DNA from: Pseudobdellovibrionaceae bacterium
GTDB lineage: Bacteria > Bdellovibrionota > Bdellovibrionia > Bdellovibrionales > Bdellovibrionaceae
Length of the DNA: 64,000 nt
Direction: 5' to 3'
Assembly: GCA_043730825.1 (NCBI GenBank)
Contig: JAYTJV010000005.1
Location: forward strand, 4,402-68,401
This document shows positions 1-64,000 of the stretch, piece by piece (position 1 is the first letter of the stretch; the number at the start of each line of letters is the position of its first letter). The notes under the pieces are model-generated. The model was not told the origin of the DNA and did no database searches. It worked only from the letters and a program-made list of their open reading frames with translations. Made by a program: the position numbers and the translations under genes.

Positions 1-52
1 TCAGGCCCACATGCTCTTCTGAAACAATTAAATTTGTAATCTCGGAAGTCAT
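1..52 (-). CDS. 5' end of an unidentified gene running off the window (MTSEITNLIVSEEHVGL...)
   Basis: ATG at 52-50 on the minus strand directly abuts the stop (55-53) of the upstream J-domain gene and stays open to the window edge. Only 17 codons are visible, so no product call. Confidence 0.2.
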   Translation of the reverse strand, partial: MTSEITNLIVSEEHVGL

Positions 53-673
53 TTAAGGGTTCTTTTTGAACAAAGACATATAAGAGTCTGCAACTTTTCG
101 ATCGTTCAGGTTTAGTTCTTTTGCGATTTGAACTATGTAACCGCGAACGAACACGGGCGCAGGTAAGCTTTTGATATCCATTTTTTCAATTGCTTGAATG
201 TAGAATGGATTAATTTTTGTCTTATCACTTAAGCGCTCGACAGAGTGGCCTTTGTATTCACGAACTCTTTTAAGAAATGGTCCGTCCCAGTCGCGCTTAT
301 CAACAATTTCTCTTTCGAGAGCTTCATCTTTTTGATAAGTGGGCTTTTGCTGTTGTTGCTTAGGCTCCGGATAATATTGTTTGCTAGCACCTAAAATTGA
401 TCCATATGACAAATCTTCAAGCGTATAAGAATTTGAAAGTAGTCTTTGATCATATATAGAACGAAGAGTTTTGTTTCCTAATATAGAATAGGCCTCTTCA
501 ATTAAACCTAAGAGCTCTCGAGCCTCTACGTCAGTGAAAACGGTGTAAATAGCAGGATTTTCGCCTGAATATGTACGCTTCGCACGGTCATAGGCAGTCG
601 TGACTTCATGTTGAGCCGCATTAGTTGGTAACTCTAGTACTTCATAATAATTGTGCTTCGGTAACTGAGGCAT
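53..673 (-). CDS. DnaJ (J-domain) protein fused to a RodZ-like helix-turn-helix domain
   Basis: N-terminal J-domain-like signature YYEVLELPTNAAQHEVTTAYDRAKRTYS. The C-terminal segment KTKINPFYIQAIEKMDIKSLPAPVFVRGYIVQIAKELNL resembles the RodZ-type HTH. Confidence 0.75.
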   Translation of the reverse strand: MPQLPKHNYYEVLELPTNAAQHEVTTAYDRAKRTYSGENPAIYTVFTDVEARELLGLIEEAYSILGNKTLRSIYDQRLLSNSYTLEDLSYGSILGASKQYYPEPKQQQQKPTYQKDEALEREIVDKRDWDGPFLKRVREYKGHSVERLSDKTKINPFYIQAIEKMDIKSLPAPVFVRGYIVQIAKELNLNDRKVADSYMSLFKKNP

Positions 674-677
674 ACAC

Positions 678-1625
678 CTATACTACGGCTCTTAGCTGAC
701 CAGGATCAATCATATGTTTACAAAGTGAAAGAAACTGTCCTGATAGGGGAGTAAAAGGTTGGGCCACTAAAACCGGTTCGCGATTTCGAAGTGACTGCCA
801 CACCGCATTGTCAAAATCGATCGCCCCACAATATTCGAGGGATAGATCGTAATACTTGTAACAAACCGAGCGCATTGAGTGACCTAATTCTGTTTGTTGA
901 GGACTTCTCACAGAATTAATAAGCAATCGAATTGGATTTTTAGATAGTTGATCAAAGTGATCAAAAACAAACCCTTCGTTATTTAAAAGATATCTTTTAA
1001 AAGAGAACGGCTCAGGCAAAATTCTTTGGCGGTGATCTCTCAAAACGTACATCAATTTGCCATAAGCATCAGCCGTTGAGTTGTCTTTCAAGGTCGAACA
1101 GATAAAGGATTCAATAAAACGGTAAGTTTTTTCGATACTTGTAGGCTCTGGATTTGAAACAAGGAACTTTTCATCACAACGCTTAAAGATGTCGAGATGG
1201 TGAGCATAAGATCCGGTACCTAAATCAATTAAAATATAATCAGCCTTAAGGCTCTTGAGATCTGTCCAAAACTTATCAATATCACCCGTTGAAAGGTGAA
1301 CCGGAGACCAAGAATCCCAGAAACCTTGCACGTATTGTAAGTGTGGATAAGGAGTATTTAAAACAACTTCGGCTAAAGACTTTTGAGATTCAAAATAATG
1401 TCGAAGGCTAAGATGAGAAGGATCAACGCCCAAAGCTGTATGAGAATTCGCACCCGTAAGATCGAAATCAATCAGCACAACATTGTGTCCAAGTTTTGAG
1501 AGAGTAAGCGCAACTGAGGTTGCGATAAAAGTTTTCCCGACTCCGCCTTTTCCTGACGAAACACCCCAAACGCAAGGCTCAACTTTTTCAACTGCATCTA
1601 AATTTGAATTATCCTGTAGAGCCAC
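678..1625 (-). CDS. MinD/ParA-family P-loop ATPase
   Basis: Deviant Walker A SGKGGVGKT followed by VVLIDFDL; 315 aa; 4 nt from the downstream J-domain gene. Confidence 0.8.
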   Translation of the reverse strand: MALQDNSNLDAVEKVEPCVWGVSSGKGGVGKTFIATSVALTLSKLGHNVVLIDFDLTGANSHTALGVDPSHLSLRHYFESQKSLAEVVLNTPYPHLQYVQGFWDSWSPVHLSTGDIDKFWTDLKSLKADYILIDLGTGSYAHHLDIFKRCDEKFLVSNPEPTSIEKTYRFIESFICSTLKDNSTADAYGKLMYVLRDHRQRILPEPFSFKRYLLNNEGFVFDHFDQLSKNPIRLLINSVRSPQQTELGHSMRSVCYKYYDLSLEYCGAIDFDNAVWQSLRNREPVLVAQPFTPLSGQFLSLCKHMIDPGQLRAVV

Positions 1626-1629
1626 TTCA

Positions 1630-2376
1630 CTACTCCTTGAAGTCGAGAGGCGACCAAACGATCCCTCGTTTTGTCTCTTCGGCTTCAGAGTAGCGAATAT
1701 AAAGGGGTTTTATTGATTTCCAGTCTAAAGTTAAGCCCGCCTGGATTTGTTCACAGGCAACAACTCCTAAACTTTCTGCGGAAGGATCATCGACAGTCCC
1801 TGTGGGCCTTAACATTTGCGAGCGAATATTTTCAGGTAGAAAGCTTTCATAAGTTAAAAAACCATCTCCGACAGTCAAAATTGGGTCGTTTAATAAAGTT
1901 TTGATATCTTTCATTGGAATAACATCGGGACCTTGCAGGGCCTTGAACTGGTTGTCTGGACCAAAGTTATAAATGGCGTAATAGCTCATGTTTTTGTAAG
2001 CATTGATTAAACATAAGATTTTTGAATTCGAGATTTTTGCTGGACTAGCTGTTCCTACCAGACCTTTGTTGAGCTCTGCTAGGTTTCGAAGTGAGTTAAC
2101 CTCTACTATTGGTTTTTGAAAAGCATAGGCAAAAGCTTTTGCAGTATTTAAAGAAACTCGAATTCCAGTAAAACTTCCAGGGCCACAACCGGCCGCATAG
2201 AAATCAATATCTGTTAATTTTAAATTAGCTTCATTGAGGATTTCAAAAACAAACTGGTGAAGAACTTCGGAATGAGATTTTTGAGTCGTCGATTTTCGAG
2301 AGTGAGTGCAGACCCCATCTTGCATGAGGGCCACACTTCCTAACTTTGTACTCGATTCAAACGCTAGTATTTTCAC
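1630..2376 (-). CDS. tsaB: tRNA threonylcarbamoyladenosine (t6A) biosynthesis protein TsaB (YeaZ-like)
   Basis: N-terminus KILAFESSTKLGSVAL and GPGSFTGIRV motif typical of TsaB/YeaZ. GTG start. Confidence 0.8.
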   Translation of the reverse strand: MKILAFESSTKLGSVALMQDGVCTHSRKSTTQKSHSEVLHQFVFEILNEANLKLTDIDFYAAGCGPGSFTGIRVSLNTAKAFAYAFQKPIVEVNSLRNLAELNKGLVGTASPAKISNSKILCLINAYKNMSYYAIYNFGPDNQFKALQGPDVIPMKDIKTLLNDPILTVGDGFLTYESFLPENIRSQMLRPTGTVDDPSAESLGVVACEQIQAGLTLDWKSIKPLYIRYSEAEETKRGIVWSPLDFKE

Positions 2377-2381
2377 TGCGC

Positions 2382-4055
2382 TTAATATGAACCGAAAAAC
2401 ACCCTATTAACATCATTAAATAATGCAAAAAGCATAAGACTCATCAATAAAACAATTCCTACTTGTTGAGCCAGTTCCATCTTGCGGATGCTAACCGGTG
2501 AGCCTTTTATGAGTTCAATTGTATAGAACAAAATCTGCCCACCATCTAAAACGGGGATTGGAAGTAAGTTCAGAACGAAAAGACTAATTGAAATTACGCC
2601 CATCATTTGAAGGAAATAATTTGCACCAGCTTTAAAAGACTCACTTGCCGCCTGACCGATTGAAAGAACTCCGCCAACATTTTTAGGAGAAATCTCGCCA
2701 GAAATAAGTCTTACGAAACTCATTAAAGTCATTACAGTCATTTCATATGATTTTTCAATTCCGGCACCAACTGCAGTGATTGGATTCAAAGTTCGAACAA
2801 GTAATGACTTTTCAGAAGCCATGGCGATCATTGGAACAATTCCAATTGTATATCGCTTTTCTTCTTTTCCAGAACTGTTCATGTGACTTGTCATCTGCGG
2901 TGTAATTGTAAGATCAGTTGTCTGACCTTCACGAAGAACTGTGACTTTCACACTTCCAGTGTCGGGTGCGTACTGTTTGATTGTTTTAATGACGTCTTCC
3001 CAACGCTTTAAAACAAAACCGTTAATTGCCACAAGCTTGTCAGACTCTTTCAAGCCGGCTTTTTGCGCAGGAGAATTATCGAAAACTTTAGCAAGATAGA
3101 GATCTGACTGTTCAATTCCAACACTTGCCAAGCTTGCCGCTGTAGGAACTTGAACATTGACTGAAAGAACTTCAGTTTTTTCTGAACCTAAAGAGTCAGC
3201 TCTTTCGAAAACTAAATTTAGCTGGGAATTCGCCTGAAGACTTTTTTCAGCTTGCTCGACTTCTCTCCAAAATTGAACTACCTGTCCATTGATTGATTTA
3301 ATTGTGTCGCCAGTTTTTATTCCTAAAGAATCTAGTAAAGAGCCTTTAGAGATCGCAATCATTGAGCCAATTGAATAATACTGAAAACCCTCGATTGAAC
3401 CAGCCATTTTAGAAAGTGCTAGTGGATTAGGATTCGGAACTGAAGCAACCTTAGCTGTGATTATTTTCGGTTCAGGATTCTGTTTTGTTACAACTTCGAA
3501 GGAAACTTCCTGATCTTTTAAAGTGTTAAGCTGGTCTTGTAACTCATCCCAAGTTGTCAGCGATTGACCGGCAACTTTATTAATTTGATCTCCGGGTCTA
3601 AATCCCATTTCAAATGCGGGTGAAGTAATTTCGAGATCACCCAAAACTGCAGGTTTACGATCCTCGCCAACAGCTGCTACCATTGCGAAAAGTAGAATGG
3701 CGAAAAATAAATTCATCAGGGGTCCCGCTAACACGATCGAAATTCTTTGCTTTACCGTTTTGTGGGTAAACGAACCAGATTTATCTGCTTCAGAAAGTGT
3801 TTCGCCTGGTTGTTCGCCGAACATTTTAACATAACCACCCAATGGGATTAGCGAAATACAGTAAACTGTGTCGCCTCTTTTCCACTGAAAAAGTTTTTTA
3901 CCGAAACCTATGCTGAAGACTTCAACGCGAACTCCGTTGTATCTTGCAACTAGGAAGTGACCAAGCTCGTGGACAAAAACTAAGATGCCCAAAAGAATGA
4001 CGAATGGTACGGCTTTAGATGATAGAAAATTTAATAATATAGACAGTAATTCCAT
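2382..4055 (-). CDS. rseP: RIP site-2 zinc metalloprotease RseP
   Basis: HELGH zinc motif near the N-terminus, central PDZ-like repeats, C-terminal NLLPIPVLDGG motif. Conserved position after cdsA. Confidence 0.9.
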   Translation of the reverse strand: MELLSILLNFLSSKAVPFVILLGILVFVHELGHFLVARYNGVRVEVFSIGFGKKLFQWKRGDTVYCISLIPLGGYVKMFGEQPGETLSEADKSGSFTHKTVKQRISIVLAGPLMNLFFAILLFAMVAAVGEDRKPAVLGDLEITSPAFEMGFRPGDQINKVAGQSLTTWDELQDQLNTLKDQEVSFEVVTKQNPEPKIITAKVASVPNPNPLALSKMAGSIEGFQYYSIGSMIAISKGSLLDSLGIKTGDTIKSINGQVVQFWREVEQAEKSLQANSQLNLVFERADSLGSEKTEVLSVNVQVPTAASLASVGIEQSDLYLAKVFDNSPAQKAGLKESDKLVAINGFVLKRWEDVIKTIKQYAPDTGSVKVTVLREGQTTDLTITPQMTSHMNSSGKEEKRYTIGIVPMIAMASEKSLLVRTLNPITAVGAGIEKSYEMTVMTLMSFVRLISGEISPKNVGGVLSIGQAASESFKAGANYFLQMMGVISISLFVLNLLPIPVLDGGQILFYTIELIKGSPVSIRKMELAQQVGIVLLMSLMLFALFNDVNRVFFGSY

Positions 4056-4073
4056 AGAACTATTGTCATGGGC

Positions 4074-4892
4074 CTATATGAGTTTTTCAAGAACTATGGC
4101 GCCTAGTAGAAAAATGGGACAGGCGAATAAAACCCCATCAATGCGGTCTAAAACGCCACCGTGCCCAGGCATTAACCCCCCAGAATCCTTCACATTTGCA
4201 ACGCGCTTCAGAAGAGATTCGAAATAATCTCCGAACTGGGCAATAACGCCCGTCGCAATACTTAAAACACAAAATGAAAATTTAGAGATTTCTGGAAAGA
4301 AGAAACTGCACGAAAGTCCTGCGAAAAAGGAAAAAATCAAACCGCCAACGGCACCTTCGAAAGTTTTTTTAGGAGAAATATTAGGCATGATCTTTTTCTG
4401 CCCGAACCCGATGCCAACCGCAAAGGCCCCGATATCCCCAGCAAAAACTACGCATAGAAGCGTAAAAAACCAATAAAGGCCTTGGGGCAAATCCAAAATT
4501 TGATAAGCAAACGCTGGAAGTAAGCCAACATAGAAAAAACCAAGTGCAGCTTTAGCTTGGACAGCAGCAACGACATTCAGTTCGCTGCTTCTTCTAGACA
4601 TGCTGATGCTAAAAACGCAGAAACAAACAAAGAAGAACGAATAAACTAAGCCAGAGTAAAGTGGTTTCCAGCTTGAGAGCAGAAAAATAAAGAGATTAAA
4701 AATATAAAACAAATAACTTTGATAAACGTTTGTAACGCCAGCAAAAAGAACGCGCGTTAGTTCACGGGCGCCAGCAAGGACTGCAAAAACCACAACAACT
4801 TTCAAACCAGTAACTTTCCAGAAATAGAAAAGAGTCAGGATAATACTTATTGCAATGACTGCAGAGATAATTCTAGTTCGTAAACTGCTCAT
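4074..4892 (-). CDS. cdsA: phosphatidate cytidylyltransferase (CDP-diglyceride synthase)
   Basis: Polytopic membrane protein with C-terminal SLLKRxxxVKDSGxLxPGHGGxLDRxD signature. Start moved to internal ATG at 4892 (MSSLRTRIIS...), because the track ORF extends 68 codons upstream into uppS. Confidence 0.85.
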   Translation of the reverse strand: MSSLRTRIISAVIAISIILTLFYFWKVTGLKVVVVFAVLAGARELTRVLFAGVTNVYQSYLFYIFNLFIFLLSSWKPLYSGLVYSFFFVCFCVFSISMSRRSSELNVVAAVQAKAALGFFYVGLLPAFAYQILDLPQGLYWFFTLLCVVFAGDIGAFAVGIGFGQKKIMPNISPKKTFEGAVGGLIFSFFAGLSCSFFFPEISKFSFCVLSIATGVIAQFGDYFESLLKRVANVKDSGGLMPGHGGVLDRIDGVLFACPIFLLGAIVLEKLI

Positions 4893-5625
4893 GAGTTTCC
4901 ATAGTTTTAATTTGGCCAAATCTGCGTTCGCGCGTATTAAAATCTTGCAGGACTGCAGCCAAATCTTCAACTGTGAACTCAGGCCATAGTTTTGTGGAAA
5001 AACAAAACTCACTATAAGCGGCCTGCCAAAGAAGGAAATTTGATAAGCGCATTTCGCCGCTTGTTCGTAAAATAAGATCAGGATCAGGCGTTTCATAAGT
5101 CTGAAGGAAAGCCGAAATAGTTTCCGCAGTAATTTCTGATGCTTTTAAGTTTCCCTTTTCAACTAGTTCAGCCATCTTGCGAACCGCTGAAGTCATTTCT
5201 TGGCGAGAGCCATAGCTAAGAGCAAAAATAAGTTTCATTCCAGTGCAATTCGCAGTCGCTTTTTGAGAATGTTCGATTGCTTCCATTACATCGCCTGGAA
5301 GTTGCGACGTATCACCAATAGTTTCAAAGCGGATATTTTCTTTAATCAAATTCTGAGTTTCCTTTTTCAAGTACTTTTTCAAAATCTTCATCAAAATTGT
5401 GACTTCAGCTTTAGGACGAAGCCAATTTTCGGTACTGAAAGCATAAAGAGTTAAATTTTTAATTCCCTTGTGGGCACATTCTTGAATAATCGTCTTCGCC
5501 ACGCGAGTACCTTTTATATGACCATAGGCCCGCTGATGACCCCGTTGTTGGGCCCAGCGTCCATTTCCGTCCATAATAATTGCAAGATGTGTAGGTAAAC
5601 GCATCAAATCTAAGCTCACTTCCAA
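4873..5625 (-). CDS. uppS: isoprenyl transferase / undecaprenyl-diphosphate synthase
   Basis: HLAIIMDGNGRWA motif and ...RTSGEMRLSNFLLWQAAYSE motif. Confidence 0.9.
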   Translation of the reverse strand: MEVSLDLMRLPTHLAIIMDGNGRWAQQRGHQRAYGHIKGTRVAKTIIQECAHKGIKNLTLYAFSTENWLRPKAEVTILMKILKKYLKKETQNLIKENIRFETIGDTSQLPGDVMEAIEHSQKATANCTGMKLIFALSYGSRQEMTSAVRKMAELVEKGNLKASEITAETISAFLQTYETPDPDLILRTSGEMRLSNFLLWQAAYSEFCFSTKLWPEFTVEDLAAVLQDFNTRERRFGQIKTMETHEQFTN

Positions 5626-5629
5626 ATAA

Positions 5630-6187
5630 TCAAATAGTTAAAATGCTTTGTTCTTTTTCTTTAGTGAGTTTATCGACCATTTTAATTGAATCATCAGTTA
5701 GCTTCTGAACATCAGCTTCAGCGCGTTTGTTTTCATCTTCGCTGATTGCTTTATCTTTAGCAGCTTTCTTCAAAGCTTCATTCGCATCTCTGCGAGCCAT
5801 ACGAATTGCGACTCTTGATTCTTCTGCGATTTTATTTACTTGTTTAGCTAAGTCTTTTCGTCGGTCTTCAGTCAAATCAGGCACTTTTAAGCGAATGATT
5901 TTTCCATCATTAATCGGAGCCATTCCCAAATCAGATTTAACAATTGCTTGTTCGATCTCTTTTAGAATTGAGCTTTCCCAAGGTGCGATTGAAAAAGATT
6001 TCGCGTCAGGTGTAGAAATCGCAGCGACCTGGCTAAGTGGAGACATATTTCCATAATAGTTAACGCGAACGTTATCTAACATTGAAACCTGGGCACGGCC
6101 AGTTCTCACTTTTTTGAATTCTTCACCAAGGGCTGCGATAGCCTTGGCCATTTTGTCTTGAGTTGCTTTTTTTACTGTATCAACCAT
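5630..6187 (-). CDS. frr: ribosome recycling factor
   Basis: 185 aa. Typical Frr sequence (RTGRAQVSMLDNVRVNYYG, LKVPDLTEDRRKDL). Conserved pyrH-frr order. Confidence 0.95.
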   Translation of the reverse strand: MVDTVKKATQDKMAKAIAALGEEFKKVRTGRAQVSMLDNVRVNYYGNMSPLSQVAAISTPDAKSFSIAPWESSILKEIEQAIVKSDLGMAPINDGKIIRLKVPDLTEDRRKDLAKQVNKIAEESRVAIRMARRDANEALKKAAKDKAISEDENKRAEADVQKLTDDSIKMVDKLTKEKEQSILTI

Positions 6188-6196
6188 GTTGACCCC

Positions 6197-7826
<1,630 letters not shown>

Positions 7827-7897
7827 ATTCGCACTCCTACATAGAAATTTTGAGATTAGAAAGTTTTAAACAAACGTGTTCGGGGGACCGAAGCTTC

Positions 7898-8875
7898 TTA
7901 TTCAGAAGCTTCGTCAGTTGTGTCCGCTGCTGCTTCAGGGTTTTCAAGCTCAGCTTGAATTTCCACTTCATCAGCAGTTCCCGCTGCAACCAGTTTTCTA
8001 GCTTTAGTAACCTTCACGATTGCAGGTTCAGCTTTTTTATCTGGTTGAGCTTTGCCACCACGACCAGCAGCTGCTGCTGCAGGAGCTGGAGCGCCACGTC
8101 GCTTCATTGGAGCTTCACCTTTGTCTTCAGTCTTCATAGCTTTTTCAGCTGTGTCAGACTGCTTGTCAGAAGATGAACGAAGTCTTTGTTCCCAAATTTT
8201 CGCGCCTTCGATGAAAGAATCAGCAATCATGTTAGTGAAAAGCTTGATAGATCGGATAGCGTCGTCGTTTCCTGGGATTGGATATTCAATAGTTTCAGGA
8301 TCTGAATTTGTATCAGCAATTGCAACAACAGGCATACCCAAGCGTTTTGCTTCAGCAACTGCGATGTGTTCTTTAGGAAGATCCACAACGAACATTGCAG
8401 AAGGCATTGTCTTCATATCTTTGATACCGCTTAGGAATTCAGAAAGTTTACCGTATTCTTTTTCGATACGAGCGCGTTCTTTTTTAGTTAAATAAGTAAG
8501 CTCGCCAGCTTCTTTCATCTTTTCGATTTTTTTCATGTGATCGATTGATGATTTGATAGTTTCGAAATTTGTTAGCATTCCACCTAACCAACGTTTTGTA
8601 ACGTGGTACTGACCACAGCGTGCAGCTGCTTCAATGATAGGTTCGATAGCTTGCTTTTTCGTTCCAACAAAAATCAAACGTCCGCCAGAGGCAGCAACTT
8701 CTTTTACGAAGTCAGCAGCTTTTTGAGCGCGAACCATTGTTTTTTGTAGATCGATGATATGAATCCCACCACGGTCTGTGTAGACGTAGTTTTTCATTTT
8801 TGGATTCCATCGTTGAGTTTGATGTCCGAAATGCACACCTGCATCCAACATCTCTTTCATAGTAACACTAGCCAT
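7898..8875 (-). CDS. rpsB: 30S ribosomal protein S2 with a long low-complexity C-terminal tail
   Basis: [20 protein letters not shown]-terminus. At 325 aa it is about 80 aa longer than the roughly 240-aa enterobacterial S2. The tail is Ala/Glu/Lys-rich. Confidence 0.95.
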
Positions 8876-9147
8876 ATAATCTCCTGTTCTGGTTAAGCCA
8901 CCTCCCGATCAGAGCTCAAAAGCGAGTTACCTTTGAGATGCGACCCCCAACTATAGCTATGTTAGAGGACCAGAAAATAATCTGGAGTGTGTAATTAGTG
9001 ACTGAGAGGGATACCAAAGCGCCGCACCAAGTGCAAGGAGTGCTTTATTTATAGGACTTTTAGTTTTTTAAGTGGACCCAATTGGGGGCTTCTAGTTTTT
9101 TCAGAGAACCCGCCGCCGCACAGACTTCGCGCCATGCAGCAATTTGT

Positions 9148-9537
9148 TTATTCGTAGCTGGAATCGTTAATTGTTTCCAAGCATTTTCGATTTTGCTCAG
9201 GATTAAAATCGGATTCAATTTTCCCCTTACGATCTAAAACATATCCAAGTGAAGTGCAGGTCGCAGTCCCATGGTTTTTAAGACCGGGTCCAAAACTCGT
9301 CTTAATTTCAGCCGTACAGAAAACGACTTTGCGTCCTTTTGTATATATAATCTTGCTACATTTGATTTGAGGGGTTTTTCCGACTCTTAAAACTTCGGCG
9401 CGAGTTTCCCCTTCGTTGACGGTTTCCAAAAGGAGACTATTTAGTTTTTTTTCGACAGCTAAAACGACCGGATCAAGATTGGGTTGAGCATGAGAAAAAA
9501 GACATAACCCAAAGACGGCAAAGGCAACTTTTTTCAC
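9148..9537 (-). CDS. small secreted hypothetical protein
   Basis: Signal peptide KKVAFAVFGLCLFSHA. GTG at 9537 preceded by GGGGGGA about 7 nt upstream is preferred over the track ATG at 9573. Confidence 0.55.
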   Translation of the reverse strand: MKKVAFAVFGLCLFSHAQPNLDPVVLAVEKKLNSLLLETVNEGETRAEVLRVGKTPQIKCSKIIYTKGRKVVFCTAEIKTSFGPGLKNHGTATCTSLGYVLDRKGKIESDFNPEQNRKCLETINDSSYE

Positions 9538-9717
9538 TCTGATTCCCCCCCGGAAAAATGAAATTAAAGGCAAAGTTGAATATAAACCACCTCATACTGA
9601 CTGAGGGGGAATTTGCGAGGAGATGTAAATATTACCCGCATTCCACTCTTGCGGAGAGGGGGTCATGATGCTATACGTCATCAAGAACTTTAAAGGTATT
9701 ACTCTCAAGGAGAAAAA

Positions 9718-10116
9718 ATGAAATCGATGATTATCGCAACGACGTTACTAGCTACTCAAGCTTTTGCTTACAATACAACTTACGTTCCAGTTCAATTTGG
9801 AAAACACACGCAAGTCGAGACTCGCACAAAAGCTTTGTATAATGCGACTCTAGTTTCTTTAAAATTAGATCTAAACTCTAAAACCGGCGCACAGCCCCTT
9901 GTTATGATTGCAAACCAAGATCAAAAAAATTGCTCTCACAAACAAACTCTTCTTTTGTACAGCGGTTACGACATGGTGACTAAGACTTACAAGCGTACTT
10001 ATGAAGTTCAAGTAATACGCGACCCAGCTCGTTCTTGCTACCTTGCGATCTACGGATCAACAAGCAACCAAGATAAAATGAAAGCCGCACGCGTAAGTAT
10101 TCTTCCAAGTAAATAA
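9718..10116 (+). CDS. small secreted hypothetical protein
   Basis: Signal peptide MKSMIIATTLLATQAFA. AAGGAG Shine-Dalgarno upstream of the ATG. Confidence 0.6.
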   Translation: MKSMIIATTLLATQAFAYNTTYVPVQFGKHTQVETRTKALYNATLVSLKLDLNSKTGAQPLVMIANQDQKNCSHKQTLLLYSGYDMVTKTYKRTYEVQVIRDPARSCYLAIYGSTSNQDKMKAARVSILPSK

Positions 10117-10365
10117 AAATATAAGCTGGCTCAACTTGATACTAGCTTCGCTGTTGAAGGATGCGACAGTGAAGCTTACTCGAACACTATCCAATTCTTT
10201 TGTCTACTTTCCGGTACTTATCCTTTTGTTTTCCTAATCAATTGTCGAAATTCAATTCAGTAAATCTTCAGGTTTGTTTTTAAGCCACTTCAGTTCGCTT
10301 TGGTCCGGCTTAGCTTTTGCTATTCTATTAATTCAGGTGGGGACCTAACGTTAAAAGGAGTTTTT

Positions 10366-10827
10366 ATGTTTAATCGTCCATCTACCAATTTCTTTTCAAT
10401 GATCATTTTAAGCGCAGTTTCAATTATCGCAATTAGCTTGAGCTCGAGTGTTTCAGATGCAAAAAGAGGAACTCGTGTTAGCGAAAAGAAAATTCGAATC
10501 GCGACATTAATGGAATCAGCTGGCGGTGAAGGCTTAGGAAAATTCCAGAGTGCTGGCGGAAAGTACAAGTTTGTTTTCGCGGCTGAAGGCTTTAGTGAAG
10601 GAGACAACATCGATATTTATGTTAACAATAAAAAAGTTGGTTCGATGACTATGGCGCTTGATCCAGTCGAAGGCATTGTTGCAGCTGAACTCGTGTTTTT
10701 GGGGGCAACAGGTGATGCGTCTGAATGGGCACCAGGGATACCTCTAGATATACCAGTAGGAACTATGATTCGCATGGTGAACACTGGCAACGGCGAAATC
10801 ATGGAAGGAAGTTTAGATATTTTATAA
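10366..10827 (+). CDS. small secreted/membrane-anchored hypothetical protein
   Basis: Internal ATG at 10366 preceded by AAAGGAG (10354-10360). N-terminal hydrophobic segment FFSMIILSAVSIIAISLSSSVSDA. Confidence 0.6.
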   Translation: MFNRPSTNFFSMIILSAVSIIAISLSSSVSDAKRGTRVSEKKIRIATLMESAGGEGLGKFQSAGGKYKFVFAAEGFSEGDNIDIYVNNKKVGSMTMALDPVEGIVAAELVFLGATGDASEWAPGIPLDIPVGTMIRMVNTGNGEIMEGSLDIL

Positions 10828-10850
10828 ATTTCGAATTAGATTTTAATTTC

Positions 10851-10886
10851 AAAAAACCCAAGCTAAAAACTTGGGTTTTTTATTTT
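10851..10886. terminator. bidirectional rho-independent terminator between convergent genes
   Basis: Stem CCCAAG (10857-10862) / CTTGGG (10870-10875) with loop CTAAAAA, flanked by an A-run on the left and a T-run on the right. Confidence 0.7.
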
Positions 10887-10894
10887 GCCAGTAG

Positions 10895-11965
10895 CTACAG
10901 GCTTGCGTCGACAGGGGCATTATCAGAAAGATTCGTAGTCGAAAAGCCCAATGATGCTAAAACTAATTGGGCTTGATTTAGAGCGCCCACGATATTTCGT
11001 GAATCTTGAATTGTGCTTGAACCAATCCACATATTTTCTAGATCTGGCCACGATTGATTTGCATTTAATTTTAAATCAAAGCTTCCGCCAAAATTGGGTT
11101 GAACGCTTATTTTTTCCAAAGTCTTTTCGTTTAGTGAATCTGGGTAAGCTCGCTTAATTTGTTTCTTTATTCTTTTTAAAGCCTGTCCTACAACTTCAGC
11201 GTCTTCCGCCTCTTCGTCTGGAACAAATGTCATCCACGTGCTTGTTGTGCCTTGGAACTGACCAACACATGTTACGATTTCGTCTTGTGATGAGCCGATA
11301 AGGACGTGGTATGCTGAGTTTTCAGTGACTCCAGCTTCGTGATCTAACTGCAAAGTAGCCCGTGTCCAAGTTTTTGTTTTTGTAATCTTGGTTTGGAGTT
11401 TGTTTGGAATTAAATCTGTGGGCATAAGTCGGTTTAATGATTTTACATCACCGCAATAAATGAAATTGTGGCCCTGAACTTTTTTTGTTCCATTTACGAG
11501 AACGTGTTGAATGCGACCGTTTTCTGCTACGAATTTTGTAACGATTGATCGCGGAGCAAACGTTCCTTTAAATTTTTCTAAGAGTCTTTGAATCCAAATT
11601 GTTGGATGCGCCTTTAATTCGAAATATTGCGAAGAGCAGTAGTAAGCCATCTCGTCGTAAAATTCTGGAGTTTTTTCCCCGAAGCCCATGAATGATTTGA
11701 ACATTCCTTCATCATAAGTGACGGGCGAAAGTTCTTTGATAGGACCTGTGATTTTGATTCCTGTTAGGTCTTCTAAGAAAAGAAGACCTTTTTCTGCTGA
11801 AGGGGTTGCGGGAACTGCCGCTAAGTGAGGCTTTCTAAGCCAGCCACCAGCAACTTCAGCTGCGTCTAGTAAAAGAACGCGACTTGTTTCTTGTGAAAGT
11901 CTTGTGGCGATCGAAAGACCTGATAACCCGCTGCCTATAACTACATAATCATAAATAGAACTCAT
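10895..11965 (-). CDS. NAD(P)/FAD-dependent oxidoreductase
   Basis: Rossmann dinucleotide-binding N-terminus YDYVVIGSGLSGLSIA...LLLDAAEVAGG. Confidence 0.75.
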   Translation of the reverse strand: MSSIYDYVVIGSGLSGLSIATRLSQETSRVLLLDAAEVAGGWLRKPHLAAVPATPSAEKGLLFLEDLTGIKITGPIKELSPVTYDEGMFKSFMGFGEKTPEFYDEMAYYCSSQYFELKAHPTIWIQRLLEKFKGTFAPRSIVTKFVAENGRIQHVLVNGTKKVQGHNFIYCGDVKSLNRLMPTDLIPNKLQTKITKTKTWTRATLQLDHEAGVTENSAYHVLIGSSQDEIVTCVGQFQGTTSTWMTFVPDEEAEDAEVVGQALKRIKKQIKRAYPDSLNEKTLEKISVQPNFGGSFDLKLNANQSWPDLENMWIGSSTIQDSRNIVGALNQAQLVLASLGFSTTNLSDNAPVDASL

Positions 11966-12015
11966 GAGGAAATCCTTATCAACACAGCAATTCTTGGCAA
12001 GTAGTTTACTCAGAA

Positions 12016-12855
12016 TTAGCTAACGCATTTGATCAATAGCTTAAGAAAGGCTCTTACCATCGGTTTTAGATAAGATTTTCTGTCTAAAAAACCAGCTATG
12101 CGAGGAGAATACTTATAATACTCTTTAACAAAAAGTCGACCATATTTAAAGCGCTTCAGCTTGTGATCTCGAAAGTGTCTCAACATTTGAACCTCCGGAT
12201 GAAGTGTTCCCTCGAAAGCAGACGTTGCAATGAAGCAGCGAGGTCTTTCGTTTGAAGCATTTTTTAAAAACGATTTAAATGCTGTGGGATTTTTAGCTTG
12301 TTTTACGAAAGCTTCTGCGCGCTTCATAATATCTGGAAATATCGGAGTAAATCGAACAAACAGTGCTAATTGCTTGGAAGCAATGGCTTGGCGATCTCCG
12401 TATTTTGAGCTCGTGTCATAGATCCGCAGTAAGTCCCAGTAGACAGATGTCACAACTGTGAGTTCTTCAGTCCGAGCTGATTCTTTGAAATGATCTGGAA
12501 CTAAGTTCTTACCCTTCTCGACATTAAAAACGATTTCTAAAATTTTTAAATATTTTTCGTAAAATATTGCAGCTTCTGAATACTTTTTTTGATTCATCAT
12601 CTGTCGGCCATTTTTCACAAGTGAAACGCGGCCTTTCCAAAGCTGAAGTCGATGCTGGTCTTTTGCTTTTTCTTGCGCCATTAAAATGCCGCCAGCACCG
12701 GCGCCAGAGCTTGCAACTTTGCGAAGATCAGTCAAACACGACATGCAAACTTGCGTTGATGTTGTTTCACCAAGCTCATTTAATCTTTGCAATAAAGGAC
12801 CATCAACTCCGTGAAGATCGATAACTTGAAGGCTGCAACGGGGACAAGTAACCAT
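12016..12855 (-). CDS. hypothetical zinc-ribbon protein with C-terminal CFIATSAF...LRHFRD motif
   Basis: N-terminal CPRC...CMSC Cys pairs, a helical TPR-like middle, and a C-terminal CFIATSAFEGTLHPEVQMLRHFRDHKL segment. Confidence 0.6.
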   Translation of the reverse strand: MVTCPRCSLQVIDLHGVDGPLLQRLNELGETTSTQVCMSCLTDLRKVASSGAGAGGILMAQEKAKDQHRLQLWKGRVSLVKNGRQMMNQKKYSEAAIFYEKYLKILEIVFNVEKGKNLVPDHFKESARTEELTVVTSVYWDLLRIYDTSSKYGDRQAIASKQLALFVRFTPIFPDIMKRAEAFVKQAKNPTAFKSFLKNASNERPRCFIATSAFEGTLHPEVQMLRHFRDHKLKRFKYGRLFVKEYYKYSPRIAGFLDRKSYLKPMVRAFLKLLIKCVS

Positions 12856-12869
12856 ATTGATTATTATGC

Positions 12870-14894
12870 TTAAAGTAATTGGAGGGGGTCAATATCCACG
12901 ATGATCCGACATTTCGACGGGATCCAGGATTCATCACCAAGTAACTGCCTGATAAACTTACTTAAAACAGGCTTTTGCGCACCTTTAAGTAGAATATAAT
13001 AACGATATTGGTTTTTGAGTTTTGCCATTGGCGCTTCTGCAGGACCTAAAACTTCAAGACCTTTGTAGGGCTCAAATTGGTTCTGCAAAGCTCTAGCGCG
13101 CGACCCCACGTGCTGAGCAAGCTGATAAGCCTTCGAATGTTCGCTTGATTGAATTCTGATACTAATCAAATTTCCATGCGGAGGATAAAGAAGTGATTGT
13201 CTGTGAATCAATTCCTGATTTGCAAAACCTTCGTAGTCATGTTTTATAGCGAAGGCTAAACTTTCGTGTTCAGGATTAAAAGTTTGAATGACGACTTCAC
13301 CTTTAGAGTCTTTTAATTCGAGTGACCGTCCAGGTCTTCCACCCATCTGAACCATCAACTGAAAATTTCTTTCAGTGCAGCGGAAGTCAGGCATGTTGAA
13401 ACCGATATCTGCTAAGACAAGTCCTACGAGCTTCAATCGTGGAAAGTCCAAACCTTTGGCAATCATCTGTGTTCCTACTAAAATATCAACAGCTCCTGTT
13501 TCCATTTCATTTACAAAATTTTCCAAATCTTCGCGAGATTGAATTTCATCGCGGTCGGCGCGGAGGATTTTTTTATCAGGAAATAATTTTCTTAAATCAT
13601 TTTCTAATTTTTCTGTACCTAAACCGACAGCTGAAAAATCGCCGACTTTGCAGGAGGAACATTTCATTTTATAATTTTCGTGATAGTCGCAGTAGTGACA
13701 AACCAGATGCGATTTCCCGTGGAGCGTCAGATGAATGTCACAATTTGGACATTCCGAACTATAGCCGCAAGAATTACACATCACCACGTGGGCCATTCCG
13801 CGACGATTTAAAAATAATGCCGTTTGATAACCTTCGTCTAGGGTAGTTTGCATTTTTTCGTAAAGAACTTTAGATAACCAAGAGGGCACTAGTGGATTTG
13901 CGTGCGGGGTATCCTTTTCAAGTTTTAAATCAACGATTTGAACATTCGGTAAATGGCTTGTGTGGACTCTTTTTTTAAGTTGATGTAGTTGATATTTTCC
14001 GTTTTTTCCATTGTGCCAGCTTTCAAGGCTAGGCGTAGCAGAGCCTAACAGCACGGGACAATTGTGAAAATATCCCAGCATGACCGCGGCATCCCTGGCA
14101 TGATATTTTAGTTTTTCATCCTGCTTGTAACTTGATTCGTGTTCTTCATCTACAATTATAAGTCCTAAATTTTTTTGCGGACAAAACAGAGCGGACCTTG
14201 CGCCAATTAGAATGGGCCTTTTACCCTCGACAACATCCCACCATTGAGTCGTTTTTTCCCTGTCAGTTAATTGCGAATGGAGAGCTGCGATCTTATTGCC
14301 AAATCGTCTGGCAAACCTGTGAACCAATTGAGGAGTTAAAGAGATTTCTGGGACTAAAACTAAAACCGTTTTACCTTCATTAATCGTTTTTTCAATAAGC
14401 CTAAGATAAATTTCTGTTTTACCGGAACCGGTTACTCCGTGAATTAAGTGTGCGCGGAATTTATTTTGCTTAGATATTTCATCAACGACTTTAAATTGTT
14501 CATCTGTTAATTGTGGTGGAACATCACTGGCCAAAACGGGGATGACGGGAGCTCTCTTGGATTTGCGAACTTTTTCAGTTCGCTTAAGTGGGGGACGTGA
14601 TGATTCAGCAACTAGTCCTAAAGGGTAAACATAATAGTCTGAAAGCCATTCGAGCCATTTCACAAAGGGTTCATGGAGGAGAGGCAATTCTTCATCTAAG
14701 TTTTTAATGGATTTCATTTTGAAAGTTTCGACTTCTGCCTTTTCGGCAGTGCCTAGAACAAGTCCCATCGATGAGCGTTTTCCCAAAGGAACATGGACCC
14801 AGCGACCTCTTTCCAAATTTTCAGAGTATGTATAAGTCAGAGGCTCTTTTAAAGGAGCCTCTACAGCCACGCGCCAGAGCTTTTCTTGTATCAA
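12870..14894 (-). CDS. priA: primosomal protein N' (replication restart helicase PriA)
   Basis: Walker A GVTGSGKTEIY, DEEH box (VDEEHE), and a Cys-rich zinc module CNSCGYSSECPNCDIHLTLHGKSHLVCHYCDY. Confidence 0.9.
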   Translation of the reverse strand: MIQEKLWRVAVEAPLKEPLTYTYSENLERGRWVHVPLGKRSSMGLVLGTAEKAEVETFKMKSIKNLDEELPLLHEPFVKWLEWLSDYYVYPLGLVAESSRPPLKRTEKVRKSKRAPVIPVLASDVPPQLTDEQFKVVDEISKQNKFRAHLIHGVTGSGKTEIYLRLIEKTINEGKTVLVLVPEISLTPQLVHRFARRFGNKIAALHSQLTDREKTTQWWDVVEGKRPILIGARSALFCPQKNLGLIIVDEEHESSYKQDEKLKYHARDAAVMLGYFHNCPVLLGSATPSLESWHNGKNGKYQLHQLKKRVHTSHLPNVQIVDLKLEKDTPHANPLVPSWLSKVLYEKMQTTLDEGYQTALFLNRRGMAHVVMCNSCGYSSECPNCDIHLTLHGKSHLVCHYCDYHENYKMKCSSCKVGDFSAVGLGTEKLENDLRKLFPDKKILRADRDEIQSREDLENFVNEMETGAVDILVGTQMIAKGLDFPRLKLVGLVLADIGFNMPDFRCTERNFQLMVQMGGRPGRSLELKDSKGEVVIQTFNPEHESLAFAIKHDYEGFANQELIHRQSLLYPPHGNLISIRIQSSEHSKAYQLAQHVGSRARALQNQFEPYKGLEVLGPAEAPMAKLKNQYRYYILLKGAQKPVLSKFIRQLLGDESWIPSKCRIIVDIDPLQLL

Positions 14895-15688
14895 CGAAAC
14901 CTCTTGTAAAACTCCATTACAGCATTCCAGCGAGAAAAATTCGTCTGAAAGTTTTTTGAATCTTCAAGATTAGTGGATTGAAAGACCGTCGGCGGAAAGG
15001 CTTTTACCATTGTCACGGAAAGCGTATTCATCCGAACTTTTTGATCGGCCCAGACTAAATTTGTAACCATTGGGTAATTCAAACCTTTAGGAAAAATTTG
15101 ATAATTATTAGCAGTCATTTCTGTGTCTTGAGAAAAACGAACACGCTTTACCACAAAGGCATCTTGTTCAATCCATACATAAGGCGCTGTACCCTTGGTG
15201 CCCTCTTCGCCTGGTTTTCCCAGGCCAAAATTAATCACGCCTTGTGACCGATTTAATCGAGCTAAATCCAAATTACCTTGGGTTGAATTGAGAACTCCCA
15301 GTTTATTTAGATGTTGAGCGAGGCTGTCGACTCTTTTGAAATGAAAAAATTGTTCAGGCATTTCTTCAGGAACTTTTCCAGTTTCCTTCGAGGTGCCAGA
15401 TAAAGTGTATTTTACACCGGCAACATAGAGAGCAGTATATTTTGGATTCACAGTTCCAGCAGCAGCGGGAGCTAGTAAAGTAACTGTTAATCGAATCGTT
15501 TTATTATTCGCAACATACCAAGTCTCTTTGAGGGCCGGAATTTCTGGATTTGAAAAGCGAATCTCTTTTTCAATTTGATAAGACGCAGTTCCAGAATTTT
15601 CGATCGTTTTTTCTAAGATTACTCGTGTAGGTGGAACGTAAGCGTTTGCAAACATGCCACAAAACAGAATGAACGAAATCAATTTCAT
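14891..15688 (-). CDS. secreted hypothetical protein
   Basis: Signal peptide MKLISFILFCGMFANA. The ATG at 15688 overlaps the galU stop as ATGA, and the 3' end overlaps the priA start by 4 nt. Confidence 0.6.
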   Translation of the reverse strand: MKLISFILFCGMFANAYVPPTRVILEKTIENSGTASYQIEKEIRFSNPEIPALKETWYVANNKTIRLTVTLLAPAAAGTVNPKYTALYVAGVKYTLSGTSKETGKVPEEMPEQFFHFKRVDSLAQHLNKLGVLNSTQGNLDLARLNRSQGVINFGLGKPGEEGTKGTAPYVWIEQDAFVVKRVRFSQDTEMTANNYQIFPKGLNYPMVTNLVWADQKVRMNTLSVTMVKAFPPTVFQSTNLEDSKNFQTNFSRWNAVMEFYKRFR

Positions 15689-16572
15689 TTTCCCCAACCT
15701 TTTACAGTCTCTAACAAATATGACCTAAATGGTCCTTCAAGTTCAGGATTCATTAAAGCAAGTTCGACCGTCGCTTTCAAGTATCCAAGCTTATCACCGG
15801 CGTCGAATCTTTTAGTAGTAAAAGTCAGTGCTTCCATCCCTTTATGCGCGATGAGACTAATCATAGAATCAGTTAATTGGATTTCTCCCCCCATGCCAGG
15901 CTTGCCATTTTTGAGTTCCTCAAAAATCTGAGCATCAAATACATAACGACCGGGCATTGCCATTCTGCTTTTTACTTCTTTAGGATTTGGCTTTTCAACC
16001 ACAGATAAAACTTTATAGCGAGAACCTTCAATATGTTTAACTTCGGCGATTCCATATTTTGAAACATCTTCTTCTGAAACCTCCATTATTGAAACAGAAG
16101 ACACCCCATTATTTGCGTAATTTTCTACCAATTGCGAAGTGACTGTTTTTTGTCCATTACGGCTAACTGTGATTTCATCACCAAGCAAAACTGCAAAAGG
16201 TTCATTTCCAACAATTGGTTTTCCACAGTAAACAGCATGCCCTAAGCCTAAAGCTTGCTTCTGACGAATACTGATAATATTCGCCGTGTTTCTGATTTTA
16301 GTCAGGCGATCAAGAAGGTTCAATTTTCCTGAATGGGCTAATTTATCTTCGAGTTCATAAGAGGTATCAAAAAAATCTTCAATAGCATGCTTACCCCGAC
16401 CCGCTATAAGTATAATATCTTCGATTCCTGCTTCGATAGCCTCTTCGACTACATAAAGAATCGTTGGAGCATCAACGAGGTTTAACATTTCTTTAGGAAC
16501 CGTTTTAGTGGCCGGGAGAAAACGAGTACCTAGACCTGCGGCTGGAATAATAGCTTTTTTTACTTGTGACAT
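15685..16572 (-). CDS. galU: UTP--glucose-1-phosphate uridylyltransferase
   Basis: KAIIPAAGLGTRFLPATKTVPKEML motif. Start could be the ATG at 16572 (chosen) or at 16596. Confidence 0.85.
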   Translation of the reverse strand: MSQVKKAIIPAAGLGTRFLPATKTVPKEMLNLVDAPTILYVVEEAIEAGIEDIILIAGRGKHAIEDFFDTSYELEDKLAHSGKLNLLDRLTKIRNTANIISIRQKQALGLGHAVYCGKPIVGNEPFAVLLGDEITVSRNGQKTVTSQLVENYANNGVSSVSIMEVSEEDVSKYGIAEVKHIEGSRYKVLSVVEKPNPKEVKSRMAMPGRYVFDAQIFEELKNGKPGMGGEIQLTDSMISLIAHKGMEALTFTTKRFDAGDKLGYLKATVELALMNPELEGPFRSYLLETVKGWGK

Positions 16573-16654
16573 GCCCTTTTTTCTCAAACGTTTCATTTTA
16601 AGACAAGCAACAGATTGTTGGCTGTGCCGCGGCCAAGTATGTTAAGATTTTTAG

Positions 16655-18007
16655 ATGGGGGAACTGCGAGTGAATAAGCGCTTTGCTGCTTTGCTTACGG
16701 GCATTACATTAGTTTTGTTGACCTTCCAGAATTGTGGAAAGTCAGGTTTTCAAACTGTCGATGAAGCAGATTTACTCAGTTCAAGTTTAAATGGCACAAA
16801 TCCCGGCGGAAAAGCGACGGCGCCCATTGCCTACGAAGTTGGCTTAGATTCAATATCTTATAATTCTTGTGTTCCTAACGTAAAAGGTGCACCAACATAT
16901 TTTACTTTAAAAGCAACAGCTGGTGGTACCCGTGGAGGAGTCAGACTTTCACCTGATTTCCTGGCAGCAGCTGGGGGTTCACTTCGCCCTATCTTAGGAA
17001 ATGCTCAAGTCCTAGATGTGCAGTATAAAGAACTTATTGAAAACACGAGCGCAGGTTTAGAAACTCAAGTAGCGTTGAGATCGGTGACAGATTTTAAAGC
17101 TTCTTACACTGGAACTTCTCCAGGTGGAATTTGGGGTTCATTTGATTATTTAGCAGACGATTCTTGGATGACTCCAGTCGTTGAATCGGGTCGACGTGCC
17201 GGAAACGCATTTGTTGGATATTCTAATCGTGCGCCTTCAAACAAATCGCGCCTTGATTTTAGATTTAATCAGGATTTTCCTGCGAGCGATTATTGGAGTT
17301 CCCTTTTAGGGACTCAATCTTTCAGAGCTTGTACTGCTCAGGGCTGTCAGGGATTTGGACAATTTCATATTGCTGTTGGATTTTCTGAAGAAGGAAATAG
17401 AAGCGTCATCAGAAGCCCCATTGCTTACTCTTCTGCTCAGACAAAAGCAGTTGGACGCGGTTATCAATTGCAGTTCGGATATCCAAGCGATGCTCCAGGT
17501 GCTGGAATGAGAGTTCTAAAAGGAATCAATGAATATAATTTAGCAAGTGGTACACCAGTAGTTGAAGGCAACAGCGCTACTCAATGGAGATGTACTGAAA
17601 TTCCTATTATGAGTTCAAGACAAAGAGGACCAGCAATGGCCCCGCAACCAGCTGCGGCGGGTTGTAATCCGATGTCTGGGACTTTTGCTGCCCAATATTA
17701 TTCAGTTATGAACATAGAAAAAATTCGAGAAATCCTTCCGCCAAGTCAATGGGAGTTAGGCTTTCAGAACACTCCGGCTGGATCAAGACTTTGCGTTGTT
17801 CCAACTGGCATGGACTGCTATCCAAATGAAGCATTTCCAAATTACCAAACCGATGGAAGCCAGCGACCATTTCCATACTACGTGCAGTATGACCCAACTC
17901 AAACCTGCATAAATGAAGATAATATGGCAACCGAGCTCACGCGGACGAATGCTGGAGCTATAAACGCGGTATGCGCTCACTATATTACGGTCTGCACCAA
18001 ACAGTAA
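16655..18007 (+). CDS. hypothetical lipoprotein
   Basis: Lipobox-like LLTFQNC after a hydrophobic leader. No recognisable catalytic motif. Confidence 0.6.
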   Translation: MGELRVNKRFAALLTGITLVLLTFQNCGKSGFQTVDEADLLSSSLNGTNPGGKATAPIAYEVGLDSISYNSCVPNVKGAPTYFTLKATAGGTRGGVRLSPDFLAAAGGSLRPILGNAQVLDVQYKELIENTSAGLETQVALRSVTDFKASYTGTSPGGIWGSFDYLADDSWMTPVVESGRRAGNAFVGYSNRAPSNKSRLDFRFNQDFPASDYWSSLLGTQSFRACTAQGCQGFGQFHIAVGFSEEGNRSVIRSPIAYSSAQTKAVGRGYQLQFGYPSDAPGAGMRVLKGINEYNLASGTPVVEGNSATQWRCTEIPIMSSRQRGPAMAPQPAAAGCNPMSGTFAAQYYSVMNIEKIREILPPSQWELGFQNTPAGSRLCVVPTGMDCYPNEAFPNYQTDGSQRPFPYYVQYDPTQTCINEDNMATELTRTNAGAINAVCAHYITVCTKQ

Positions 18008-18052
18008 TTCCTCATTGTAATTTCCGATCAATAAGAGAGATGATTTCTTCCT

Positions 18053-18853
18053 ATGAAGAAACTAACTATTCTTATCATCTTACTTCTGACTTCATTATCT
18101 TTTGCTAATCTTCCAAAAAGTGCGGTTGCCTTAGGTGCGGGCGGAGCCGGTGTTGCGTCTGTCGAACCTGGCGAAGCGAGCTTCATGAATTCTGCAAGCT
18201 TAGTTCACTTAAAAGGCAGACACTTCTACACGAGTTTTCAAAAAGATTTATTTGCGATTAGTTTAACTGAAAACGATCGCGACTCTGCCGTTCCAGGAGC
18301 TTTCAGTTATTTCACCGATAAAGAAATTCAGATGTTTGCTCTCAGTTTGTCTGATTTTATTTATGAAAGAATCGCGTTTGGGGCAACTCTGACTTATTGG
18401 CAAGCGGAATTTGAATTTGAAGTTAAAAGAAAAACTGCAATTAACGGAAACGTCGGGCTTCTTTGGACTCCAATAAATGATTTCGGGATTGGCTTTGCTG
18501 CCGAAAATATTGCCTCAGCAAGCGATGATTTTGAGCGTAATGGTCGTTTGGTTCCGACTTCTCGAATTGGTTTCAACTGGAACTATAAAGAATGGTTTCG
18601 ATGGCGACTAGATTTTGTGACCCAAACGAATAACCGTTGGGATAATTGGATTCCTCAGATGGGTGTTGAGTCTTACACAAGTAAATGGTTCATTTTTCGA
18701 ATTGGCGTAAGTCGCCCCCCAAAATTGAAAGAATCATGGTCAGCGGGCTTTGGCTTCGATTTACCTCGATTTAAGATCGACTATGCATCTCAGTGGCATG
18801 CAGATGGTGGAAATGATCAACGCCATTCCGTTGACTTAAGCATACCCTTTTGA
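18053..18853 (+). CDS. predicted outer-membrane beta-barrel protein
   Basis: Signal peptide MKKLTILIILLLTSLSFA, alternating beta-strand-like pattern, and a C-terminal aromatic residue (..DLSIPF). Confidence 0.6.
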   Translation: MKKLTILIILLLTSLSFANLPKSAVALGAGGAGVASVEPGEASFMNSASLVHLKGRHFYTSFQKDLFAISLTENDRDSAVPGAFSYFTDKEIQMFALSLSDFIYERIAFGATLTYWQAEFEFEVKRKTAINGNVGLLWTPINDFGIGFAAENIASASDDFERNGRLVPTSRIGFNWNYKEWFRWRLDFVTQTNNRWDNWIPQMGVESYTSKWFIFRIGVSRPPKLKESWSAGFGFDLPRFKIDYASQWHADGGNDQRHSVDLSIPF

Positions 18854-18912
18854 TAGCAATCACGTTGCTTTTTTGAACTGATCCAAGTTTGGATATTACT
18901 GGAGGACCCCTC

Positions 18913-19041
18913 ATGGCATCTAAAACACGTAAAACTAAAGTTATTCGTAAGAAAAAACTCGCTCGTAAAGGCGTAAAAAGAAAAGCTGCTTTAAGAAGCA
19001 AAGGGACTACTCCTAAGAAAAAAGCCCTTTTTCAAGACTAA
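18913..19041 (+). CDS. unannotated 42-aa highly basic small protein (MASKTRKTKVIRKKKLARKGVKRKAALRSKGTTPKKKALFQD)
   Basis: GGAGGA at 18901-18906, a 6-nt spacer, ATG at 18913, TAA at 19039-19041. 18 of 42 residues are Lys/Arg. Below the 60-aa cutoff of the ORF track. Confidence 0.45.
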   Translation: MASKTRKTKVIRKKKLARKGVKRKAALRSKGTTPKKKALFQD

Positions 19042-19096
19042 ATTTCCTGAACAATTAGGATAGCTTAGCTTACAATTGCGCTTTGTAAGCTAAATT

Positions 19097-20365
19097 CTAT
19101 GGAGCCTTGCCGACTTTTCTTCTTAAGAAGGCAGGCATTTCTTGCGGCCCACCTTTTAGATTCCAATTAAATGGTAATTCGACTGAACCTTCTTGGCCTG
19201 GATGAAACTTCCACTGCTTTAATGCTTTCAAAGTTTTTGCGTCTAAATTGCGATGTCCAGAAGACTTCAACAATTTAAAGTCTGTTAATTGACCTTCCTG
19301 AGTAACAAAAGCCTGAAAGACAACGATCCCCATGTGACCCTTAAGTCGTTCTTGAGAATCATATTGAGGTTTTGGATTACCGGGCATTTGGCGAAGTTGT
19401 TCTAGAGCTCTAACGTCTGAACTGATTTCGCCTGGGCCTGCGTTTTTTTCTCCAGAACCATCTAGAGTTTTTTCAGCTGGAACAGCAGATTCTGCAGCGG
19501 CGGCAGTAGCAGCTTGTTCTGCGGCTGCATTTTCATCGGCAGCAAGTTTTGCAGCTTGAGCCTCTTCTTCCGCAGCTAGTTTCGTTTCTTGGGCTTTTTC
19601 TTCTGCGGCTAATTTTGCGGACTCTGCTTTCTCAGCTTCTTGAGATGCGGCTTTCGTAGCAGCAAGTGCTGCAACAGCTTTCGCGGCTTCTTCTTTTTTC
19701 AAAGCGTCAGTGCGAGCTTTAATTTTGGCAGCTGTGGCCTGTTCTTCTAATTTAAGTTTTTGCTCTGCTAATTTTGCTGACTCAGCTAGAGCTTTTTCGG
19801 CCTTATCAGCTTCTTCTTTGATTTTAGCTGATTCATTTTGAACTTCTTGGTCGTTCTGTGCGTCTACCTGATTTAGATTTTGATCAACTTCTTGCGGATC
19901 TACTTGTGGAGCCGCTACTTTTTGGGCGACTACTGGAATTGGTTTAGGCGCTTCTTGCACAATCGGAGATGGAGCAGCTGTAGGTTTTGTAACTGGAGCC
20001 AGGACTGGGGCAGCCGCTTGGATGGGTTTTGCGGCCTCTACGGTAACAGGTTCCGCAGCAGCTGGTTCAGTTTCAACAGCTGGTGCTTGGGTCGATGCGA
20101 CGGTCGCAACTTGCTCTGGGGCTGAAGCATATTCCGGAGCAGAATTTGCTTCAACTGGTGCTGCGAAATCAATTACAACTAAGTCTTTTTCAGTTTCAGT
20201 CTCAGTTGCGGGAACGTGATTTGTTATTATGATTGCTGACGCGGCCATGATGTGGAAAAGGCCTGATGTGATAATAAATCGACCGAAAGACTTCTGTGCA
20301 GTCTTTGAAGGCGCTTTAGATTCAACAGCGCTATTTTCTTTATTAATTTCCATATCTAGTTTCAT
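19097..20365 (-). CDS. TonB/TolA-like energy-transducer protein
   Basis: N-terminal TM anchor, a Pro/Ala-rich spacer, a long Ala/Glu/Lys helical repeat region (KLAAEEKAQETKLAAEEEAQAAKLAADE), and a TonB-C-like end (GIVVFQAFVTQEGQLTDFKLLKSSGHRNLDAKTLKALKQWKFHP). Confidence 0.7.
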   Translation of the reverse strand: MKLDMEINKENSAVESKAPSKTAQKSFGRFIITSGLFHIMAASAIIITNHVPATETETEKDLVVIDFAAPVEANSAPEYASAPEQVATVASTQAPAVETEPAAAEPVTVEAAKPIQAAAPVLAPVTKPTAAPSPIVQEAPKPIPVVAQKVAAPQVDPQEVDQNLNQVDAQNDQEVQNESAKIKEEADKAEKALAESAKLAEQKLKLEEQATAAKIKARTDALKKEEAAKAVAALAATKAASQEAEKAESAKLAAEEKAQETKLAAEEEAQAAKLAADENAAAEQAATAAAAESAVPAEKTLDGSGEKNAGPGEISSDVRALEQLRQMPGNPKPQYDSQERLKGHMGIVVFQAFVTQEGQLTDFKLLKSSGHRNLDAKTLKALKQWKFHPGQEGSVELPFNWNLKGGPQEMPAFLRRKVGKAP

Positions 20366-20522
20366 AAAACCCCGCTTTTCAGATACAAGTAGACTTCAAA
20401 ATTGGGGCCTGACTATGGGCACACTAAAGTGAATTGAATTGACCTGAGCAGACATGCATTGAAAATTCTTCCAGAGTGTAATCTTCTTAGGCGGGTGCAG
20501 ATTTCTTCAAACGAGGTTTCAT

Positions 20523-21197
20523 GTGACATTAGTTAAGCTCACCGGCGTTAAAAAATCATACAAACTTGGCGAGACCGTTGTGCCAGCATTGCGCGGAATT
20601 AACCTCGAAATTAAGGCAGGCGAATTTACAAGTGTTATTGGTGTTTCTGGCTCAGGGAAAAGCACGCTTTTAAATTTAGTAGGATGTTTAGATCAGCCAA
20701 CTGAAGGTTCGATTACAATTGCGGGCAAAGAAATTACCAAGATGAATGAAATTCAACAGTGTGATTTAAGAAACGAAAAAATTGGATTTATCTTTCAGTC
20801 ATTTAATCTTGTTCCAGTCTTAAATGTTTGGGAAAATATAGAGTTGCCGTTGTTAGTGAAAGCAAAACTACCATTGAGCGAAAGACAGAATCGGGTTGCA
20901 ACTGTGATTAAAGCAGTTGGCTTAGAAGAGTTTAAAAAACACCGACCAGATCAACTTTCCGGGGGGCAAAGACAGCGCGTTGCAATTGCTCGTGCGCTAG
21001 TTACGAATCCATCTTTGGTTTTAGCAGATGAGCCTACTGCGAACTTAGATTCTAAAACGGCCCATATGATTTTAGATTTGATGGCAGATTTAAATAAAAC
21101 TCAGAATGTGACTTTTTTATTCTGTTCTCATGACGAAAAATTAATTGGCCGGGTTGGTAGGATTGTTAGAATTGAAGACGGAGTCATCGTCGAATGA
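20523..21197 (+). CDS. ABC transporter ATP-binding protein (LolD/MacB type)
   Basis: Walker [24 protein letters not shown] signature, Walker [12 protein letters not shown] start. Confidence 0.9.
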
Positions 21198-22492
21198 TGT
21201 GGAAATTATCTTTCCGAAATTTATTTCGAAATAAGCGTAGAACGGTTGCTACGGGAGCTGCTGTTATCGCAGGATTTGTCGGATTAACGCTTTTAGGTGG
21301 ATTTATTTTCAGAGTCGAAAAAGGTCTAAGATCTAATTCCGTTTATCTTCAGAATAAAGGTCACGTGACTATTTTTAAAAAAGAGGGTTTGCAAAGATTT
21401 GCAACCAGACCTTCTTTTTACCAGCTAACTTCAGCTGATCAGGAAATTGTAAAAAAATATATTCAGAAATATGCAGATAATATCGAGTGGACCGGAAAAG
21501 CACTAACAGGCGCTGGCCTTATCAGTAACGGAGAAAAATCTGTTCCCTTCATGTCGGTCGGTGTCGACGTGCTGACTTTGGAAAAAAGCTTTAGTCATAC
21601 TGAAGTGACTAAATGGGCTGAAGATTTTTTAACTGAAGACAGTGTCAACTTTAACAACGCTGTAAAAAATGATCCCCTTTCAATTTCAATAACATCAAGA
21701 CTTGGGGAGCTCATCCAGCGAAAAGCTCCGTTTGAACAATTGCCTATCGAACAAAGATCTGTGCAACTAGCGGGAATGAATTTCTACGGAGATTTAAATG
21801 CAATTGATGCTACACTCACAGTTAATCATTCAACAGGCTCAGAACTTTTAGAAGACGCTGGTCTGCTGGCGCCCTTTGAGCTTTTGCAGGAACTTTACAG
21901 CACTGATGGTGCGCATTACCTGATGATTTATCTAAAAGATGATTCCAAAATTTCAAATATCGTTCGGGAATTAAATGAGACATTTAAAAAAGAAAATTTA
22001 CCATACGATGCTTACCCATTTGACGATCCGGCAATCTCACCAAATTATGTGGGTTCAATGGGTTTTTTATATGCAATGACAGGATTTTTTATTTTTCTTA
22101 TTTGCGGAGCAGTAGCTTTATCAATCGTGAATTCTTTGACAATGGGTATTTTGGAAAGAACGCGTGAAATTGGTACTTTCCGGGCAATTGGTTATAGACC
22201 TTCGCAAATTTCTTGGATGATGACACAAGAAGCACTCTGGCTATGTGTTTTAAGCGGTGTTATTGGGGTTATACTGGCAGCTATTATAGCTGTTATCGTT
22301 AATAGTATGCACTTTACATTTTCCCCGCCTGGCATTGCTGCAGCTCTTCAATTTACCTTGTCAATTAATGCAGTTTTAGTTTCGATTATTACATTCTTGT
22401 TTCTATTATTAGTTGGACTGACCTCTTACCTTGTAACTCACTTTAAACTTAAGATGAAAGTCGTAGACCTTTTATCTGATTCGGGGGCATAA
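21194..22492 (+). CDS. ABC transporter permease, FtsX/LolC/E-like (1 of 2)
   Basis: N-terminal TM, a large periplasmic domain, and a C-terminal three-TM FtsX region with the ERTREIGTFRAIGY motif. 4-nt overlap with the ATPase gene. Confidence 0.85.
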   Translation: MMWKLSFRNLFRNKRRTVATGAAVIAGFVGLTLLGGFIFRVEKGLRSNSVYLQNKGHVTIFKKEGLQRFATRPSFYQLTSADQEIVKKYIQKYADNIEWTGKALTGAGLISNGEKSVPFMSVGVDVLTLEKSFSHTEVTKWAEDFLTEDSVNFNNAVKNDPLSISITSRLGELIQRKAPFEQLPIEQRSVQLAGMNFYGDLNAIDATLTVNHSTGSELLEDAGLLAPFELLQELYSTDGAHYLMIYLKDDSKISNIVRELNETFKKENLPYDAYPFDDPAISPNYVGSMGFLYAMTGFFIFLICGAVALSIVNSLTMGILERTREIGTFRAIGYRPSQISWMMTQEALWLCVLSGVIGVILAAIIAVIVNSMHFTFSPPGIAAALQFTLSINAVLVSIITFLFLLLVGLTSYLVTHFKLKMKVVDLLSDSGA

Positions 22493-23233
22493 ATGATAAA
22501 AAATAATTTTTTTAAAACAATCTTTGCTGTAGTTATTTTTTCAGGAACGGTGTTTGCACAAGTGGATCTGGAACTTTTAAAGGCATCAGACCGTGCTCGT
22601 GGAAGTTTGGAAGGCGGACTGACTTGGGAAAGTGAAGTCACAACTGTCGAAGACGGGGAATCTTCAGTTCGAAAATTTAAAGTTCGAGCCAAGGGTGTTA
22701 ATGCAAACGTTGAAGCTCTAGAGCCTTCACGCAATAAAGGTGAGATGTATTTATTCAATGATCGCACAATGTGGTTTTTTAAGCCGTCTTTGAAAAAGCC
22801 AGTTGCGATTTCTTCCCGTCAGAAACTAACGGGCCAAGCAGCGATCGGTGATATCGCGTCTACTCACTATGCCCGGGACTATACGCCGACAATTGAAAAG
22901 ACCGAGACCATTAACGGAGAAAAAGTATACGTCCTGATGTTGAAAGCGAAAGCTAACAACTTAACCTATGATCAAATTCGGTATTGGATCTCTGATAAAT
23001 CAAAGCGCGCAATTAAGGCCGAGTTTCTAACTTTGCAAGGTCAGCCATTTAAAAGAGCAACTTTAGAATACGCTAATAAAGTAACAGTTAACGGTAAGGC
23101 TATAGATTTCGTTAGTAAAATGGAAATCGTTGATGCGAAGTTTGAAAATAACAAATCAATCCTTCGCTATATCAGTCCAAAATTAGAAGAGCACAAAGAA
23201 ACAATCTTTAACGTGAACAATTTGAAAAGATGA
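22493..23233 (+). CDS. LolA-like outer-membrane lipoprotein-sorting protein
   Basis: Signal peptide plus the pattern ...GEMYLFNDRTMWFFKPSLKKPVAISSRQKLTGQAAIGDIAS..Y, which I recognise from LolA-like 'lipoprotein-sorting' proteins encoded beside FtsX permeases. The ATG immediately follows the upstream stop. Confidence 0.7.
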   Translation: MIKNNFFKTIFAVVIFSGTVFAQVDLELLKASDRARGSLEGGLTWESEVTTVEDGESSVRKFKVRAKGVNANVEALEPSRNKGEMYLFNDRTMWFFKPSLKKPVAISSRQKLTGQAAIGDIASTHYARDYTPTIEKTETINGEKVYVLMLKAKANNLTYDQIRYWISDKSKRAIKAEFLTLQGQPFKRATLEYANKVTVNGKAIDFVSKMEIVDAKFENNKSILRYISPKLEEHKETIFNVNNLKR

Positions 23234-24552
23234 AAATACTAGCTGCTATAGCTTTTAGAAATGCATTTAAGAACTGGCGACATAGCCTTGCTGCCATTAT
23301 TTCTATTTCAGCAGGCTTTCTGTCTTTGGTTCTTTTTCAAGGTTACATTACGGATGTTAATCACATGTACGAAGAAGGCTACACTCATCGTGCAATGTAC
23401 GGTCACTTACTTATTGAAAACCCCGAGATTCAATCAGCAGAAGGCCGTGCAAGATCAGAAGACTTCTTAATTCCGATTGAAGAACAACAAAAGGTTAATC
23501 AGTTTTTAAAGGAAAACGCTGCAGATGTTAAAGAAACAGTTCGTTTTTTGCCAGCAACGGGAATGGTTACAAACGGTAAAAATTCGTTTATTTTTGTGGC
23601 CATGGGTTATGATATTGATGCTGGCGCCATAATGAGAGCACCAAATTGGACTTGGGAAACTCTTTATGGGGTTCCGCTTCATGTTGCGAAAGATCCTCAA
23701 GGTGTGGTCTTAGGTCAATCATTAGGATTTTTGCTTGGTTGTGTTGCTGTAAAAAAAGATACAACGATGGTTCAAAACTCTGGATACGTTCCAGAAAATA
23801 GGCCTTTCCAGTGCCAAAGAAGTTCAATCCAAGTTTCGGCCAACACTGTAACTGGTCAATTGAATGCTCTCGACCTTAATGTCGTTGGATTAATTGATGG
23901 TGGCTATAAAGATATTGATGAAAAGTGGATGAAAATTTCACTCGAGAATGCGCAGATGCTTTTGAATACCGATAAAATCAGATTCCAATCTGTCTTATTA
24001 AAAAACGATAGCAAGATGGATCAATTTGTTTCTAAATTTAATGATTTTTCAAAAGCCCAAGGTTTAAAGCTTCACGCAATTAAATGGTATGATCATAAAA
24101 TTGCTGATCTTTTCAAACAGACAAAAAGTTTACTGGGGATTTTTCAAACGTTTATCGTAACTGTTATTCTAACGATCGCATGTCTTTCAGTTTTGAACAC
24201 GGTAGTGAAAAGTGTAAAAGAAAGAACGCGAGAAATTGGAACATTAAGAAGCATCGGCTTCACGGGTCGACAAGTGGGACTTATTTTTTCGATGGAAGCT
24301 TTGTACCTTAGCATGATGGGAGTAGTCGTTGGTGCGACTGTCGCGATTATCACAACTTTTGCAATTAACCAGGCTGGAATTTTATATCGTGCGGGATTGT
24401 TATCTGAACCTATTATCTTTAGAATCGGTTATGATTTTAAGGCTTACTTACTTTGTACAGTATTACTTGGAATTCTTTCTGTTCTTGCCAGTCACTTAGC
24501 TGCCAAGTCGACAGTTCGAGCTCCCGTTTCCCAGAACCTTACACATGCATAA
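23230..24552 (+). CDS. ABC transporter permease, FtsX/LolC/E-like (2 of 2)
   Basis: Same architecture as 21194-22492, with the ERTREIGTLRSIGF motif. 4-nt overlap upstream. Confidence 0.85.
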   Translation: MKILAAIAFRNAFKNWRHSLAAIISISAGFLSLVLFQGYITDVNHMYEEGYTHRAMYGHLLIENPEIQSAEGRARSEDFLIPIEEQQKVNQFLKENAADVKETVRFLPATGMVTNGKNSFIFVAMGYDIDAGAIMRAPNWTWETLYGVPLHVAKDPQGVVLGQSLGFLLGCVAVKKDTTMVQNSGYVPENRPFQCQRSSIQVSANTVTGQLNALDLNVVGLIDGGYKDIDEKWMKISLENAQMLLNTDKIRFQSVLLKNDSKMDQFVSKFNDFSKAQGLKLHAIKWYDHKIADLFKQTKSLLGIFQTFIVTVILTIACLSVLNTVVKSVKERTREIGTLRSIGFTGRQVGLIFSMEALYLSMMGVVVGATVAIITTFAINQAGILYRAGLLSEPIIFRIGYDFKAYLLCTVLLGILSVLASHLAAKSTVRAPVSQNLTHA

Positions 24553-25798
24553 ATTTTTATATTTTTTCTTATTATTTTGGTCTCATTTTGCATTAGCGGA
24601 AAATACTTACCGCTTTGATATTTATGGCTCTAGCACATTTAGGACTTGGAACGAAGATTCTCCGTTTAACCCGAATAATGTATTGGGCGCTCCAACTTGG
24701 ACGCATACTTTAGAAATGCGACCTGACTTTCAGTTTAACTTGACCGAAAAGCATTCACTTGTTTTGAGGTCTCGCCACTTTTTACAAAGTTTTGAAACTG
24801 AATTTACCAAACCTGATAGGAAACGTTCTACTCAAGACGAAGATTCAGATTTAAGCGATTTGTTTTTTTCTTCAAGCTGGTCAGATTCATTTGGTACTAC
24901 AGTTGGCCTTCAAAACTATCAGTGGGGACCTGCGGAAATATTTTCTCCGTCAAATCCGTTCTTTCACTTTGATACGAATCAAAGAAGTTTTTTCTTCAAG
25001 GAAAAAGGCCGGGCACTTGTCCGGGCAAATTGGAATCCCGATCCAAATTCAAACCGTTGGTCTGTTGTTGGAATGTATGAACCTATAGACAACAACACCA
25101 GGTTTTGGACCGCAGACCGAGATTTTGATCCGCGCTCTGCTTTGAAAGTTGAGTATCAATTTGAAAATCCGGCAAACGCTTTTGCATTTGTTGGGGGTCA
25201 AGGTGAATACATGCGAGGATTCATCGGCGAATATTTTACCTGGTCATGGACAGAGGGCATTTCGTTATACGGGGATATGCAACACCGGCAGGGTCGAACG
25301 AATTACGTGCCCCAAAGAAACACATTCGGAGCTTATGATTTAGTCGAGGCAGATGATAACCAAGTTTATTCTTTGGCGGTTTTAGGATTTCGCTGGGAAG
25401 GCCGAGTTGATTTCAGGCAGGAGTTTATCTTAAACGAAGCAGGCTATGATTCTGACGAATGGAAACAGGTAAGAAGATCCGCCACAACACTTTCTCCGAA
25501 TCTGCTGACGAACGTAGGTCGTTTTGCATCGCCAGGTTTGGAATTTCGCACTCAAACTTATTCTTATACGTCATTAAGGATTCCAGACTTAGGCGCAAGC
25601 AAGATGGCAAGCGTCGGTGCTAGGTGGTTATCAAGCTTAGAACATTTTTCCTCCGTTATACAATTAAACTACGAGTACAATTGGAATGATCACTTGGTGA
25701 TTTCTTTAGAAGGTCTGCAGTTTATGGGTAGCGATAATAGTGAATTTAAAATTGTCGATAATCAGCAAGCCTCAATCGGCTTTCGCTGGAGTTATTAA
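24545..25798 (+). CDS. predicted outer-membrane beta-barrel protein of the export module
   Basis: Signal peptide MHKFLYFFLLFWSHFALA, aromatic-rich beta-strand-like sequence, C-terminal IGFRWSY. 8-nt overlap with the upstream permease. Confidence 0.55.
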   Translation: MHKFLYFFLLFWSHFALAENTYRFDIYGSSTFRTWNEDSPFNPNNVLGAPTWTHTLEMRPDFQFNLTEKHSLVLRSRHFLQSFETEFTKPDRKRSTQDEDSDLSDLFFSSSWSDSFGTTVGLQNYQWGPAEIFSPSNPFFHFDTNQRSFFFKEKGRALVRANWNPDPNSNRWSVVGMYEPIDNNTRFWTADRDFDPRSALKVEYQFENPANAFAFVGGQGEYMRGFIGEYFTWSWTEGISLYGDMQHRQGRTNYVPQRNTFGAYDLVEADDNQVYSLAVLGFRWEGRVDFRQEFILNEAGYDSDEWKQVRRSATTLSPNLLTNVGRFASPGLEFRTQTYSYTSLRIPDLGASKMASVGARWLSSLEHFSSVIQLNYEYNWNDHLVISLEGLQFMGSDNSEFKIVDNQQASIGFRWSY

Positions 25799-26763
25799 GC
25801 TTTTAAAATTTTTGTCTTTAATTCTGCGATAATTTCTTCGGCAACTATCTTGCTTTGTTTATTACAAATGGCCGGGTGCACTTTGATCGTGATACTTCGA
25901 TTTCCACACCATTCAATTGTTGTGATGCCAATAGGGTAGGCATGAGATCCTGGCGGAGCAATAACCCAGTTGCGGTCTTTTACGGAAGACATCATAAGTG
26001 GTTCTTGATCCCAAACTCCCAAGTCTGAAAAACTTCCCATCCAAAATGAACGATTAGTCCCTTGTTTTACTAGCCAGCGCATTCCATTTAACCCAACCCA
26101 TCTTCCGATATGAGCCAGTTCCCAGAAAGCCCAGTATACGCCAGCTTTGAGATCAGACTTATATTTTTCGAAAGACCGTTTTACTGCTTCAGGATTATTT
26201 ATTCCAACAAGCTCAGTTGGAATAAAGCTAACAAAGTTCTGCCCAGCTGGTGCATTTGGGAAAGCTCCGCGCAAATCAACTGGCGAAAGCCATACGCCTT
26301 TATCTTGCGGGTTTTTATAAAGCTTTAGTTTAATAATTTGATCAATCTCTGAAACAATAAAAAAACTTAAATTTAAGCTTTTCGATTTAGCCAACGTCTT
26401 TAATTTTTCATTTTCGCCAATAGTTAAAAACCAATAACTAACTTCATCAGGTTCACCTGATTGAGTACTAATTGAAAAATGCTTCCATGGATTGTGCGGA
26501 AGACGAGGGTGAATCAAAAGACCTTTTAACAAAAGATAGAAGTGAAGAAACGAAGCTGGCTTTTTCAAATGCCTTATTGGTGCCTTGATTTCAATTCCTT
26601 CTTGCTGAAGAAGAGATTGAATTTTTCCAAACCCATCAGCTTCCCGGTGATGAAAATGAACTTTTTTGAAAGTTAGGCCCTTATCCTGATACATCATCGT
26701 GGCCATGTCGGATTGGCCCATTTCGGCGCGAATCTCAAACCATTTTGCGGCCCAGTCGATCAT
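25795..26763 (-). CDS. hypothetical protein with HHxxxDG acyltransferase-type motif
   Basis: VHFHHREADGFG contains HHxxxDG, the catalytic motif of condensation / WS-DGAT / PapA-type acyltransferases. The motif sits unusually close to the N-terminus (about residue 37). 4-nt overlap with the upstream gene. Confidence 0.55.
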   Translation of the reverse strand: MIDWAAKWFEIRAEMGQSDMATMMYQDKGLTFKKVHFHHREADGFGKIQSLLQQEGIEIKAPIRHLKKPASFLHFYLLLKGLLIHPRLPHNPWKHFSISTQSGEPDEVSYWFLTIGENEKLKTLAKSKSLNLSFFIVSEIDQIIKLKLYKNPQDKGVWLSPVDLRGAFPNAPAGQNFVSFIPTELVGINNPEAVKRSFEKYKSDLKAGVYWAFWELAHIGRWVGLNGMRWLVKQGTNRSFWMGSFSDLGVWDQEPLMMSSVKDRNWVIAPPGSHAYPIGITTIEWCGNRSITIKVHPAICNKQSKIVAEEIIAELKTKILKA

Positions 26764-27896
26764 AGAAATCCCACCTCAAGGTGAGAAAAGTCATTTATTT
26801 CGCTAAATATCGGTGACGTCTTTTCTGTGGTCACTTTATAAAGTGCACCTTCAATAGATGTAACAAGGTAACCTCTTTTGCTAAGGGGTAGAGGTTCTTG
26901 TTCTGGCTTATCCCAACGATTAATTGAAAGAATACTAAATTGTTTTTCTTTCGGTAATTGATTGTTCTGATACCAAAAGTGATCTGCAAACTGCATTAGA
27001 TGGTTATCATCTTCATTCGTAAAAGACTTAAATAGCATGAGTTGAAGAATTTCGATTGGCTCGTTTAATTTGACACTTCGTTTACCAAAAAGCGGGAGAA
27101 GGCCTGCCATAAAGTTTAAATAAGCTGGCCACTTCTTGATCAGAGTCTTCTTAACCTTAGATGTTAAAGCTGGAAGTACGAACGCTTTTGCGATTCCATT
27201 TTCTTCTAAAACTTGAAAATCTTTAAAGTTTTTTTGAAAAACGCCAAGCGTGCGAACCAAATCAGATTCAATCCAGCTTAATTTATCTTGGTTACATAAT
27301 ACTTTTATCACTGTGGGAATTTCTGATTCCTTTACTTGCCGGATCGTTGATTTAGGCTTTGAAAGCGGTTTCCAGCGCCCCCAGATCGAGTGCGATTGAT
27401 AAGTATTAGCAATGTCATAACTAAAATCACCAGGCCGCTTTTTCTTAATCAAGGCTTTCTGTGCAAGTTTATTTTCATTCCAAACAAGAGTAACAAAACC
27501 GATGCAGCCACCGAACTCTTCAATTTCAGGCGAAAGTTCAACTCCGTGGCCATAAAATTTCCGCCACTGGAGGCGGGCGTCTCGGTCTAACTGCGGAGTT
27601 GTTCTTAGGTCGCTGGTGTAACCAATTGATATCGGCAGACCGTTCCAGCAGAGTTTACGAAACGTTGAAACGGCGAAGCCGTGTGGCGTTCCATCCTTAT
27701 TAACAAAGACAAATACAAAAGCCCGATCTCCCTGGGCGTCTAGAAAATAATAAAAGTCAGGTTTTCGATCAAAAGATATTTGGAGTGCTTCAGAACTGAT
27801 AGAGGTCTGATCAATAAGCGAGAAAATAGCATCCTGTTGGCTTGGATCTGCAATTTTCATTCGTGGATATTGATCAAGAAGCTCCTGAAATTTCAT
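26760..27896 (-). CDS. hypothetical protein (no motif recognised)
   Basis: 378-aa ORF translationally coupled on both sides within the operon. Soluble-looking. Confidence 0.55.
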   Translation of the reverse strand: MKFQELLDQYPRMKIADPSQQDAIFSLIDQTSISSEALQISFDRKPDFYYFLDAQGDRAFVFVFVNKDGTPHGFAVSTFRKLCWNGLPISIGYTSDLRTTPQLDRDARLQWRKFYGHGVELSPEIEEFGGCIGFVTLVWNENKLAQKALIKKKRPGDFSYDIANTYQSHSIWGRWKPLSKPKSTIRQVKESEIPTVIKVLCNQDKLSWIESDLVRTLGVFQKNFKDFQVLEENGIAKAFVLPALTSKVKKTLIKKWPAYLNFMAGLLPLFGKRSVKLNEPIEILQLMLFKSFTNEDDNHLMQFADHFWYQNNQLPKEKQFSILSINRWDKPEQEPLPLSKRGYLVTSIEGALYKVTTEKTSPIFSEINDFSHLEVGFL

Positions 27897-28933
27897 TAAC
27901 CTTGTATAACAGTATTATAGAAAATTTCAAAGCCCTCCTTGGGGGTTCTGACAACTGTCTGTAAATACGGATGAGCTTCATCTAGCTGTAGTCGTAAATA
28001 CTCGTGTGCGGCCTGCAAATTGTAATATGGAATCTGAGGCGCTAAATGGTGCAGTGAATGATATTGCATTCCTGCAGGTGCCCAAAGGAAAGATAGAAAT
28101 TTCTTTTCGATAGTAAATGAATCTCTTAACTGAGCGAGTGGCGTAAGCATTTCTCCTGGATTGTCGTACCTGTGCGCAATTCGGGCTCTCCAAACATTTA
28201 CGAAAGCGCCCACAACCATTAAAGAAAACCAAATAAGAACGAGTTCAGGCTTAACAAGACCTGTCGCCACTAAAGCAACTTGGCCTACGAAGAACAATGC
28301 GCACAAATTCTCTTCCATGCGAGATTGTTTTGATTCTTCTTCTTCAGGTAAAAGTCTAATGTATTTTGGATTTACAACAATTGTTGATGCCCTTTGAAAT
28401 ATCGCAAGCCTCCACTTTTTAGGGAATGCCCAAGAAATTATCGGTAAAATTCCAAAGCGAAGAATTAAAAGTAGTGGAGAAAGTAATCCAATTAAAAACG
28501 GCTTTAAGAGCGTCTTTGTTCCAGAGCCTTTTAGATAAGCGTATTCAGGGTCTTGAGCAGTTCCAAATGTATTAGGTAGGTGGTGGTAGCGGTGTGGATC
28601 GTGAACGAAAAATGGAATTCGGCAAGGAAACCCAAAAAACAAATTATAGAGTAATCGGTAGCCCTTTATTTTTTTATTAAAGTGGACAACTTCGTGAATA
28701 AACATCAATCCACGGTAGAAAGCCGAGTAAGAAATCACAACTAACAAAAGTTTTGCTATAAGTGGAATAGATTCAATTTGAAGAGAAAAAAACGATAACC
28801 ATGCAACAAAACCCGTAACACTCAAATCTAAGTAGAATATTACGGGTTTGATATTAAAAAACGGTTTTAATTGCTCGAGTAGGCTGCGGACGATTTCCCG
28901 CTCAGTTGAATACTGGGACTTGTTCGAGTTCAT
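27896..28933 (-). CDS. membrane fatty-acid desaturase family protein
   Basis: Three histidine boxes in canonical order, HEVVH, HRYHH and HSLHH, with flanking hydrophobic TM segments. Confidence 0.85.
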   Translation of the reverse strand: MNSNKSQYSTEREIVRSLLEQLKPFFNIKPVIFYLDLSVTGFVAWLSFFSLQIESIPLIAKLLLVVISYSAFYRGLMFIHEVVHFNKKIKGYRLLYNLFFGFPCRIPFFVHDPHRYHHLPNTFGTAQDPEYAYLKGSGTKTLLKPFLIGLLSPLLLILRFGILPIISWAFPKKWRLAIFQRASTIVVNPKYIRLLPEEEESKQSRMEENLCALFFVGQVALVATGLVKPELVLIWFSLMVVGAFVNVWRARIAHRYDNPGEMLTPLAQLRDSFTIEKKFLSFLWAPAGMQYHSLHHLAPQIPYYNLQAAHEYLRLQLDEAHPYLQTVVRTPKEGFEIFYNTVIQG

Positions 28934-29579
28934 GTGCAGCTTCCTGTTTTCTGTAAGCTAAGCGCTTACGAAATAAACGTTTACCCAAGAAGCGTGCAAC
29001 ATAGGCTGGTTCTCTATAAAAAGCTCGAATAACTGCATGAATTGAACCCATTTCAACAATCTCTGTAGCTTGTTCAGTCATGCCTGGAATAAAGACTACG
29101 CCTTCGAAAATTCTGCAAGGTTTACAAATACTGTACATTTCTCCGAGCTTCTTTTTAGAGGCATCGTAAGAGTAGAGAAGGTACGACTTCCCTTTGATTG
29201 TCTGAGCAACAAGGTCCATGAAGAGTCTAAGCCAGAATTTTGCACGGAAAGTGCCATTCTTTAACATGGGATGAATCCAAAGACCTGTTAGTTCAAAACA
29301 CTTATCTAGTTTTTCTTGAAGTTCCTTATGATCCTGAACGATAGCTTGAGGAAGTTGCTCGAGAACTCTGAAGGGGCCTTTAAGCGCAACAATATAACCA
29401 CCGAACATAGACTGAATATCTCCATCATCGTTCTCTGTAACAAGGGCTACAACCTTAGAGCGCTTTAAATAATCGAGTGGATATTCAACGTCGATATAAC
29501 GTTTCGTGAATGTGCTGTAAGCAATTAAGTGAGCATCGCTTGTGATTTCGCGAAATATAATCGGTGATTTCTGAGCCAT
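28902..29579 (-). CDS. hypothetical protein, first gene of the sigma-54 operon
   Basis: 225-aa ORF with GGGGGAGA Shine-Dalgarno 5 nt upstream of the ATG at 29579. Overlaps the desaturase start by 32 nt. No confident family assignment. Confidence 0.6.
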   Translation of the reverse strand: MAQKSPIIFREITSDAHLIAYSTFTKRYIDVEYPLDYLKRSKVVALVTENDDGDIQSMFGGYIVALKGPFRVLEQLPQAIVQDHKELQEKLDKCFELTGLWIHPMLKNGTFRAKFWLRLFMDLVAQTIKGKSYLLYSYDASKKKLGEMYSICKPCRIFEGVVFIPGMTEQATEIVEMGSIHAVIRAFYREPAYVARFLGKRLFRKRLAYRKQEAAHELEQVPVFN

Positions 29580-29625
29580 TTTGTCTCCCCCATTTAGCCA
29601 TTCCTTAGGCTACTTATTGACAATA

Positions 29626-29640
29626 GCAACGAAAGTGCCA
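29626..29640 (-). promoter_or_regulatory. sigma-54 (-24/-12) promoter
   Basis: The minus strand reads TGGCACTTTCGTTGC, which matches consensus TGGCAC-N5-TTGC with correct GG-N10-GC spacing. The GC lies 47 nt upstream of the ATG at 29579. Confidence 0.6.
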
Positions 29641-29764
29641 GTCAAGATTTCGTCAGCGCGGTTTTATTTGATTACATCGGGGCCAAATAGGCACCAATGA
29701 GATGAAATCCGAACTAAGTTGTAATTATCTCTCGGTAGATGCATCTCGATAATGAAAGAAATAA

Positions 29765-30889
29765 TTAGAGTGATTCTTCGCTTTCCTTGAAAAGTTCATC
29801 GGGAATAACACCGGTAAGAATTGCTTGAGCTACTTTCTTATGATGTTCACTACCTATTATTTCCAGAGCGTCCACTAGGGGCATCGGATCTGGATTTTTT
29901 ATTTTATCTAACTTGAATTGCAAAATCCTCTTATATCCAACTTCGATTGAATCTCTGTTCAAAGGACCGTTGGCTGCTGCATCCACTAATGCGTCAATTG
30001 CTCGCATTGGAGCATCGGGCTCGTTACAATAAAGTAATATATCATTACCTGCTTTTAATGCCTGAATTGCAATTTCTTCGGTAGTGAATTTATTTGTAAG
30101 TGCCTTCATTCCGAGATCATCAGTAATTACTAGACCTCGATACCTACAAATATCTTTGAGAACTTTTTGAATCATAATCTCTGACAAAGAGGCCGGAAAA
30201 TTTGGATCAATTTTCGGATATAAAATGTGAGACATCATACAGAGCTCCACTCGGGATCTGAATGATTTTTTAAAAGGTTGAAGCTCTACTTCATCGAGAC
30301 GCTTTAAATCTGAATCTTCGATGGGAAGTGCTTCATGGCTATCAAGCAAAGTATTACCGTGACCAGGGAAATGCTTCACGCAGGCAATGACATCGGATTT
30401 AAGTAATCCGCGAACTAGCGCAGAAGCGTGTTTTGCGACCATGTTTGGATCAGAGCTGACTGCGCGATCACCGATGACAATATTTTTTGGATTCGTAAAA
30501 ACATCAATACAAGGAGCGTAATCCAAATTAATTCCCACTGCGTTTAGTTCGGAACCTAAGCAATGACTAAATTGAAAAGATAAAGTTGAGTTATCAATAT
30601 CACCAATTCTTTTTACCGGAGGCCAGATTGTAAACGGAGCTTTTAGGCGGGCAACACGGCCACCTTCCATATCGATACTGATAAAAAGTGGAGCTTTGTC
30701 AGCCATTTGATGGCGAAGAGACTGAATTTCACTACAAAGTTCGTGAAGTTGTTTTGGATCTTGAATATTTCGAGCGAACAAAACAACGCCGCCAATATTG
30801 TTTTCAACAATAAAAGATTTTTCAGCAGTCGTTAGCGCAAGACCTGAAAGTCCAATGATCATGTGCTGACCCAAAATAGTTTGAATCAA
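29765..30889 (-). CDS. nagZ: beta-N-acetylhexosaminidase (GH3)
   Basis: GH3 signature VKHFPGHGNT and overall NagZ-like length and layout. Confidence 0.85.
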   Translation of the reverse strand: MIQTILGQHMIIGLSGLALTTAEKSFIVENNIGGVVLFARNIQDPKQLHELCSEIQSLRHQMADKAPLFISIDMEGGRVARLKAPFTIWPPVKRIGDIDNSTLSFQFSHCLGSELNAVGINLDYAPCIDVFTNPKNIVIGDRAVSSDPNMVAKHASALVRGLLKSDVIACVKHFPGHGNTLLDSHEALPIEDSDLKRLDEVELQPFKKSFRSRVELCMMSHILYPKIDPNFPASLSEIMIQKVLKDICRYRGLVITDDLGMKALTNKFTTEEIAIQALKAGNDILLYCNEPDAPMRAIDALVDAAANGPLNRDSIEVGYKRILQFKLDKIKNPDPMPLVDALEIIGSEHHKKVAQAILTGVIPDELFKESEESL

Positions 30890-31806
30890 GAACCCTCCTT
30901 CTTTTTTGGAGGAGAAATAGGTTCTGGGTTTTGTCCTTTAATCATAATGCCTTGGCCCGGTGCAACGCCTTGTTGTTTTCCAGCTGCAGGAGTCGCTTGA
31001 TCAATTGTTTTGAAATATTGAGTGACCACGTTTTTGTCGCCAACTGGAACTGAGCCAAAAATACTTTTTGCAACAGATTCAGGTAAGCCAATTGTTCCAA
31101 TTGCGTCAGCAGCTTTGGGAACAAGTTCACTTGTGATGCGCGCATCTTTTACTTCTGTGGCTAAAGCTTCGCCTTTATCATTTACGAAACTGATAAATTT
31201 ATTTTTCTTAAAAGTGTTTTCGACTTTGAAAGAAGTAAAACCTTTATACTTTTCTTCCTTAAGAACTTGGGCTTTTCCAGATTCGATTGTGCCGTCTTCT
31301 TCTGCAATTGCGGAATAATCGTAATTCGAATTAGTCTGAATTCCGCTAGGAGAACGTAACATTGTATAAACCAAGAATGTGCTTAAAAAAGTTCCAGGCT
31401 TAAGATCATTCTTAATCGAGACATCTTTTTTGCCAGTCTCTTTCACAGTAGCTGTCATTTTTTCTTTGGTAAATTTCGCATCAACCGTCTTAGACTGTTT
31501 TCCACCCATCAAAGAAGTGTACTTGTAAGAAACCGGATTTAAAGTTTCATCAGCCGTCGCCACAAGACTTTCCATCACTTCAGTTCCACCAGTAGAAATT
31601 CGAGTCATCTGTTGTGATGTAAACTTTTTTTCTTTTGGATTAAACTGATAGCGGATGACAGAATAACCGATGTGTTGATCACCGGAAGTCACTTTGTAAT
31701 ACCCTTCGAACAGGGTATTCGGATCAATTGTATTGGCAAACGCAAATGGAGTTAAAACAAACAACAAAAAATTAAATAGAAGAACGAAAATTAAGCTCTG
31801 GACCAT
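30886..31806 (-). CDS. secreted hypothetical protein
   Basis: Signal peptide ...LFVLTPFAFA. 4-nt overlap with nagZ. Confidence 0.6.
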   Translation of the reverse strand: MVQSLIFVLLFNFLLFVLTPFAFANTIDPNTLFEGYYKVTSGDQHIGYSVIRYQFNPKEKKFTSQQMTRISTGGTEVMESLVATADETLNPVSYKYTSLMGGKQSKTVDAKFTKEKMTATVKETGKKDVSIKNDLKPGTFLSTFLVYTMLRSPSGIQTNSNYDYSAIAEEDGTIESGKAQVLKEEKYKGFTSFKVENTFKKNKFISFVNDKGEALATEVKDARITSELVPKAADAIGTIGLPESVAKSIFGSVPVGDKNVVTQYFKTIDQATPAAGKQQGVAPGQGIMIKGQNPEPISPPKKKEGS

Positions 31807-31938
31807 AGTCTTGTCACACCACTTTCTGTAATTTATGATCTCGTGACGATAGTGTTACGTCAAAGTATGACTGACAAAAGTCTTAATGCTGAAAGAACAC
31901 GAAGATTTTCTCGAAATGTAAGAGCAGAATGAATAGGA

Positions 31939-34122
31939 ATGAAGTTTAAGTTTCTACGAAATAATCGGGGACAAGTTGCTATCTTCATAGCACTGATGTT
32001 TCAGGTTCTATTTTTATTTTTTGCAATGATCGTAAACGTTGGTTTACTTGTTCACCATAAAATCAATCTGCAAAATTCAGTCGATATCGCCGCTTACTAC
32101 GGAGCTTCAAAACAAGCTGAAGTATTGAACGCGATTTCGCACGTGAATTATCAGATCAGGCAGAGCTGGAAACTTTTGGTTTGGCGGCAGAAAGTTTTGG
32201 GGACCGCGGGGATTGATCGATCGACTCCAATGTTTCCTTACGGGAAACTTCTAAGCGGCCAATCTCCCGATGAGGTGTTGGCTGGAATTACTGGAGGTAA
32301 TGTCGGAACCAAGGTTTTTCAATTGCCTACTTTTTGCATTTCCTATGCACCACATGAAATTAATGGCAGCTCCAATACAACTGAAAATTCCTGCAGGTAC
32401 ATGCACAACGCCACCGTCGTAGATTTACCCCGTGCGAATATTCTTTCTCTTCCGTCATTTATTAGCTTTGGTTTTGCTGTATCTGCGGCCATTACTCAAG
32501 CCGCACAAAGCGCTTTTGATCGATGTGCCGATACAGGTGCTCTGAATTTTATAATGGGTGGAAAATTCATTTCGGCACATTACCTTGATTCCATTGAACG
32601 AGCTTTCTTAATGAATTACTTGGCGACGGGATTAAGTTTAGAAGAAAATAACTTTTTTGAATTATCGGGCGATGAAGTTAAAATAGGACTAGAAAAAACT
32701 CTGAAAAAAAACTTAACTAGTGCAAATAGTTCAACGGTAGAATTTGAGATCTTTAATTCACTCGGTGCAAGCTCTTGTAAAAATTCGAATACCGCAGGTA
32801 AAAATACACCTCAGTGGCTTGTTCCGATAGAAATTTACCCCATATGGCGTTATCTCGATTGCAAAAACAACAATAATACTGCGGCCGGACTAATCGAAAC
32901 AGAATCACGGCAGCTAGTAAATAGCATGCTACCAACTCAGTTGAGCGGCGCTAAACCAGACCTGATACAAGGCGTTCAGAATATTGCGAAGAATTTACCG
33001 ATGCGAACGACACTTGTAGGCTTCGAAAAAGACCCGTGGTGCGTGCCTTATGTCGGACTTCGTGCAAAGGCAAAACCGAAGATTCCATTCATGCCGCTTT
33101 CGGAAGTCGAGATAACAGCAGAGGCGTATGCAAAACCATTCGGTGGAAGAATCGGTCCATGGTATGTGAAAGATTGGCCACAAGCAGTAACATCAAATGC
33201 TCGATTGAATTATAAAACGGACGCAATACAAGCGAATGATCAAATCGATCCGATCGGCGGAGTTAGAGTCAGTTCTACTAGTGGAATTACTGGAATTGAT
33301 GATCCTGCCTGGGCTCCGAATATAGCCAGGTTTTTTGGCGATAGATTAGGATTTTCTTCAGAACGAGTGCTTGCTTACTTTCACCGTGCTTTAGTTGGAA
33401 ACAGCTACACTGCGCTTCCGCAAACACCTAACTATCCTTTTCCTGTTTTACCACCTGCTCAAGACTTAAATATCAGTCTTCGATATTATAACCACATATC
33501 GAGCGATTACATAGGCCCAGACAATCCAGATCGCGATCAGCTAACTTGGGATACTATAGGGAAAATGGCGCCGCGACTTAGACTATTAGAAATCGCAGCC
33601 ATTGCGCCAACAATTTATGATTTAGCAAATTACTCAATTGATCCCGATTTTTATAACAACTATTTTCTTCCAATTGAAAAACACATTGCAAAAAGAAACG
33701 GCTGGGATTCCGCTCATCGTTTGCTGGGAGATTACGGCTGGCGCTGGACGGACGAAAAAGCAAAGAAGATGAACATATTTGACCAAATTAAAATTCAACG
33801 AGATGTCGGCGTGGCGGGAGCTCTAGAGTCAGACAGTACGATGCCATATGTAGTAAAGAAAGCGGGACACCTCTTGAACTCATGGTCCGTTGATAACTTG
33901 TTAGATTATCGTGCGAACAGCGTAAAATTTGGAAAATGTTTTTCTCCTGACGATAGTAATTTTGAAACTCCCATGAACCCGCCAACTCCTGGAAATTGTG
34001 TCGATGGTGGTCGTGTGGGAAATTCTGTAAAGCTCGTTTCGAAAGAATGGCTAAAAGCTACGGATTTAGAATTGGGTGGCAATGGACAAACAGGATCAAT
34101 TAGAAACCCACCTCCTTGGTAA
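31939..34122 (+). CDS. TadG/TadE-like (Tad N-terminal domain) large protein
   Basis: The N-terminus NNRGQVAIFIALMFQVLFLFFAMIVNVGLLVHHKINLQNSVDIAAYYGA matches the TadE/G-like pseudopilin-type N-terminal domain pattern. The remaining roughly 650 aa are unassigned. Confidence 0.65.
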   Translation: MKFKFLRNNRGQVAIFIALMFQVLFLFFAMIVNVGLLVHHKINLQNSVDIAAYYGASKQAEVLNAISHVNYQIRQSWKLLVWRQKVLGTAGIDRSTPMFPYGKLLSGQSPDEVLAGITGGNVGTKVFQLPTFCISYAPHEINGSSNTTENSCRYMHNATVVDLPRANILSLPSFISFGFAVSAAITQAAQSAFDRCADTGALNFIMGGKFISAHYLDSIERAFLMNYLATGLSLEENNFFELSGDEVKIGLEKTLKKNLTSANSSTVEFEIFNSLGASSCKNSNTAGKNTPQWLVPIEIYPIWRYLDCKNNNNTAAGLIETESRQLVNSMLPTQLSGAKPDLIQGVQNIAKNLPMRTTLVGFEKDPWCVPYVGLRAKAKPKIPFMPLSEVEITAEAYAKPFGGRIGPWYVKDWPQAVTSNARLNYKTDAIQANDQIDPIGGVRVSSTSGITGIDDPAWAPNIARFFGDRLGFSSERVLAYFHRALVGNSYTALPQTPNYPFPVLPPAQDLNISLRYYNHISSDYIGPDNPDRDQLTWDTIGKMAPRLRLLEIAAIAPTIYDLANYSIDPDFYNNYFLPIEKHIAKRNGWDSAHRLLGDYGWRWTDEKAKKMNIFDQIKIQRDVGVAGALESDSTMPYVVKKAGHLLNSWSVDNLLDYRANSVKFGKCFSPDDSNFETPMNPPTPGNCVDGGRVGNSVKLVSKEWLKATDLELGGNGQTGSIRNPPPW

Positions 34123-34243
34123 TCTCCGTCTCAAATTGAGATTTTCCCTCTGAAAACTGCATTTTCTTTGGACAAGTGTAAAAAGTTAATGAGATTTTCT
34201 CTATCTCATTTTGGGAACTTCTTGTTTCCCCATTTAATTTCAA

Positions 34244-35617
34244 ATGTTTAGAGACGATACTATATGTAGAGCAGGGGGGAATGTGGCCAAATTACGCATT
34301 CTATTATTAATAGCATATTTATTTCCAATACAAACATTTGCGCAAGAAAATGAGGGTGGTCCCGAAGCAGCTGAACCACTGGTTGCGATTGCAACGAGAA
34401 TTAGTGGAATTGTAACGGCAAATGCTGTCCACTTTGCTCAATACAGTGCTCCTCTTGAAGCCGGAGCTGCGACACTTCAAACTGCTGCGGGATCTTGTGA
34501 CGGGAAAAAGAAAATAGCAGATACAATGTGCCTAGAACAATTGAGTCCAGAAATTCTTAAGTTTACTGCAGAAAACGGTGAGCTGGTGAATATGGCACTC
34601 ATGATGGGTGGTAGCCTTGGTGACCAATGTAAAGGTTTGGGAAATGCGCTGTCTAAGGCGAGTATGGTACTAGGTGCTTATCAAGCTGCCTGCGCTACAG
34701 GACAAGCGATGTGTACATCTAGTTGTACTTCTGTAAACGCAGCTGCGACGAAATTAAAAACTGAAGTATTGTATGCTTTTCATCAGGTCAACACGGCTTG
34801 CTCTGGTGTTACTAGCCCAGATTGTGCTAACCGCATCATAGCCGTGAAGACAGCCATGACTCAAATAAACTCAGAACTAGCAGTCATCTCAGGTATGACT
34901 GGAAAAAAATTAGCAGTTTGCGGAAAGTATAAAATATCAATAGCTACCGCAGTAATGGGCGGGATAAGCGCGATCAAGGGTGCGATGCAAGCAAAGTCTT
35001 GTGCTAATAAAAATCAAGAAGAGAATCCAGTCGCAGATCAAAATTGTACTAACGATAAATCTCCAAATTACCAAACTCCAGGTTGTCAGTGCGCGCGCGG
35101 AGAAAAAACTGCGGCGGAATGTCAGGCAATAAATATCAACGGTTCTAATTTAAATGCTGGAGGCATTGCGCTTCCGAAACCTTCGGGCGCGGGTAAAGAT
35201 GGTGCTAAAGGTGGACCGATGGAATTAGGTGGCGATGATGATCGTAACCTTGGAAAAATTGGTCCGAGTGCTAGTGGTGCTTCTCCTCCGACAGGTGGTG
35301 GTGGTGGCGGTGCTGGTGGCGGCAGCGGCGGTAGTGGTGCCGGACAAGATGGTGCGAATGCGCCGAAGCGACTAAACACGAATATTCTCGGTGGAGGATT
35401 TGGTGGCGGCGGTGGCGGCGGCAGTGGTGGCGGTGGCCCCGGTTATGGCGAAATGGATTCTAAATTAAAAGATTATATGCCGGGACAGAAAAATGATCCG
35501 AATAGAACTTTAGCTTCTCAGTTGGCGAAAGAAGTGACTCCGCAGGCGGGGCGATCGAATTGGGAAAAAGTGAGACTAAGATACCGCGACAATTATAGTT
35601 CTTTGCTTAATAAATAA
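34244..35617 (+). CDS. secreted Cys-rich / Gly-tract protein
   Basis: Leader KLRILLLIAYLFPIQTFA, roughly 16 Cys in the N-terminal half, then GGGGGGAGGGSGGSGAG and GGGFGGGGGGGSGGGGPG tracts. Start uncertain (ATG 34244 or GTG 34283). Confidence 0.6.
   Translation: MFRDDTICRAGGNVAKLRILLLIAYLFPIQTFAQENEGGPEAAEPLVAIATRISGIVTANAVHFAQYSAPLEAGAATLQTAAGSCDGKKKIADTMCLEQLSPEILKFTAENGELVNMALMMGGSLGDQCKGLGNALSKASMVLGAYQAACATGQAMCTSSCTSVNAAATKLKTEVLYAFHQVNTACSGVTSPDCANRIIAVKTAMTQINSELAVISGMTGKKLAVCGKYKISIATAVMGGISAIKGAMQAKSCANKNQEENPVADQNCTNDKSPNYQTPGCQCARGEKTAAECQAININGSNLNAGGIALPKPSGAGKDGAKGGPMELGGDDDRNLGKIGPSASGASPPTGGGGGGAGGGSGGSGAGQDGANAPKRLNTNILGGGFGGGGGGGSGGGGPGYGEMDSKLKDYMPGQKNDPNRTLASQLAKEVTPQAGRSNWEKVRLRYRDNYSSLLNK
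35294..35444 (+). repeat. GGN (glycine codon) simple-sequence tracts
   Basis: ggtggtggtggtggcggtgctggtggcggcagcggcggtagtggt and ggtggaggatttggtggcggcggtggcggcggcagtggtggcggtggc lie within the CDS. Confidence 0.6.
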
Positions 35618-35626
35618 GGGGAAACC

Positions 35627-36619
35627 ATGAAGCGAATATTTGTGATGAGCTTGGCATTGTCGGTGGCATTCCAATCTCAAGCGAAAAAAGTTAATGTGGG
35701 TGAAGCCATAGCTACGGGTACGAGAACTGGTGATCAACTTAGTTCGCAAATTTCGGGCGATGGCCAAAAGGGTCAAGAGACTGCGGTAACTGCGAATGAA
35801 ACATTGCAACAGTCTGCCGTGGATACAACGAAGAATAGTCAGAAAGGGCAGACTACTGCGCTCCTAATTGGAGCTGGTTTAGGAGCTGCGGCACAACACT
35901 ATTACGGAGTGTGCGCTAGCAGTGGGGGAACATTTGGTTATGCAGCTTGTATAACAGGTGGAATTTTAGTTGCGATGGCTCTGCAATCAAAAAAATCTGC
36001 TGATAGCTACAAACCGGTTATTGATAATGCTTCAAAAAATTCTTGTATTTACAGCACTCTTGGTTGCGCGGGTACACCACCCAATCCATATACAGCGGGT
36101 ACGGGGAATCCGAATATCAACACAGGTCAACTTACTGCGATAGCAGAAACTTTGAATAAAGGTGGCTATGAGGTTGATGTGAACTCAGGAAAAATTAAAT
36201 CACCTAAGGGTACAGGTAATCTTAACGATCCAGCTTCGATGGAAAATTTACTTGGAAAAGAAGGTTTTGATAAATTAATGGGCGAAGTAAGAAAAGCAGA
36301 AGCTGATGCTAAAGCCAAAATCGATCAAGTAAAGGGTGGAGCCGTGACGGCAGCACTTGGTTTTGATGGCGGTGGCGGCGGCAACTCGGGCGCAGTGACT
36401 GAAGCTGGTTACGGTGACGGAACTGAGACTGGTGGCAGCGTTGCGAGTCGAATCGCGAGACTAAGAAATCCATCGCAAGCAAAAGGTTTAACGAAGAATT
36501 TCAATGGTGACCCAATTGGGGTGGCATCAGATAGCATTTTTGAAATGATGAGTCGTCGTTATAACTTAAAAAATACTCAAAAGACTTTTTATGGACCAGA
36601 GGCGGAATTAAAGAACTAA
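35627..36619 (+). CDS. secreted hypothetical protein with Gly tract
   Basis: Signal peptide MKRIFVMSLALSVAFQSQA, an internal hydrophobic Gly/Ala segment, and a GFDGGGGGNSG tract. 9 nt after the upstream stop. Confidence 0.6.
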   Translation: MKRIFVMSLALSVAFQSQAKKVNVGEAIATGTRTGDQLSSQISGDGQKGQETAVTANETLQQSAVDTTKNSQKGQTTALLIGAGLGAAAQHYYGVCASSGGTFGYAACITGGILVAMALQSKKSADSYKPVIDNASKNSCIYSTLGCAGTPPNPYTAGTGNPNINTGQLTAIAETLNKGGYEVDVNSGKIKSPKGTGNLNDPASMENLLGKEGFDKLMGEVRKAEADAKAKIDQVKGGAVTAALGFDGGGGGNSGAVTEAGYGDGTETGGSVASRIARLRNPSQAKGLTKNFNGDPIGVASDSIFEMMSRRYNLKNTQKTFYGPEAELKN

Positions 36620-37579
36620 GTCTTTCTTAATATTGACGGAATCAAACGAAGTGGATGCGCCGACAACGGAGGCTTCCACTTTTGTGTTTTTAAGGTTCGC
36701 GTTTTTTCCAATGACAGCGAAATCTACAAACTCACAATTAGAAATTCGCGAGCTGGATTCTTTCCAAATTAATATTCCATTTTTTGTTTCAAGCTGTGAA
36801 TGCTTCGCAAATTCAGACAAGAATCGTTTTAGCGGTTCAAACTCTTTTGTGCCCTTAGCTAAGTGACTTAATATTTCTTTCGTGGCGTGCAAATAGTCTG
36901 CGATGTTTCCAGTCTCATACCAGTGGCCAGACGTTTCAAAAATTTCAACTTTGTGTCCAGCGACTTGTGCAGCCGACAGATTGTCGTACAAAATATTTTG
37001 CTGTAAATCTGGCTTAATAAAATTAAAAATTTCCTTATTTAAAATCTGAATTCCTAAGAAATGATAGCCTTCAACTGCGTCAGCGGGCTTTTTAAGCCCA
37101 TAACCAATCACTTTTTTATTTTCATCGACCCAGATGCCGCCAAATTTTGTGCCAACTTCAGGATGCTTCATAACAAGGAGGGTACTAATAGGAGTTTGCT
37201 TTAAATGCTGAGTCTTCATTTCCTCGAGAAATTTTAGTTTGTGAGGTACAAAGACTTCATCGGCATTCAAAAGAAACAAGTTTTCTTCATTGGCGAAATA
37301 TTTTTTCGCATTTCCTAAGCCACCGCCATTACCTAGAATCTTTCCAGTTTCATGGCTGAATTCGACCGGGAATTGAGTTTGGGCCGAGTAAAGATCCTGA
37401 ACGACTTTGGGTAAGTGAAAAGTATTAACAACAATTGAATCCACGCCAACTGAATGCAAAAAAGGAAAAAAGTAATAACCAAGTGGTACGTTCAGCAGAG
37501 GTAATGCTGGCTTTGGGACTTTTAACGTCTGAGGTCTAAAGCGAGTGCCTTCACCGGCAGCAAGTAACATGGCTTTCAT
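36608..37579 (-). CDS. murU: sugar-1-phosphate nucleotidyltransferase, MurU-like (MurNAc-1-P uridylyltransferase)
   Basis: LLAAGEGTRFRPQTLKVPKPALP nucleotidyltransferase N-terminus. Encoded immediately downstream of an AmgK-like kinase, as in the AmgK-MurU pathway. Confidence 0.65.
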   Translation of the reverse strand: MKAMLLAAGEGTRFRPQTLKVPKPALPLLNVPLGYYFFPFLHSVGVDSIVVNTFHLPKVVQDLYSAQTQFPVEFSHETGKILGNGGGLGNAKKYFANEENLFLLNADEVFVPHKLKFLEEMKTQHLKQTPISTLLVMKHPEVGTKFGGIWVDENKKVIGYGLKKPADAVEGYHFLGIQILNKEIFNFIKPDLQQNILYDNLSAAQVAGHKVEIFETSGHWYETGNIADYLHATKEILSHLAKGTKEFEPLKRFLSEFAKHSQLETKNGILIWKESSSRISNCEFVDFAVIGKNANLKNTKVEASVVGASTSFDSVNIKKDLVL

Positions 37580-37587
37580 TTAGATCC

Positions 37588-38607
37588 CTACATTGTTTCG
37601 AATTTTTTTTCGAGAGCGCCTGAATTCAAAAGAATATCAGAGAATATTTTGTATTGAGGAAATTGGTTCAAGCAATTAATAACTCTTTTTAAAGTAGGCG
37701 TTAAGTATTTTAAATAGCGCTTATCGCCGCGCTGATGATAGAAACTTGCGAAACTTCCACAAGCCTTGAAACATCTTTGCAAGCTTTGAAGCTCATAGAT
37801 TTGATTAAAATGCTCTCTTGAAAAATTTTGAGGCAAGAAAGACTTAGTTTGAGCTAAGTAATAATCCATGAGTTGGGCAACTGTGCCGTCTTCTAAATCG
37901 ACATAAGAATCTCTGAATAAGCTAACAAGATCATACTGAACCGGCCCCATGCGAGCATCTTGAAAATCGATCACAAACATTTTATCAAGTTTGATCATCA
38001 AGTTTCGAGAATGGTAATCGCGGTGACAGATAACCTTTGGTTCGTTATGAAGTGTTTCACAGATGTTCAAAAAGACTTTCTGTAACTCATCTTTAACTTT
38101 TGGTGATAGATCGGCATTTAAAACACCCTCGATCAAATTGTCTTTGCCGTAATTAAGTTCCCAAAGTAGCTTTTCAGTGTCGAACTGTATCTTAAAAGCG
38201 GTACAATTGGATTTATTTTGCGAAGCCTTGCCGTGAATTTTAATGATCTCGTCCAAAGCCATTTTGTAAAAAAAGATAACAGTTTCTTGATTTTGGTTTT
38301 CCCAAAATCTTCTCTCTAATGTGAGATCACCTAAATCTTCTAATAAAACTAAGCCTTCACTGGGCGACATTCCAACTACTTTTGGAACCTGGATGCCATT
38401 ATTAGCAAAGTGCTGCAGTACGCTTAAAAAAGGATACTCATCTGGATTGAAAGGTTCCCATTTCATAAGAACCCAAGACTCTTCGGAGTGAACAATACGG
38501 TAATACTTGCGGTTAGAGGCATCGCCTGCCAACGGCAAGATTTTAATGTCTTTAAAAGACAGAGTTTTTTCTAAGAACGTTTCCACGTAGGGTTCAACTA
38601 CTGACAC
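37588..38607 (-). CDS. amgK: phosphotransferase-family kinase, AmgK-like (anomeric MurNAc/GlcNAc kinase)
   Basis: Kinase catalytic loop HRDYHSRNLM and metal-binding IDFQDA with following GPVQYDLVSL. Confidence 0.65.
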   Translation of the reverse strand: MSVVEPYVETFLEKTLSFKDIKILPLAGDASNRKYYRIVHSEESWVLMKWEPFNPDEYPFLSVLQHFANNGIQVPKVVGMSPSEGLVLLEDLGDLTLERRFWENQNQETVIFFYKMALDEIIKIHGKASQNKSNCTAFKIQFDTEKLLWELNYGKDNLIEGVLNADLSPKVKDELQKVFLNICETLHNEPKVICHRDYHSRNLMIKLDKMFVIDFQDARMGPVQYDLVSLFRDSYVDLEDGTVAQLMDYYLAQTKSFLPQNFSREHFNQIYELQSLQRCFKACGSFASFYHQRGDKRYLKYLTPTLKRVINCLNQFPQYKIFSDILLNSGALEKKFETM

Positions 38608-38649
38608 TCTAAAATTGTGTCAGAAGCTGACCTCGTGATCAAGACTTGA

Positions 38650-39375
38650 TTAAGATTTAAAGTAGAGCATTTCTAGCACTTCGTTCATCGCTGTTTTATC
38701 AAGCGGCATACGATCTACTGAAAACTCTAGGGTCATTAAGGCTTTTATAAGCGGTTTCTCTAAGGACAAATGAGCAGCTGCTTTTGATCCTACAAAGATA
38801 ACAAGCGGACCTACTTTTGATTCAGTAATGAAGTTTGCTAAAATATTCTGATGTTCAGCGCTTAAATCTTTTTCTAAATCCACGACCAAAGTCGAACTAT
38901 CCATTGATTCAACATCTTGAACTGAATTGATCTGCGTTGCTACATCCATAAATGGCAAATAGCAGAAGTTTTGAGTAATCTCATGAACTTCCAAAGCAGC
39001 TTTTTGAACAAGGTTAGACTGAGTTCCAAAAAGAAATAATCCCTTTGTCTTCGGAGCATCTGGATTTTCTTCGATCAAAGATTTCTCAATCTCGATATTG
39101 CTGATCGTTCTTTCCAAATGTTGTGAATAAAGGTGTGGTTCCAAAATCATTCGCACTAATCGTGCAACTTGATTTCGGTCGTCAGTAGAAAGATCCCGAG
39201 CTTCGTGAACCAAGCCATACCCCAAGAAAATTTCTTTCACGAAGATCGGGATGCAGAGATCTTCCCCCCTCAGAGAAGTCTCATCAGTCAAACTCTGTTC
39301 GATTCCCGCTAAGCGACGAATCGACAACCCCTTACCATAGCGATGCTTTAACATGTCGTTAAGTTTCTCAACCAT
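38650..39375 (-). CDS. hypothetical protein, possible degenerate sigma-54-activator-like fragment
   Basis: LFLFGTQSNLVQKAALEVHE aligns by eye with the Walker A region (vLIxGEsGTGKExxAxxIH) with the P-loop lost. STLVVDLEKDLSAEHQNILANFI aligns with GTLFLDEIGxLxxxxQxKLLRVL with the acidic pair altered. No HTH. Confidence 0.5.
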   Translation of the reverse strand: MVEKLNDMLKHRYGKGLSIRRLAGIEQSLTDETSLRGEDLCIPIFVKEIFLGYGLVHEARDLSTDDRNQVARLVRMILEPHLYSQHLERTISNIEIEKSLIEENPDAPKTKGLFLFGTQSNLVQKAALEVHEITQNFCYLPFMDVATQINSVQDVESMDSSTLVVDLEKDLSAEHQNILANFITESKVGPLVIFVGSKAAAHLSLEKPLIKALMTLEFSVDRMPLDKTAMNEVLEMLYFKS

Positions 39376-39421
39376 GACGACTACCCCCCGGTATTTAATT
39401 ACCTGCTGTTAATATCTATAT

Positions 39422-39436
39422 CCAAATATCGTGCCG
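39422..39436 (-). promoter_or_regulatory. sigma-54-like -24/-12 element (imperfect)
   Basis: The minus strand reads CGGCACGATATTTGG. GG-N10 spacing is correct, but -12 is GG rather than GC. It lies 47 nt upstream of the ATG at 39375. Confidence 0.3.
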
Positions 39437-39563
39437 AGAATTGGCGCTACTTAGGCCTTTGAAAAGCTGATTGGTTGCAGCTTATATTAGATTAGGAAGA
39501 CGTTTTAGAATTTTTTCTATGAGTGTCAATGAAGAGAACAGTGGATATTGAAGAGTCATGTCG

Positions 39564-39578
39564 AGTGAAATTTTCACT
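39564..39578. promoter_or_regulatory. 15-bp palindrome, candidate enhancer-binding-protein site
   Basis: AGTGAAAtTTTCACT lies about 130-140 bp upstream (minus-strand sense) of the -24/-12-like element. Confidence 0.3.
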
Positions 39579-39607
39579 GGACCGGTAGAACGTTAAGCTA
39601 TCTCCGC

Positions 39608-39644
39608 AAAAAGAAAAAGCCCTAAGTTTTGAGCTTAGGGCTTT
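39608..39644 (-). terminator. rho-independent terminator after the sigma-54 activator gene
   Basis: 11-bp stem AAAGCCCTAAG (39616-39626) / CTTAGGGCTTT (39634-39644) with a 7-nt loop, followed on the minus strand by TTTTTCTTTTT. Confidence 0.7.
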
Positions 39645-39731
39645 CAAGTTTTAAGGGAGAGGCGATTAAGGCGACACCTACCAATGACACGGCGTCACTG
39701 GTAATGTACGCGGGCTGCGTGCCCTGTCACA

Positions 39732-41312
39732 TTAGCGAGCGAGCTTTCGTTTATCGAGGCCGTACTTTTCGACCTTCATGATGAGACCTGCGCGGGAAAT
39801 ACCTAATTCTTTTGCAAGTTTAGATTTGTTCCAGCCAGTGCGACGTAATCCTTCGCGGATCATTTCGCGTTCTAAATCTTCCAATGCATCTTTTAACTTA
39901 CCTTGTAAACGAGCGCCTTGAACTTTTGTTTTTTCCGAAGACTCTAAGATCTTACCAGAAAGATGTTCAGCCATAAGCTTAGTCTCTTCGCCAGATAGAA
40001 CAAACAAGCGCTCAATTTCATTTTGCAATTCTCGAACGTTACCTGGCCATGCGTAATCATAAAGTTTTTCCAAAGCACGCTTTGTTAAAACTTTTTTAGA
40101 CGCTGTCGGGTGAACATCATGAAGTTTAGCTAAGAAAAATTCTACTAGATAAGGGATATCTTCTTTTCTTTCCCGAAGAGGTGGAACGCGAATGTTGATG
40201 ACATTCAAACGGTAGTACAAATCTTCTCGGAATGTACCAGCTTCAACCATCTCTTTTAAGTTTCTATTTGTAGCGGCAACGATTCTAACATCAACGCGCC
40301 TAGCTTCTGTTGCTCCGACCGGAGTAAATGTTCCTTCTTGAAGAACGCGTAGAAGCTTTACTTGCATCTGCGGAGAGGTATCACCGATCTCGTCTAGGAA
40401 GAATGTTCCTTTATCAGCGATTTCGAAAAGACCTTTTTTATCTTTAAGAGCGCCAGTAAACGAACCCTTCGTGTGACCGAATAATTCTGATTCTAACAAG
40501 TTATCATTAAAAGCAGAACAGTTCTGAAGAACAAATGGTTTGTCATGGCGATGAGAGTTATAGTGAATCGACTTTGCAATCAATTCTTTACCAGTTCCAT
40601 TTTCACCCTGAACCATAACTGTTGAATCGGCACCTTTAATTTTATCTAATAAGGCGTACAAAGATTGCATAGGCTTAGATTTACCGATCATGTTGTCGTA
40701 CTTAAATCTGTTACCTAATTCTTTGTTCAATTCCTGAATTCGGATTTCACGAGAAGAAATCTCTACGTGAAGGGTCACGATCTCTTGAGCTACTAATTCA
40801 CAAAGTTCGCTGAAGTGAGTTCTGTCGTAATCACTTAGACATTTTACCTTGCCCATACCTTTTTCAATCATGTCATTAGATAAGCCAAATGCAGCCCATC
40901 TTTCACGGATTTCTGTGAAACGATTTGAATCGGCTGGATCTTTTAAAAATCCCATCGCAACAACTGTTCCAACCATGTCGTTTTCGATCATGATAGGAAA
41001 AATTCCTACGTCAAAGCCAGTAACATCCCACTTTTTAATAGCGAAATTATTTTGCGATACTCTTAATTCATCAATCGTCTTAGCGACTAATTCGCCAATC
41101 CCTTGTTGCGCAGACTCTTTCGAGCAATAAAAGCCAACAGCTGGATTGCAGAATGCCTGCTTGCCACCATCGAAACCTTTTAGCTGTCCACGTTCGTCGG
41201 TGAAAATAACATCGATATTCCACCAAGTGTTGAGGATTTGCTTTAACTTTTTGATCACATGTATATGTTCAAATTCATCCCAATTGATCATCGACATATT
41301 CAACTCCCTCAT
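39732..41312 (-). CDS. sigma-54-dependent transcriptional activator with PocR-like sensory N-domain
   Basis: AAA+ core GENGTGKELIAKSIH, ESELFGHTKGSFTGA (GAFTGA variant), GTFFLDEIGD, VRIVAATNRNL. C-terminal Fis-type HTH NKSKLAKELGISRAGL. The N-terminal roughly 190 aa resemble a PocR domain (conserved FC...C pattern). Confidence 0.9.
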   Translation of the reverse strand: MRELNMSMINWDEFEHIHVIKKLKQILNTWWNIDVIFTDERGQLKGFDGGKQAFCNPAVGFYCSKESAQQGIGELVAKTIDELRVSQNNFAIKKWDVTGFDVGIFPIMIENDMVGTVVAMGFLKDPADSNRFTEIRERWAAFGLSNDMIEKGMGKVKCLSDYDRTHFSELCELVAQEIVTLHVEISSREIRIQELNKELGNRFKYDNMIGKSKPMQSLYALLDKIKGADSTVMVQGENGTGKELIAKSIHYNSHRHDKPFVLQNCSAFNDNLLESELFGHTKGSFTGALKDKKGLFEIADKGTFFLDEIGDTSPQMQVKLLRVLQEGTFTPVGATEARRVDVRIVAATNRNLKEMVEAGTFREDLYYRLNVINIRVPPLRERKEDIPYLVEFFLAKLHDVHPTASKKVLTKRALEKLYDYAWPGNVRELQNEIERLFVLSGEETKLMAEHLSGKILESSEKTKVQGARLQGKLKDALEDLEREMIREGLRRTGWNKSKLAKELGISRAGLIMKVEKYGLDKRKLAR

Positions 41313-41449
41313 TGTATAGCTGACTAATTACAGTACACATATCGTCCAATCTTTTGACGGACTTTACGGTTGAAGGGAAAATGCTGTCGTTTTTCTGGTC
41401 AATTCTATAATAAATCTGAAGAGTGTTTCAATCCGAAACGCGACCTGTA

Positions 41450-43180
41450 TCAGGTTGAGGCAATATGATTCTGTAACGTATAAAATTTGAAGTATTCACC
41501 CTGACTTTTAAGCAAAGTCTCGTGGTTTCCCATCTCAGCGATACGCCCAGATTTAAGGACTACTATGCGGTCACAGTTCTGAACTGTAGATAATCTATGA
41601 GCAATTACAATCGCTGTACGGCCTTCCATAAGCGAATTCAAACCCTTCTGAACCTCGACCTCACTTTGGCTATCAAGTGCACTGGTCGCTTCATCTAATA
41701 TAAGGATCGGAGCATCTTTAATGAACGCCCGGGCAATACTAATTCTTTGTTTTTCGCCACCAGATAATAAGCCACCACGGTCACCGACTTGAGAATCATA
41801 CTGATACTTCAATCGGCTAATAAAGTCTTGTGCATGGGCCTTTTGAGCCATCGTTTTGACGAGATCTTTTGATTTTGCGAAATTTCCTGACCAAATATTA
41901 TTTTCGACCGAATCACGAAGTAAGAATACGTCTTGGGAAACTAAGCCGATATTTTTGCGAAGCTCGGCAACGTCTAAGGCTTTAAGCGAAACTCCATCAA
42001 TTGTAATCTCACCTTGAGTGGGATCATAAAAGCGCTCGAGTAAATTTGCGATGGTTGATTTGCCACTGCCACTTTCGCCAATGAGTGCAACAGTCTCGCC
42101 TTTTTTGATTTCGAGATTAAAATTCTCAAGAACCTGGTGGTGCCCGTAAGAAAAAGAAACATTTTTGAATTCAATCTTGTTCCAATTCTTAGGGAAGGCA
42201 ACAGGTGTCAAAGACATTTTTAATTCTGAAGGCTGATCTAAAATTTGATGAATTCTTTCTGTTGCGACAACAGTCTCTTGTATCCTTAAATAGCTTTCTT
42301 GAAACTTCTTAATGGGCTGATTAACTGTAAGCATAGAAGCAATATAAGCTAAAACATCACCAACGGTGGCTTCGCCTCTTGAAATAGCGGCGGCGAAGTA
42401 AAAGAAAATTCCTAAGATCACGCAAGTTGCAACAAATTCTGTAACGGGACCCATCACTTCTACACGTGCATGTACTTTTTTGCGTAACCCGAAATAAAAG
42501 TCAGATTCGGTCTTTAATTTGTTTTCAAGAACGGGCTCTAGGTTAAAAGATTGAATAGTTCTTACGCCATCTAGGCTTTCTTTAATCGTCGCAGAAATCT
42601 TTTCTAAATTTTCCTGACCATTGCGAACGTACTTCCGCAAGCTTTTAGAAATCTGTCTTAAGAAAAAGATAATAATTGGAGCAATTAAAATAATCATGAG
42701 AGTAAGTCTAGAATTCAGAGCAAATAAATTATAAATCAAGAATACTGCTAGCAAGGGTTCGCGAAAGATGTCCGCAACCATTCGTAAGCCATGTTGAATG
42801 ACGTTAATATCATTCATAATGCGGCTCATAAGACCACCGGAACCAGAGGCATATTCAGCATGAAACTTGAGGTCCATACTGAGGAACTTCTTTTGTAGTC
42901 TTTGTCTGAATTGATTTACGACTTGTTCAGCAGTGATATTCATTAAATAAATATGAAAGTATCTACTGATCGCAACTGTTAATGCTAAAGCCAGAACCGT
43001 TAAAGTGACTTCTTGAATCCGATTCGGACTCCCAGATCTGAAGGAAGCTTCAATATCTTTCACCATGTACATAAGTCTTGCTAAGCAAGCGGCGTAAAGA
43101 ACGCCCGTAATAGCAATAACAATAACACGTTTCCAGTGCGGTTTTACTTCAACCAAAATTTTCTTAATTTGATCAATCAT
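41450..43180 (-). CDS. ABC exporter, fused permease/ATPase (MsbA-like half transporter)
   Basis: Six-TM N-domain, Walker [36 protein letters not shown]. The ATG overlaps the upstream stop as ATGA at 43180. Confidence 0.9.
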   Translation of the reverse strand: MIDQIKKILVEVKPHWKRVIVIAITGVLYAACLARLMYMVKDIEASFRSGSPNRIQEVTLTVLALALTVAISRYFHIYLMNITAEQVVNQFRQRLQKKFLSMDLKFHAEYASGSGGLMSRIMNDINVIQHGLRMVADIFREPLLAVFLIYNLFALNSRLTLMIILIAPIIIFFLRQISKSLRKYVRNGQENLEKISATIKESLDGVRTIQSFNLEPVLENKLKTESDFYFGLRKKVHARVEVMGPVTEFVATCVILGIFFYFAAAISRGEATVGDVLAYIASMLTVNQPIKKFQESYLRIQETVVATERIHQILDQPSELKMSLTPVAFPKNWNKIEFKNVSFSYGHHQVLENFNLEIKKGETVALIGESGSGKSTIANLLERFYDPTQGEITIDGVSLKALDVAELRKNIGLVSQDVFLLRDSVENNIWSGNFAKSKDLVKTMAQKAHAQDFISRLKYQYDSQVGDRGGLLSGGEKQRISIARAFIKDAPILILDEATSALDSQSEVEVQKGLNSLMEGRTAIVIAHRLSTVQNCDRIVVLKSGRIAEMGNHETLLKSQGEYFKFYTLQNHIAST

Positions 43181-46107
43181 CAGCCACTAATGTAACGCTT
43201 GAGGAACTGCCCAGTCAGGCTTTTTTTCACCTTTATGACGTCTTCCGGTGAGCCTTGAGCAACAAGATAGCCGCCTTTTTGGCCAGCTTCGGGACCTAAA
43301 TCAATTACGTAGTCAGCTTGGCGGATCACGTCTTGATTATGCTCTACCAAAATTACGCTGCTGCCAGCTTCGATCAACTTATTGAGAACTTTCATAAGTA
43401 AGTCGACTTCTTTAAAATGAAGGCCGGTTGTTGGCTCGTCTAAGATATAAAGAGTCGCTTTTTGATTCGATTCAGTCAGTTCTTTTGCAATCTTGAGCCG
43501 CTGAGATTCGCCGCCGCTTAAGGAATTAGCGGGTTGGCCTAGCTGAATGTAATCTAAACCCACTTCTTTTAGGACACTTAAGGGTTTTCGTATATTTGGA
43601 TGAGCTACAAAGAAATCAAGTCCCTCTTTGATTGTCATCGATAGGATCTGAAAAATATTTTTCCCGTACAGTTGAACCTCTAGGATTTCAGGACGAAATT
43701 TCTTCGAGTCACAGACATCGCAAGGTAAAATGACATTATCCATGAACATCATATCGATTTCTTCATAGCCAGTCCCTTTGCAAGAAGGACATCGGCCGCC
43801 ATCGACATTTAAGCTAAAAGTTCCAGGAGTGTATCCGCGGGATTTAGATTCTGGAATATTTGCCATCAAAGTTCTAATAGCATCGAAAGCTTTTAAGTAA
43901 GTAACTGGATTAGACCTGGCCGATTTTCCAATCGCACCCTGATCAACTAGGATAACATTTTTAATGTTATCGACGCCTTCGATTTCCTTAAAAGGTTGAG
44001 AAGGTAGGAACTCAATCTCTAATTTCCGAGCTAAGGCAGGGTACAAAGTTTTAGTCACAAGCGTTGATTTGCCTGATCCGCTAACTCCAGTGACAACAAC
44101 CATTCGGTTTAATGGAAACACCACATCGATATTTTTTAAATTATGTCCTGTGCTGCCTTTTAAAGTGAGCTTGTACTTAAAATTATCAATATTCACCGGA
44201 CGAGGTTCTTTTAGCGAATGATACTGCTTTCCAGGCTTTACGAATTGAGCAGTATTTGAAGTTGTAGATTTCATAAACAGAGAGGTCGCGCCTTCAAATA
44301 CAATTTCGCCACCCAAAGATCCAGAACCTGGCCCCATTTCAATAATGTGCTCGCTGCTTTGAATTACATCGTGATCATGTTCAACAACGACTAATGTGTT
44401 ACCCAGCTCTTTTAGTTCTTTTAGAATGCTAATCAGTCGATCATTATCGCGGGGATGAAGTCCAACAGTTGGCTCGTCTAATACATAAAGTGCTTGAGAT
44501 AAGCCCATGCCTAATTGATTTGCTAAAACTAAGCGCTGGTATTCTCCACCTGATAAAGTTCTGGTTTCACGACTTAACGTTAAGTAGTGAACTCCCACAC
44601 GCATTAGAAAGCTTAGTCGAGCACGAAGTTGCTTTAAGACTTCTGGTACAACTTCTTCCCGCTGCTTCGTTAATTTTAGATTCGCAAACCAATCGCACAA
44701 AGCTTCGATTGTAATCTGACTTAACTGATGAATATTTTTACCATCAATTAAAATATGTTCAACTTCTGATCTAAGTCTTGAACCTTTACATTCCGGGCAA
44801 AGCGAAGCACTTCGATAGCGGGAGATAAACACGCGAACGTGCATTTTGTATTTAATTTGATCGAGATATTCAAAAAGTCCCTTAACACCGTAGAAATCGT
44901 CGTTACCATTCCAAATCATGTCTCTTTGATTTTTCGGCAAGTCTTTCCACGGAGTCGAAAGGCTAATCTTTTGTTTTTTACAAAATGCGAACAGCGCCTT
45001 TTTATCAGTCTCAGCAGAGGGCATTGTAAATGGATTTAAAGCACCTTGCTGAACACTCAAATTAGAATTCGGAATGACTTTGTTTTCATCGATTTCAAGA
45101 ATGTTTCCAAAACCCTTACACGTCGGGCATGCACCAAGAGGTGAGTTAAAACTAAAAAGTCGCGAAGTGATTTGCGGTGGATTCCAACCACATTCAGGAC
45201 AGGCCGGTTCTTCGCTGATAGGAATCAATTCACCGGTTGAAAGTAATAGCGAACATTTTCGAGAAGTAATATGAGTATTAAACTTTATACTAGCTTCATA
45301 GGCTTGTTGAAACGAGTCAGCCAAACGACCACGATCAGCTTTTGAAAAGGCCATTCGGTCGATCACAAGATAGAATGTTTCTTCAGGTAAGCCTTTTTTA
45401 ATTATCGCCGGATCACTGATTTCAACTATTTCACCTTCCACATTTTTTTCATGAGGCTTTTCAGCAAGCTTTTCTAAAGTAGCATTTATTGTTGCTTCAG
45501 CTTTTTTAGCAGTCTTAGAGACTTTTTTGACGGTTGTTTTAACGTTCGACTTGGCTTTTCGAGTCGGAACAAAAATTCTTAAGTAACCATCTTGCAAAAG
45601 CAGAGAATGAAGTTTTTTGCCTTCAGCCAATCTACCATCGTCTGGAACTTCAACCAAAATTGTTCCGCGCTGACCTTCGTACTTGTTCAAAATTCTTTCT
45701 GTCGCTTCAGTCACGGTCTGCTTTTCAGCTGGCGTATGATGAATCGGGCAGTGGGGAACTCCGACTTTTTCAAAAAGGAGTCGCATGTAATCAACAAGTT
45801 CTGTTGTCGTACCGACAGTTGATCTACTGCTTTTAACTGTATTTTTTTGTTCAATCGAAATACTTGGCGGAATATTTTCCACACCTTCGATATCAGGCTT
45901 TGGAGCTTTATTTAAAAATTGCCTAGCGTAATTGGACATGCTTTCGATAAAGCGTCGCTGTCCTTCAGCAAACAGTGTTTCAAAGGCAAGAGAACTCTTG
46001 CCCGAACCAGAAGGGCCACACACCACTGTGAAAGATCCCAGTGGAATTTTCACATCGATATTTTTTAAATTATTTTGTTTCACACCCCAGAGGTGGATTT
46101 CCTTCAC
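43180..46107 (-). CDS. UvrA-family excinuclease ABC subunit A-like ATPase (divergent)
   Basis: NNLKNIDVKIPLGSFTVVCGPSGSGKSSLAFETLFAEGQRRF, zinc modules (CPECG...CPTCKGFG; CPECKGSR; CPSCKGTG...CDVC), two ABC signatures LSGGEYQRL and LSGGESQRL. 975 aa. Confidence 0.85.
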   Translation of the reverse strand: MKEIHLWGVKQNNLKNIDVKIPLGSFTVVCGPSGSGKSSLAFETLFAEGQRRFIESMSNYARQFLNKAPKPDIEGVENIPPSISIEQKNTVKSSRSTVGTTTELVDYMRLLFEKVGVPHCPIHHTPAEKQTVTEATERILNKYEGQRGTILVEVPDDGRLAEGKKLHSLLLQDGYLRIFVPTRKAKSNVKTTVKKVSKTAKKAEATINATLEKLAEKPHEKNVEGEIVEISDPAIIKKGLPEETFYLVIDRMAFSKADRGRLADSFQQAYEASIKFNTHITSRKCSLLLSTGELIPISEEPACPECGWNPPQITSRLFSFNSPLGACPTCKGFGNILEIDENKVIPNSNLSVQQGALNPFTMPSAETDKKALFAFCKKQKISLSTPWKDLPKNQRDMIWNGNDDFYGVKGLFEYLDQIKYKMHVRVFISRYRSASLCPECKGSRLRSEVEHILIDGKNIHQLSQITIEALCDWFANLKLTKQREEVVPEVLKQLRARLSFLMRVGVHYLTLSRETRTLSGGEYQRLVLANQLGMGLSQALYVLDEPTVGLHPRDNDRLISILKELKELGNTLVVVEHDHDVIQSSEHIIEMGPGSGSLGGEIVFEGATSLFMKSTTSNTAQFVKPGKQYHSLKEPRPVNIDNFKYKLTLKGSTGHNLKNIDVVFPLNRMVVVTGVSGSGKSTLVTKTLYPALARKLEIEFLPSQPFKEIEGVDNIKNVILVDQGAIGKSARSNPVTYLKAFDAIRTLMANIPESKSRGYTPGTFSLNVDGGRCPSCKGTGYEEIDMMFMDNVILPCDVCDSKKFRPEILEVQLYGKNIFQILSMTIKEGLDFFVAHPNIRKPLSVLKEVGLDYIQLGQPANSLSGGESQRLKIAKELTESNQKATLYILDEPTTGLHFKEVDLLMKVLNKLIEAGSSVILVEHNQDVIRQADYVIDLGPEAGQKGGYLVAQGSPEDVIKVKKSLTGQFLKRYISG

Positions 46108-46123
46108 TGTGTTTCATCCCGGA

Positions 46124-48817
46124 TTAAAAATCCTGTTTCAAGAAGTCACTGTTTTCTTGCTCTTTATTGGAGCTTGTCGTGGGCTCGGTGCCCTCGAGAT
46201 ATGCTTGCTTTGCAACTCGCTTAGAGTCTGCATTTGCTAGCTTACCCGTATCTCCGTCTATGTTGGCAAAAACAATACCTTCCGGCACTGGTAATGTCAT
46301 CTGAGGAAGTTGCTCATGAGCGCTTTTCATGTAGTCGACCCAAATTGGTAGCGCAGATCGTCCACCAACTTCTCCACGGCCAAGACTACGTTCTTTATCA
46401 AAGCCAACCCACACACCAGTAGAGACTTGTGCTGAATAACCAATAAACCACGCGTCATAGTAACCGTTAGTTGTGCCGGTTTTACCAGCGACATCGCGGC
46501 CCAGAGCCCGGGCTCTTGCGCCTGTTCCGTGAGGATCATCAACAACACCTTTAAGTAAACTTGTCATGATGTAGGCAGTTTGAGGTTTAATCAGCTGATC
46601 AGGATCTGTGAAAAATAAATGTGGAATAAGTTTCTTCGTAGCTTTTGCCGTACCATCTGCTGGCAAATCTGCTTTTGCCACACCTTCTTGATTAACAGGT
46701 TCTGCATTCGCAGAGACGGCAGCAGGTGAATTAACGAAAGCAATCCGTTTTTCTTCAAATTCTTTTTCTAGCGGAGCAATGTCTTTTTCAAAACGAACAT
46801 CTAGCGAAACTCTTTCGAGCAAAACTTTTCCAGTGTGGTCTTTAACTTCTTTGATCACTATCGGACGAAGTCTTTTTCCAAGTCTTCCAAATTGAGCAAA
46901 AGCTTTTGTCATTTCGTAAAGAGTCACAGAACTTGAGCCCAATGCTAAAGTGAAATCCATATTCAGCGGACTAAAAATTCCAAGACGTTTTGCATAGTCT
47001 GCTGACCAGTGAACTCCAACATCTTCAATAATTTTCACAGTTGGAACATTGAGAGATTGAACGAGTGCGTTTCTAAAAGTAATTTCGCCGCTAAATTCCC
47101 GGCTGTTATTAGCTGGCTTCCAAACTTTAGTTTCTTCTTGGCCTTCTTCGTCCTGTTGTTTTTCTTCGTAAACAATTGGAACGTCCATCACCGGAGTCGA
47201 AGGATTATAGCCCTTATCCAGTGCCGCAGCATAAACGATTGCCTTAAATGACGACCCAGTTTGTCTTGCGGCTTGAAGCGCGCGATTAAATTCATTTCGT
47301 CTAAAATCGTACCCGCCTACAAGCGAAAGCAATTCTTGAGTCTGTTGATCAAAAGAAACTAGGGCGCCTTCAACTAAAGGTTCTTGATCAAGCTGAACAT
47401 TCAAGTAACTTGATAAATCAATTTTAGGCTTCACCTTTATTTTTGGATCTTTAAATTTAGTAAGTTCGACTTTGTCAGAAGTAAGTGAAACGGAAACCAC
47501 ATCTCCAATTTTTAATGCAGCTGAGGGTTTCGTGATCTGGGCATTTTCTGCTTTTACTTCTGGATTCGGCTTTCTGGCCCATTTCATACTTTCAAAATCA
47601 ATAATGCCTTCAGCGCCAGGAAGTTGAACGACTACATATCCGTCCACATCGTTTACTTCTTTAACTATTGAAACATAGCTTTCTTTGAGTTTCATGTAGC
47701 CCGGAATCTTTGTACCAGCCGCCAAGACTTCTTCTGCCAACTGAACTTCGGCAAACTGGCCATCCGGCAAAATTGTTCTTAACGGATTTGCTTCTAAGAT
47801 CAGCTTCGTTCTTTCTTTTTGCAAAAGATCTACAATTTCTTTCTGATCCGTCATACTTTTCAAAGGACCGCGAAAACCTTGACGCTTATCTAGCTCTTTT
47901 AGCCCATTTTTTAATGCTTCCTGAGCTGCAATCTGTTTTGGAAGATCCATCGCAAGTTGAATTGAAATACCTTCATCAAGAACAACTTTTTCCCCCAACT
48001 TATCCACAAGAATCTGACGAACAGTTTCCATATAGAAAGGCGCAAGATCTTCGTAGTTATCCCGGATATAAACTTTCACAGGAAGTTCTGAAGCAACTTT
48101 CGCTTCATCCTTCGTAATAAATCCCACATCCGCCATTCGCTTTAAAACATAAAGCTGACGTTCCTTCGCGCGACTCGGATTCGAAACCGGCGAGTAGCGA
48201 CTCGGCGCCTGCGGAAGTCCCGCTAGAATAGCCGCTTCTTCAACGGTAATGGCATCAATAGACTTTTTAAAATAAGTCTGCGAAGCATTCTGAACACCAT
48301 AAGCCCCATGGCCAAAATAAATTTGGTTCAAATAAAGAAAAAGAATTTCCTCTTTTTTTAAATTTTTCTCCATCTCAATTGCAAGTAGAGCTTCACGAAA
48401 TTTACGCATCAAAGTTTTCGTTCGATCCTGAAGCAACAGAGTCTTCGCCAATTGCTGAGTAATCGTCGATCCACCCTGAACAGAATGACCGGCGCGAATA
48501 TTGGCTAAAGTAGCTCGAAGAATTGAACCATAATTAATTCCACCATGCTTAAAAAACTGATCATCTTCCGCCGCTAAAAATGCATTCACTAATTGCGGAG
48601 GCATTTTTTCATAAGGAACTAACGTTCGTCGCTCACGGTAAAATTCACCCACTTTTTTTCCATTACGATCATAAACAGGAGAAACAAGTAGCGGCTTGTA
48701 ATCGGCAACCGAAATAATTTCAGGTAATCCTTTTTTAACGGCTTGAAAGAAAATCAAAGCCGAAGCAATCCCAATAACAAAAAGCGAAACACAAACAAGA
48801 ATAATTTTTTTAGCCAT
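46124..48817 (-). CDS. mrcA: penicillin-binding protein 1A (bifunctional transglycosylase/transpeptidase)
   Basis: GT51 motifs AEDDQFFKHGG and RKFREA..A.E, and transpeptidase motifs SSFK and KTGTT. Start placed at the ATG at 48817 (MAKKIILV...), which has GGAGAA upstream. Confidence 0.9.
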   Translation of the reverse strand: MAKKIILVCVSLFVIGIASALIFFQAVKKGLPEIISVADYKPLLVSPVYDRNGKKVGEFYRERRTLVPYEKMPPQLVNAFLAAEDDQFFKHGGINYGSILRATLANIRAGHSVQGGSTITQQLAKTLLLQDRTKTLMRKFREALLAIEMEKNLKKEEILFLYLNQIYFGHGAYGVQNASQTYFKKSIDAITVEEAAILAGLPQAPSRYSPVSNPSRAKERQLYVLKRMADVGFITKDEAKVASELPVKVYIRDNYEDLAPFYMETVRQILVDKLGEKVVLDEGISIQLAMDLPKQIAAQEALKNGLKELDKRQGFRGPLKSMTDQKEIVDLLQKERTKLILEANPLRTILPDGQFAEVQLAEEVLAAGTKIPGYMKLKESYVSIVKEVNDVDGYVVVQLPGAEGIIDFESMKWARKPNPEVKAENAQITKPSAALKIGDVVSVSLTSDKVELTKFKDPKIKVKPKIDLSSYLNVQLDQEPLVEGALVSFDQQTQELLSLVGGYDFRRNEFNRALQAARQTGSSFKAIVYAAALDKGYNPSTPVMDVPIVYEEKQQDEEGQEETKVWKPANNSREFSGEITFRNALVQSLNVPTVKIIEDVGVHWSADYAKRLGIFSPLNMDFTLALGSSSVTLYEMTKAFAQFGRLGKRLRPIVIKEVKDHTGKVLLERVSLDVRFEKDIAPLEKEFEEKRIAFVNSPAAVSANAEPVNQEGVAKADLPADGTAKATKKLIPHLFFTDPDQLIKPQTAYIMTSLLKGVVDDPHGTGARARALGRDVAGKTGTTNGYYDAWFIGYSAQVSTGVWVGFDKERSLGRGEVGGRSALPIWVDYMKSAHEQLPQMTLPVPEGIVFANIDGDTGKLANADSKRVAKQAYLEGTEPTTSSNKEQENSDFLKQDF

Positions 48818-48980
48818 ACTTCTCCAGAAAAGGTGAGCCCTGCCGGCAGCCACTCCACTTTTCTTGTCGACGATGCGTCGAAAAGGGTGGAATTACCGCA
48901 GCTAGAAAAGTGTAACAAGGTGGGGAGATGCAGTCACGACTATGAGAGCTGTAATATCAAGAGTCTGGGAGACAAATTTC

Positions 48981-49020
48981 AAACGAAAAAAAATCGCGGC
49001 TCGTTTGGAAGCCGCGATTT
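48981..49020 (-). terminator. rho-independent terminator after the coiled-coil protein gene
   Basis: Perfect 11-bp stem AAATCGCGGCT (48991-49001) / AGCCGCGATTT (49010-49020), followed on the minus strand by a T-run (TTTTTTTTCGTTT). Confidence 0.75.
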
Positions 49021-49047
49021 GCAAGGCACTAGACTTTTGGCGGGAAA

Positions 49048-50496
49048 CTATCGCTTTCCTTCCGCGCGCTCTTCTTTACTCTGGTTGGACTTTTCCATGG
49101 CTTCTTTCGGCGAAGTTTTCCCAAAGCCTGGGCAGTTACGAGGCTTTGCTTCTTGATAAGTTTCCTCGAGCTCATTGTGTTTGCTCATGAGGTCTTCGGC
49201 TTCTTCATTTGAAATTTCACCAGCCGATGTTTGCTTTCCCTGCAGCTTTTGTTGATCTTGCATCTTATTCATCATAAGACGTTGTTTTTCTTGGGCAGCA
49301 CGCTGCATAGCTTGATTATATTTATTTGCAAGTCGGGAATCTTCCGCCATATATTTTTGCTGAGCAGTAGTTAAACTTCCCTTCAGCTTTTCGAGTGTCT
49401 TATTGTAATTTTCAACAGACTCTGCATACATTTTTTCAGTTTCTGAAAGTCTTGTCGCAATATCTTGTGCTCCTTTAATTCTATGCTCGGCACTATTCAT
49501 GTAGGATTGAGTAACAGATTCACGTTGATCACGTAGTTCTGTCAGACAAGATTCATATTCTGCCTTCAAAGCTTTTACTCGACTTGTCCCACTTGAAGCA
49601 TTTTTACTATTTCCCGCAGCATAGTTTTCTTTATTCACTAATTTTGCTCTTGAAACGCAATGCAAATGGATTGCACTGTCACTTCTTAAGTTTACAACTT
49701 TTCCCGTTGAAGTTTTAGCCGTCGACATAGCGGCCTTGATTTCGATTTCAATACTATTGATATCTTGGCGAGCTTTAATTTCTTGAGATCTTAATGTTCT
49801 AATAGCATCAGCCAATTTTAATTGTTGATCTCTCATATCGTTTAAAGCTTTACCCTGAGCAGCTTCGGTCTCGGTTTGCTTTTCTTCCCAAGCGTCCTTA
49901 GCATCTAATCGTTCTTTTTCAATTTTTTCAAGATCGGATAAATTGCTCTGTTCTTTTTTTATAAGTTCTTCGTCAGATTTTCGAATTTTTTCGTCAAGCT
50001 TTTCTATGTCGCTTTCCATCGTCTTCTTATCATCTTTAAAAGTTCCTTTGGTCCCTTTGATGTCACAGCCCGGTTTCCGTTGACCCGCTTGATTAACCAT
50101 TGTCATTAATACTGTTCGCGTGATTTCAAGATCATCTTCTGCATCGCCAGCTAAACACTTGTTAGCCGAAACCTGCGCCGTGTGCGGATGCTCTTTAAGG
50201 ATATCATTGTATTTTTTAAGGGCTTCAGTGCAAAAATCTTTATTCTTAGATTCTTTTTTGTCTTCGCTGGTTTGGCATTTATCATAAACCGATTTTGCTT
50301 CAACAGTAGCTCTGATCAGGTTGTCACGGTCTGTATCGAGTGTACTTTTCGATTTATTTTGTCGTTCTGCTGTCTGGGCTGTGATCCAGGCGTCATAAAG
50401 AGGTTTACATTTGTCCTCTTCAGCCCAAACTAAATTCGGAGTGCCCAAAGAAAACACGACAAGTGTCAAAAGCATAAGCGGTGTAAAACGATTCAT
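49048..50496 (-). CDS. secreted coiled-coil protein
   Basis: Signal peptide MNRFTPLMLLTLVVFSLGTPNLVWA from the ATG at 50496 (GGGGGAA upstream), then long Lys/Glu/Gln-rich heptad-like sequence. Confidence 0.65.
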   Translation of the reverse strand: MNRFTPLMLLTLVVFSLGTPNLVWAEEDKCKPLYDAWITAQTAERQNKSKSTLDTDRDNLIRATVEAKSVYDKCQTSEDKKESKNKDFCTEALKKYNDILKEHPHTAQVSANKCLAGDAEDDLEITRTVLMTMVNQAGQRKPGCDIKGTKGTFKDDKKTMESDIEKLDEKIRKSDEELIKKEQSNLSDLEKIEKERLDAKDAWEEKQTETEAAQGKALNDMRDQQLKLADAIRTLRSQEIKARQDINSIEIEIKAAMSTAKTSTGKVVNLRSDSAIHLHCVSRAKLVNKENYAAGNSKNASSGTSRVKALKAEYESCLTELRDQRESVTQSYMNSAEHRIKGAQDIATRLSETEKMYAESVENYNKTLEKLKGSLTTAQQKYMAEDSRLANKYNQAMQRAAQEKQRLMMNKMQDQQKLQGKQTSAGEISNEEAEDLMSKHNELEETYQEAKPRNCPGFGKTSPKEAMEKSNQSKEERAEGKR

Positions 50497-50603
50497 TTGG
50501 AATTCCCCCAAGTGAGAATATATAAAGCAATCTCAATGCCAGTATCGGTTAGCCCACATAGTAAGTTTAAAATTCTCGTCTCATCTTGAGACCCTTGGTC
50601 TCT

Positions 50604-50640
50604 AAAATGCAAAAAGCCAGATCGGCATCCCGACCTGGCT
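50604..50640 (-). terminator. terminator-like hairpin in an otherwise gene-less gap
   Basis: Stem AGCCAGATCGG (50615-50625) / CCGACCTGGCT (50630-50640) with one mismatch and loop CATC, followed on the minus strand by TTTTTGCATTTT. Confidence 0.5.
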
Positions 50641-50681
50641 TTAATACGACTCTGTGTCCTCAACTTACAGTGGAGGTCCAG

Positions 50682-50804
50682 ATGTCGGATATTTACGAAA
50701 CTACTTATCGTAAAGATCGGTCTCTGTTCGAAATTCTTAAACGTGTCTTGCGTCTAGTTCTGCTAGCGCTTGAGATTGTTAAAAGAATTCTCGAACTCTG
50801 GTAG
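50682..50804 (+). CDS. candidate 40-aa small protein (MSDIYETTYRKDRSLFEILKRVLRLVLLALEIVKRILELW)
   Basis: GGAGG at 50672-50676, a 5-nt spacer, ATG at 50682. The C-terminal half is a Leu/Val/Arg amphipathic helix. It is the only well-initiated part of track ORF 50586-50804. Confidence 0.35.
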   Translation: MSDIYETTYRKDRSLFEILKRVLRLVLLALEIVKRILELW

Positions 50805-50884
50805 GTTAACTCAGGGCTTAGCTTTTTGTGGGCAGGTCATGGATAGGCTTGAAACCTAGAGGAACTCAAAGTCGAAGGAAAATA

Positions 50885-50900
50885 GGCTGTCGGGGTGCCA
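50885..50900 (-). promoter_or_regulatory. sigma-54-like -24/-12 element (partial match)
   Basis: The minus strand reads TGGCACCCCGACAGCC. The -24 TGGCAC is perfect and GG-N10-GC spacing is correct, but the -12 region is CAGC instead of TTGC. Confidence 0.3.
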
Positions 50901-50903
50901 CTC

Positions 50904-51545
50904 TTATTTCAGCCAGTCTTTCATCAAAACTTTGATTTGTGTCTGGTAGGGTACGCCCATGACTTGGGATTTTGCGCGGAATGATTCTAGCAAAGGCTGG
51001 GGGATTTTCATGCTGATAAGCTTTGATTTCCCCAATTCCTTTTTTTCTTCGAGCTGTAAATAGAAGCGTAAGTTTTCTAAGCGCTGGATCAAAAATTCAG
51101 ACGAGACCTTGGAAACAACGGGAGTGTTCGAAGGTATCCGAAGTCCTAGTTCTTTTAAGTCTTCGATTTTTAAGAATCTAAGACTTCGGCTTTTAATGAC
51201 GACGTCGAGTGGCTGAAAATATCCGGGCTCAGCACCGAGGCGTATCATAACTTTTTGCGATTTTGATTTGGGGCTTTGGAAAGTCCAAAACTTCATGCTT
51301 TTTTCTGATTTGAATTGATCGAGGAAATGGAAAAGTTCATCGGCACCGACGGGAAGAGTATTTTCATAACCCAATTTCAAAAGAGCCTTTTCAGCTTTTT
51401 TAAATTGTTCCAAAGACTGGGGGATGATGACTTCGATTTCGGGATCATCTAACAAAACGCCATTTAAATTAGCAGCAAGTGATCCTGAAAAGATAAACTC
51501 GACTTTGAAAACTTGAAAAGCTTCAGTGATTTGGAGTGCTGTCAT
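50904..51545 (-). CDS. minimal-nucleotidyltransferase-like domain fused to a BrnA/CopG-like ribbon-helix-helix tail
   Basis: N-terminal SGSLAANLNGVLLDDPEIEVII fits the G[GS]...[DE]x[DE] pattern of the minimal NTase fold. C-terminal KLISMKIPQPLLESFRAKSQVMGVPYQTQIKVLMKDWL fits the BrnA-type antitoxin pattern. Confidence 0.55.
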   Translation of the reverse strand: MTALQITEAFQVFKVEFIFSGSLAANLNGVLLDDPEIEVIIPQSLEQFKKAEKALLKLGYENTLPVGADELFHFLDQFKSEKSMKFWTFQSPKSKSQKVMIRLGAEPGYFQPLDVVIKSRSLRFLKIEDLKELGLRIPSNTPVVSKVSSEFLIQRLENLRFYLQLEEKKELGKSKLISMKIPQPLLESFRAKSQVMGVPYQTQIKVLMKDWLK

Positions 51546-51647
51546 AGGATCAAGGATAGACCGGTATAGATCGCAGACAATCTGAAAGTATTAAGCGATC
51601 AGAAACTGAGACCTAAGACTGGCATCACTCTCTTCATAAAAAACTCC

Positions 51648-52001
51648 TTATTTAACGGGAGTTTGCAAGGGAACAGGCTGTGGGTTGTTGCGTCTTAACC
51701 TATTGAAACCCTTAACGATCATGAAGACGGCGAAGGCTACAATGGCAAACGTAAGAATGGCGTTTATGAAGGATCCAATTTTGATCGCAACTGCGACAGT
51801 GTTGTCGTCAGCATATTTCAATGGAATGACAAGATTTTTGAAATCGACTCCGCCAATTAAGACTCCGATTGGAGGCATGACGACATCGTTCACTAGCGAG
51901 TTTACGATTTTGCTGAATTCAGCGCCGATGATGATCCCGACCGCCATATCTAAAACATTTCCCTTAACAGCAAATTCTTTAAATTCTTGAGTGATTCCCA
52001 T
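51648..52001 (-). CDS. mscL: large-conductance mechanosensitive channel
   Basis: [40 protein letters not shown] is a classic MscL N-terminus. Confidence 0.9.
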
Positions 52002-52101
52002 CGAATTCTCCCTTCACATCTGAAATAATCTTGGATAATATCTAGACCAAAGCAAAGCTAGAGGATACAAAATTAATCCTAAGCTCATATTAGGTTGGTA
52101 C

Positions 52102-52353
52102 ATGGTAAAGGGTTTTAACTCTGATTTTCACATTTCTGGTAAGCACTACCATCTTCAATCGGAAGATTGGGGAACTCAGAATCCCTTTTTAGTGACGCGA
52201 CTTTATTGCCAAGGTGCTGTCGTCAAAACTTTGAAGCGTTCTTATGTGGAAATTTTCGGTACAAATCGAATTGCTTCTGATGTGGTCAAAATTGCTCTTA
52301 AGCACCAGCATGAAGAATTGGCTAAAGAGCTTGTTTTGGGCCGTACTCTCTAA
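52102..52353 (+). CDS. hypothetical protein
   Basis: 83-aa ORF in an otherwise empty gap upstream of ftsE. No motif recognised. Confidence 0.4.
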   Translation: MVKGFNSDFHISGKHYHLQSEDWGTQNPFLVTRLYCQGAVVKTLKRSYVEIFGTNRIASDVVKIALKHQHEELAKELVLGRTL

Positions 52354-52407
52354 AACGCGACAAAAGTCGTCTACTTTCTTAAGTCATCTATTCGGTAAAC
52401 TATAAAG

Positions 52408-53073
52408 ATGATCGAGCTATCCCATATTTATAAAACATTCGCAGGTCCCGTTCACGCACTTCGAAATGTTGATATTCACATTCAAAAGAGCGAGTTCGTT
52501 TTTATTACCGGTCCAAGTGGTGCGGGTAAAACAACTTTGTTTCGGATGCTTGCGGGGTTTGATCAACCAACTTCGGGTCAGCTTAAAGTAGCTGGTTTTG
52601 ACTTAAATCAAATGACTTCACCACAGAAGCCACTATTTCGAAGAAAACTAGGAGTAGTGTTTCAAGATTTCAAACTATTAAAAGATCAATCGGCTTTAGA
52701 AAACGTTGCCATGCCACTTTTAATCAGAGGCGAGAAAAGAGCCCGAAGTCTTGAGCTTGCAAGCGTGTTTTTGCAAAAAGTAGGATTAGAAGACAGACAA
52801 GATATGAAGACAGAAACGCTATCGGGTGGAGAAGCGCAGCGAGTGGCTTTGGCGAGAGCAATCATCCATCAGCCAGATATTATTTTAGCCGATGAGCCCA
52901 CTGGAAATTTAGATCAAGAACGAAGCGAAGAGATTATGAATCTCCTCGAATTCTGCACGAAATCTGGAATGACAGTTTTGGTAACAACTCATGATCTCGA
53001 TTTAGTGAGACGTCGCAAGCAAAGAATTATTTCAATTAAAAACGGTGAAGTGGTAAAAGATGGCCGCGCGTAA
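52408..53073 (+). CDS. ftsE: cell-division ABC ATPase FtsE
   Basis: GPSGAGKTT, LSGGEAQRVALARA, ILADEPTGNLD. Followed by ftsX. Confidence 0.9.
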   Translation: MIELSHIYKTFAGPVHALRNVDIHIQKSEFVFITGPSGAGKTTLFRMLAGFDQPTSGQLKVAGFDLNQMTSPQKPLFRRKLGVVFQDFKLLKDQSALENVAMPLLIRGEKRARSLELASVFLQKVGLEDRQDMKTETLSGGEAQRVALARAIIHQPDIILADEPTGNLDQERSEEIMNLLEFCTKSGMTVLVTTHDLDLVRRRKQRIISIKNGEVVKDGRA

Positions 53074-53929
53074 TTCTTGGGTCATCCAAATCACATCCAC
53101 TGTGGTTCTGACTTTTAGCTTAGTCCTCTTAGGAATTATTTATAGTTTTATTAAGTCATCCCGGTATGCGGCGACGAAATCCCAACAGAGCGTAAAACTA
53201 GAGCTCTTCTTTAAAGAAGATTTAAAGCCTGACGCGGATTTTCAGTGGATAGATCAGATTAAAGCTATTCCTGAAGTTTTAGATATTTCTTTCTTAAATC
53301 AAGAGCAGGCCCAAGATGAATTCAAAAAAATGATGCTCTCAAGTTTTGGAAGCTTAACTGAAGAGGCATCACTTCTATCACGACTTCCATCTTCGGTCTC
53401 AATTCAATTTGAAGAAGGTGTTTCTGCCCAAACGAAACAACTAAAAGTCACAGAGATAGTAGATTTAGCTAGGCAAATATCAACCTATGATGGTCACGTT
53501 TATCAGCAAGATTGGGCCGAGTGGCTAAGTACATTTAGTCAAAAAGCTGAAAAAGGAATGCTTGGCTTAGGCGCGTTCATTTTCCTGATCTTTTTTCTTA
53601 TTGTATCAAACGTTATTCGAAGCCAAGTCGCACATAAGCAGGAAGAAATTGAAATTAGGTCATTTCTTGGCGCGACAGTCTGGCAAATCGAAAAGCCTTT
53701 TATTATTCTGTCGATATTATTAGGTGTGATCAGTTCTATTCTAGCAGGTGCTGTCATTGTGACGCTTGTTCAAATAGTCAAAGACCGACTACAGGGATCT
53801 AATGAATTGATTTCTTCAGACTTAATTTTGGCTCCGAATATCCTTGAAATCGCAATTGTGATAGTTGTCGTTGCGGGGATTTCTGCTTGGGCTGCACGAA
53901 CTTGCGTTAGGGAACGCGTTCTTCTATGA
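53060..53929 (+). CDS. ftsX: cell-division permease-like protein FtsX
   Basis: One TM, a periplasmic domain, and three C-terminal TMs. Overlaps ftsE by 14 nt. Confidence 0.85.
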   Translation: MAARNSWVIQITSTVVLTFSLVLLGIIYSFIKSSRYAATKSQQSVKLELFFKEDLKPDADFQWIDQIKAIPEVLDISFLNQEQAQDEFKKMMLSSFGSLTEEASLLSRLPSSVSIQFEEGVSAQTKQLKVTEIVDLARQISTYDGHVYQQDWAEWLSTFSQKAEKGMLGLGAFIFLIFFLIVSNVIRSQVAHKQEEIEIRSFLGATVWQIEKPFIILSILLGVISSILAGAVIVTLVQIVKDRLQGSNELISSDLILAPNILEIAIVIVVVAGISAWAARTCVRERVLL

Positions 53930-54936
53930 GATTGATTTTAACCATCAGTTTTTTCCTTTCTGCGATTGCTTTTGCAGAAAATTCAACTCGCGAGCAGCTA
54001 AGCGAGCTTCATCAGATCAGAAAAGAAATCAAGAACGCGGTTTTTGATAAGGCTCGTTTTCAGCAAGATATTCTAAAATCAAAACTTGATATTGAAAATC
54101 AGAATCAAGAAATCAAGAAAACTGAAAAAGAAGCTTTAGAAATCAAAGAAAAAATAATAGAACGAATTTCGACTCTTTATAAAATCAGACGTGCATATCC
54201 CGAAGGATCTCTTTTATCTGTTGTGAAAGAAGACGATTTCCTTAGGAAAAGCTATTATCTGAAATACCTAAATGCCCAGGATAAGGCGCTAGTTACGGAA
54301 TACAAAAGTAAAGCTGAGACAACTCATCGACTTAAAAATAAAGTTCAAGCATACATGCGGCGACTTTTAGAACTTCAAAAAAGAAACGACTCCAAATTCG
54401 CCGAACTCAGTAAGCGTGAAAATAGACAGCGAGAATTAATTCGAACAATCCGTGAAACAGTACGAATTCGGGAAAATGGACAAATTCCAAAATTTTCCGA
54501 TGATAAAAAATTCTTCTCCGAATTAAGAGGGCAATTGGAAATTCCATCTGTAGGTGGAGAGTTAAAAGGAAGTATTGGAATTGCACGTGATCCAAAAACC
54601 AAATTAGCGATTCTTAAAACCGGCATTCATGTCGTTTCAAAGCAAGGGTCTGAAGTAAGAAGTGTTTATGACGGCGAGGTCCTGCACAGCGATAATATTT
54701 CCGGTTGGGGGCCAACAATTATCGTAGATCACGGAGAATCTTACTATTCCGTCTACAGTCGCCTCAAAAACCTGAGCGTAAGGCCAGGCGATCGAGTTTT
54801 AGCACAGCAAAAACTGGCCGAGGTGTCGGCAGTGCCCTATCATGGAGTCTACGGCGAACAGGGACTTTATTTCGAGATTAGACATTATTCTGAGCCCGAA
54901 GACCCTCGTTTATGGCTTAAAGGAGAACAGCAGTGA
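53926..54936 (+). CDS. envC: murein hydrolase activator EnvC-like (coiled coil + M23/LytM domain)
   Basis: Signal peptide, a long coiled coil, and a C-terminal LytM-like GWGPTIIVDHGESYYSVYSRL. Conserved ftsEX-envC order. Confidence 0.8.
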   Translation: MRLILTISFFLSAIAFAENSTREQLSELHQIRKEIKNAVFDKARFQQDILKSKLDIENQNQEIKKTEKEALEIKEKIIERISTLYKIRRAYPEGSLLSVVKEDDFLRKSYYLKYLNAQDKALVTEYKSKAETTHRLKNKVQAYMRRLLELQKRNDSKFAELSKRENRQRELIRTIRETVRIRENGQIPKFSDDKKFFSELRGQLEIPSVGGELKGSIGIARDPKTKLAILKTGIHVVSKQGSEVRSVYDGEVLHSDNISGWGPTIIVDHGESYYSVYSRLKNLSVRPGDRVLAQQKLAEVSAVPYHGVYGEQGLYFEIRHYSEPEDPRLWLKGEQQ

Positions 54937-56309
54937 AAAATTGGTTCAAAAATCGAAAACATGTAAAGCCCCTGCTTCTGGTGACGACATTATTTGCTGT
55001 TTTAGTTGCAGTTGGATTTACTCAAAGAGCAACAATGGGTTGGGCGCAAGATCGATACGCGGATCTTCAAAACTTTTCAAAAGTTTTAAATTTAGTTCAG
55101 CAGTATTACGTAGAAGAAGTTGATACGAAGAAACTTATATACGGCGCGATTAAGGGAATGCTTAGAGAATTAGATCCTCACACGAACTTCATGCCACCTG
55201 ATATGTTTAAAGAATTTGAAAATGAAACAAGTGGTGAGTTCGGTGGTTTAGGAATTGAAATCTCGGTTCAAAATGGAATTTTAACGATTATTTCTCCGAT
55301 TGAAGATACGCCTGCCTGGAAAGCCGGAATTAAAGCCGGAGACAAAGTTGTCGCAATAGATGGTCACTCAACAAAAGGTATGAGCTTAGTTGAAGCTTCT
55401 CAATATTTACGTGGCAAACGTGGATCAAAAGTAATCTTAAGAATCGTACGAGAATCTGAAGAAAATCCCAAAGATATTACGATCGTTCGAGGAAGTGTAA
55501 AAATCCGTTCTGTTAAGTACACCGATATGGATGATGGTTACGCATATATCAGAATCACAAGCTTTATTGAAAATACAGCAAGAGATTTAGAAAAAGCCTT
55601 AGCAGAACATCAGTCCAAAAATAAAAAGATCGAAGGCTTGCTAATCGATTTAAGAAAAAATCCAGGCGGTCTTTTAGATCAAGCCGTTAAGACAAGCGAT
55701 ATGTTTCTTAAAGAAGGAATCATCGTGAGTACTGTTGGTAGAAACGTAAAAGAAAAAGAAGTGACTTCAGCAACGAAAAAAGGCAAACGAACCGACTTCC
55801 CAATCGTAGTGTTAGTTGACCAATATTCGGCCTCAGCAAGCGAAATTGTTTCAGGCGCTTTGCAAGACAACAAAAGAGCTTTAATCGTTGGTGAAAAAAC
55901 TTTTGGTAAAGGATCCGTTCAATCAATTGTTAAACTTCAGGATGGTAGTGGTCTTAAGCTTACGGTAGCGCGTTACTTCACTCCGAAAGGAATCAGCATC
56001 CAAGCAGAAGGTATCAAGCCTGATATCGAAATTGATGATGTTGATCCAGAAGTTTTCTCGAAATCCATTGTTAAAACAAAAGGGACGAGAGAAAAGGACA
56101 TTCAAGGCCACTTAAAAGGTGAAAAAGAAAAGAGTGAAGAGAGTGCAAATAAGCAGAAATCAAATGACGCCTTAGCTTGGTGGATTGATTACGGGTCTAA
56201 ACAGCAAGATTTAACACCGAAAGAAAAGATGTTTCGATCTGATTATCAGGTGTTTCAGGCGTTTAATTACCTTAAAGCTTGGAAGACACTTCGCTCCATT
56301 TCTCAGTGA
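54933..56309 (+). CDS. S41 carboxy-terminal processing protease
   Basis: PDZ segment (GIKAGDKVVAIDG) and S41 catalytic region DQYSASASEIVSGALQD...GEKTFGKGSVQ. Confidence 0.9.
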   Translation: MKNWFKNRKHVKPLLLVTTLFAVLVAVGFTQRATMGWAQDRYADLQNFSKVLNLVQQYYVEEVDTKKLIYGAIKGMLRELDPHTNFMPPDMFKEFENETSGEFGGLGIEISVQNGILTIISPIEDTPAWKAGIKAGDKVVAIDGHSTKGMSLVEASQYLRGKRGSKVILRIVRESEENPKDITIVRGSVKIRSVKYTDMDDGYAYIRITSFIENTARDLEKALAEHQSKNKKIEGLLIDLRKNPGGLLDQAVKTSDMFLKEGIIVSTVGRNVKEKEVTSATKKGKRTDFPIVVLVDQYSASASEIVSGALQDNKRALIVGEKTFGKGSVQSIVKLQDGSGLKLTVARYFTPKGISIQAEGIKPDIEIDDVDPEVFSKSIVKTKGTREKDIQGHLKGEKEKSEESANKQKSNDALAWWIDYGSKQQDLTPKEKMFRSDYQVFQAFNYLKAWKTLRSISQ

Positions 56310-56344
56310 TTGTCAGAAGAGTTTAGTTCAACTAGATTCATTAT

Positions 56345-56884
56345 ATGAGTTCATCGGTTTTCTGTTTATTATTCGCTTTTTTATCGATTGCTGAAGCAAA
56401 ATTCACGCGCGGTGACAGCTTTGAGTACGCAAATATCGAAGGCGAACTAACGCTAACATGTAGGAACAAAACGAAAGTAATGACCTGCCGGGACGTCTTC
56501 ATGAGTCCCTGGCCTTACGATGTTTACGTAGGACCAAAAAATTTCAACGCGGAAGTAGTGAAATTGACTTCCATAGTTGGTGGAGAAACTCAGACATCCG
56601 TCGTTAATTATGATGGGAAAACTGGAAGATCTGCGGATGTAAACTTAGGGGTTTATTCTTTGTTTCAAAAGCCACTTTTAAAGGTCGGTGAAAACAGAGT
56701 TCAGGCTGTTTTGTTGAATAGAGACGGGAGCGTCTTAGATTCAGAGTCTTTTAATATTTCTGTTACTCGGGGTAAAAGTAGAACTTGTGATGCGAAGGAA
56801 ACGTATTCGCAGAATCCTGATGATTGCGAGCATACTTATTCGGTATGTCAGCAATACTTTCGTGCGCAGAATTTTTGTCGGTAA
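56345..56884 (+). CDS. secreted hypothetical protein
   Basis: Signal peptide MSSSVFCLLFAFLSIAEA. Cys-containing and small. Confidence 0.55.
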   Translation: MSSSVFCLLFAFLSIAEAKFTRGDSFEYANIEGELTLTCRNKTKVMTCRDVFMSPWPYDVYVGPKNFNAEVVKLTSIVGGETQTSVVNYDGKTGRSADVNLGVYSLFQKPLLKVGENRVQAVLLNRDGSVLDSESFNISVTRGKSRTCDAKETYSQNPDDCEHTYSVCQQYFRAQNFCR

Positions 56885-56885
56885 T

Positions 56886-58580
56886 TTATTTACTAGGTTC
56901 CCATTTTTTACTTTTAAGTATTTTAACTTTTTTCTGGGATTTTAGGCTATTTAAAAGCCGGCGTGCTTGGGATGGCGAAAGTCCTACCCGATCAGCTATT
57001 GAAGAAACTGAATTCGGGGATTCTCGCTGTAACTCCTCAAGAATACTAATCTTAAACTGTTCTAATTGAGTATTCGTCATACGTAATGGCTTAACTGCTT
57101 TCATGGCGTTATGATTTGCACTCCCCTTCAATAAATAGCGTTGTTGCTTATCAGATGTAGCTTCTATTAATTTGTCTTCTTTAAGCTTACCTAAAATTTC
57201 TTGCGTTACCGATGTGGGCCTTTGAATAATATTGGCCATTTGTTCAAGTGTAAGATCACGTCGAAAGAATAAAGCATTTAAAATTAAGAGTTCTGGAATA
57301 CTAGGGTTTTTAACAGATGAAATAATGAATCTGCAAAAATCTAAATTTGCTTTCCCTCCGGTTAACCTCACTGAGACCTTAAATGCATCAGATCCGGAAT
57401 AATCTGGGGCAGGTCTTCCATACTCTGCCTGACCTTGAAATATGAAATCTATACCTCTTCCAGAGCTCTCGACGAATCCAAACTCTCGCATCGCTTCAGC
57501 TAAGCGACGGTTTCTTGGGTTGGGAGATACGTTCAATAAATTGGAAAGATTCACGCCGGCTGGAAATGAGCCTGGATTCGTAATTATAAGTTCTTTTTCG
57601 TACAATTGTATCTGAATACTTGGTTGAAGTGTATAATCACGATGCACGATGGAGTTGGCAATTGCTTCTCGTCTTGAATCTTCAGGATATTCTGGAATTA
57701 CAAAATTTGCGCCCCGATTACGGAACTCATCGGAGTTTTGCAGTGTTTCTGGGAGTTCTAATAATTTGGGGAAAACTTCCGCAATTGGGCCTACGAAAGC
57801 ATTATTTCTTAATAACTCTCCTCGCGCACCAAATACTTGATACTGTATTTCATGATTAGGTAGCTTCTCTTTTAATTTTTCAGAACGGCCAAACAGTAGC
57901 AGCGCTGCAATGTTAGGTTTGCCGTCTGATATGCTAAGTAAACCAATAGCTTTTAAAATCTCTCTAGGTGGCTTTAGAAACAAATCTTTTCTGTAAGGCT
58001 CCGCAACTTCTGTGCTTCTACGTCTGCTGACTGCGGTGACTAAATCCAGGTTTAAATCATCTATATTTGCATCAGATAAAATTATTCCTGAAAAATCTTG
58101 AATTCCAATTCTAGTAACTCCACTTACTATGTCGTCTGCTGTCATAGGTACGTTTTGCGGTTTTCCTTTGGTATCTAGCTGGCGTTTCAAAAATTTTCCA
58201 GATTTCGTACCTGTGGTGGTAATAGATTTGGGAATCCTTATTACAAGTACCTTTTGATCTTTAATTTTTTGAATCGAAATTGATGTAGCACACGCCGGAA
58301 GTGTATTAGCCATTATCATTCCGGCGACACTTTCAATAGTTTTCCAGGTTCCATTACTAATCCGTTGGCAACCTGTCACATTTCCATCATCCGTTACTCC
58401 AACAAATATTATCCCACCAGCTGTGTTGGTCATAGCAACAACTGCTTCATAAACATGAGAATCGGAAAAGTTGCGGCTATCTTGTTTAAATTCTACTTCA
58501 AGGCTTTCGCCACGTTTGATTAATTCCAGTAGGTCCGCGTTTTGCGTTTCAAGAATTTCAGACATTTCAATTTGCTTCAT
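56886..58580 (-). CDS. AlbA_2 (Schlafen-type divergent AAA) domain protein with ATPase-like and winged-HTH C-terminal regions
   Basis: N-terminal ESLEVEFKQD...IFVGVTDDG pattern typical of the AlbA_2 DNA-binding domain, a central IANSIVHRDY ATPase-like motif, and a C-terminal HTH-like region. AAGGAGG Shine-Dalgarno before the ATG at 58580. Confidence 0.7.
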   Translation of the reverse strand: MKQIEMSEILETQNADLLELIKRGESLEVEFKQDSRNFSDSHVYEAVVAMTNTAGGIIFVGVTDDGNVTGCQRISNGTWKTIESVAGMIMANTLPACATSISIQKIKDQKVLVIRIPKSITTTGTKSGKFLKRQLDTKGKPQNVPMTADDIVSGVTRIGIQDFSGIILSDANIDDLNLDLVTAVSRRRSTEVAEPYRKDLFLKPPREILKAIGLLSISDGKPNIAALLLFGRSEKLKEKLPNHEIQYQVFGARGELLRNNAFVGPIAEVFPKLLELPETLQNSDEFRNRGANFVIPEYPEDSRREAIANSIVHRDYTLQPSIQIQLYEKELIITNPGSFPAGVNLSNLLNVSPNPRNRRLAEAMREFGFVESSGRGIDFIFQGQAEYGRPAPDYSGSDAFKVSVRLTGGKANLDFCRFIISSVKNPSIPELLILNALFFRRDLTLEQMANIIQRPTSVTQEILGKLKEDKLIEATSDKQQRYLLKGSANHNAMKAVKPLRMTNTQLEQFKISILEELQRESPNSVSSIADRVGLSPSQARRLLNSLKSQKKVKILKSKKWEPSK

Positions 58581-58597
58581 ACGCCTCCTTATTTATA

Positions 58598-58704
58598 ATG
58601 TAACACAAAATAAAAAGATGTAACACAAAACGTAACACAAAAAATAGCCGATAAAACCAAGTAATTTCAATACCTTGGGAATCCTATAGTTTTTTTGTGT
58701 TACG
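58598..58704. repeat. array of GTAACACAAAA motifs (three direct, one inverted) in the promoter region of the AlbA_2 gene
   Basis: ATGTAACACAAAA at 58598-58610 and 58618-58630, CGTAACACAAAAAA at 58631-58644, and its exact reverse complement TTTTTTGTGTTACG at 58691-58704. Confidence 0.6.
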
Positions 58705-58760
58705 TTTTAGGAGTAACCTTAAGCGCGTAATCTGTGATTGCGATGAATTAACAATTGCCT

Positions 58761-58790
58761 GGCCTTCAAGAGTCAGGAATTTTGAAGGCC
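58761..58790 (-). terminator. possible tig terminator hairpin (weak U-tract)
   Basis: 9-bp stem GGCCTTCAA (58761-58769) / TTGAAGGCC (58782-58790) with a 12-nt loop, just downstream of the tig stop. The trailing T-run is poor. Confidence 0.35.
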
Positions 58791-58799
58791 ACTGAATTC

Positions 58800-60116
58800 T
58801 TACGGCTGTTCTTTGTCTTTTAGTTCGCTTGCTGGGACTTCTTTTACTTTTGCAGTTTTGAGCAAGAAGTCGATTACTTTTTCTTCAGTTAGTGAATACG
58901 TTAATCTGCTTAATTGTTCTGGTTTTGCGTAGAATTCTTTTACTTTTGCTACTTCAATTCCAGTTTGAGCGGCGTATTGTTCTAACTTTGCGTCGACGTC
59001 AGCTGGAGTGCAGGCTAAATCGTGTTTTCTTGCGATAGCATCAATTAGAAAACTTGATTGGATCATTTCTTTTGCGCTCTTAGCGAAATCAGCATCCCAT
59101 TTTTGCACATACTGTTCGAAATCCGGCGGGGTCATGCCTTGATTTTGCATTCTGCTTTTGAAATCTTCGACTAAGCTTTTCTTTTGTTCTTCCATCAATT
59201 TTGGTGGGACGTCCATTGGATTTTCTTCAGCTAATTTTCTTACCAATCTGTTTTTGAAAGCTTCGTCGATTCTTTTTTTGTCGCTTTCGAGCATGTCGGT
59301 TTTGATTGTTTCTTTTAAGGAAGCTAAATCTTGATCGCCACCGATTGATTTGATGAATTCATCAGTGAGCTCTGGCATTTCTTTTTTCTTTAAAGACTTT
59401 AATTTTACTTTGAAAGAAACTGGCTTACCTTCTAACTCGGCTGCGTGATACGGAGTTGGGAATTTTAAATCGATCGTTTTTTCAGCGCCGATCTTCATTC
59501 CGGCAACACTTTCTTCGAAACCTTCGATAAATTGTTTTGTGCCTAGCTCGAGCGGATGATCAGTGCCTTGGCCGCCGTCTAGTGGCTTTCCTTCTACAGA
59601 GCCATCGAAATCGATAACCGCAGTGTCGCCCATTTGTGCTGGGCGATCTTCTAATACGTCGACAAGTTTTGCGTTTTTAGTTCTGACATTATCAAGAACA
59701 GCTTGGATGCGCTTTTCGTCGAATTCTAATTTTTCTTTTTCTACTTCTAAGCCTTCATACTTTTTTAGTGTAATTTCTGGGCGAACATCGAATTCGGCAG
59801 AGAATTTAAAATCAACTCCTTCTAAAGGATCAGCAAATTCGAATTCGGGATTACCGATTGGATCAAGCTTGTGAGTCGATAGAGCTTGTACGTAATGATT
59901 TTGAATTAAATCTTGAACCACATCCATTTTCACACGATCGCTATACATAGAACGGACTGCGGATAATGGCGCTTTTCCTTTTCGGAAACCTTTTAGTTGC
60001 ACATTTCTTTGAATGTTATTGAAATGCTTTTGGAAAGTGCTTTCGACTGTGGCAGCTGGAACTTCAACATGAAGGCGTCGCTGTAATGAAGAAACGTTTT
60101 CAACACTGGATTTCAT
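58800..60116 (-). CDS. tig: trigger factor
   Basis: MKSSVENVSSLQRRLHVEVP... N-terminus, FKBP-type PPIase segment GDTAVIDFDGSVEGKPLDGG. Start moved to the ATG at 60116, which has AGGAGA upstream; the track ORF adds 49 implausible codons. Confidence 0.9.
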   Translation of the reverse strand: MKSSVENVSSLQRRLHVEVPAATVESTFQKHFNNIQRNVQLKGFRKGKAPLSAVRSMYSDRVKMDVVQDLIQNHYVQALSTHKLDPIGNPEFEFADPLEGVDFKFSAEFDVRPEITLKKYEGLEVEKEKLEFDEKRIQAVLDNVRTKNAKLVDVLEDRPAQMGDTAVIDFDGSVEGKPLDGGQGTDHPLELGTKQFIEGFEESVAGMKIGAEKTIDLKFPTPYHAAELEGKPVSFKVKLKSLKKKEMPELTDEFIKSIGGDQDLASLKETIKTDMLESDKKRIDEAFKNRLVRKLAEENPMDVPPKLMEEQKKSLVEDFKSRMQNQGMTPPDFEQYVQKWDADFAKSAKEMIQSSFLIDAIARKHDLACTPADVDAKLEQYAAQTGIEVAKVKEFYAKPEQLSRLTYSLTEEKVIDFLLKTAKVKEVPASELKDKEQP

Positions 60117-60185
60117 TAATTTCTCCTGTATATGGTCAGTCACCGGCGTGACTTCTCGTATGAATGATTGAATGTTTAAAATGCT

Positions 60186-61082
60186 GTGGGATACTATGAA
60201 AACCACTCTCAAAAGGCAAATAAATTGACGCGACAAATTAAGGGTCCCTTGAAAGAAATACATTTTGTCACCGGCAAGGGTGGAGTCGGTAAATCGACTT
60301 ATGCCGTGATGCTTGCGTCTCAGTTTGCAAAGAAAAATAAGAAAACCCTTTTGGTCGAAATAGGCGAGAGAAGCTTTTATTCATCTCTCTTTGGAAAGCC
60401 CATTCAATATAAGCCCACATCCATTGTAGACAACTTAGAGGTCGCACATTGGTCAGCAACTGAGTGTTTAAAGAGTTATGTGCTCTCATTGGTGAAAGTT
60501 CGGGCAATTTATAATTTGTTTTTTGAAAATCCAGTCAGCAAAAGTTTGATTCAAGTTGCGCCTGGCTTATCGGAATTGGCCATTATCGGTCAGATTACAT
60601 CATCGCCAAGACAGCATGGTCCCCACGGAGATCATGAAATATTAGTGGTTGATGCCTACGCCACGGGTCATTTTTTGAACTTGGTTCAGTCTCCCAGAGC
60701 TATGTCAGAGACAGTTCCAATAGGACCTATGCATGACCAAACTAAAAAAATGGATGAGGTATTAAGAGATTTCGACATGTGCCAATGCCATATCGTGACC
60801 ATTGCTGAAGACCTTGTTTTAACTGAGTCATTGGAACTACTAGAGGGTTTAGAAAAAGAATTTAAATGGGAACCTGATTTTATTTTAAATCGATATCTCG
60901 AAACAACATTAGATTCGAAAGATTTAGATTATCAATCTCAATTTTTACTTCAGGCTTTGCAAAACAAACTCCTTCAGCAAGAACTTGCTATCAAAACTTT
61001 AAGTAGCAAAGCTAAAAATATTAAAACTCTTCCACTGATTAAAAAGCTTCATACGTTTGAAGATATGGAAGCTCTATTGTGA
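60186..61082 (+). CDS. ArsA/Get3-like P-loop ATPase (1 of 2)
   Basis: GKGGVGKST P-loop and DAYATGHFLNL switch-like motif. Start uncertain (GTG 60186; TTG alternatives at 60225 and 60252). Confidence 0.7.
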   Translation: MGYYENHSQKANKLTRQIKGPLKEIHFVTGKGGVGKSTYAVMLASQFAKKNKKTLLVEIGERSFYSSLFGKPIQYKPTSIVDNLEVAHWSATECLKSYVLSLVKVRAIYNLFFENPVSKSLIQVAPGLSELAIIGQITSSPRQHGPHGDHEILVVDAYATGHFLNLVQSPRAMSETVPIGPMHDQTKKMDEVLRDFDMCQCHIVTIAEDLVLTESLELLEGLEKEFKWEPDFILNRYLETTLDSKDLDYQSQFLLQALQNKLLQQELAIKTLSSKAKNIKTLPLIKKLHTFEDMEALL

Positions 61083-62134
61083 AAAAAGCAACGCAAGTCT
61101 TGATTCAAATGGGCCCAGGGGGTGTTGGTAAAACAACAGTTTCGGCTGCGTTTGGTTTTTATTGGGCATCAATGGGTAAAAAAGTATTAGTGATGACAAT
61201 TGATCCTTCAAAAAGATTAGCTCAAGCTTTGGGAATTGAAGGACAAAAAGGTGCAGTTAAAGTTGACTACAAAGGTGGCTTAAAAGGCGAACTGTATGCA
61301 ATGGTTTTAGATCATGAAGAAATTTTTGATTCATTTGTAAAAAAGGCTGCTCAAAAAAATCCAGTAGCTGAAAAACTTTTTGAAAATAAACTTTATCAGG
61401 CTTTGAAAACAAGGCTTCAGGGATCGCAAGATTTTACTGCATTAATCGAGCTCTATCAAATGACGTTAAAAGCAGAGTATGACATCATTATTTTGGATAC
61501 TCCTCCGGCCGAACATGCGTGGCAATTCTTAGAAGCACCACTTCGCTTGGTTAATTTATTTCAAGATAAAATTGCCAAGTGGTTTCGCTGGATGGGTGGC
61601 GAAAGCACCTCTGTTTGGTCGCAAGTGTTGAATGTCGGAACTAAACAAGTGTTTAAAGTAATGGAGCTTTTAGCTGGTGCGGAATTCATTCAGCAAATCG
61701 CACAGTTTTTTAAAGCAGTTCACTTTTTTCAGGATCAACTTCGCGATCAAATTCAAAAAAGCCATGATCTCCTTAAAAGTTCGCAAACAGAATTTACGCT
61801 CGTAACCACGCAAGACGAACTGAAGATCCAGGAAAGTCTTGGTTACGCGAAAGAGATGAAAGAAAAGGGTTATCATTTAAAGCGGGTTATATTAAACCGT
61901 GCTTGGCCTGAAGAAAGTATTACGGACTTAAGTCTAGAGGCTTTCGCTACCGATCAAAAAAAGCAGATTCAAAATCTCTTAAGTTTGCTAAGCGAGAATC
62001 ATAAAACATCAGCGAACTTAATGAAGCGATGGCCCAAAGACGTAAAAGTATTGAAAGTGTACGATACGCTAAAGTCGTCTCATGATTTAGAGAGACTTAA
62101 AGAAATGTCAGATGATATGCTAAAAGCCTTCTGA
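61079..62134 (+). CDS. ArsA/Get3-like P-loop ATPase (2 of 2)
   Basis: GPGGVGKTT P-loop, TIDPSKRLAQALG, ILDTPPAEHA. 4-nt overlap with the upstream paralogue. Confidence 0.75.
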   Translation: MKKATQVLIQMGPGGVGKTTVSAAFGFYWASMGKKVLVMTIDPSKRLAQALGIEGQKGAVKVDYKGGLKGELYAMVLDHEEIFDSFVKKAAQKNPVAEKLFENKLYQALKTRLQGSQDFTALIELYQMTLKAEYDIIILDTPPAEHAWQFLEAPLRLVNLFQDKIAKWFRWMGGESTSVWSQVLNVGTKQVFKVMELLAGAEFIQQIAQFFKAVHFFQDQLRDQIQKSHDLLKSSQTEFTLVTTQDELKIQESLGYAKEMKEKGYHLKRVILNRAWPEESITDLSLEAFATDQKKQIQNLLSLLSENHKTSANLMKRWPKDVKVLKVYDTLKSSHDLERLKEMSDDMLKAF

Positions 62135-63114
62135 TGAGAAAAATTATTCTTTTTATTATTCTTTTTATGGTGATTTCTTGCCAGCATCTCAAGCGAGATT
62201 TGGTTTCTCATGACAAAACCTACTATGAAAAACAGTGGGAAAAGGCAGTTCTTTTAATTCGTGGCCAACGACTCGATGATGCCGAAGGAGTTTTAAAAGA
62301 ACTTTATTCTGCAGCTCAAACGGCAGATCCTGAATTATCTACTAAAGCACTTTTTGAGTTAGCTCAAATAAGCGAAAAAAAAGGCGAGTGGCTAGCAGCT
62401 CTTTCGCAATTTAAAGAATGCGAATCGAAGAAAAGCTATCTTCAAGGTTTCAAAGCCGAGCTTGAATTACCAGCAAGACTTGCAGGCCTATATGCAACTT
62501 TAGGGGAACTCAAGATCTCTGAAGGATATGCTAAAAAAGTTGAATCAAGCCTTCAGGTTTACATGCAGCAAGTTAGCCTGACTAAGCAAAAAGGTTGGTG
62601 GGCTGAAACTTTTTATAGAATGGGTAGCTTTCCAACTGAGTACATCACTTCAGAAAACTGGCAAGAGTTCGCAAGACGATTTCATTCGACTAGCCAGTTC
62701 TTGATCCGTTCGATGGAATTATCCGACCCCATTTGGTCAGATAGAAGCTTAGAACTTGCACTTACGTTTTATAAAAAGTCTTTTGAATTTTTAAGTTTGA
62801 GCCCGAATGATTTAGAAGAAAACAGCGTCCTCTTAGGCACGCAAATTCGTGAGCGAATTAATCTTCTTCAAGAAATTATGCAAAAAACTGATCTCTATCG
62901 ACCGGTTCACTATAAAAAATCGAGAGCTGTTTGGCAGTACTATCAATCCACTTCAGATTACCAGAACCAACTAAGAACCGTATTACCTCAAGTTAAGGAA
63001 TCAGCCCCCCTGAGCCGGGAAAGCCAACGGCGAAACGCACTTGAAAGAGAAGGAAAGTTAGTAACTCCTTCATCGGGTGGCATTGACAAAAACTCGAAAG
63101 ACCCCAACTTATAG
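62134..63114 (+). CDS. hypothetical lipoprotein (helical/TPR-like)
   Basis: Lipobox MVISC. The ATG overlaps the upstream stop by 1 nt. Confidence 0.6.
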   Translation: MRKIILFIILFMVISCQHLKRDLVSHDKTYYEKQWEKAVLLIRGQRLDDAEGVLKELYSAAQTADPELSTKALFELAQISEKKGEWLAALSQFKECESKKSYLQGFKAELELPARLAGLYATLGELKISEGYAKKVESSLQVYMQQVSLTKQKGWWAETFYRMGSFPTEYITSENWQEFARRFHSTSQFLIRSMELSDPIWSDRSLELALTFYKKSFEFLSLSPNDLEENSVLLGTQIRERINLLQEIMQKTDLYRPVHYKKSRAVWQYYQSTSDYQNQLRTVLPQVKESAPLSRESQRRNALEREGKLVTPSSGGIDKNSKDPNL

Positions 63115-63121
63115 AGAACCT

Positions 63122-64000
63122 ATGATACAAAAAGACTTACATAACAATACCATTCAGAACTTCGATGCCATTTGTGACTGGTATAGCAATAAAATCAAAG
63201 AGATGTCGTTTCCTATATACTCTAGTTACGATATTCGGGATTCCGGTTACAAAGTGACGAATGTAGATGCGAACATCTATCCAGCTGGGTTTAATAACAT
63301 TTGTCCAGTTGATCAGGAAAATTTACCTGAACTTTTTCAGAAATATTTAAAAGCCCATTATGCAGGCGATCTTAAAAAAATTCTTCTGATTACCGAAGAG
63401 CACACGAAGAATCCATATTATTTAGATAATATCGATACGATTAGTTCCGTACTTCGTGAAGCGGGTTATGAAGTAAAGGCAGCCTTTCCAAGCAACTTAG
63501 AAAAAGACCTTATTTTAGAATCCGCAAAAGGTAAGAAGGTCGAAATCTTTAGCGGTGGCACTGAAAGTTCAGTTTGGAAAGATTTCAAGCCTGATTTGGT
63601 TATTAGTAATAATGATTTTTCGATCTCTCACGAAGAGTGGGGGAAGCAGTTAAAAGTTCCCTTGAATCCACCTCGTGAGTTAGGTTGGTATCAGCGAAAA
63701 AAATCGCGATATTTTAAGCATTACAATCAACTCGTCGAAGAATTTTCTAAGCTTACCCAAGTAGATCCATTCAAAATGAGAGTCGAAACTGAAATTTTCG
63801 AAAATTTTGATATTAACAGCGAAGGCAGCAGAAGTTCTTTAGCTGATAAGGTAAATCAGTTCTTAGTAGGAATTCAAAAATCGTACACCGAGCGTGGGAT
63901 TGATCAAAAGCCGTTTGTTTTTGTAAAAAATAATTCGGGCACTTACGGTTTAGCTGTTATCAAAGTCAGCAATCCACTTGAAATCAAAGACTGGAATTAT
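63122..64000 (+). CDS. gshA: glutamate--cysteine ligase of the rare proteobacterial (T. ferrooxidans-type) family, 3'-truncated by the window edge
   Basis: Frame open from the ATG at 63122 to the window end and not listed in the ORF track. SSYDIRDSGYKVTNVDANIYPAGFNN and PPRELGWYQRKKSRYF resemble what I recall of that family. An ATP-grasp-like FVFVKNNSGTYGLAVIKV is also present. Confidence 0.5.
   Translation, partial: MIQKDLHNNTIQNFDAICDWYSNKIKEMSFPIYSSYDIRDSGYKVTNVDANIYPAGFNNICPVDQENLPELFQKYLKAHYAGDLKKILLITEEHTKNPYYLDNIDTISSVLREAGYEVKAAFPSNLEKDLILESAKGKKVEIFSGGTESSVWKDFKPDLVISNNDFSISHEEWGKQLKVPLNPPRELGWYQRKKSRYFKHYNQLVEEFSKLTQVDPFKMRVETEIFENFDINSEGSRSSLADKVNQFLVGIQKSYTERGIDQKPFVFVKNNSGTYGLAVIKVSNPLEIKDWNY

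Follow-up and report, generated by a model that had tools for sequence, protein, structure and literature searches.

A rare operon with a sigma-54-type promoter in a Bdellovibrio-like bacterium, encoding a desaturase and three putative acyltransferases beside a Lol-like export module

Enzymes of the LuxI and FeeM type are typically about 200 amino acids long, and in N-myristoyltransferase (NMT) and Eis the C-terminal carboxylate is catalytic. The bacterial tandem-GNAT protein NpuN uses acyl-CoA to place long acyl chains on a RiPP lysine (PMC13060382). For the ornithine lipids, a 2026 review lists only the OlsB/OlsA, OlsF and OlsH routes of synthesis (PMC12971839). The operon described here lies in a 64-kb stretch of DNA (the window) from a Bdellovibrio-like host and is rare and uncharacterised; as a sequence-only reading had also noted, it does not fit any known pathway for ornithine lipids, sphingolipids, wax esters or lipid A. 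It consists of four coupled minus-strand genes at 25795-29579 (g1 to g4; Table 1), and the overlaps of 32, 1 and 4 nt at g1/g2, g2/g3 and g3/g4 were reproduced together with the reading frames. Apart from the desaturase g2, the products appear to be acyltransferase-fold enzymes from previously unmodelled families, as suggested by structural models for g3 and g4 and by remote profile similarity for g1. All three are predicted as soluble proteins lacking hydrophobic segments and have no Pfam, NCBIfam or PDB sequence match; all of the NCBI copies that were checked carry the name "hypothetical protein".

Table 1. Positions of the operon, its upstream elements and the adjacent export module in the window
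Feature	Position	Strand	Detail
Sigma-70-like promoter of exporter operon	20439-20466		
ABC transporter ATPase, first module gene	20523-21197	plus	PF00005, E 1.5e-37
FtsX-type permease 1 (LolC/E or MacB-like)	21194-22492	plus	PF02687, E 2.8e-15
LolA-like periplasmic carrier (outer membrane lipoprotein-sorting protein family)	22493-23233	plus	PF17131, E 1.3e-31
FtsX-type permease 2	23230-24552	plus	PF02687, E 1e-14
Secreted orphan, putative outer-membrane beta-barrel	24545-25798	plus	417 aa; no Pfam/PDB match
Gene 4 (g4)	25795-26763	minus	322 aa
Gene 3 (g3)	26760-27896	minus	378 aa
Gene 2 (g2)	27896-28933	minus	345 aa
Gene 1 (g1)	28902-29579	minus	225 aa
Shine-Dalgarno GGGGGAG of g1	29585-29591	minus	read from sequence
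Sigma-54 type -24/-12 element TGGCACTTTCGTTGC	29626-29640	minus	exact consensus, TGGCAC-N5-TTGC
Partly conserved upstream element GGTGCCTATTTGGCCC	29680-29695	minus	~40-55 nt upstream of -24 box
10-bp palindrome AGATGCATCT	29737-29746		
Second promoter of -24/-12 form	50526-50541		

The sigma-54 promoter read earlier ahead of g1 is borne out by its conservation. The GC of the element lies 47 nt from the g1 ATG at 29579, and the exact pattern was observed once in the window against 0.09 occurrences expected from shuffles. The element is kept in five Bdellovibrionales lineages; in an alignment of five such loci ACTGGCAYTTNCRTTGCT is invariant and the flanks diverge. At orthologous loci reaching upstream of g1 (~10-20 kb each), TGGCAY-N5-TTGCT has a sole match, always 35-47 nt ahead of the g1 start. 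A Sigma54_activat gene is present inside the same window, and the Shine-Dalgarno site noted ahead of g1 was likewise found. A palindrome further upstream had been proposed as an enhancer-binding site; it is present, but we reject it in that role, as perfect 10-bp palindromes number 76 in the window (chance level) and this one is not conserved, being broken in a 95%-identical relative (AGACACATCT in L005) and absent from L006, L002 and L009. The GGTGCCTATTTGGCCC element may be a binding site for an activator or for IHF. In the alignment its G, G, C, C and A do not vary across the five loci; the full motif is common to the window, L005 and L006, and GGGGCCAAAACGA takes its place in L002 and L009. 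The window also holds a second promoter of the same -24/-12 form (Table 1).

All four genes are coupled here, as had been read, but the conserved unit comprises three, g1-g3-g4, of which g1-g3 is the deeper core. Among 12 independent loci with enough flanking sequence to be counted, g1 and g3 occur together in every one, g1 preceding g3 in 11 and g3 lying upstream within the same cluster in the twelfth. Gene 4 is present in Bdellovibrionales and in L010, L014 and L018; an apparent 80-aa ORF in L014 is the N-terminal part of g3, displaced by a frameshift. Across protein identities of 95% to about 55% the genes keep their order, their translational coupling and the -24/-12 element, and the g1-g3(-g4) arrangement persists in other phyla at 20-36% identity. 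A pattern scan found the cassette in 6 of 185,579 species genomes. Gene 2 is an accessory insert and not part of the conserved core: among Bdellovibrionales loci it occurs only in the window lineage and the 95% relative, it is missing from L002, L006, L007, L008, L009 and L010, and it is 49% identical to a desaturase that sits after a g1 homologue in L013.

The g2 product is, as had been called, a bona fide FA_desaturase, that is, a membrane di-iron enzyme of the fatty-acid desaturase/hydroxylase family. It matches PF00487 with an E value of 3.3e-24 (86.5 bits; cut-off, 29.7), carries the His boxes HEVVH, HRYHH and HSLHH at residues 80, 114 and 292 and has about five hydrophobic segments. A scheme in which g2 hydroxylates and g4 then O-acylates is unsupported, since the two genes do not co-vary: most Bdellovibrionales have g4 without g2, and L011 and L022 have g2 without g4.

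Genes 1 and 3 had been taken to lack recognisable features, which is not so. In hhalign comparisons the g1 family, which comprises 295 representative clusters, matched FeeM-like proteins moderately, with probabilities of 61-72% and E values of 3.5e-5 to 8e-5, the best match (71.6%, E 3.5e-5) being to the FeeM-like alignment. The match spans 130 columns, corresponding to the predicted beta1 to alpha4 core, and pairs g1 E96, which like G160 is invariant among 117 aligned members, with the conserved Glu in the 'AEVxxLA' strand of FeeM. From this similarity we infer that g1 is a remote FeeM/GNAT-like putative N-acyltransferase, soluble and of an orphan family. No family member reaches a Pfam or NCBIfam threshold, g1 has no PDB match, and GNAT-clan families make up 6 of about 24 weak Pfam matches among the 117 members. 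The motifs of the family are PFRVLEQLP, ELTGLW and YSYDxxKxxLG. In other lineages fusions recur in both orders, desaturase::g1 (P0122, P0127, P0157, P0159, P0165 and P0182) and g1::desaturase (P0201), which argues that both domains act on one substrate.

AF2 models of g3 and g4 (pLDDT 86.7 and 90.7) predict an NMT-like tandem GNAT acyltransferase and a shortened condensation/PapA5-type acyltransferase, respectively, with a fold similarity that is moderate (TM ~0.5) and to fold families that both include non-acyltransferases (epimerases, dehydratases). Foldseek placed the g3 model nearest NMT (E 1e-10, TM 0.53), with further matches to the Eis-like 2hv2 and 2i00. Among g3 homologues the YxxDLR motif is invariant, and every one terminates four residues past an [FL][ED] motif, a conservation of the C-terminal end that a catalytic role for the terminal carboxylate, like that in NMT and Eis, would predict. 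The g4 model matched NRPS C/Cy/E domains, PapA5, PapA2 and AzeD (E ~1e-8, TMq 0.46-0.65), in agreement with the condensation/PapA-type assignment made earlier from its HHREADG motif (residues 38-44). The conservation of the His and Asp was checked and confirmed: H39, D43 and G44 are invariant in homologues down to 24% identity, and the first His of HHxxxDG varies (H/P/R/Y/S). The window g4 has no Pfam Condensation, PapA_C or WES match; for a distant homologue in L018 there is a match to PapA_C below the threshold (7e-4).

Left out of the earlier reading was an export module that converges on the operon, the stop of its 417-aa gene overlapping the g4 stop by 4 nt. The LolA-like protein has a hydrophobic signal-like N-terminus (residues 6-28); the 417-aa protein, with a signal-like N-terminus and a C-terminal ...FRWSY as read from its sequence, may be a beta-barrel and is conserved in L002, L005, L007 and L009 and absent from L006. 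The ABC ATPase is syntenic with g1-g3-g4 in L002, L005, L006 and L008 and lies nearby in L009, where a true N-acyl amino acid synthase of the FeeM type stands between exporter and operon. FtsX/ABC exporters adjoin the cassette in Bdellovibrionales, L016 and L018; an adjacent exporter is absent from L011, L014 and L020. A sigma-70-like promoter precedes the exporter operon, for which no sigma-54 site was found; this counts against assuming co-regulation with g1-g4.

We propose, at roughly even odds of being correct, that the operon, being sigma-54-dependent and hence activator-gated, makes an acylated amine- or amino-acid-type lipid that is exported by the Lol-like module. The product may be a lipoamino acid or a small lipopeptide-like amphiphile. 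Gene 1, as a distant FeeM/LuxI-type GNAT, would N-acylate an amine from an acyl thioester, with Glu96 at the position of the FeeM Glu; g2, where present, would desaturate or hydroxylate the acyl chain of the same molecule; g3 would take another fatty acyl chain from acyl-CoA and attach it to an amine, probably using its positionally fixed C-terminal carboxylate as the base, as NMT and Eis do; and g4 would form an additional ester or amide bond through His39/Asp43. The ATPase, two permeases, LolA-like carrier and putative outer-membrane protein would then take the product out of the inner membrane and pass it on to the outer membrane or the surface of the cell. The earlier notion of a conditionally expressed lipid (or N-acyl) tailoring pathway is thus partly supported, in its promoter, g2 and g4, but not in its palindrome, four-gene unit or featureless g1 and g3.

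It is also possible, though we consider it unlikely, that the substrate is a peptide or protein, with g3, assisted by g1 and g4, attaching a fatty acyl chain to a ribosomal peptide or an envelope (lipo)protein, at its N-terminus or at a Lys side chain, and the Lol-like module sorting the product to the outer membrane. The g3 fold is closest to a peptide N-acyltransferase, NpuN sets a bacterial precedent (PMC13060382), and LolA-like and FtsX components commonly serve in lipoprotein trafficking. However, no small precursor ORF, RiPP maturase or protease is conserved with the cassette in the 12 loci, and the fusions of g1 to desaturases point to lipid-chain rather than protein chemistry. A similarly low probability attaches to a diffusible signal, in which g1 would be a LuxI/FeeM-type synthase of an N-acyl amino acid or a related autoinducer, tailored by g2-g4 and secreted by the ABC transporter. 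The remote similarity of g1 to FeeM-type synthases, its size, the conditional control through sigma-54 and the adjoining exporter would all fit, but no receptor gene, of the LuxR type or any other, is conserved close by, Autoind_synth has zero matches among the 117 g1 family members, and three acyltransferase-fold enzymes with a LolA-like carrier of hydrophobic cargo suggest a bulky, membrane-retained amphiphile.

A point against the proposed pathway is that the cluster contains no carrier protein/ACP or acyl-activating enzyme, so pre-formed lipids or the general acyl-CoA/ACP pools are required. This would suit enzymes that re-acylate or trans-acylate phospholipid, lipid A or an amino lipid of the envelope under a sigma-54 stress or developmental programme, as would the acyl-lipid desaturases in the family of g2 and the outer-membrane-directed transporter nearby. 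We regard such remodelling as improbable, to the same degree as the two preceding explanations, since the predictions point to soluble g1, g3 and g4 proteins, the enzymes most closely related to g1 condense acyl thioesters with free amino acids, and the rarity of the cassette fits a specialised product better than core remodelling. That four unrelated hypothetical genes merely lie together behind a promoter-like sequence might be argued from the three of the four proteins that lack family annotation; it is, however, effectively refuted by the synteny, with order, coupling and promoter element retained within Bdellovibrionales and g1-g3(-g4) in other phyla, and is very improbable.

Compared with known systems, the acylated-lipid pathway proposed here shares features with several and departs from each. 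FeeM and other N-acyl amino acid synthases (PF21926; GNAT fold, related to the LuxI AHL synthases) resemble g1 in size and in the aligned Glu, and a true homologue neighbours the cassette in L009; but the g1 motifs differ, fusions to a membrane desaturase are frequent in the g1 family, and an NMT-like protein always accompanies it; neither trait is known for Fee or PEP-CTERM-linked synthases. With NMT and Eis, g3 shares the predicted two-GNAT-domain fold and a fixed C-terminus, and by likeness to NpuN a long-chain acyl-CoA donor is plausible. It differs in a sequence identity of ~10-12%, in having no match to a Pfam NMT-domain or GNAT model, in an invariant YxxDLR in place of the classical Q/RxxGxG/A loop, and in being a bacterial protein operon-linked to a FeeM-like one. 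Like PapA5/PapA2, WS/DGAT and NRPS C-domains, g4 has a predicted two-lobed CAT-like fold and HxxxDG with invariant His/Asp/Gly, and like PapA5 it stands alone; its 322 residues, however, compare with ~400-460, its first His varies, it has no carrier protein or PKS/NRPS partner, and its motif lies, as had been remarked, in a non-canonical position (residue 39 against ~125-150), so that the N-lobe lacks ~90-100 residues at its N-terminal end. A parallel in overall design is offered by the pathways for ornithine lipids and related amino lipids (OlsB/OlsA, OlsF, OlsH; modifiers OlsC/D/E), in which an N-acyltransferase, a second acyltransferase and a di-iron modifier yield a conditionally induced envelope amino lipid; yet no operon protein is a family-level homologue of OlsB, OlsA, OlsF, OlsH or OlsE, and the dedicated exporter and sigma-54 control set the operon apart. 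The module itself resembles LolCDE-LolA and MacB-type systems in its single ATPase, two different FtsX permeases and LolA-fold periplasmic protein, but that protein belongs to PF17131 (LolA_like) and not to canonical LolA, an extra secreted orphan stands where LolB would be, and the module is linked genetically to a cassette of small-molecule acyltransferases.

We rate the locus as an acyltransferase-based pathway for a lipid or N-acyl compound, built from three unmodelled protein families with unusual architectures. The observations of an earlier, sequence-only reading were confirmed, and its interpretation was largely right; it is corrected on three points, namely the role of an upstream palindrome, a conserved core of fewer than four genes, and an exporter that we reason to be part of the system. 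The four coupled ORFs, their overlaps (32, 1 and 4 nt for genes 1/2, 2/3 and 3/4, respectively), the promoter element and its 47-nt spacing were all found again as described.

Features of the operon, its promoter and associated elements in the window
Feature	Coordinates	Strand	Description
Gene 1	28902-29579	minus	ORF, 225 aa
Gene 2	27896-28933	minus	ORF, 345 aa
Gene 3	26760-27896	minus	ORF, 378 aa
Gene 4	25795-26763	minus	ORF, 322 aa
-24/-12 element TGGCACTTTCGTTGC	29640-29626	minus	exact TGGCAC-N5-TTGC; GC 47 nt from gene 1 ATG
Second sigma-54-type element TGGCATTGAGATTGCT	50526-50541	minus	same form; 31 nt upstream of ATG at 50495
Export module	20523-25798	plus	convergent five-gene operon downstream of gene 4

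Sigma-54 control of the operon is well supported in silico by the match and conservation of the promoter, by an activator gene in the window and by the presence there of another promoter of this type. The exact consensus TGGCAC-N5-TTGC occurs once in the 64-kb window against 0.09 occurrences expected from dinucleotide-preserving shuffles, and a GGGGGAG ribosome-binding site lies between TGGCACTTTCGTTGC and the gene 1 ATG. When the gene 1 upstream regions of orthologous loci from Bdellovibrionales metagenome-assembled genomes (MAGs) were aligned, the core ACTGGCAYTTNCRTTGCT was unchanged in all five lineages, with protein identities to the window from 95% down to about 55% and divergent flanking DNA. 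In the loci that include this upstream region (about 10 to 20 kb each), TGGCAY-N5-TTGCT has a single match, 35 to 47 nt before the gene 1 start. The activator gene (39732-41327, minus strand; Sigma54_activat, E 4.4e-70) also encodes an HTH_8 domain, a GSFTGA variant of the GAFTGA loop and a weak PocR-like sensory region; it is possible that it regulates one of the two sigma-54 promoters of the window. The second of these, TGGCATTGAGATTGCT, precedes a large minus-strand operon (ORFs 49048-50511, 46124-48853, 43180-46107 and 41450-43180) that heads towards the activator gene. No rpoN gene was seen within the 64-kb window.

The sequence-only reading had proposed an enhancer-binding protein site at a 10-bp palindrome, AGATGCATCT (29737-29746). 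We reject this site: the palindrome is broken to AGACACATCT in a 95% relative and absent elsewhere, and, as one of 76 perfect 10-bp palindromes in the window, it cannot count as evidence for a site. A distinct, partly conserved element, GGTGCCNATTTGGCCC, lies at 29680-29695. Gene 1 itself contains a near-copy of the promoter, TGGCACTTTCCGTGC (29242-29256, minus strand), whose spacer likewise begins with TTTC and which departs from the consensus at one position. This copy falls in the codons of the conserved NGTFRA segment, about 310 nt before gene 2 starts; it is probably a coincidence, though it could serve the desaturase as an internal promoter. Upstream of the operon are genes for a 727-aa TadE/G-like pilus-assembly protein, a GH3 (NagZ-like) glycosidase and a 306-aa secreted orphan (31939-34122, plus strand; 29765-31806, minus strand). 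Synteny of the GH3 and 306-aa orphan genes with the operon is limited to the closest relatives, and both appear to lie outside the system.

The four-gene operon had been taken as the unit, and comparison of related loci (designated L002 to L025), in which gene presence was mapped by tblastn and HMMs and metagenome loci were sampled by individual representatives of the gene 1 family, shows that the conserved unit is smaller. Genes 1 and 3 occur together in all 12 independent loci with enough flank; genes 2 and 4 are found in only some lineages, the desaturase being fused or adjacent in five and gene 4 present in four. Genes 1, 3 and 4 are directly adjacent, without a desaturase, in the Bdellovibrionales loci L007 (gene 1 84% identical), L006, L002/L008 and L009. 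Outside Bdellovibrionales, the same trio is found in three loci: L010 from Desulfatitalea, L014 from a Bdellovibrionota MAG, and L018, in which gene 3 comes first, then gene 4 and then a gene 1::desaturase fusion. Genes 1 and 3 without gene 4 are present in L011, L016, L020 and L022, as a desaturase::gene 1 fusion with gene 3 in L011 (hhalign probability, 99.6%) and as desaturase, gene 1 and gene 3 in L022. Thus, genes 1 and 3 are the core, genes 4 and 2 are optional modules, and the operon of the window is the fullest version. Close relatives of gene 1 were detected in 6 of 185,579 species, all MAGs, by a pattern scan of one genome per species, and no representative that has been cultured or studied by experiment is evident. 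In L010 (Desulfatitalea), a gene for a 403-aa protein (4459-5670, plus strand) comes after the trio; the protein has HHATMDG at about residue 130, the canonical position, and no Pfam match, and it may be a second, full-length condensation-like acyltransferase. In L022 (7105-10606 and 10696-12060), the desaturase, gene 1 and gene 3 lie with another, convergent FA_desaturase gene and a gene resembling copper type II monooxygenases, a set that suggests more extensive oxidative tailoring in this lineage.

Profile searches bore out one family assignment and left three proteins unplaced. Gene 2 had been read as a membrane fatty acid desaturase-family enzyme, and it matches FA_desaturase (PF00487) at E 3.3e-24 (86.5 bits against a cutoff of 29.7), with its three His boxes in place (HEVVH at 80, HRYHH at 114 and HSLHH at 292) and about five hydrophobic segments. 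It could not be placed in a characterized desaturase subfamily, the best NCBIfam scores being 35.9 bits for GntB (cutoff, 380) and 26.6 for DesA (cutoff, 500), and had no match among PDB sequences. Within Bdellovibrionales, mapping of the fetched loci detected this desaturase only in the window lineage and in the 95% relative (L005). Recent horizontal acquisition of gene 2 is not supported, as its GC and GC3 equal those of neighboring genes. Genes 1, 3 and 4 gave no meaningful match to Pfam, NCBIfam or PDB sequences, either as single sequences or as profiles. Among 5.8 billion protein clusters, a word-indexed search found only 35, 19 and 30 homologous clusters for genes 1, 3 and 4, respectively, and all of the NCBI copies checked are named "hypothetical protein." Neither gene 1 nor gene 3 had a tblastn match in a plasmid collection.

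Of the three proteins without a family (225, 378 and 322 aa), two were assigned folds by AlphaFold models searched with Foldseek, a condensation-type fold for the 322-aa product of gene 4 and an N-myristoyltransferase (NMT)-like fold for the 378-aa product of gene 3. The gene 4 model (pLDDT 90.7) is a predicted two-lobed CAT-like fold that matches condensation, heterocyclization and epimerization domains of nonribosomal peptide synthetases, PapA5, PapA2 and AzeD (probability 1.0, E about 1e-8, TMq 0.46 to 0.65). The HHREADG sequence was re-found where it had been noticed, and the motif occupies residues 38 to 44 in all homologues. H39, R40, D43 and G44 are invariant in 17 close homologues, with H, P or R at position 38, and H39, D43 and G44 are also invariant in three remote homologues (24 to 27% identity) from Desulfatitalea and two other lineages. 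The invariance of these residues, together with the fold, means that the earlier HHxxxDG call was right in substance, with a variable first His, as was the remark that its position is noncanonical. Gene 4 had no match at E≤1 to Pfam or NCBIfam, including Condensation, PapA_C and WES_acyltransf; the sole profile signal was a subthreshold PapA_C match of the remote L018 homologue (7e-4; 19.5 bits against a cutoff of 30). It lacks the canonical N-lobe length, in which the His motif lies about 125 to 150 residues from the N terminus. Hence, it is a shortened member of the superfamily, with 322 residues, the motif at residue 39 and about 90 to 100 N-lobe residues missing.

The gene 3 model (pLDDT 86.7) matches human, fungal and Plasmodium NMTs (E about 1e-10, TM 0.52 to 0.54 over about 390 to 400 columns) and Eis-like tandem GNATs, and the chain is predicted to hold two consecutive GNAT domains in an NMT-like arrangement. 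There was no match to Pfam NMT or NMT_C at E≤1. A YxxDLR motif, N142, A145 and Y166 are invariant among homologues down to about 20% identity, and in each of these the chain runs for exactly four residues beyond a conserved [FL][ED] motif. In NMT and Eis the C-terminal carboxylate takes part in catalysis, and the fixed C terminus of gene 3 is consistent with what such a mechanism predicts. In L014 the gene 3 homologue (5994-7269) is split by a frameshift, due to either a sequencing error or pseudogene formation, and a called 80-aa ORF carries its N terminus; this ORF was considered as a carrier protein or precursor peptide and rejected, since it is the frameshifted N terminus of gene 3.

The affinity of gene 1 is more remote. 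An HMM search run exhaustively over 1.84 billion representatives recovered 295 family members, among which fusions to FA_desaturase occur in both orders (desaturase::gene 1 in six representatives and gene 1::desaturase in one). The window protein had no match to PF21926 (FeeM) or other GNAT models, and 117 family members compared with Pfam gave only weak matches (e.g., Acetyltransf_1, 3.8e-4; FeeM, 0.037; Acetyltransf_5, 0.033). GNAT-clan families (Acetyltransf_1, _5, _10, _15 and FeeM) account for 6 of these approximately 24 matches, which is far above chance, given that the clan is estimated to make up well under 1% of the models in Pfam. A true FeeM-type N-acyl amino acid synthase (PF21926, E 4e-39) adjoins the cassette in L009, where the 424-aa FeeM-domain protein (6857-8131, plus strand) lies between the ABC/LolA-like module and the operon of genes 1, 3 and 4 and is followed, directly upstream of gene 1, by a receiver/cNMP-binding regulator (8896-9672). 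Alignment by hhalign of a FeeM-like profile, made from this protein and three plasmid-borne relatives, with the gene 1 family gave a probability of 71.6% (E 3.5e-5, 130 columns), with the strand Glu of the FeeM AEVxxLA motif opposite the invariant E96 of gene 1; the single FeeM sequence gave 61%. A crude propensity profile is compatible with the GNAT topology beta1-alpha1-beta2-beta3-beta4-alpha3-beta5-alpha4-beta6-beta7. On the basis of the weak GNAT matches, the hhalign results and this profile, we consider it probable, but not proven, that gene 1 encodes a remote FeeM/GNAT-type N-acyltransferase. The protein also has a basic C-terminal tail. It is not a stray copy of a gene 3 domain, because hhalign of the two showed no relationship. 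A FeeM-like protein annotated as hypothetical is also encoded, adjoining a glycosyltransferase, on plasmid pBdHAGR2 of the cultured Bdellovibrio sp. HAGR004 (L025; AP029178.1, 46765-48012) and is 41% identical to the L009 FeeM protein. N-acyl amino acid chemistry may be commoner in the Bdellovibrio group than annotations show.

The export module comprises, in gene order, an ABC ATPase (PF00005), FtsX permease 1 (PF02687), a LolA_like periplasmic protein (PF17131), FtsX permease 2 (PF02687) and a 417-aa secreted orphan, which ends in FRWSY and whose stop codon overlaps that of gene 4 by 4 nt. We infer that the 417-aa protein is an outer-membrane beta-barrel. The convergent arrangement is kept in L002, L005, L007 and L008 and, without the 417-aa gene, in L006, where gene 4 directly abuts FtsX permease 2 (12769-12777); the putative outer-membrane component is therefore dispensable or encoded elsewhere. 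In L009 the module is 3.4 kb away. Unrelated lineages also have convergent FtsX-type ABC systems (ABC-FtsX-MacA-like in L016; an 853-aa FtsX protein with an ATPase in L018), and no adjacent exporter was found at L011, L014 or L020. Common sigma-54 control was considered and rejected, as the exporter operon lacks a sigma-54 site and its promoter is of the sigma-70-like kind. Given this promoter and the three loci without an exporter, the assignment of the exporter to the system is reasoned rather than demonstrated. Literature searches on the LolA_like/FtsX module, TP0789, PF17131 and desaturase-GNAT fusions returned nothing describing a system of these four genes and an exporter.

The reading we favor is of a pathway, gated by sigma-54, that would make an acylated amine or amino acid lipid. 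Gene 1 would form an N-acyl compound, whose chain would be desaturated or hydroxylated by gene 2 where present; the fusions of gene 1 to desaturases argue that the two share a substrate. Gene 3 would use NMT-like chemistry to acylate an amine, gene 4 would use His39/Asp43 for a further ester or amide bond, and the Lol-like module would carry the amphiphile to the outer membrane. Hydroxylation by gene 2 followed by O-acylation by gene 4 was rejected as a required coupling because the two genes do not co-occur across loci. The products of genes 1, 3 and 4 are predicted to be soluble. Because the cluster lacks genes for a carrier protein and for an acyl-activating enzyme, the pathway would draw on the general pools of acyl-CoA or acyl-ACP.

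The cassette may instead lipidate a peptide or protein, as the NMT-like fold of gene 3 and the precedent of NpuN (PMC13060382) would allow, or it may make a diffusible N-acyl signal. Both explanations are less likely than an acylated amine or amino acid lipid, because the loci have no conserved precursor peptide or maturase for the former and no conserved receptor gene for the latter. Remodelling of existing envelope lipids is a further rival.

Taken together, these results allow a broader reading, to which we give somewhat less than even weight: the pair of genes 1 and 3 may be the core of an unrecognized, phylogenetically scattered route (Bdellovibrionota, Desulfobacterota and unassigned metagenomic lineages) to a new class of exported acyl-amino lipids or lipopeptide-like amphiphiles. 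These would be built by three families without any model, a FeeM-remote synthase repeatedly fused to membrane desaturases, a bacterial NMT-like enzyme with C-terminal-carboxylate catalysis and the smallest known condensation-fold acyltransferase, and delivered to the outer membrane by a dedicated Lol-like machine. If so, there would be three new enzyme families within well-studied superfamilies (GNAT/FeeM-like, NMT-like tandem GNAT and condensation fold), departing from them in the desaturase fusions of gene 1, in a fixed catalytic C terminus in a bacterial NMT-like protein and in a condensation fold minus about 100 N-terminal residues. The tie between small-molecule acyl chemistry and a Lol-like envelope transporter would be a testable case of a nonlipoprotein cargo for LolA-like/FtsX systems. 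In Bdellovibrio-like bacteria, the locus suggests a lipid of the surface or outer membrane that is produced conditionally and could play a part in surface behavior or stress adaptation. As the cassette is compact (two to four genes), heterologous expression should be easy and the product experimentally reachable.

The only routes of amino-lipid synthesis in a 2026 review are OlsBA, OlsF and OlsH (PMC12971839). The logic of the present locus is like that of OlsB/OlsA combined with hydroxylases, but none of the four proteins belongs to the Ols families. Gene 1 resembles FeeM but fails every curated model, and gene 3 is like NMT, Eis and NpuN by fold only. Gene 4 shares its fold and catalytic motif with PapA5 and condensation domains, whereas it is without much of the N-lobe and fails their sequence models. 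The export module is similar to LolCDE-LolA but differs in its carrier, which is LolA_like (PF17131), and in having one more secreted protein.
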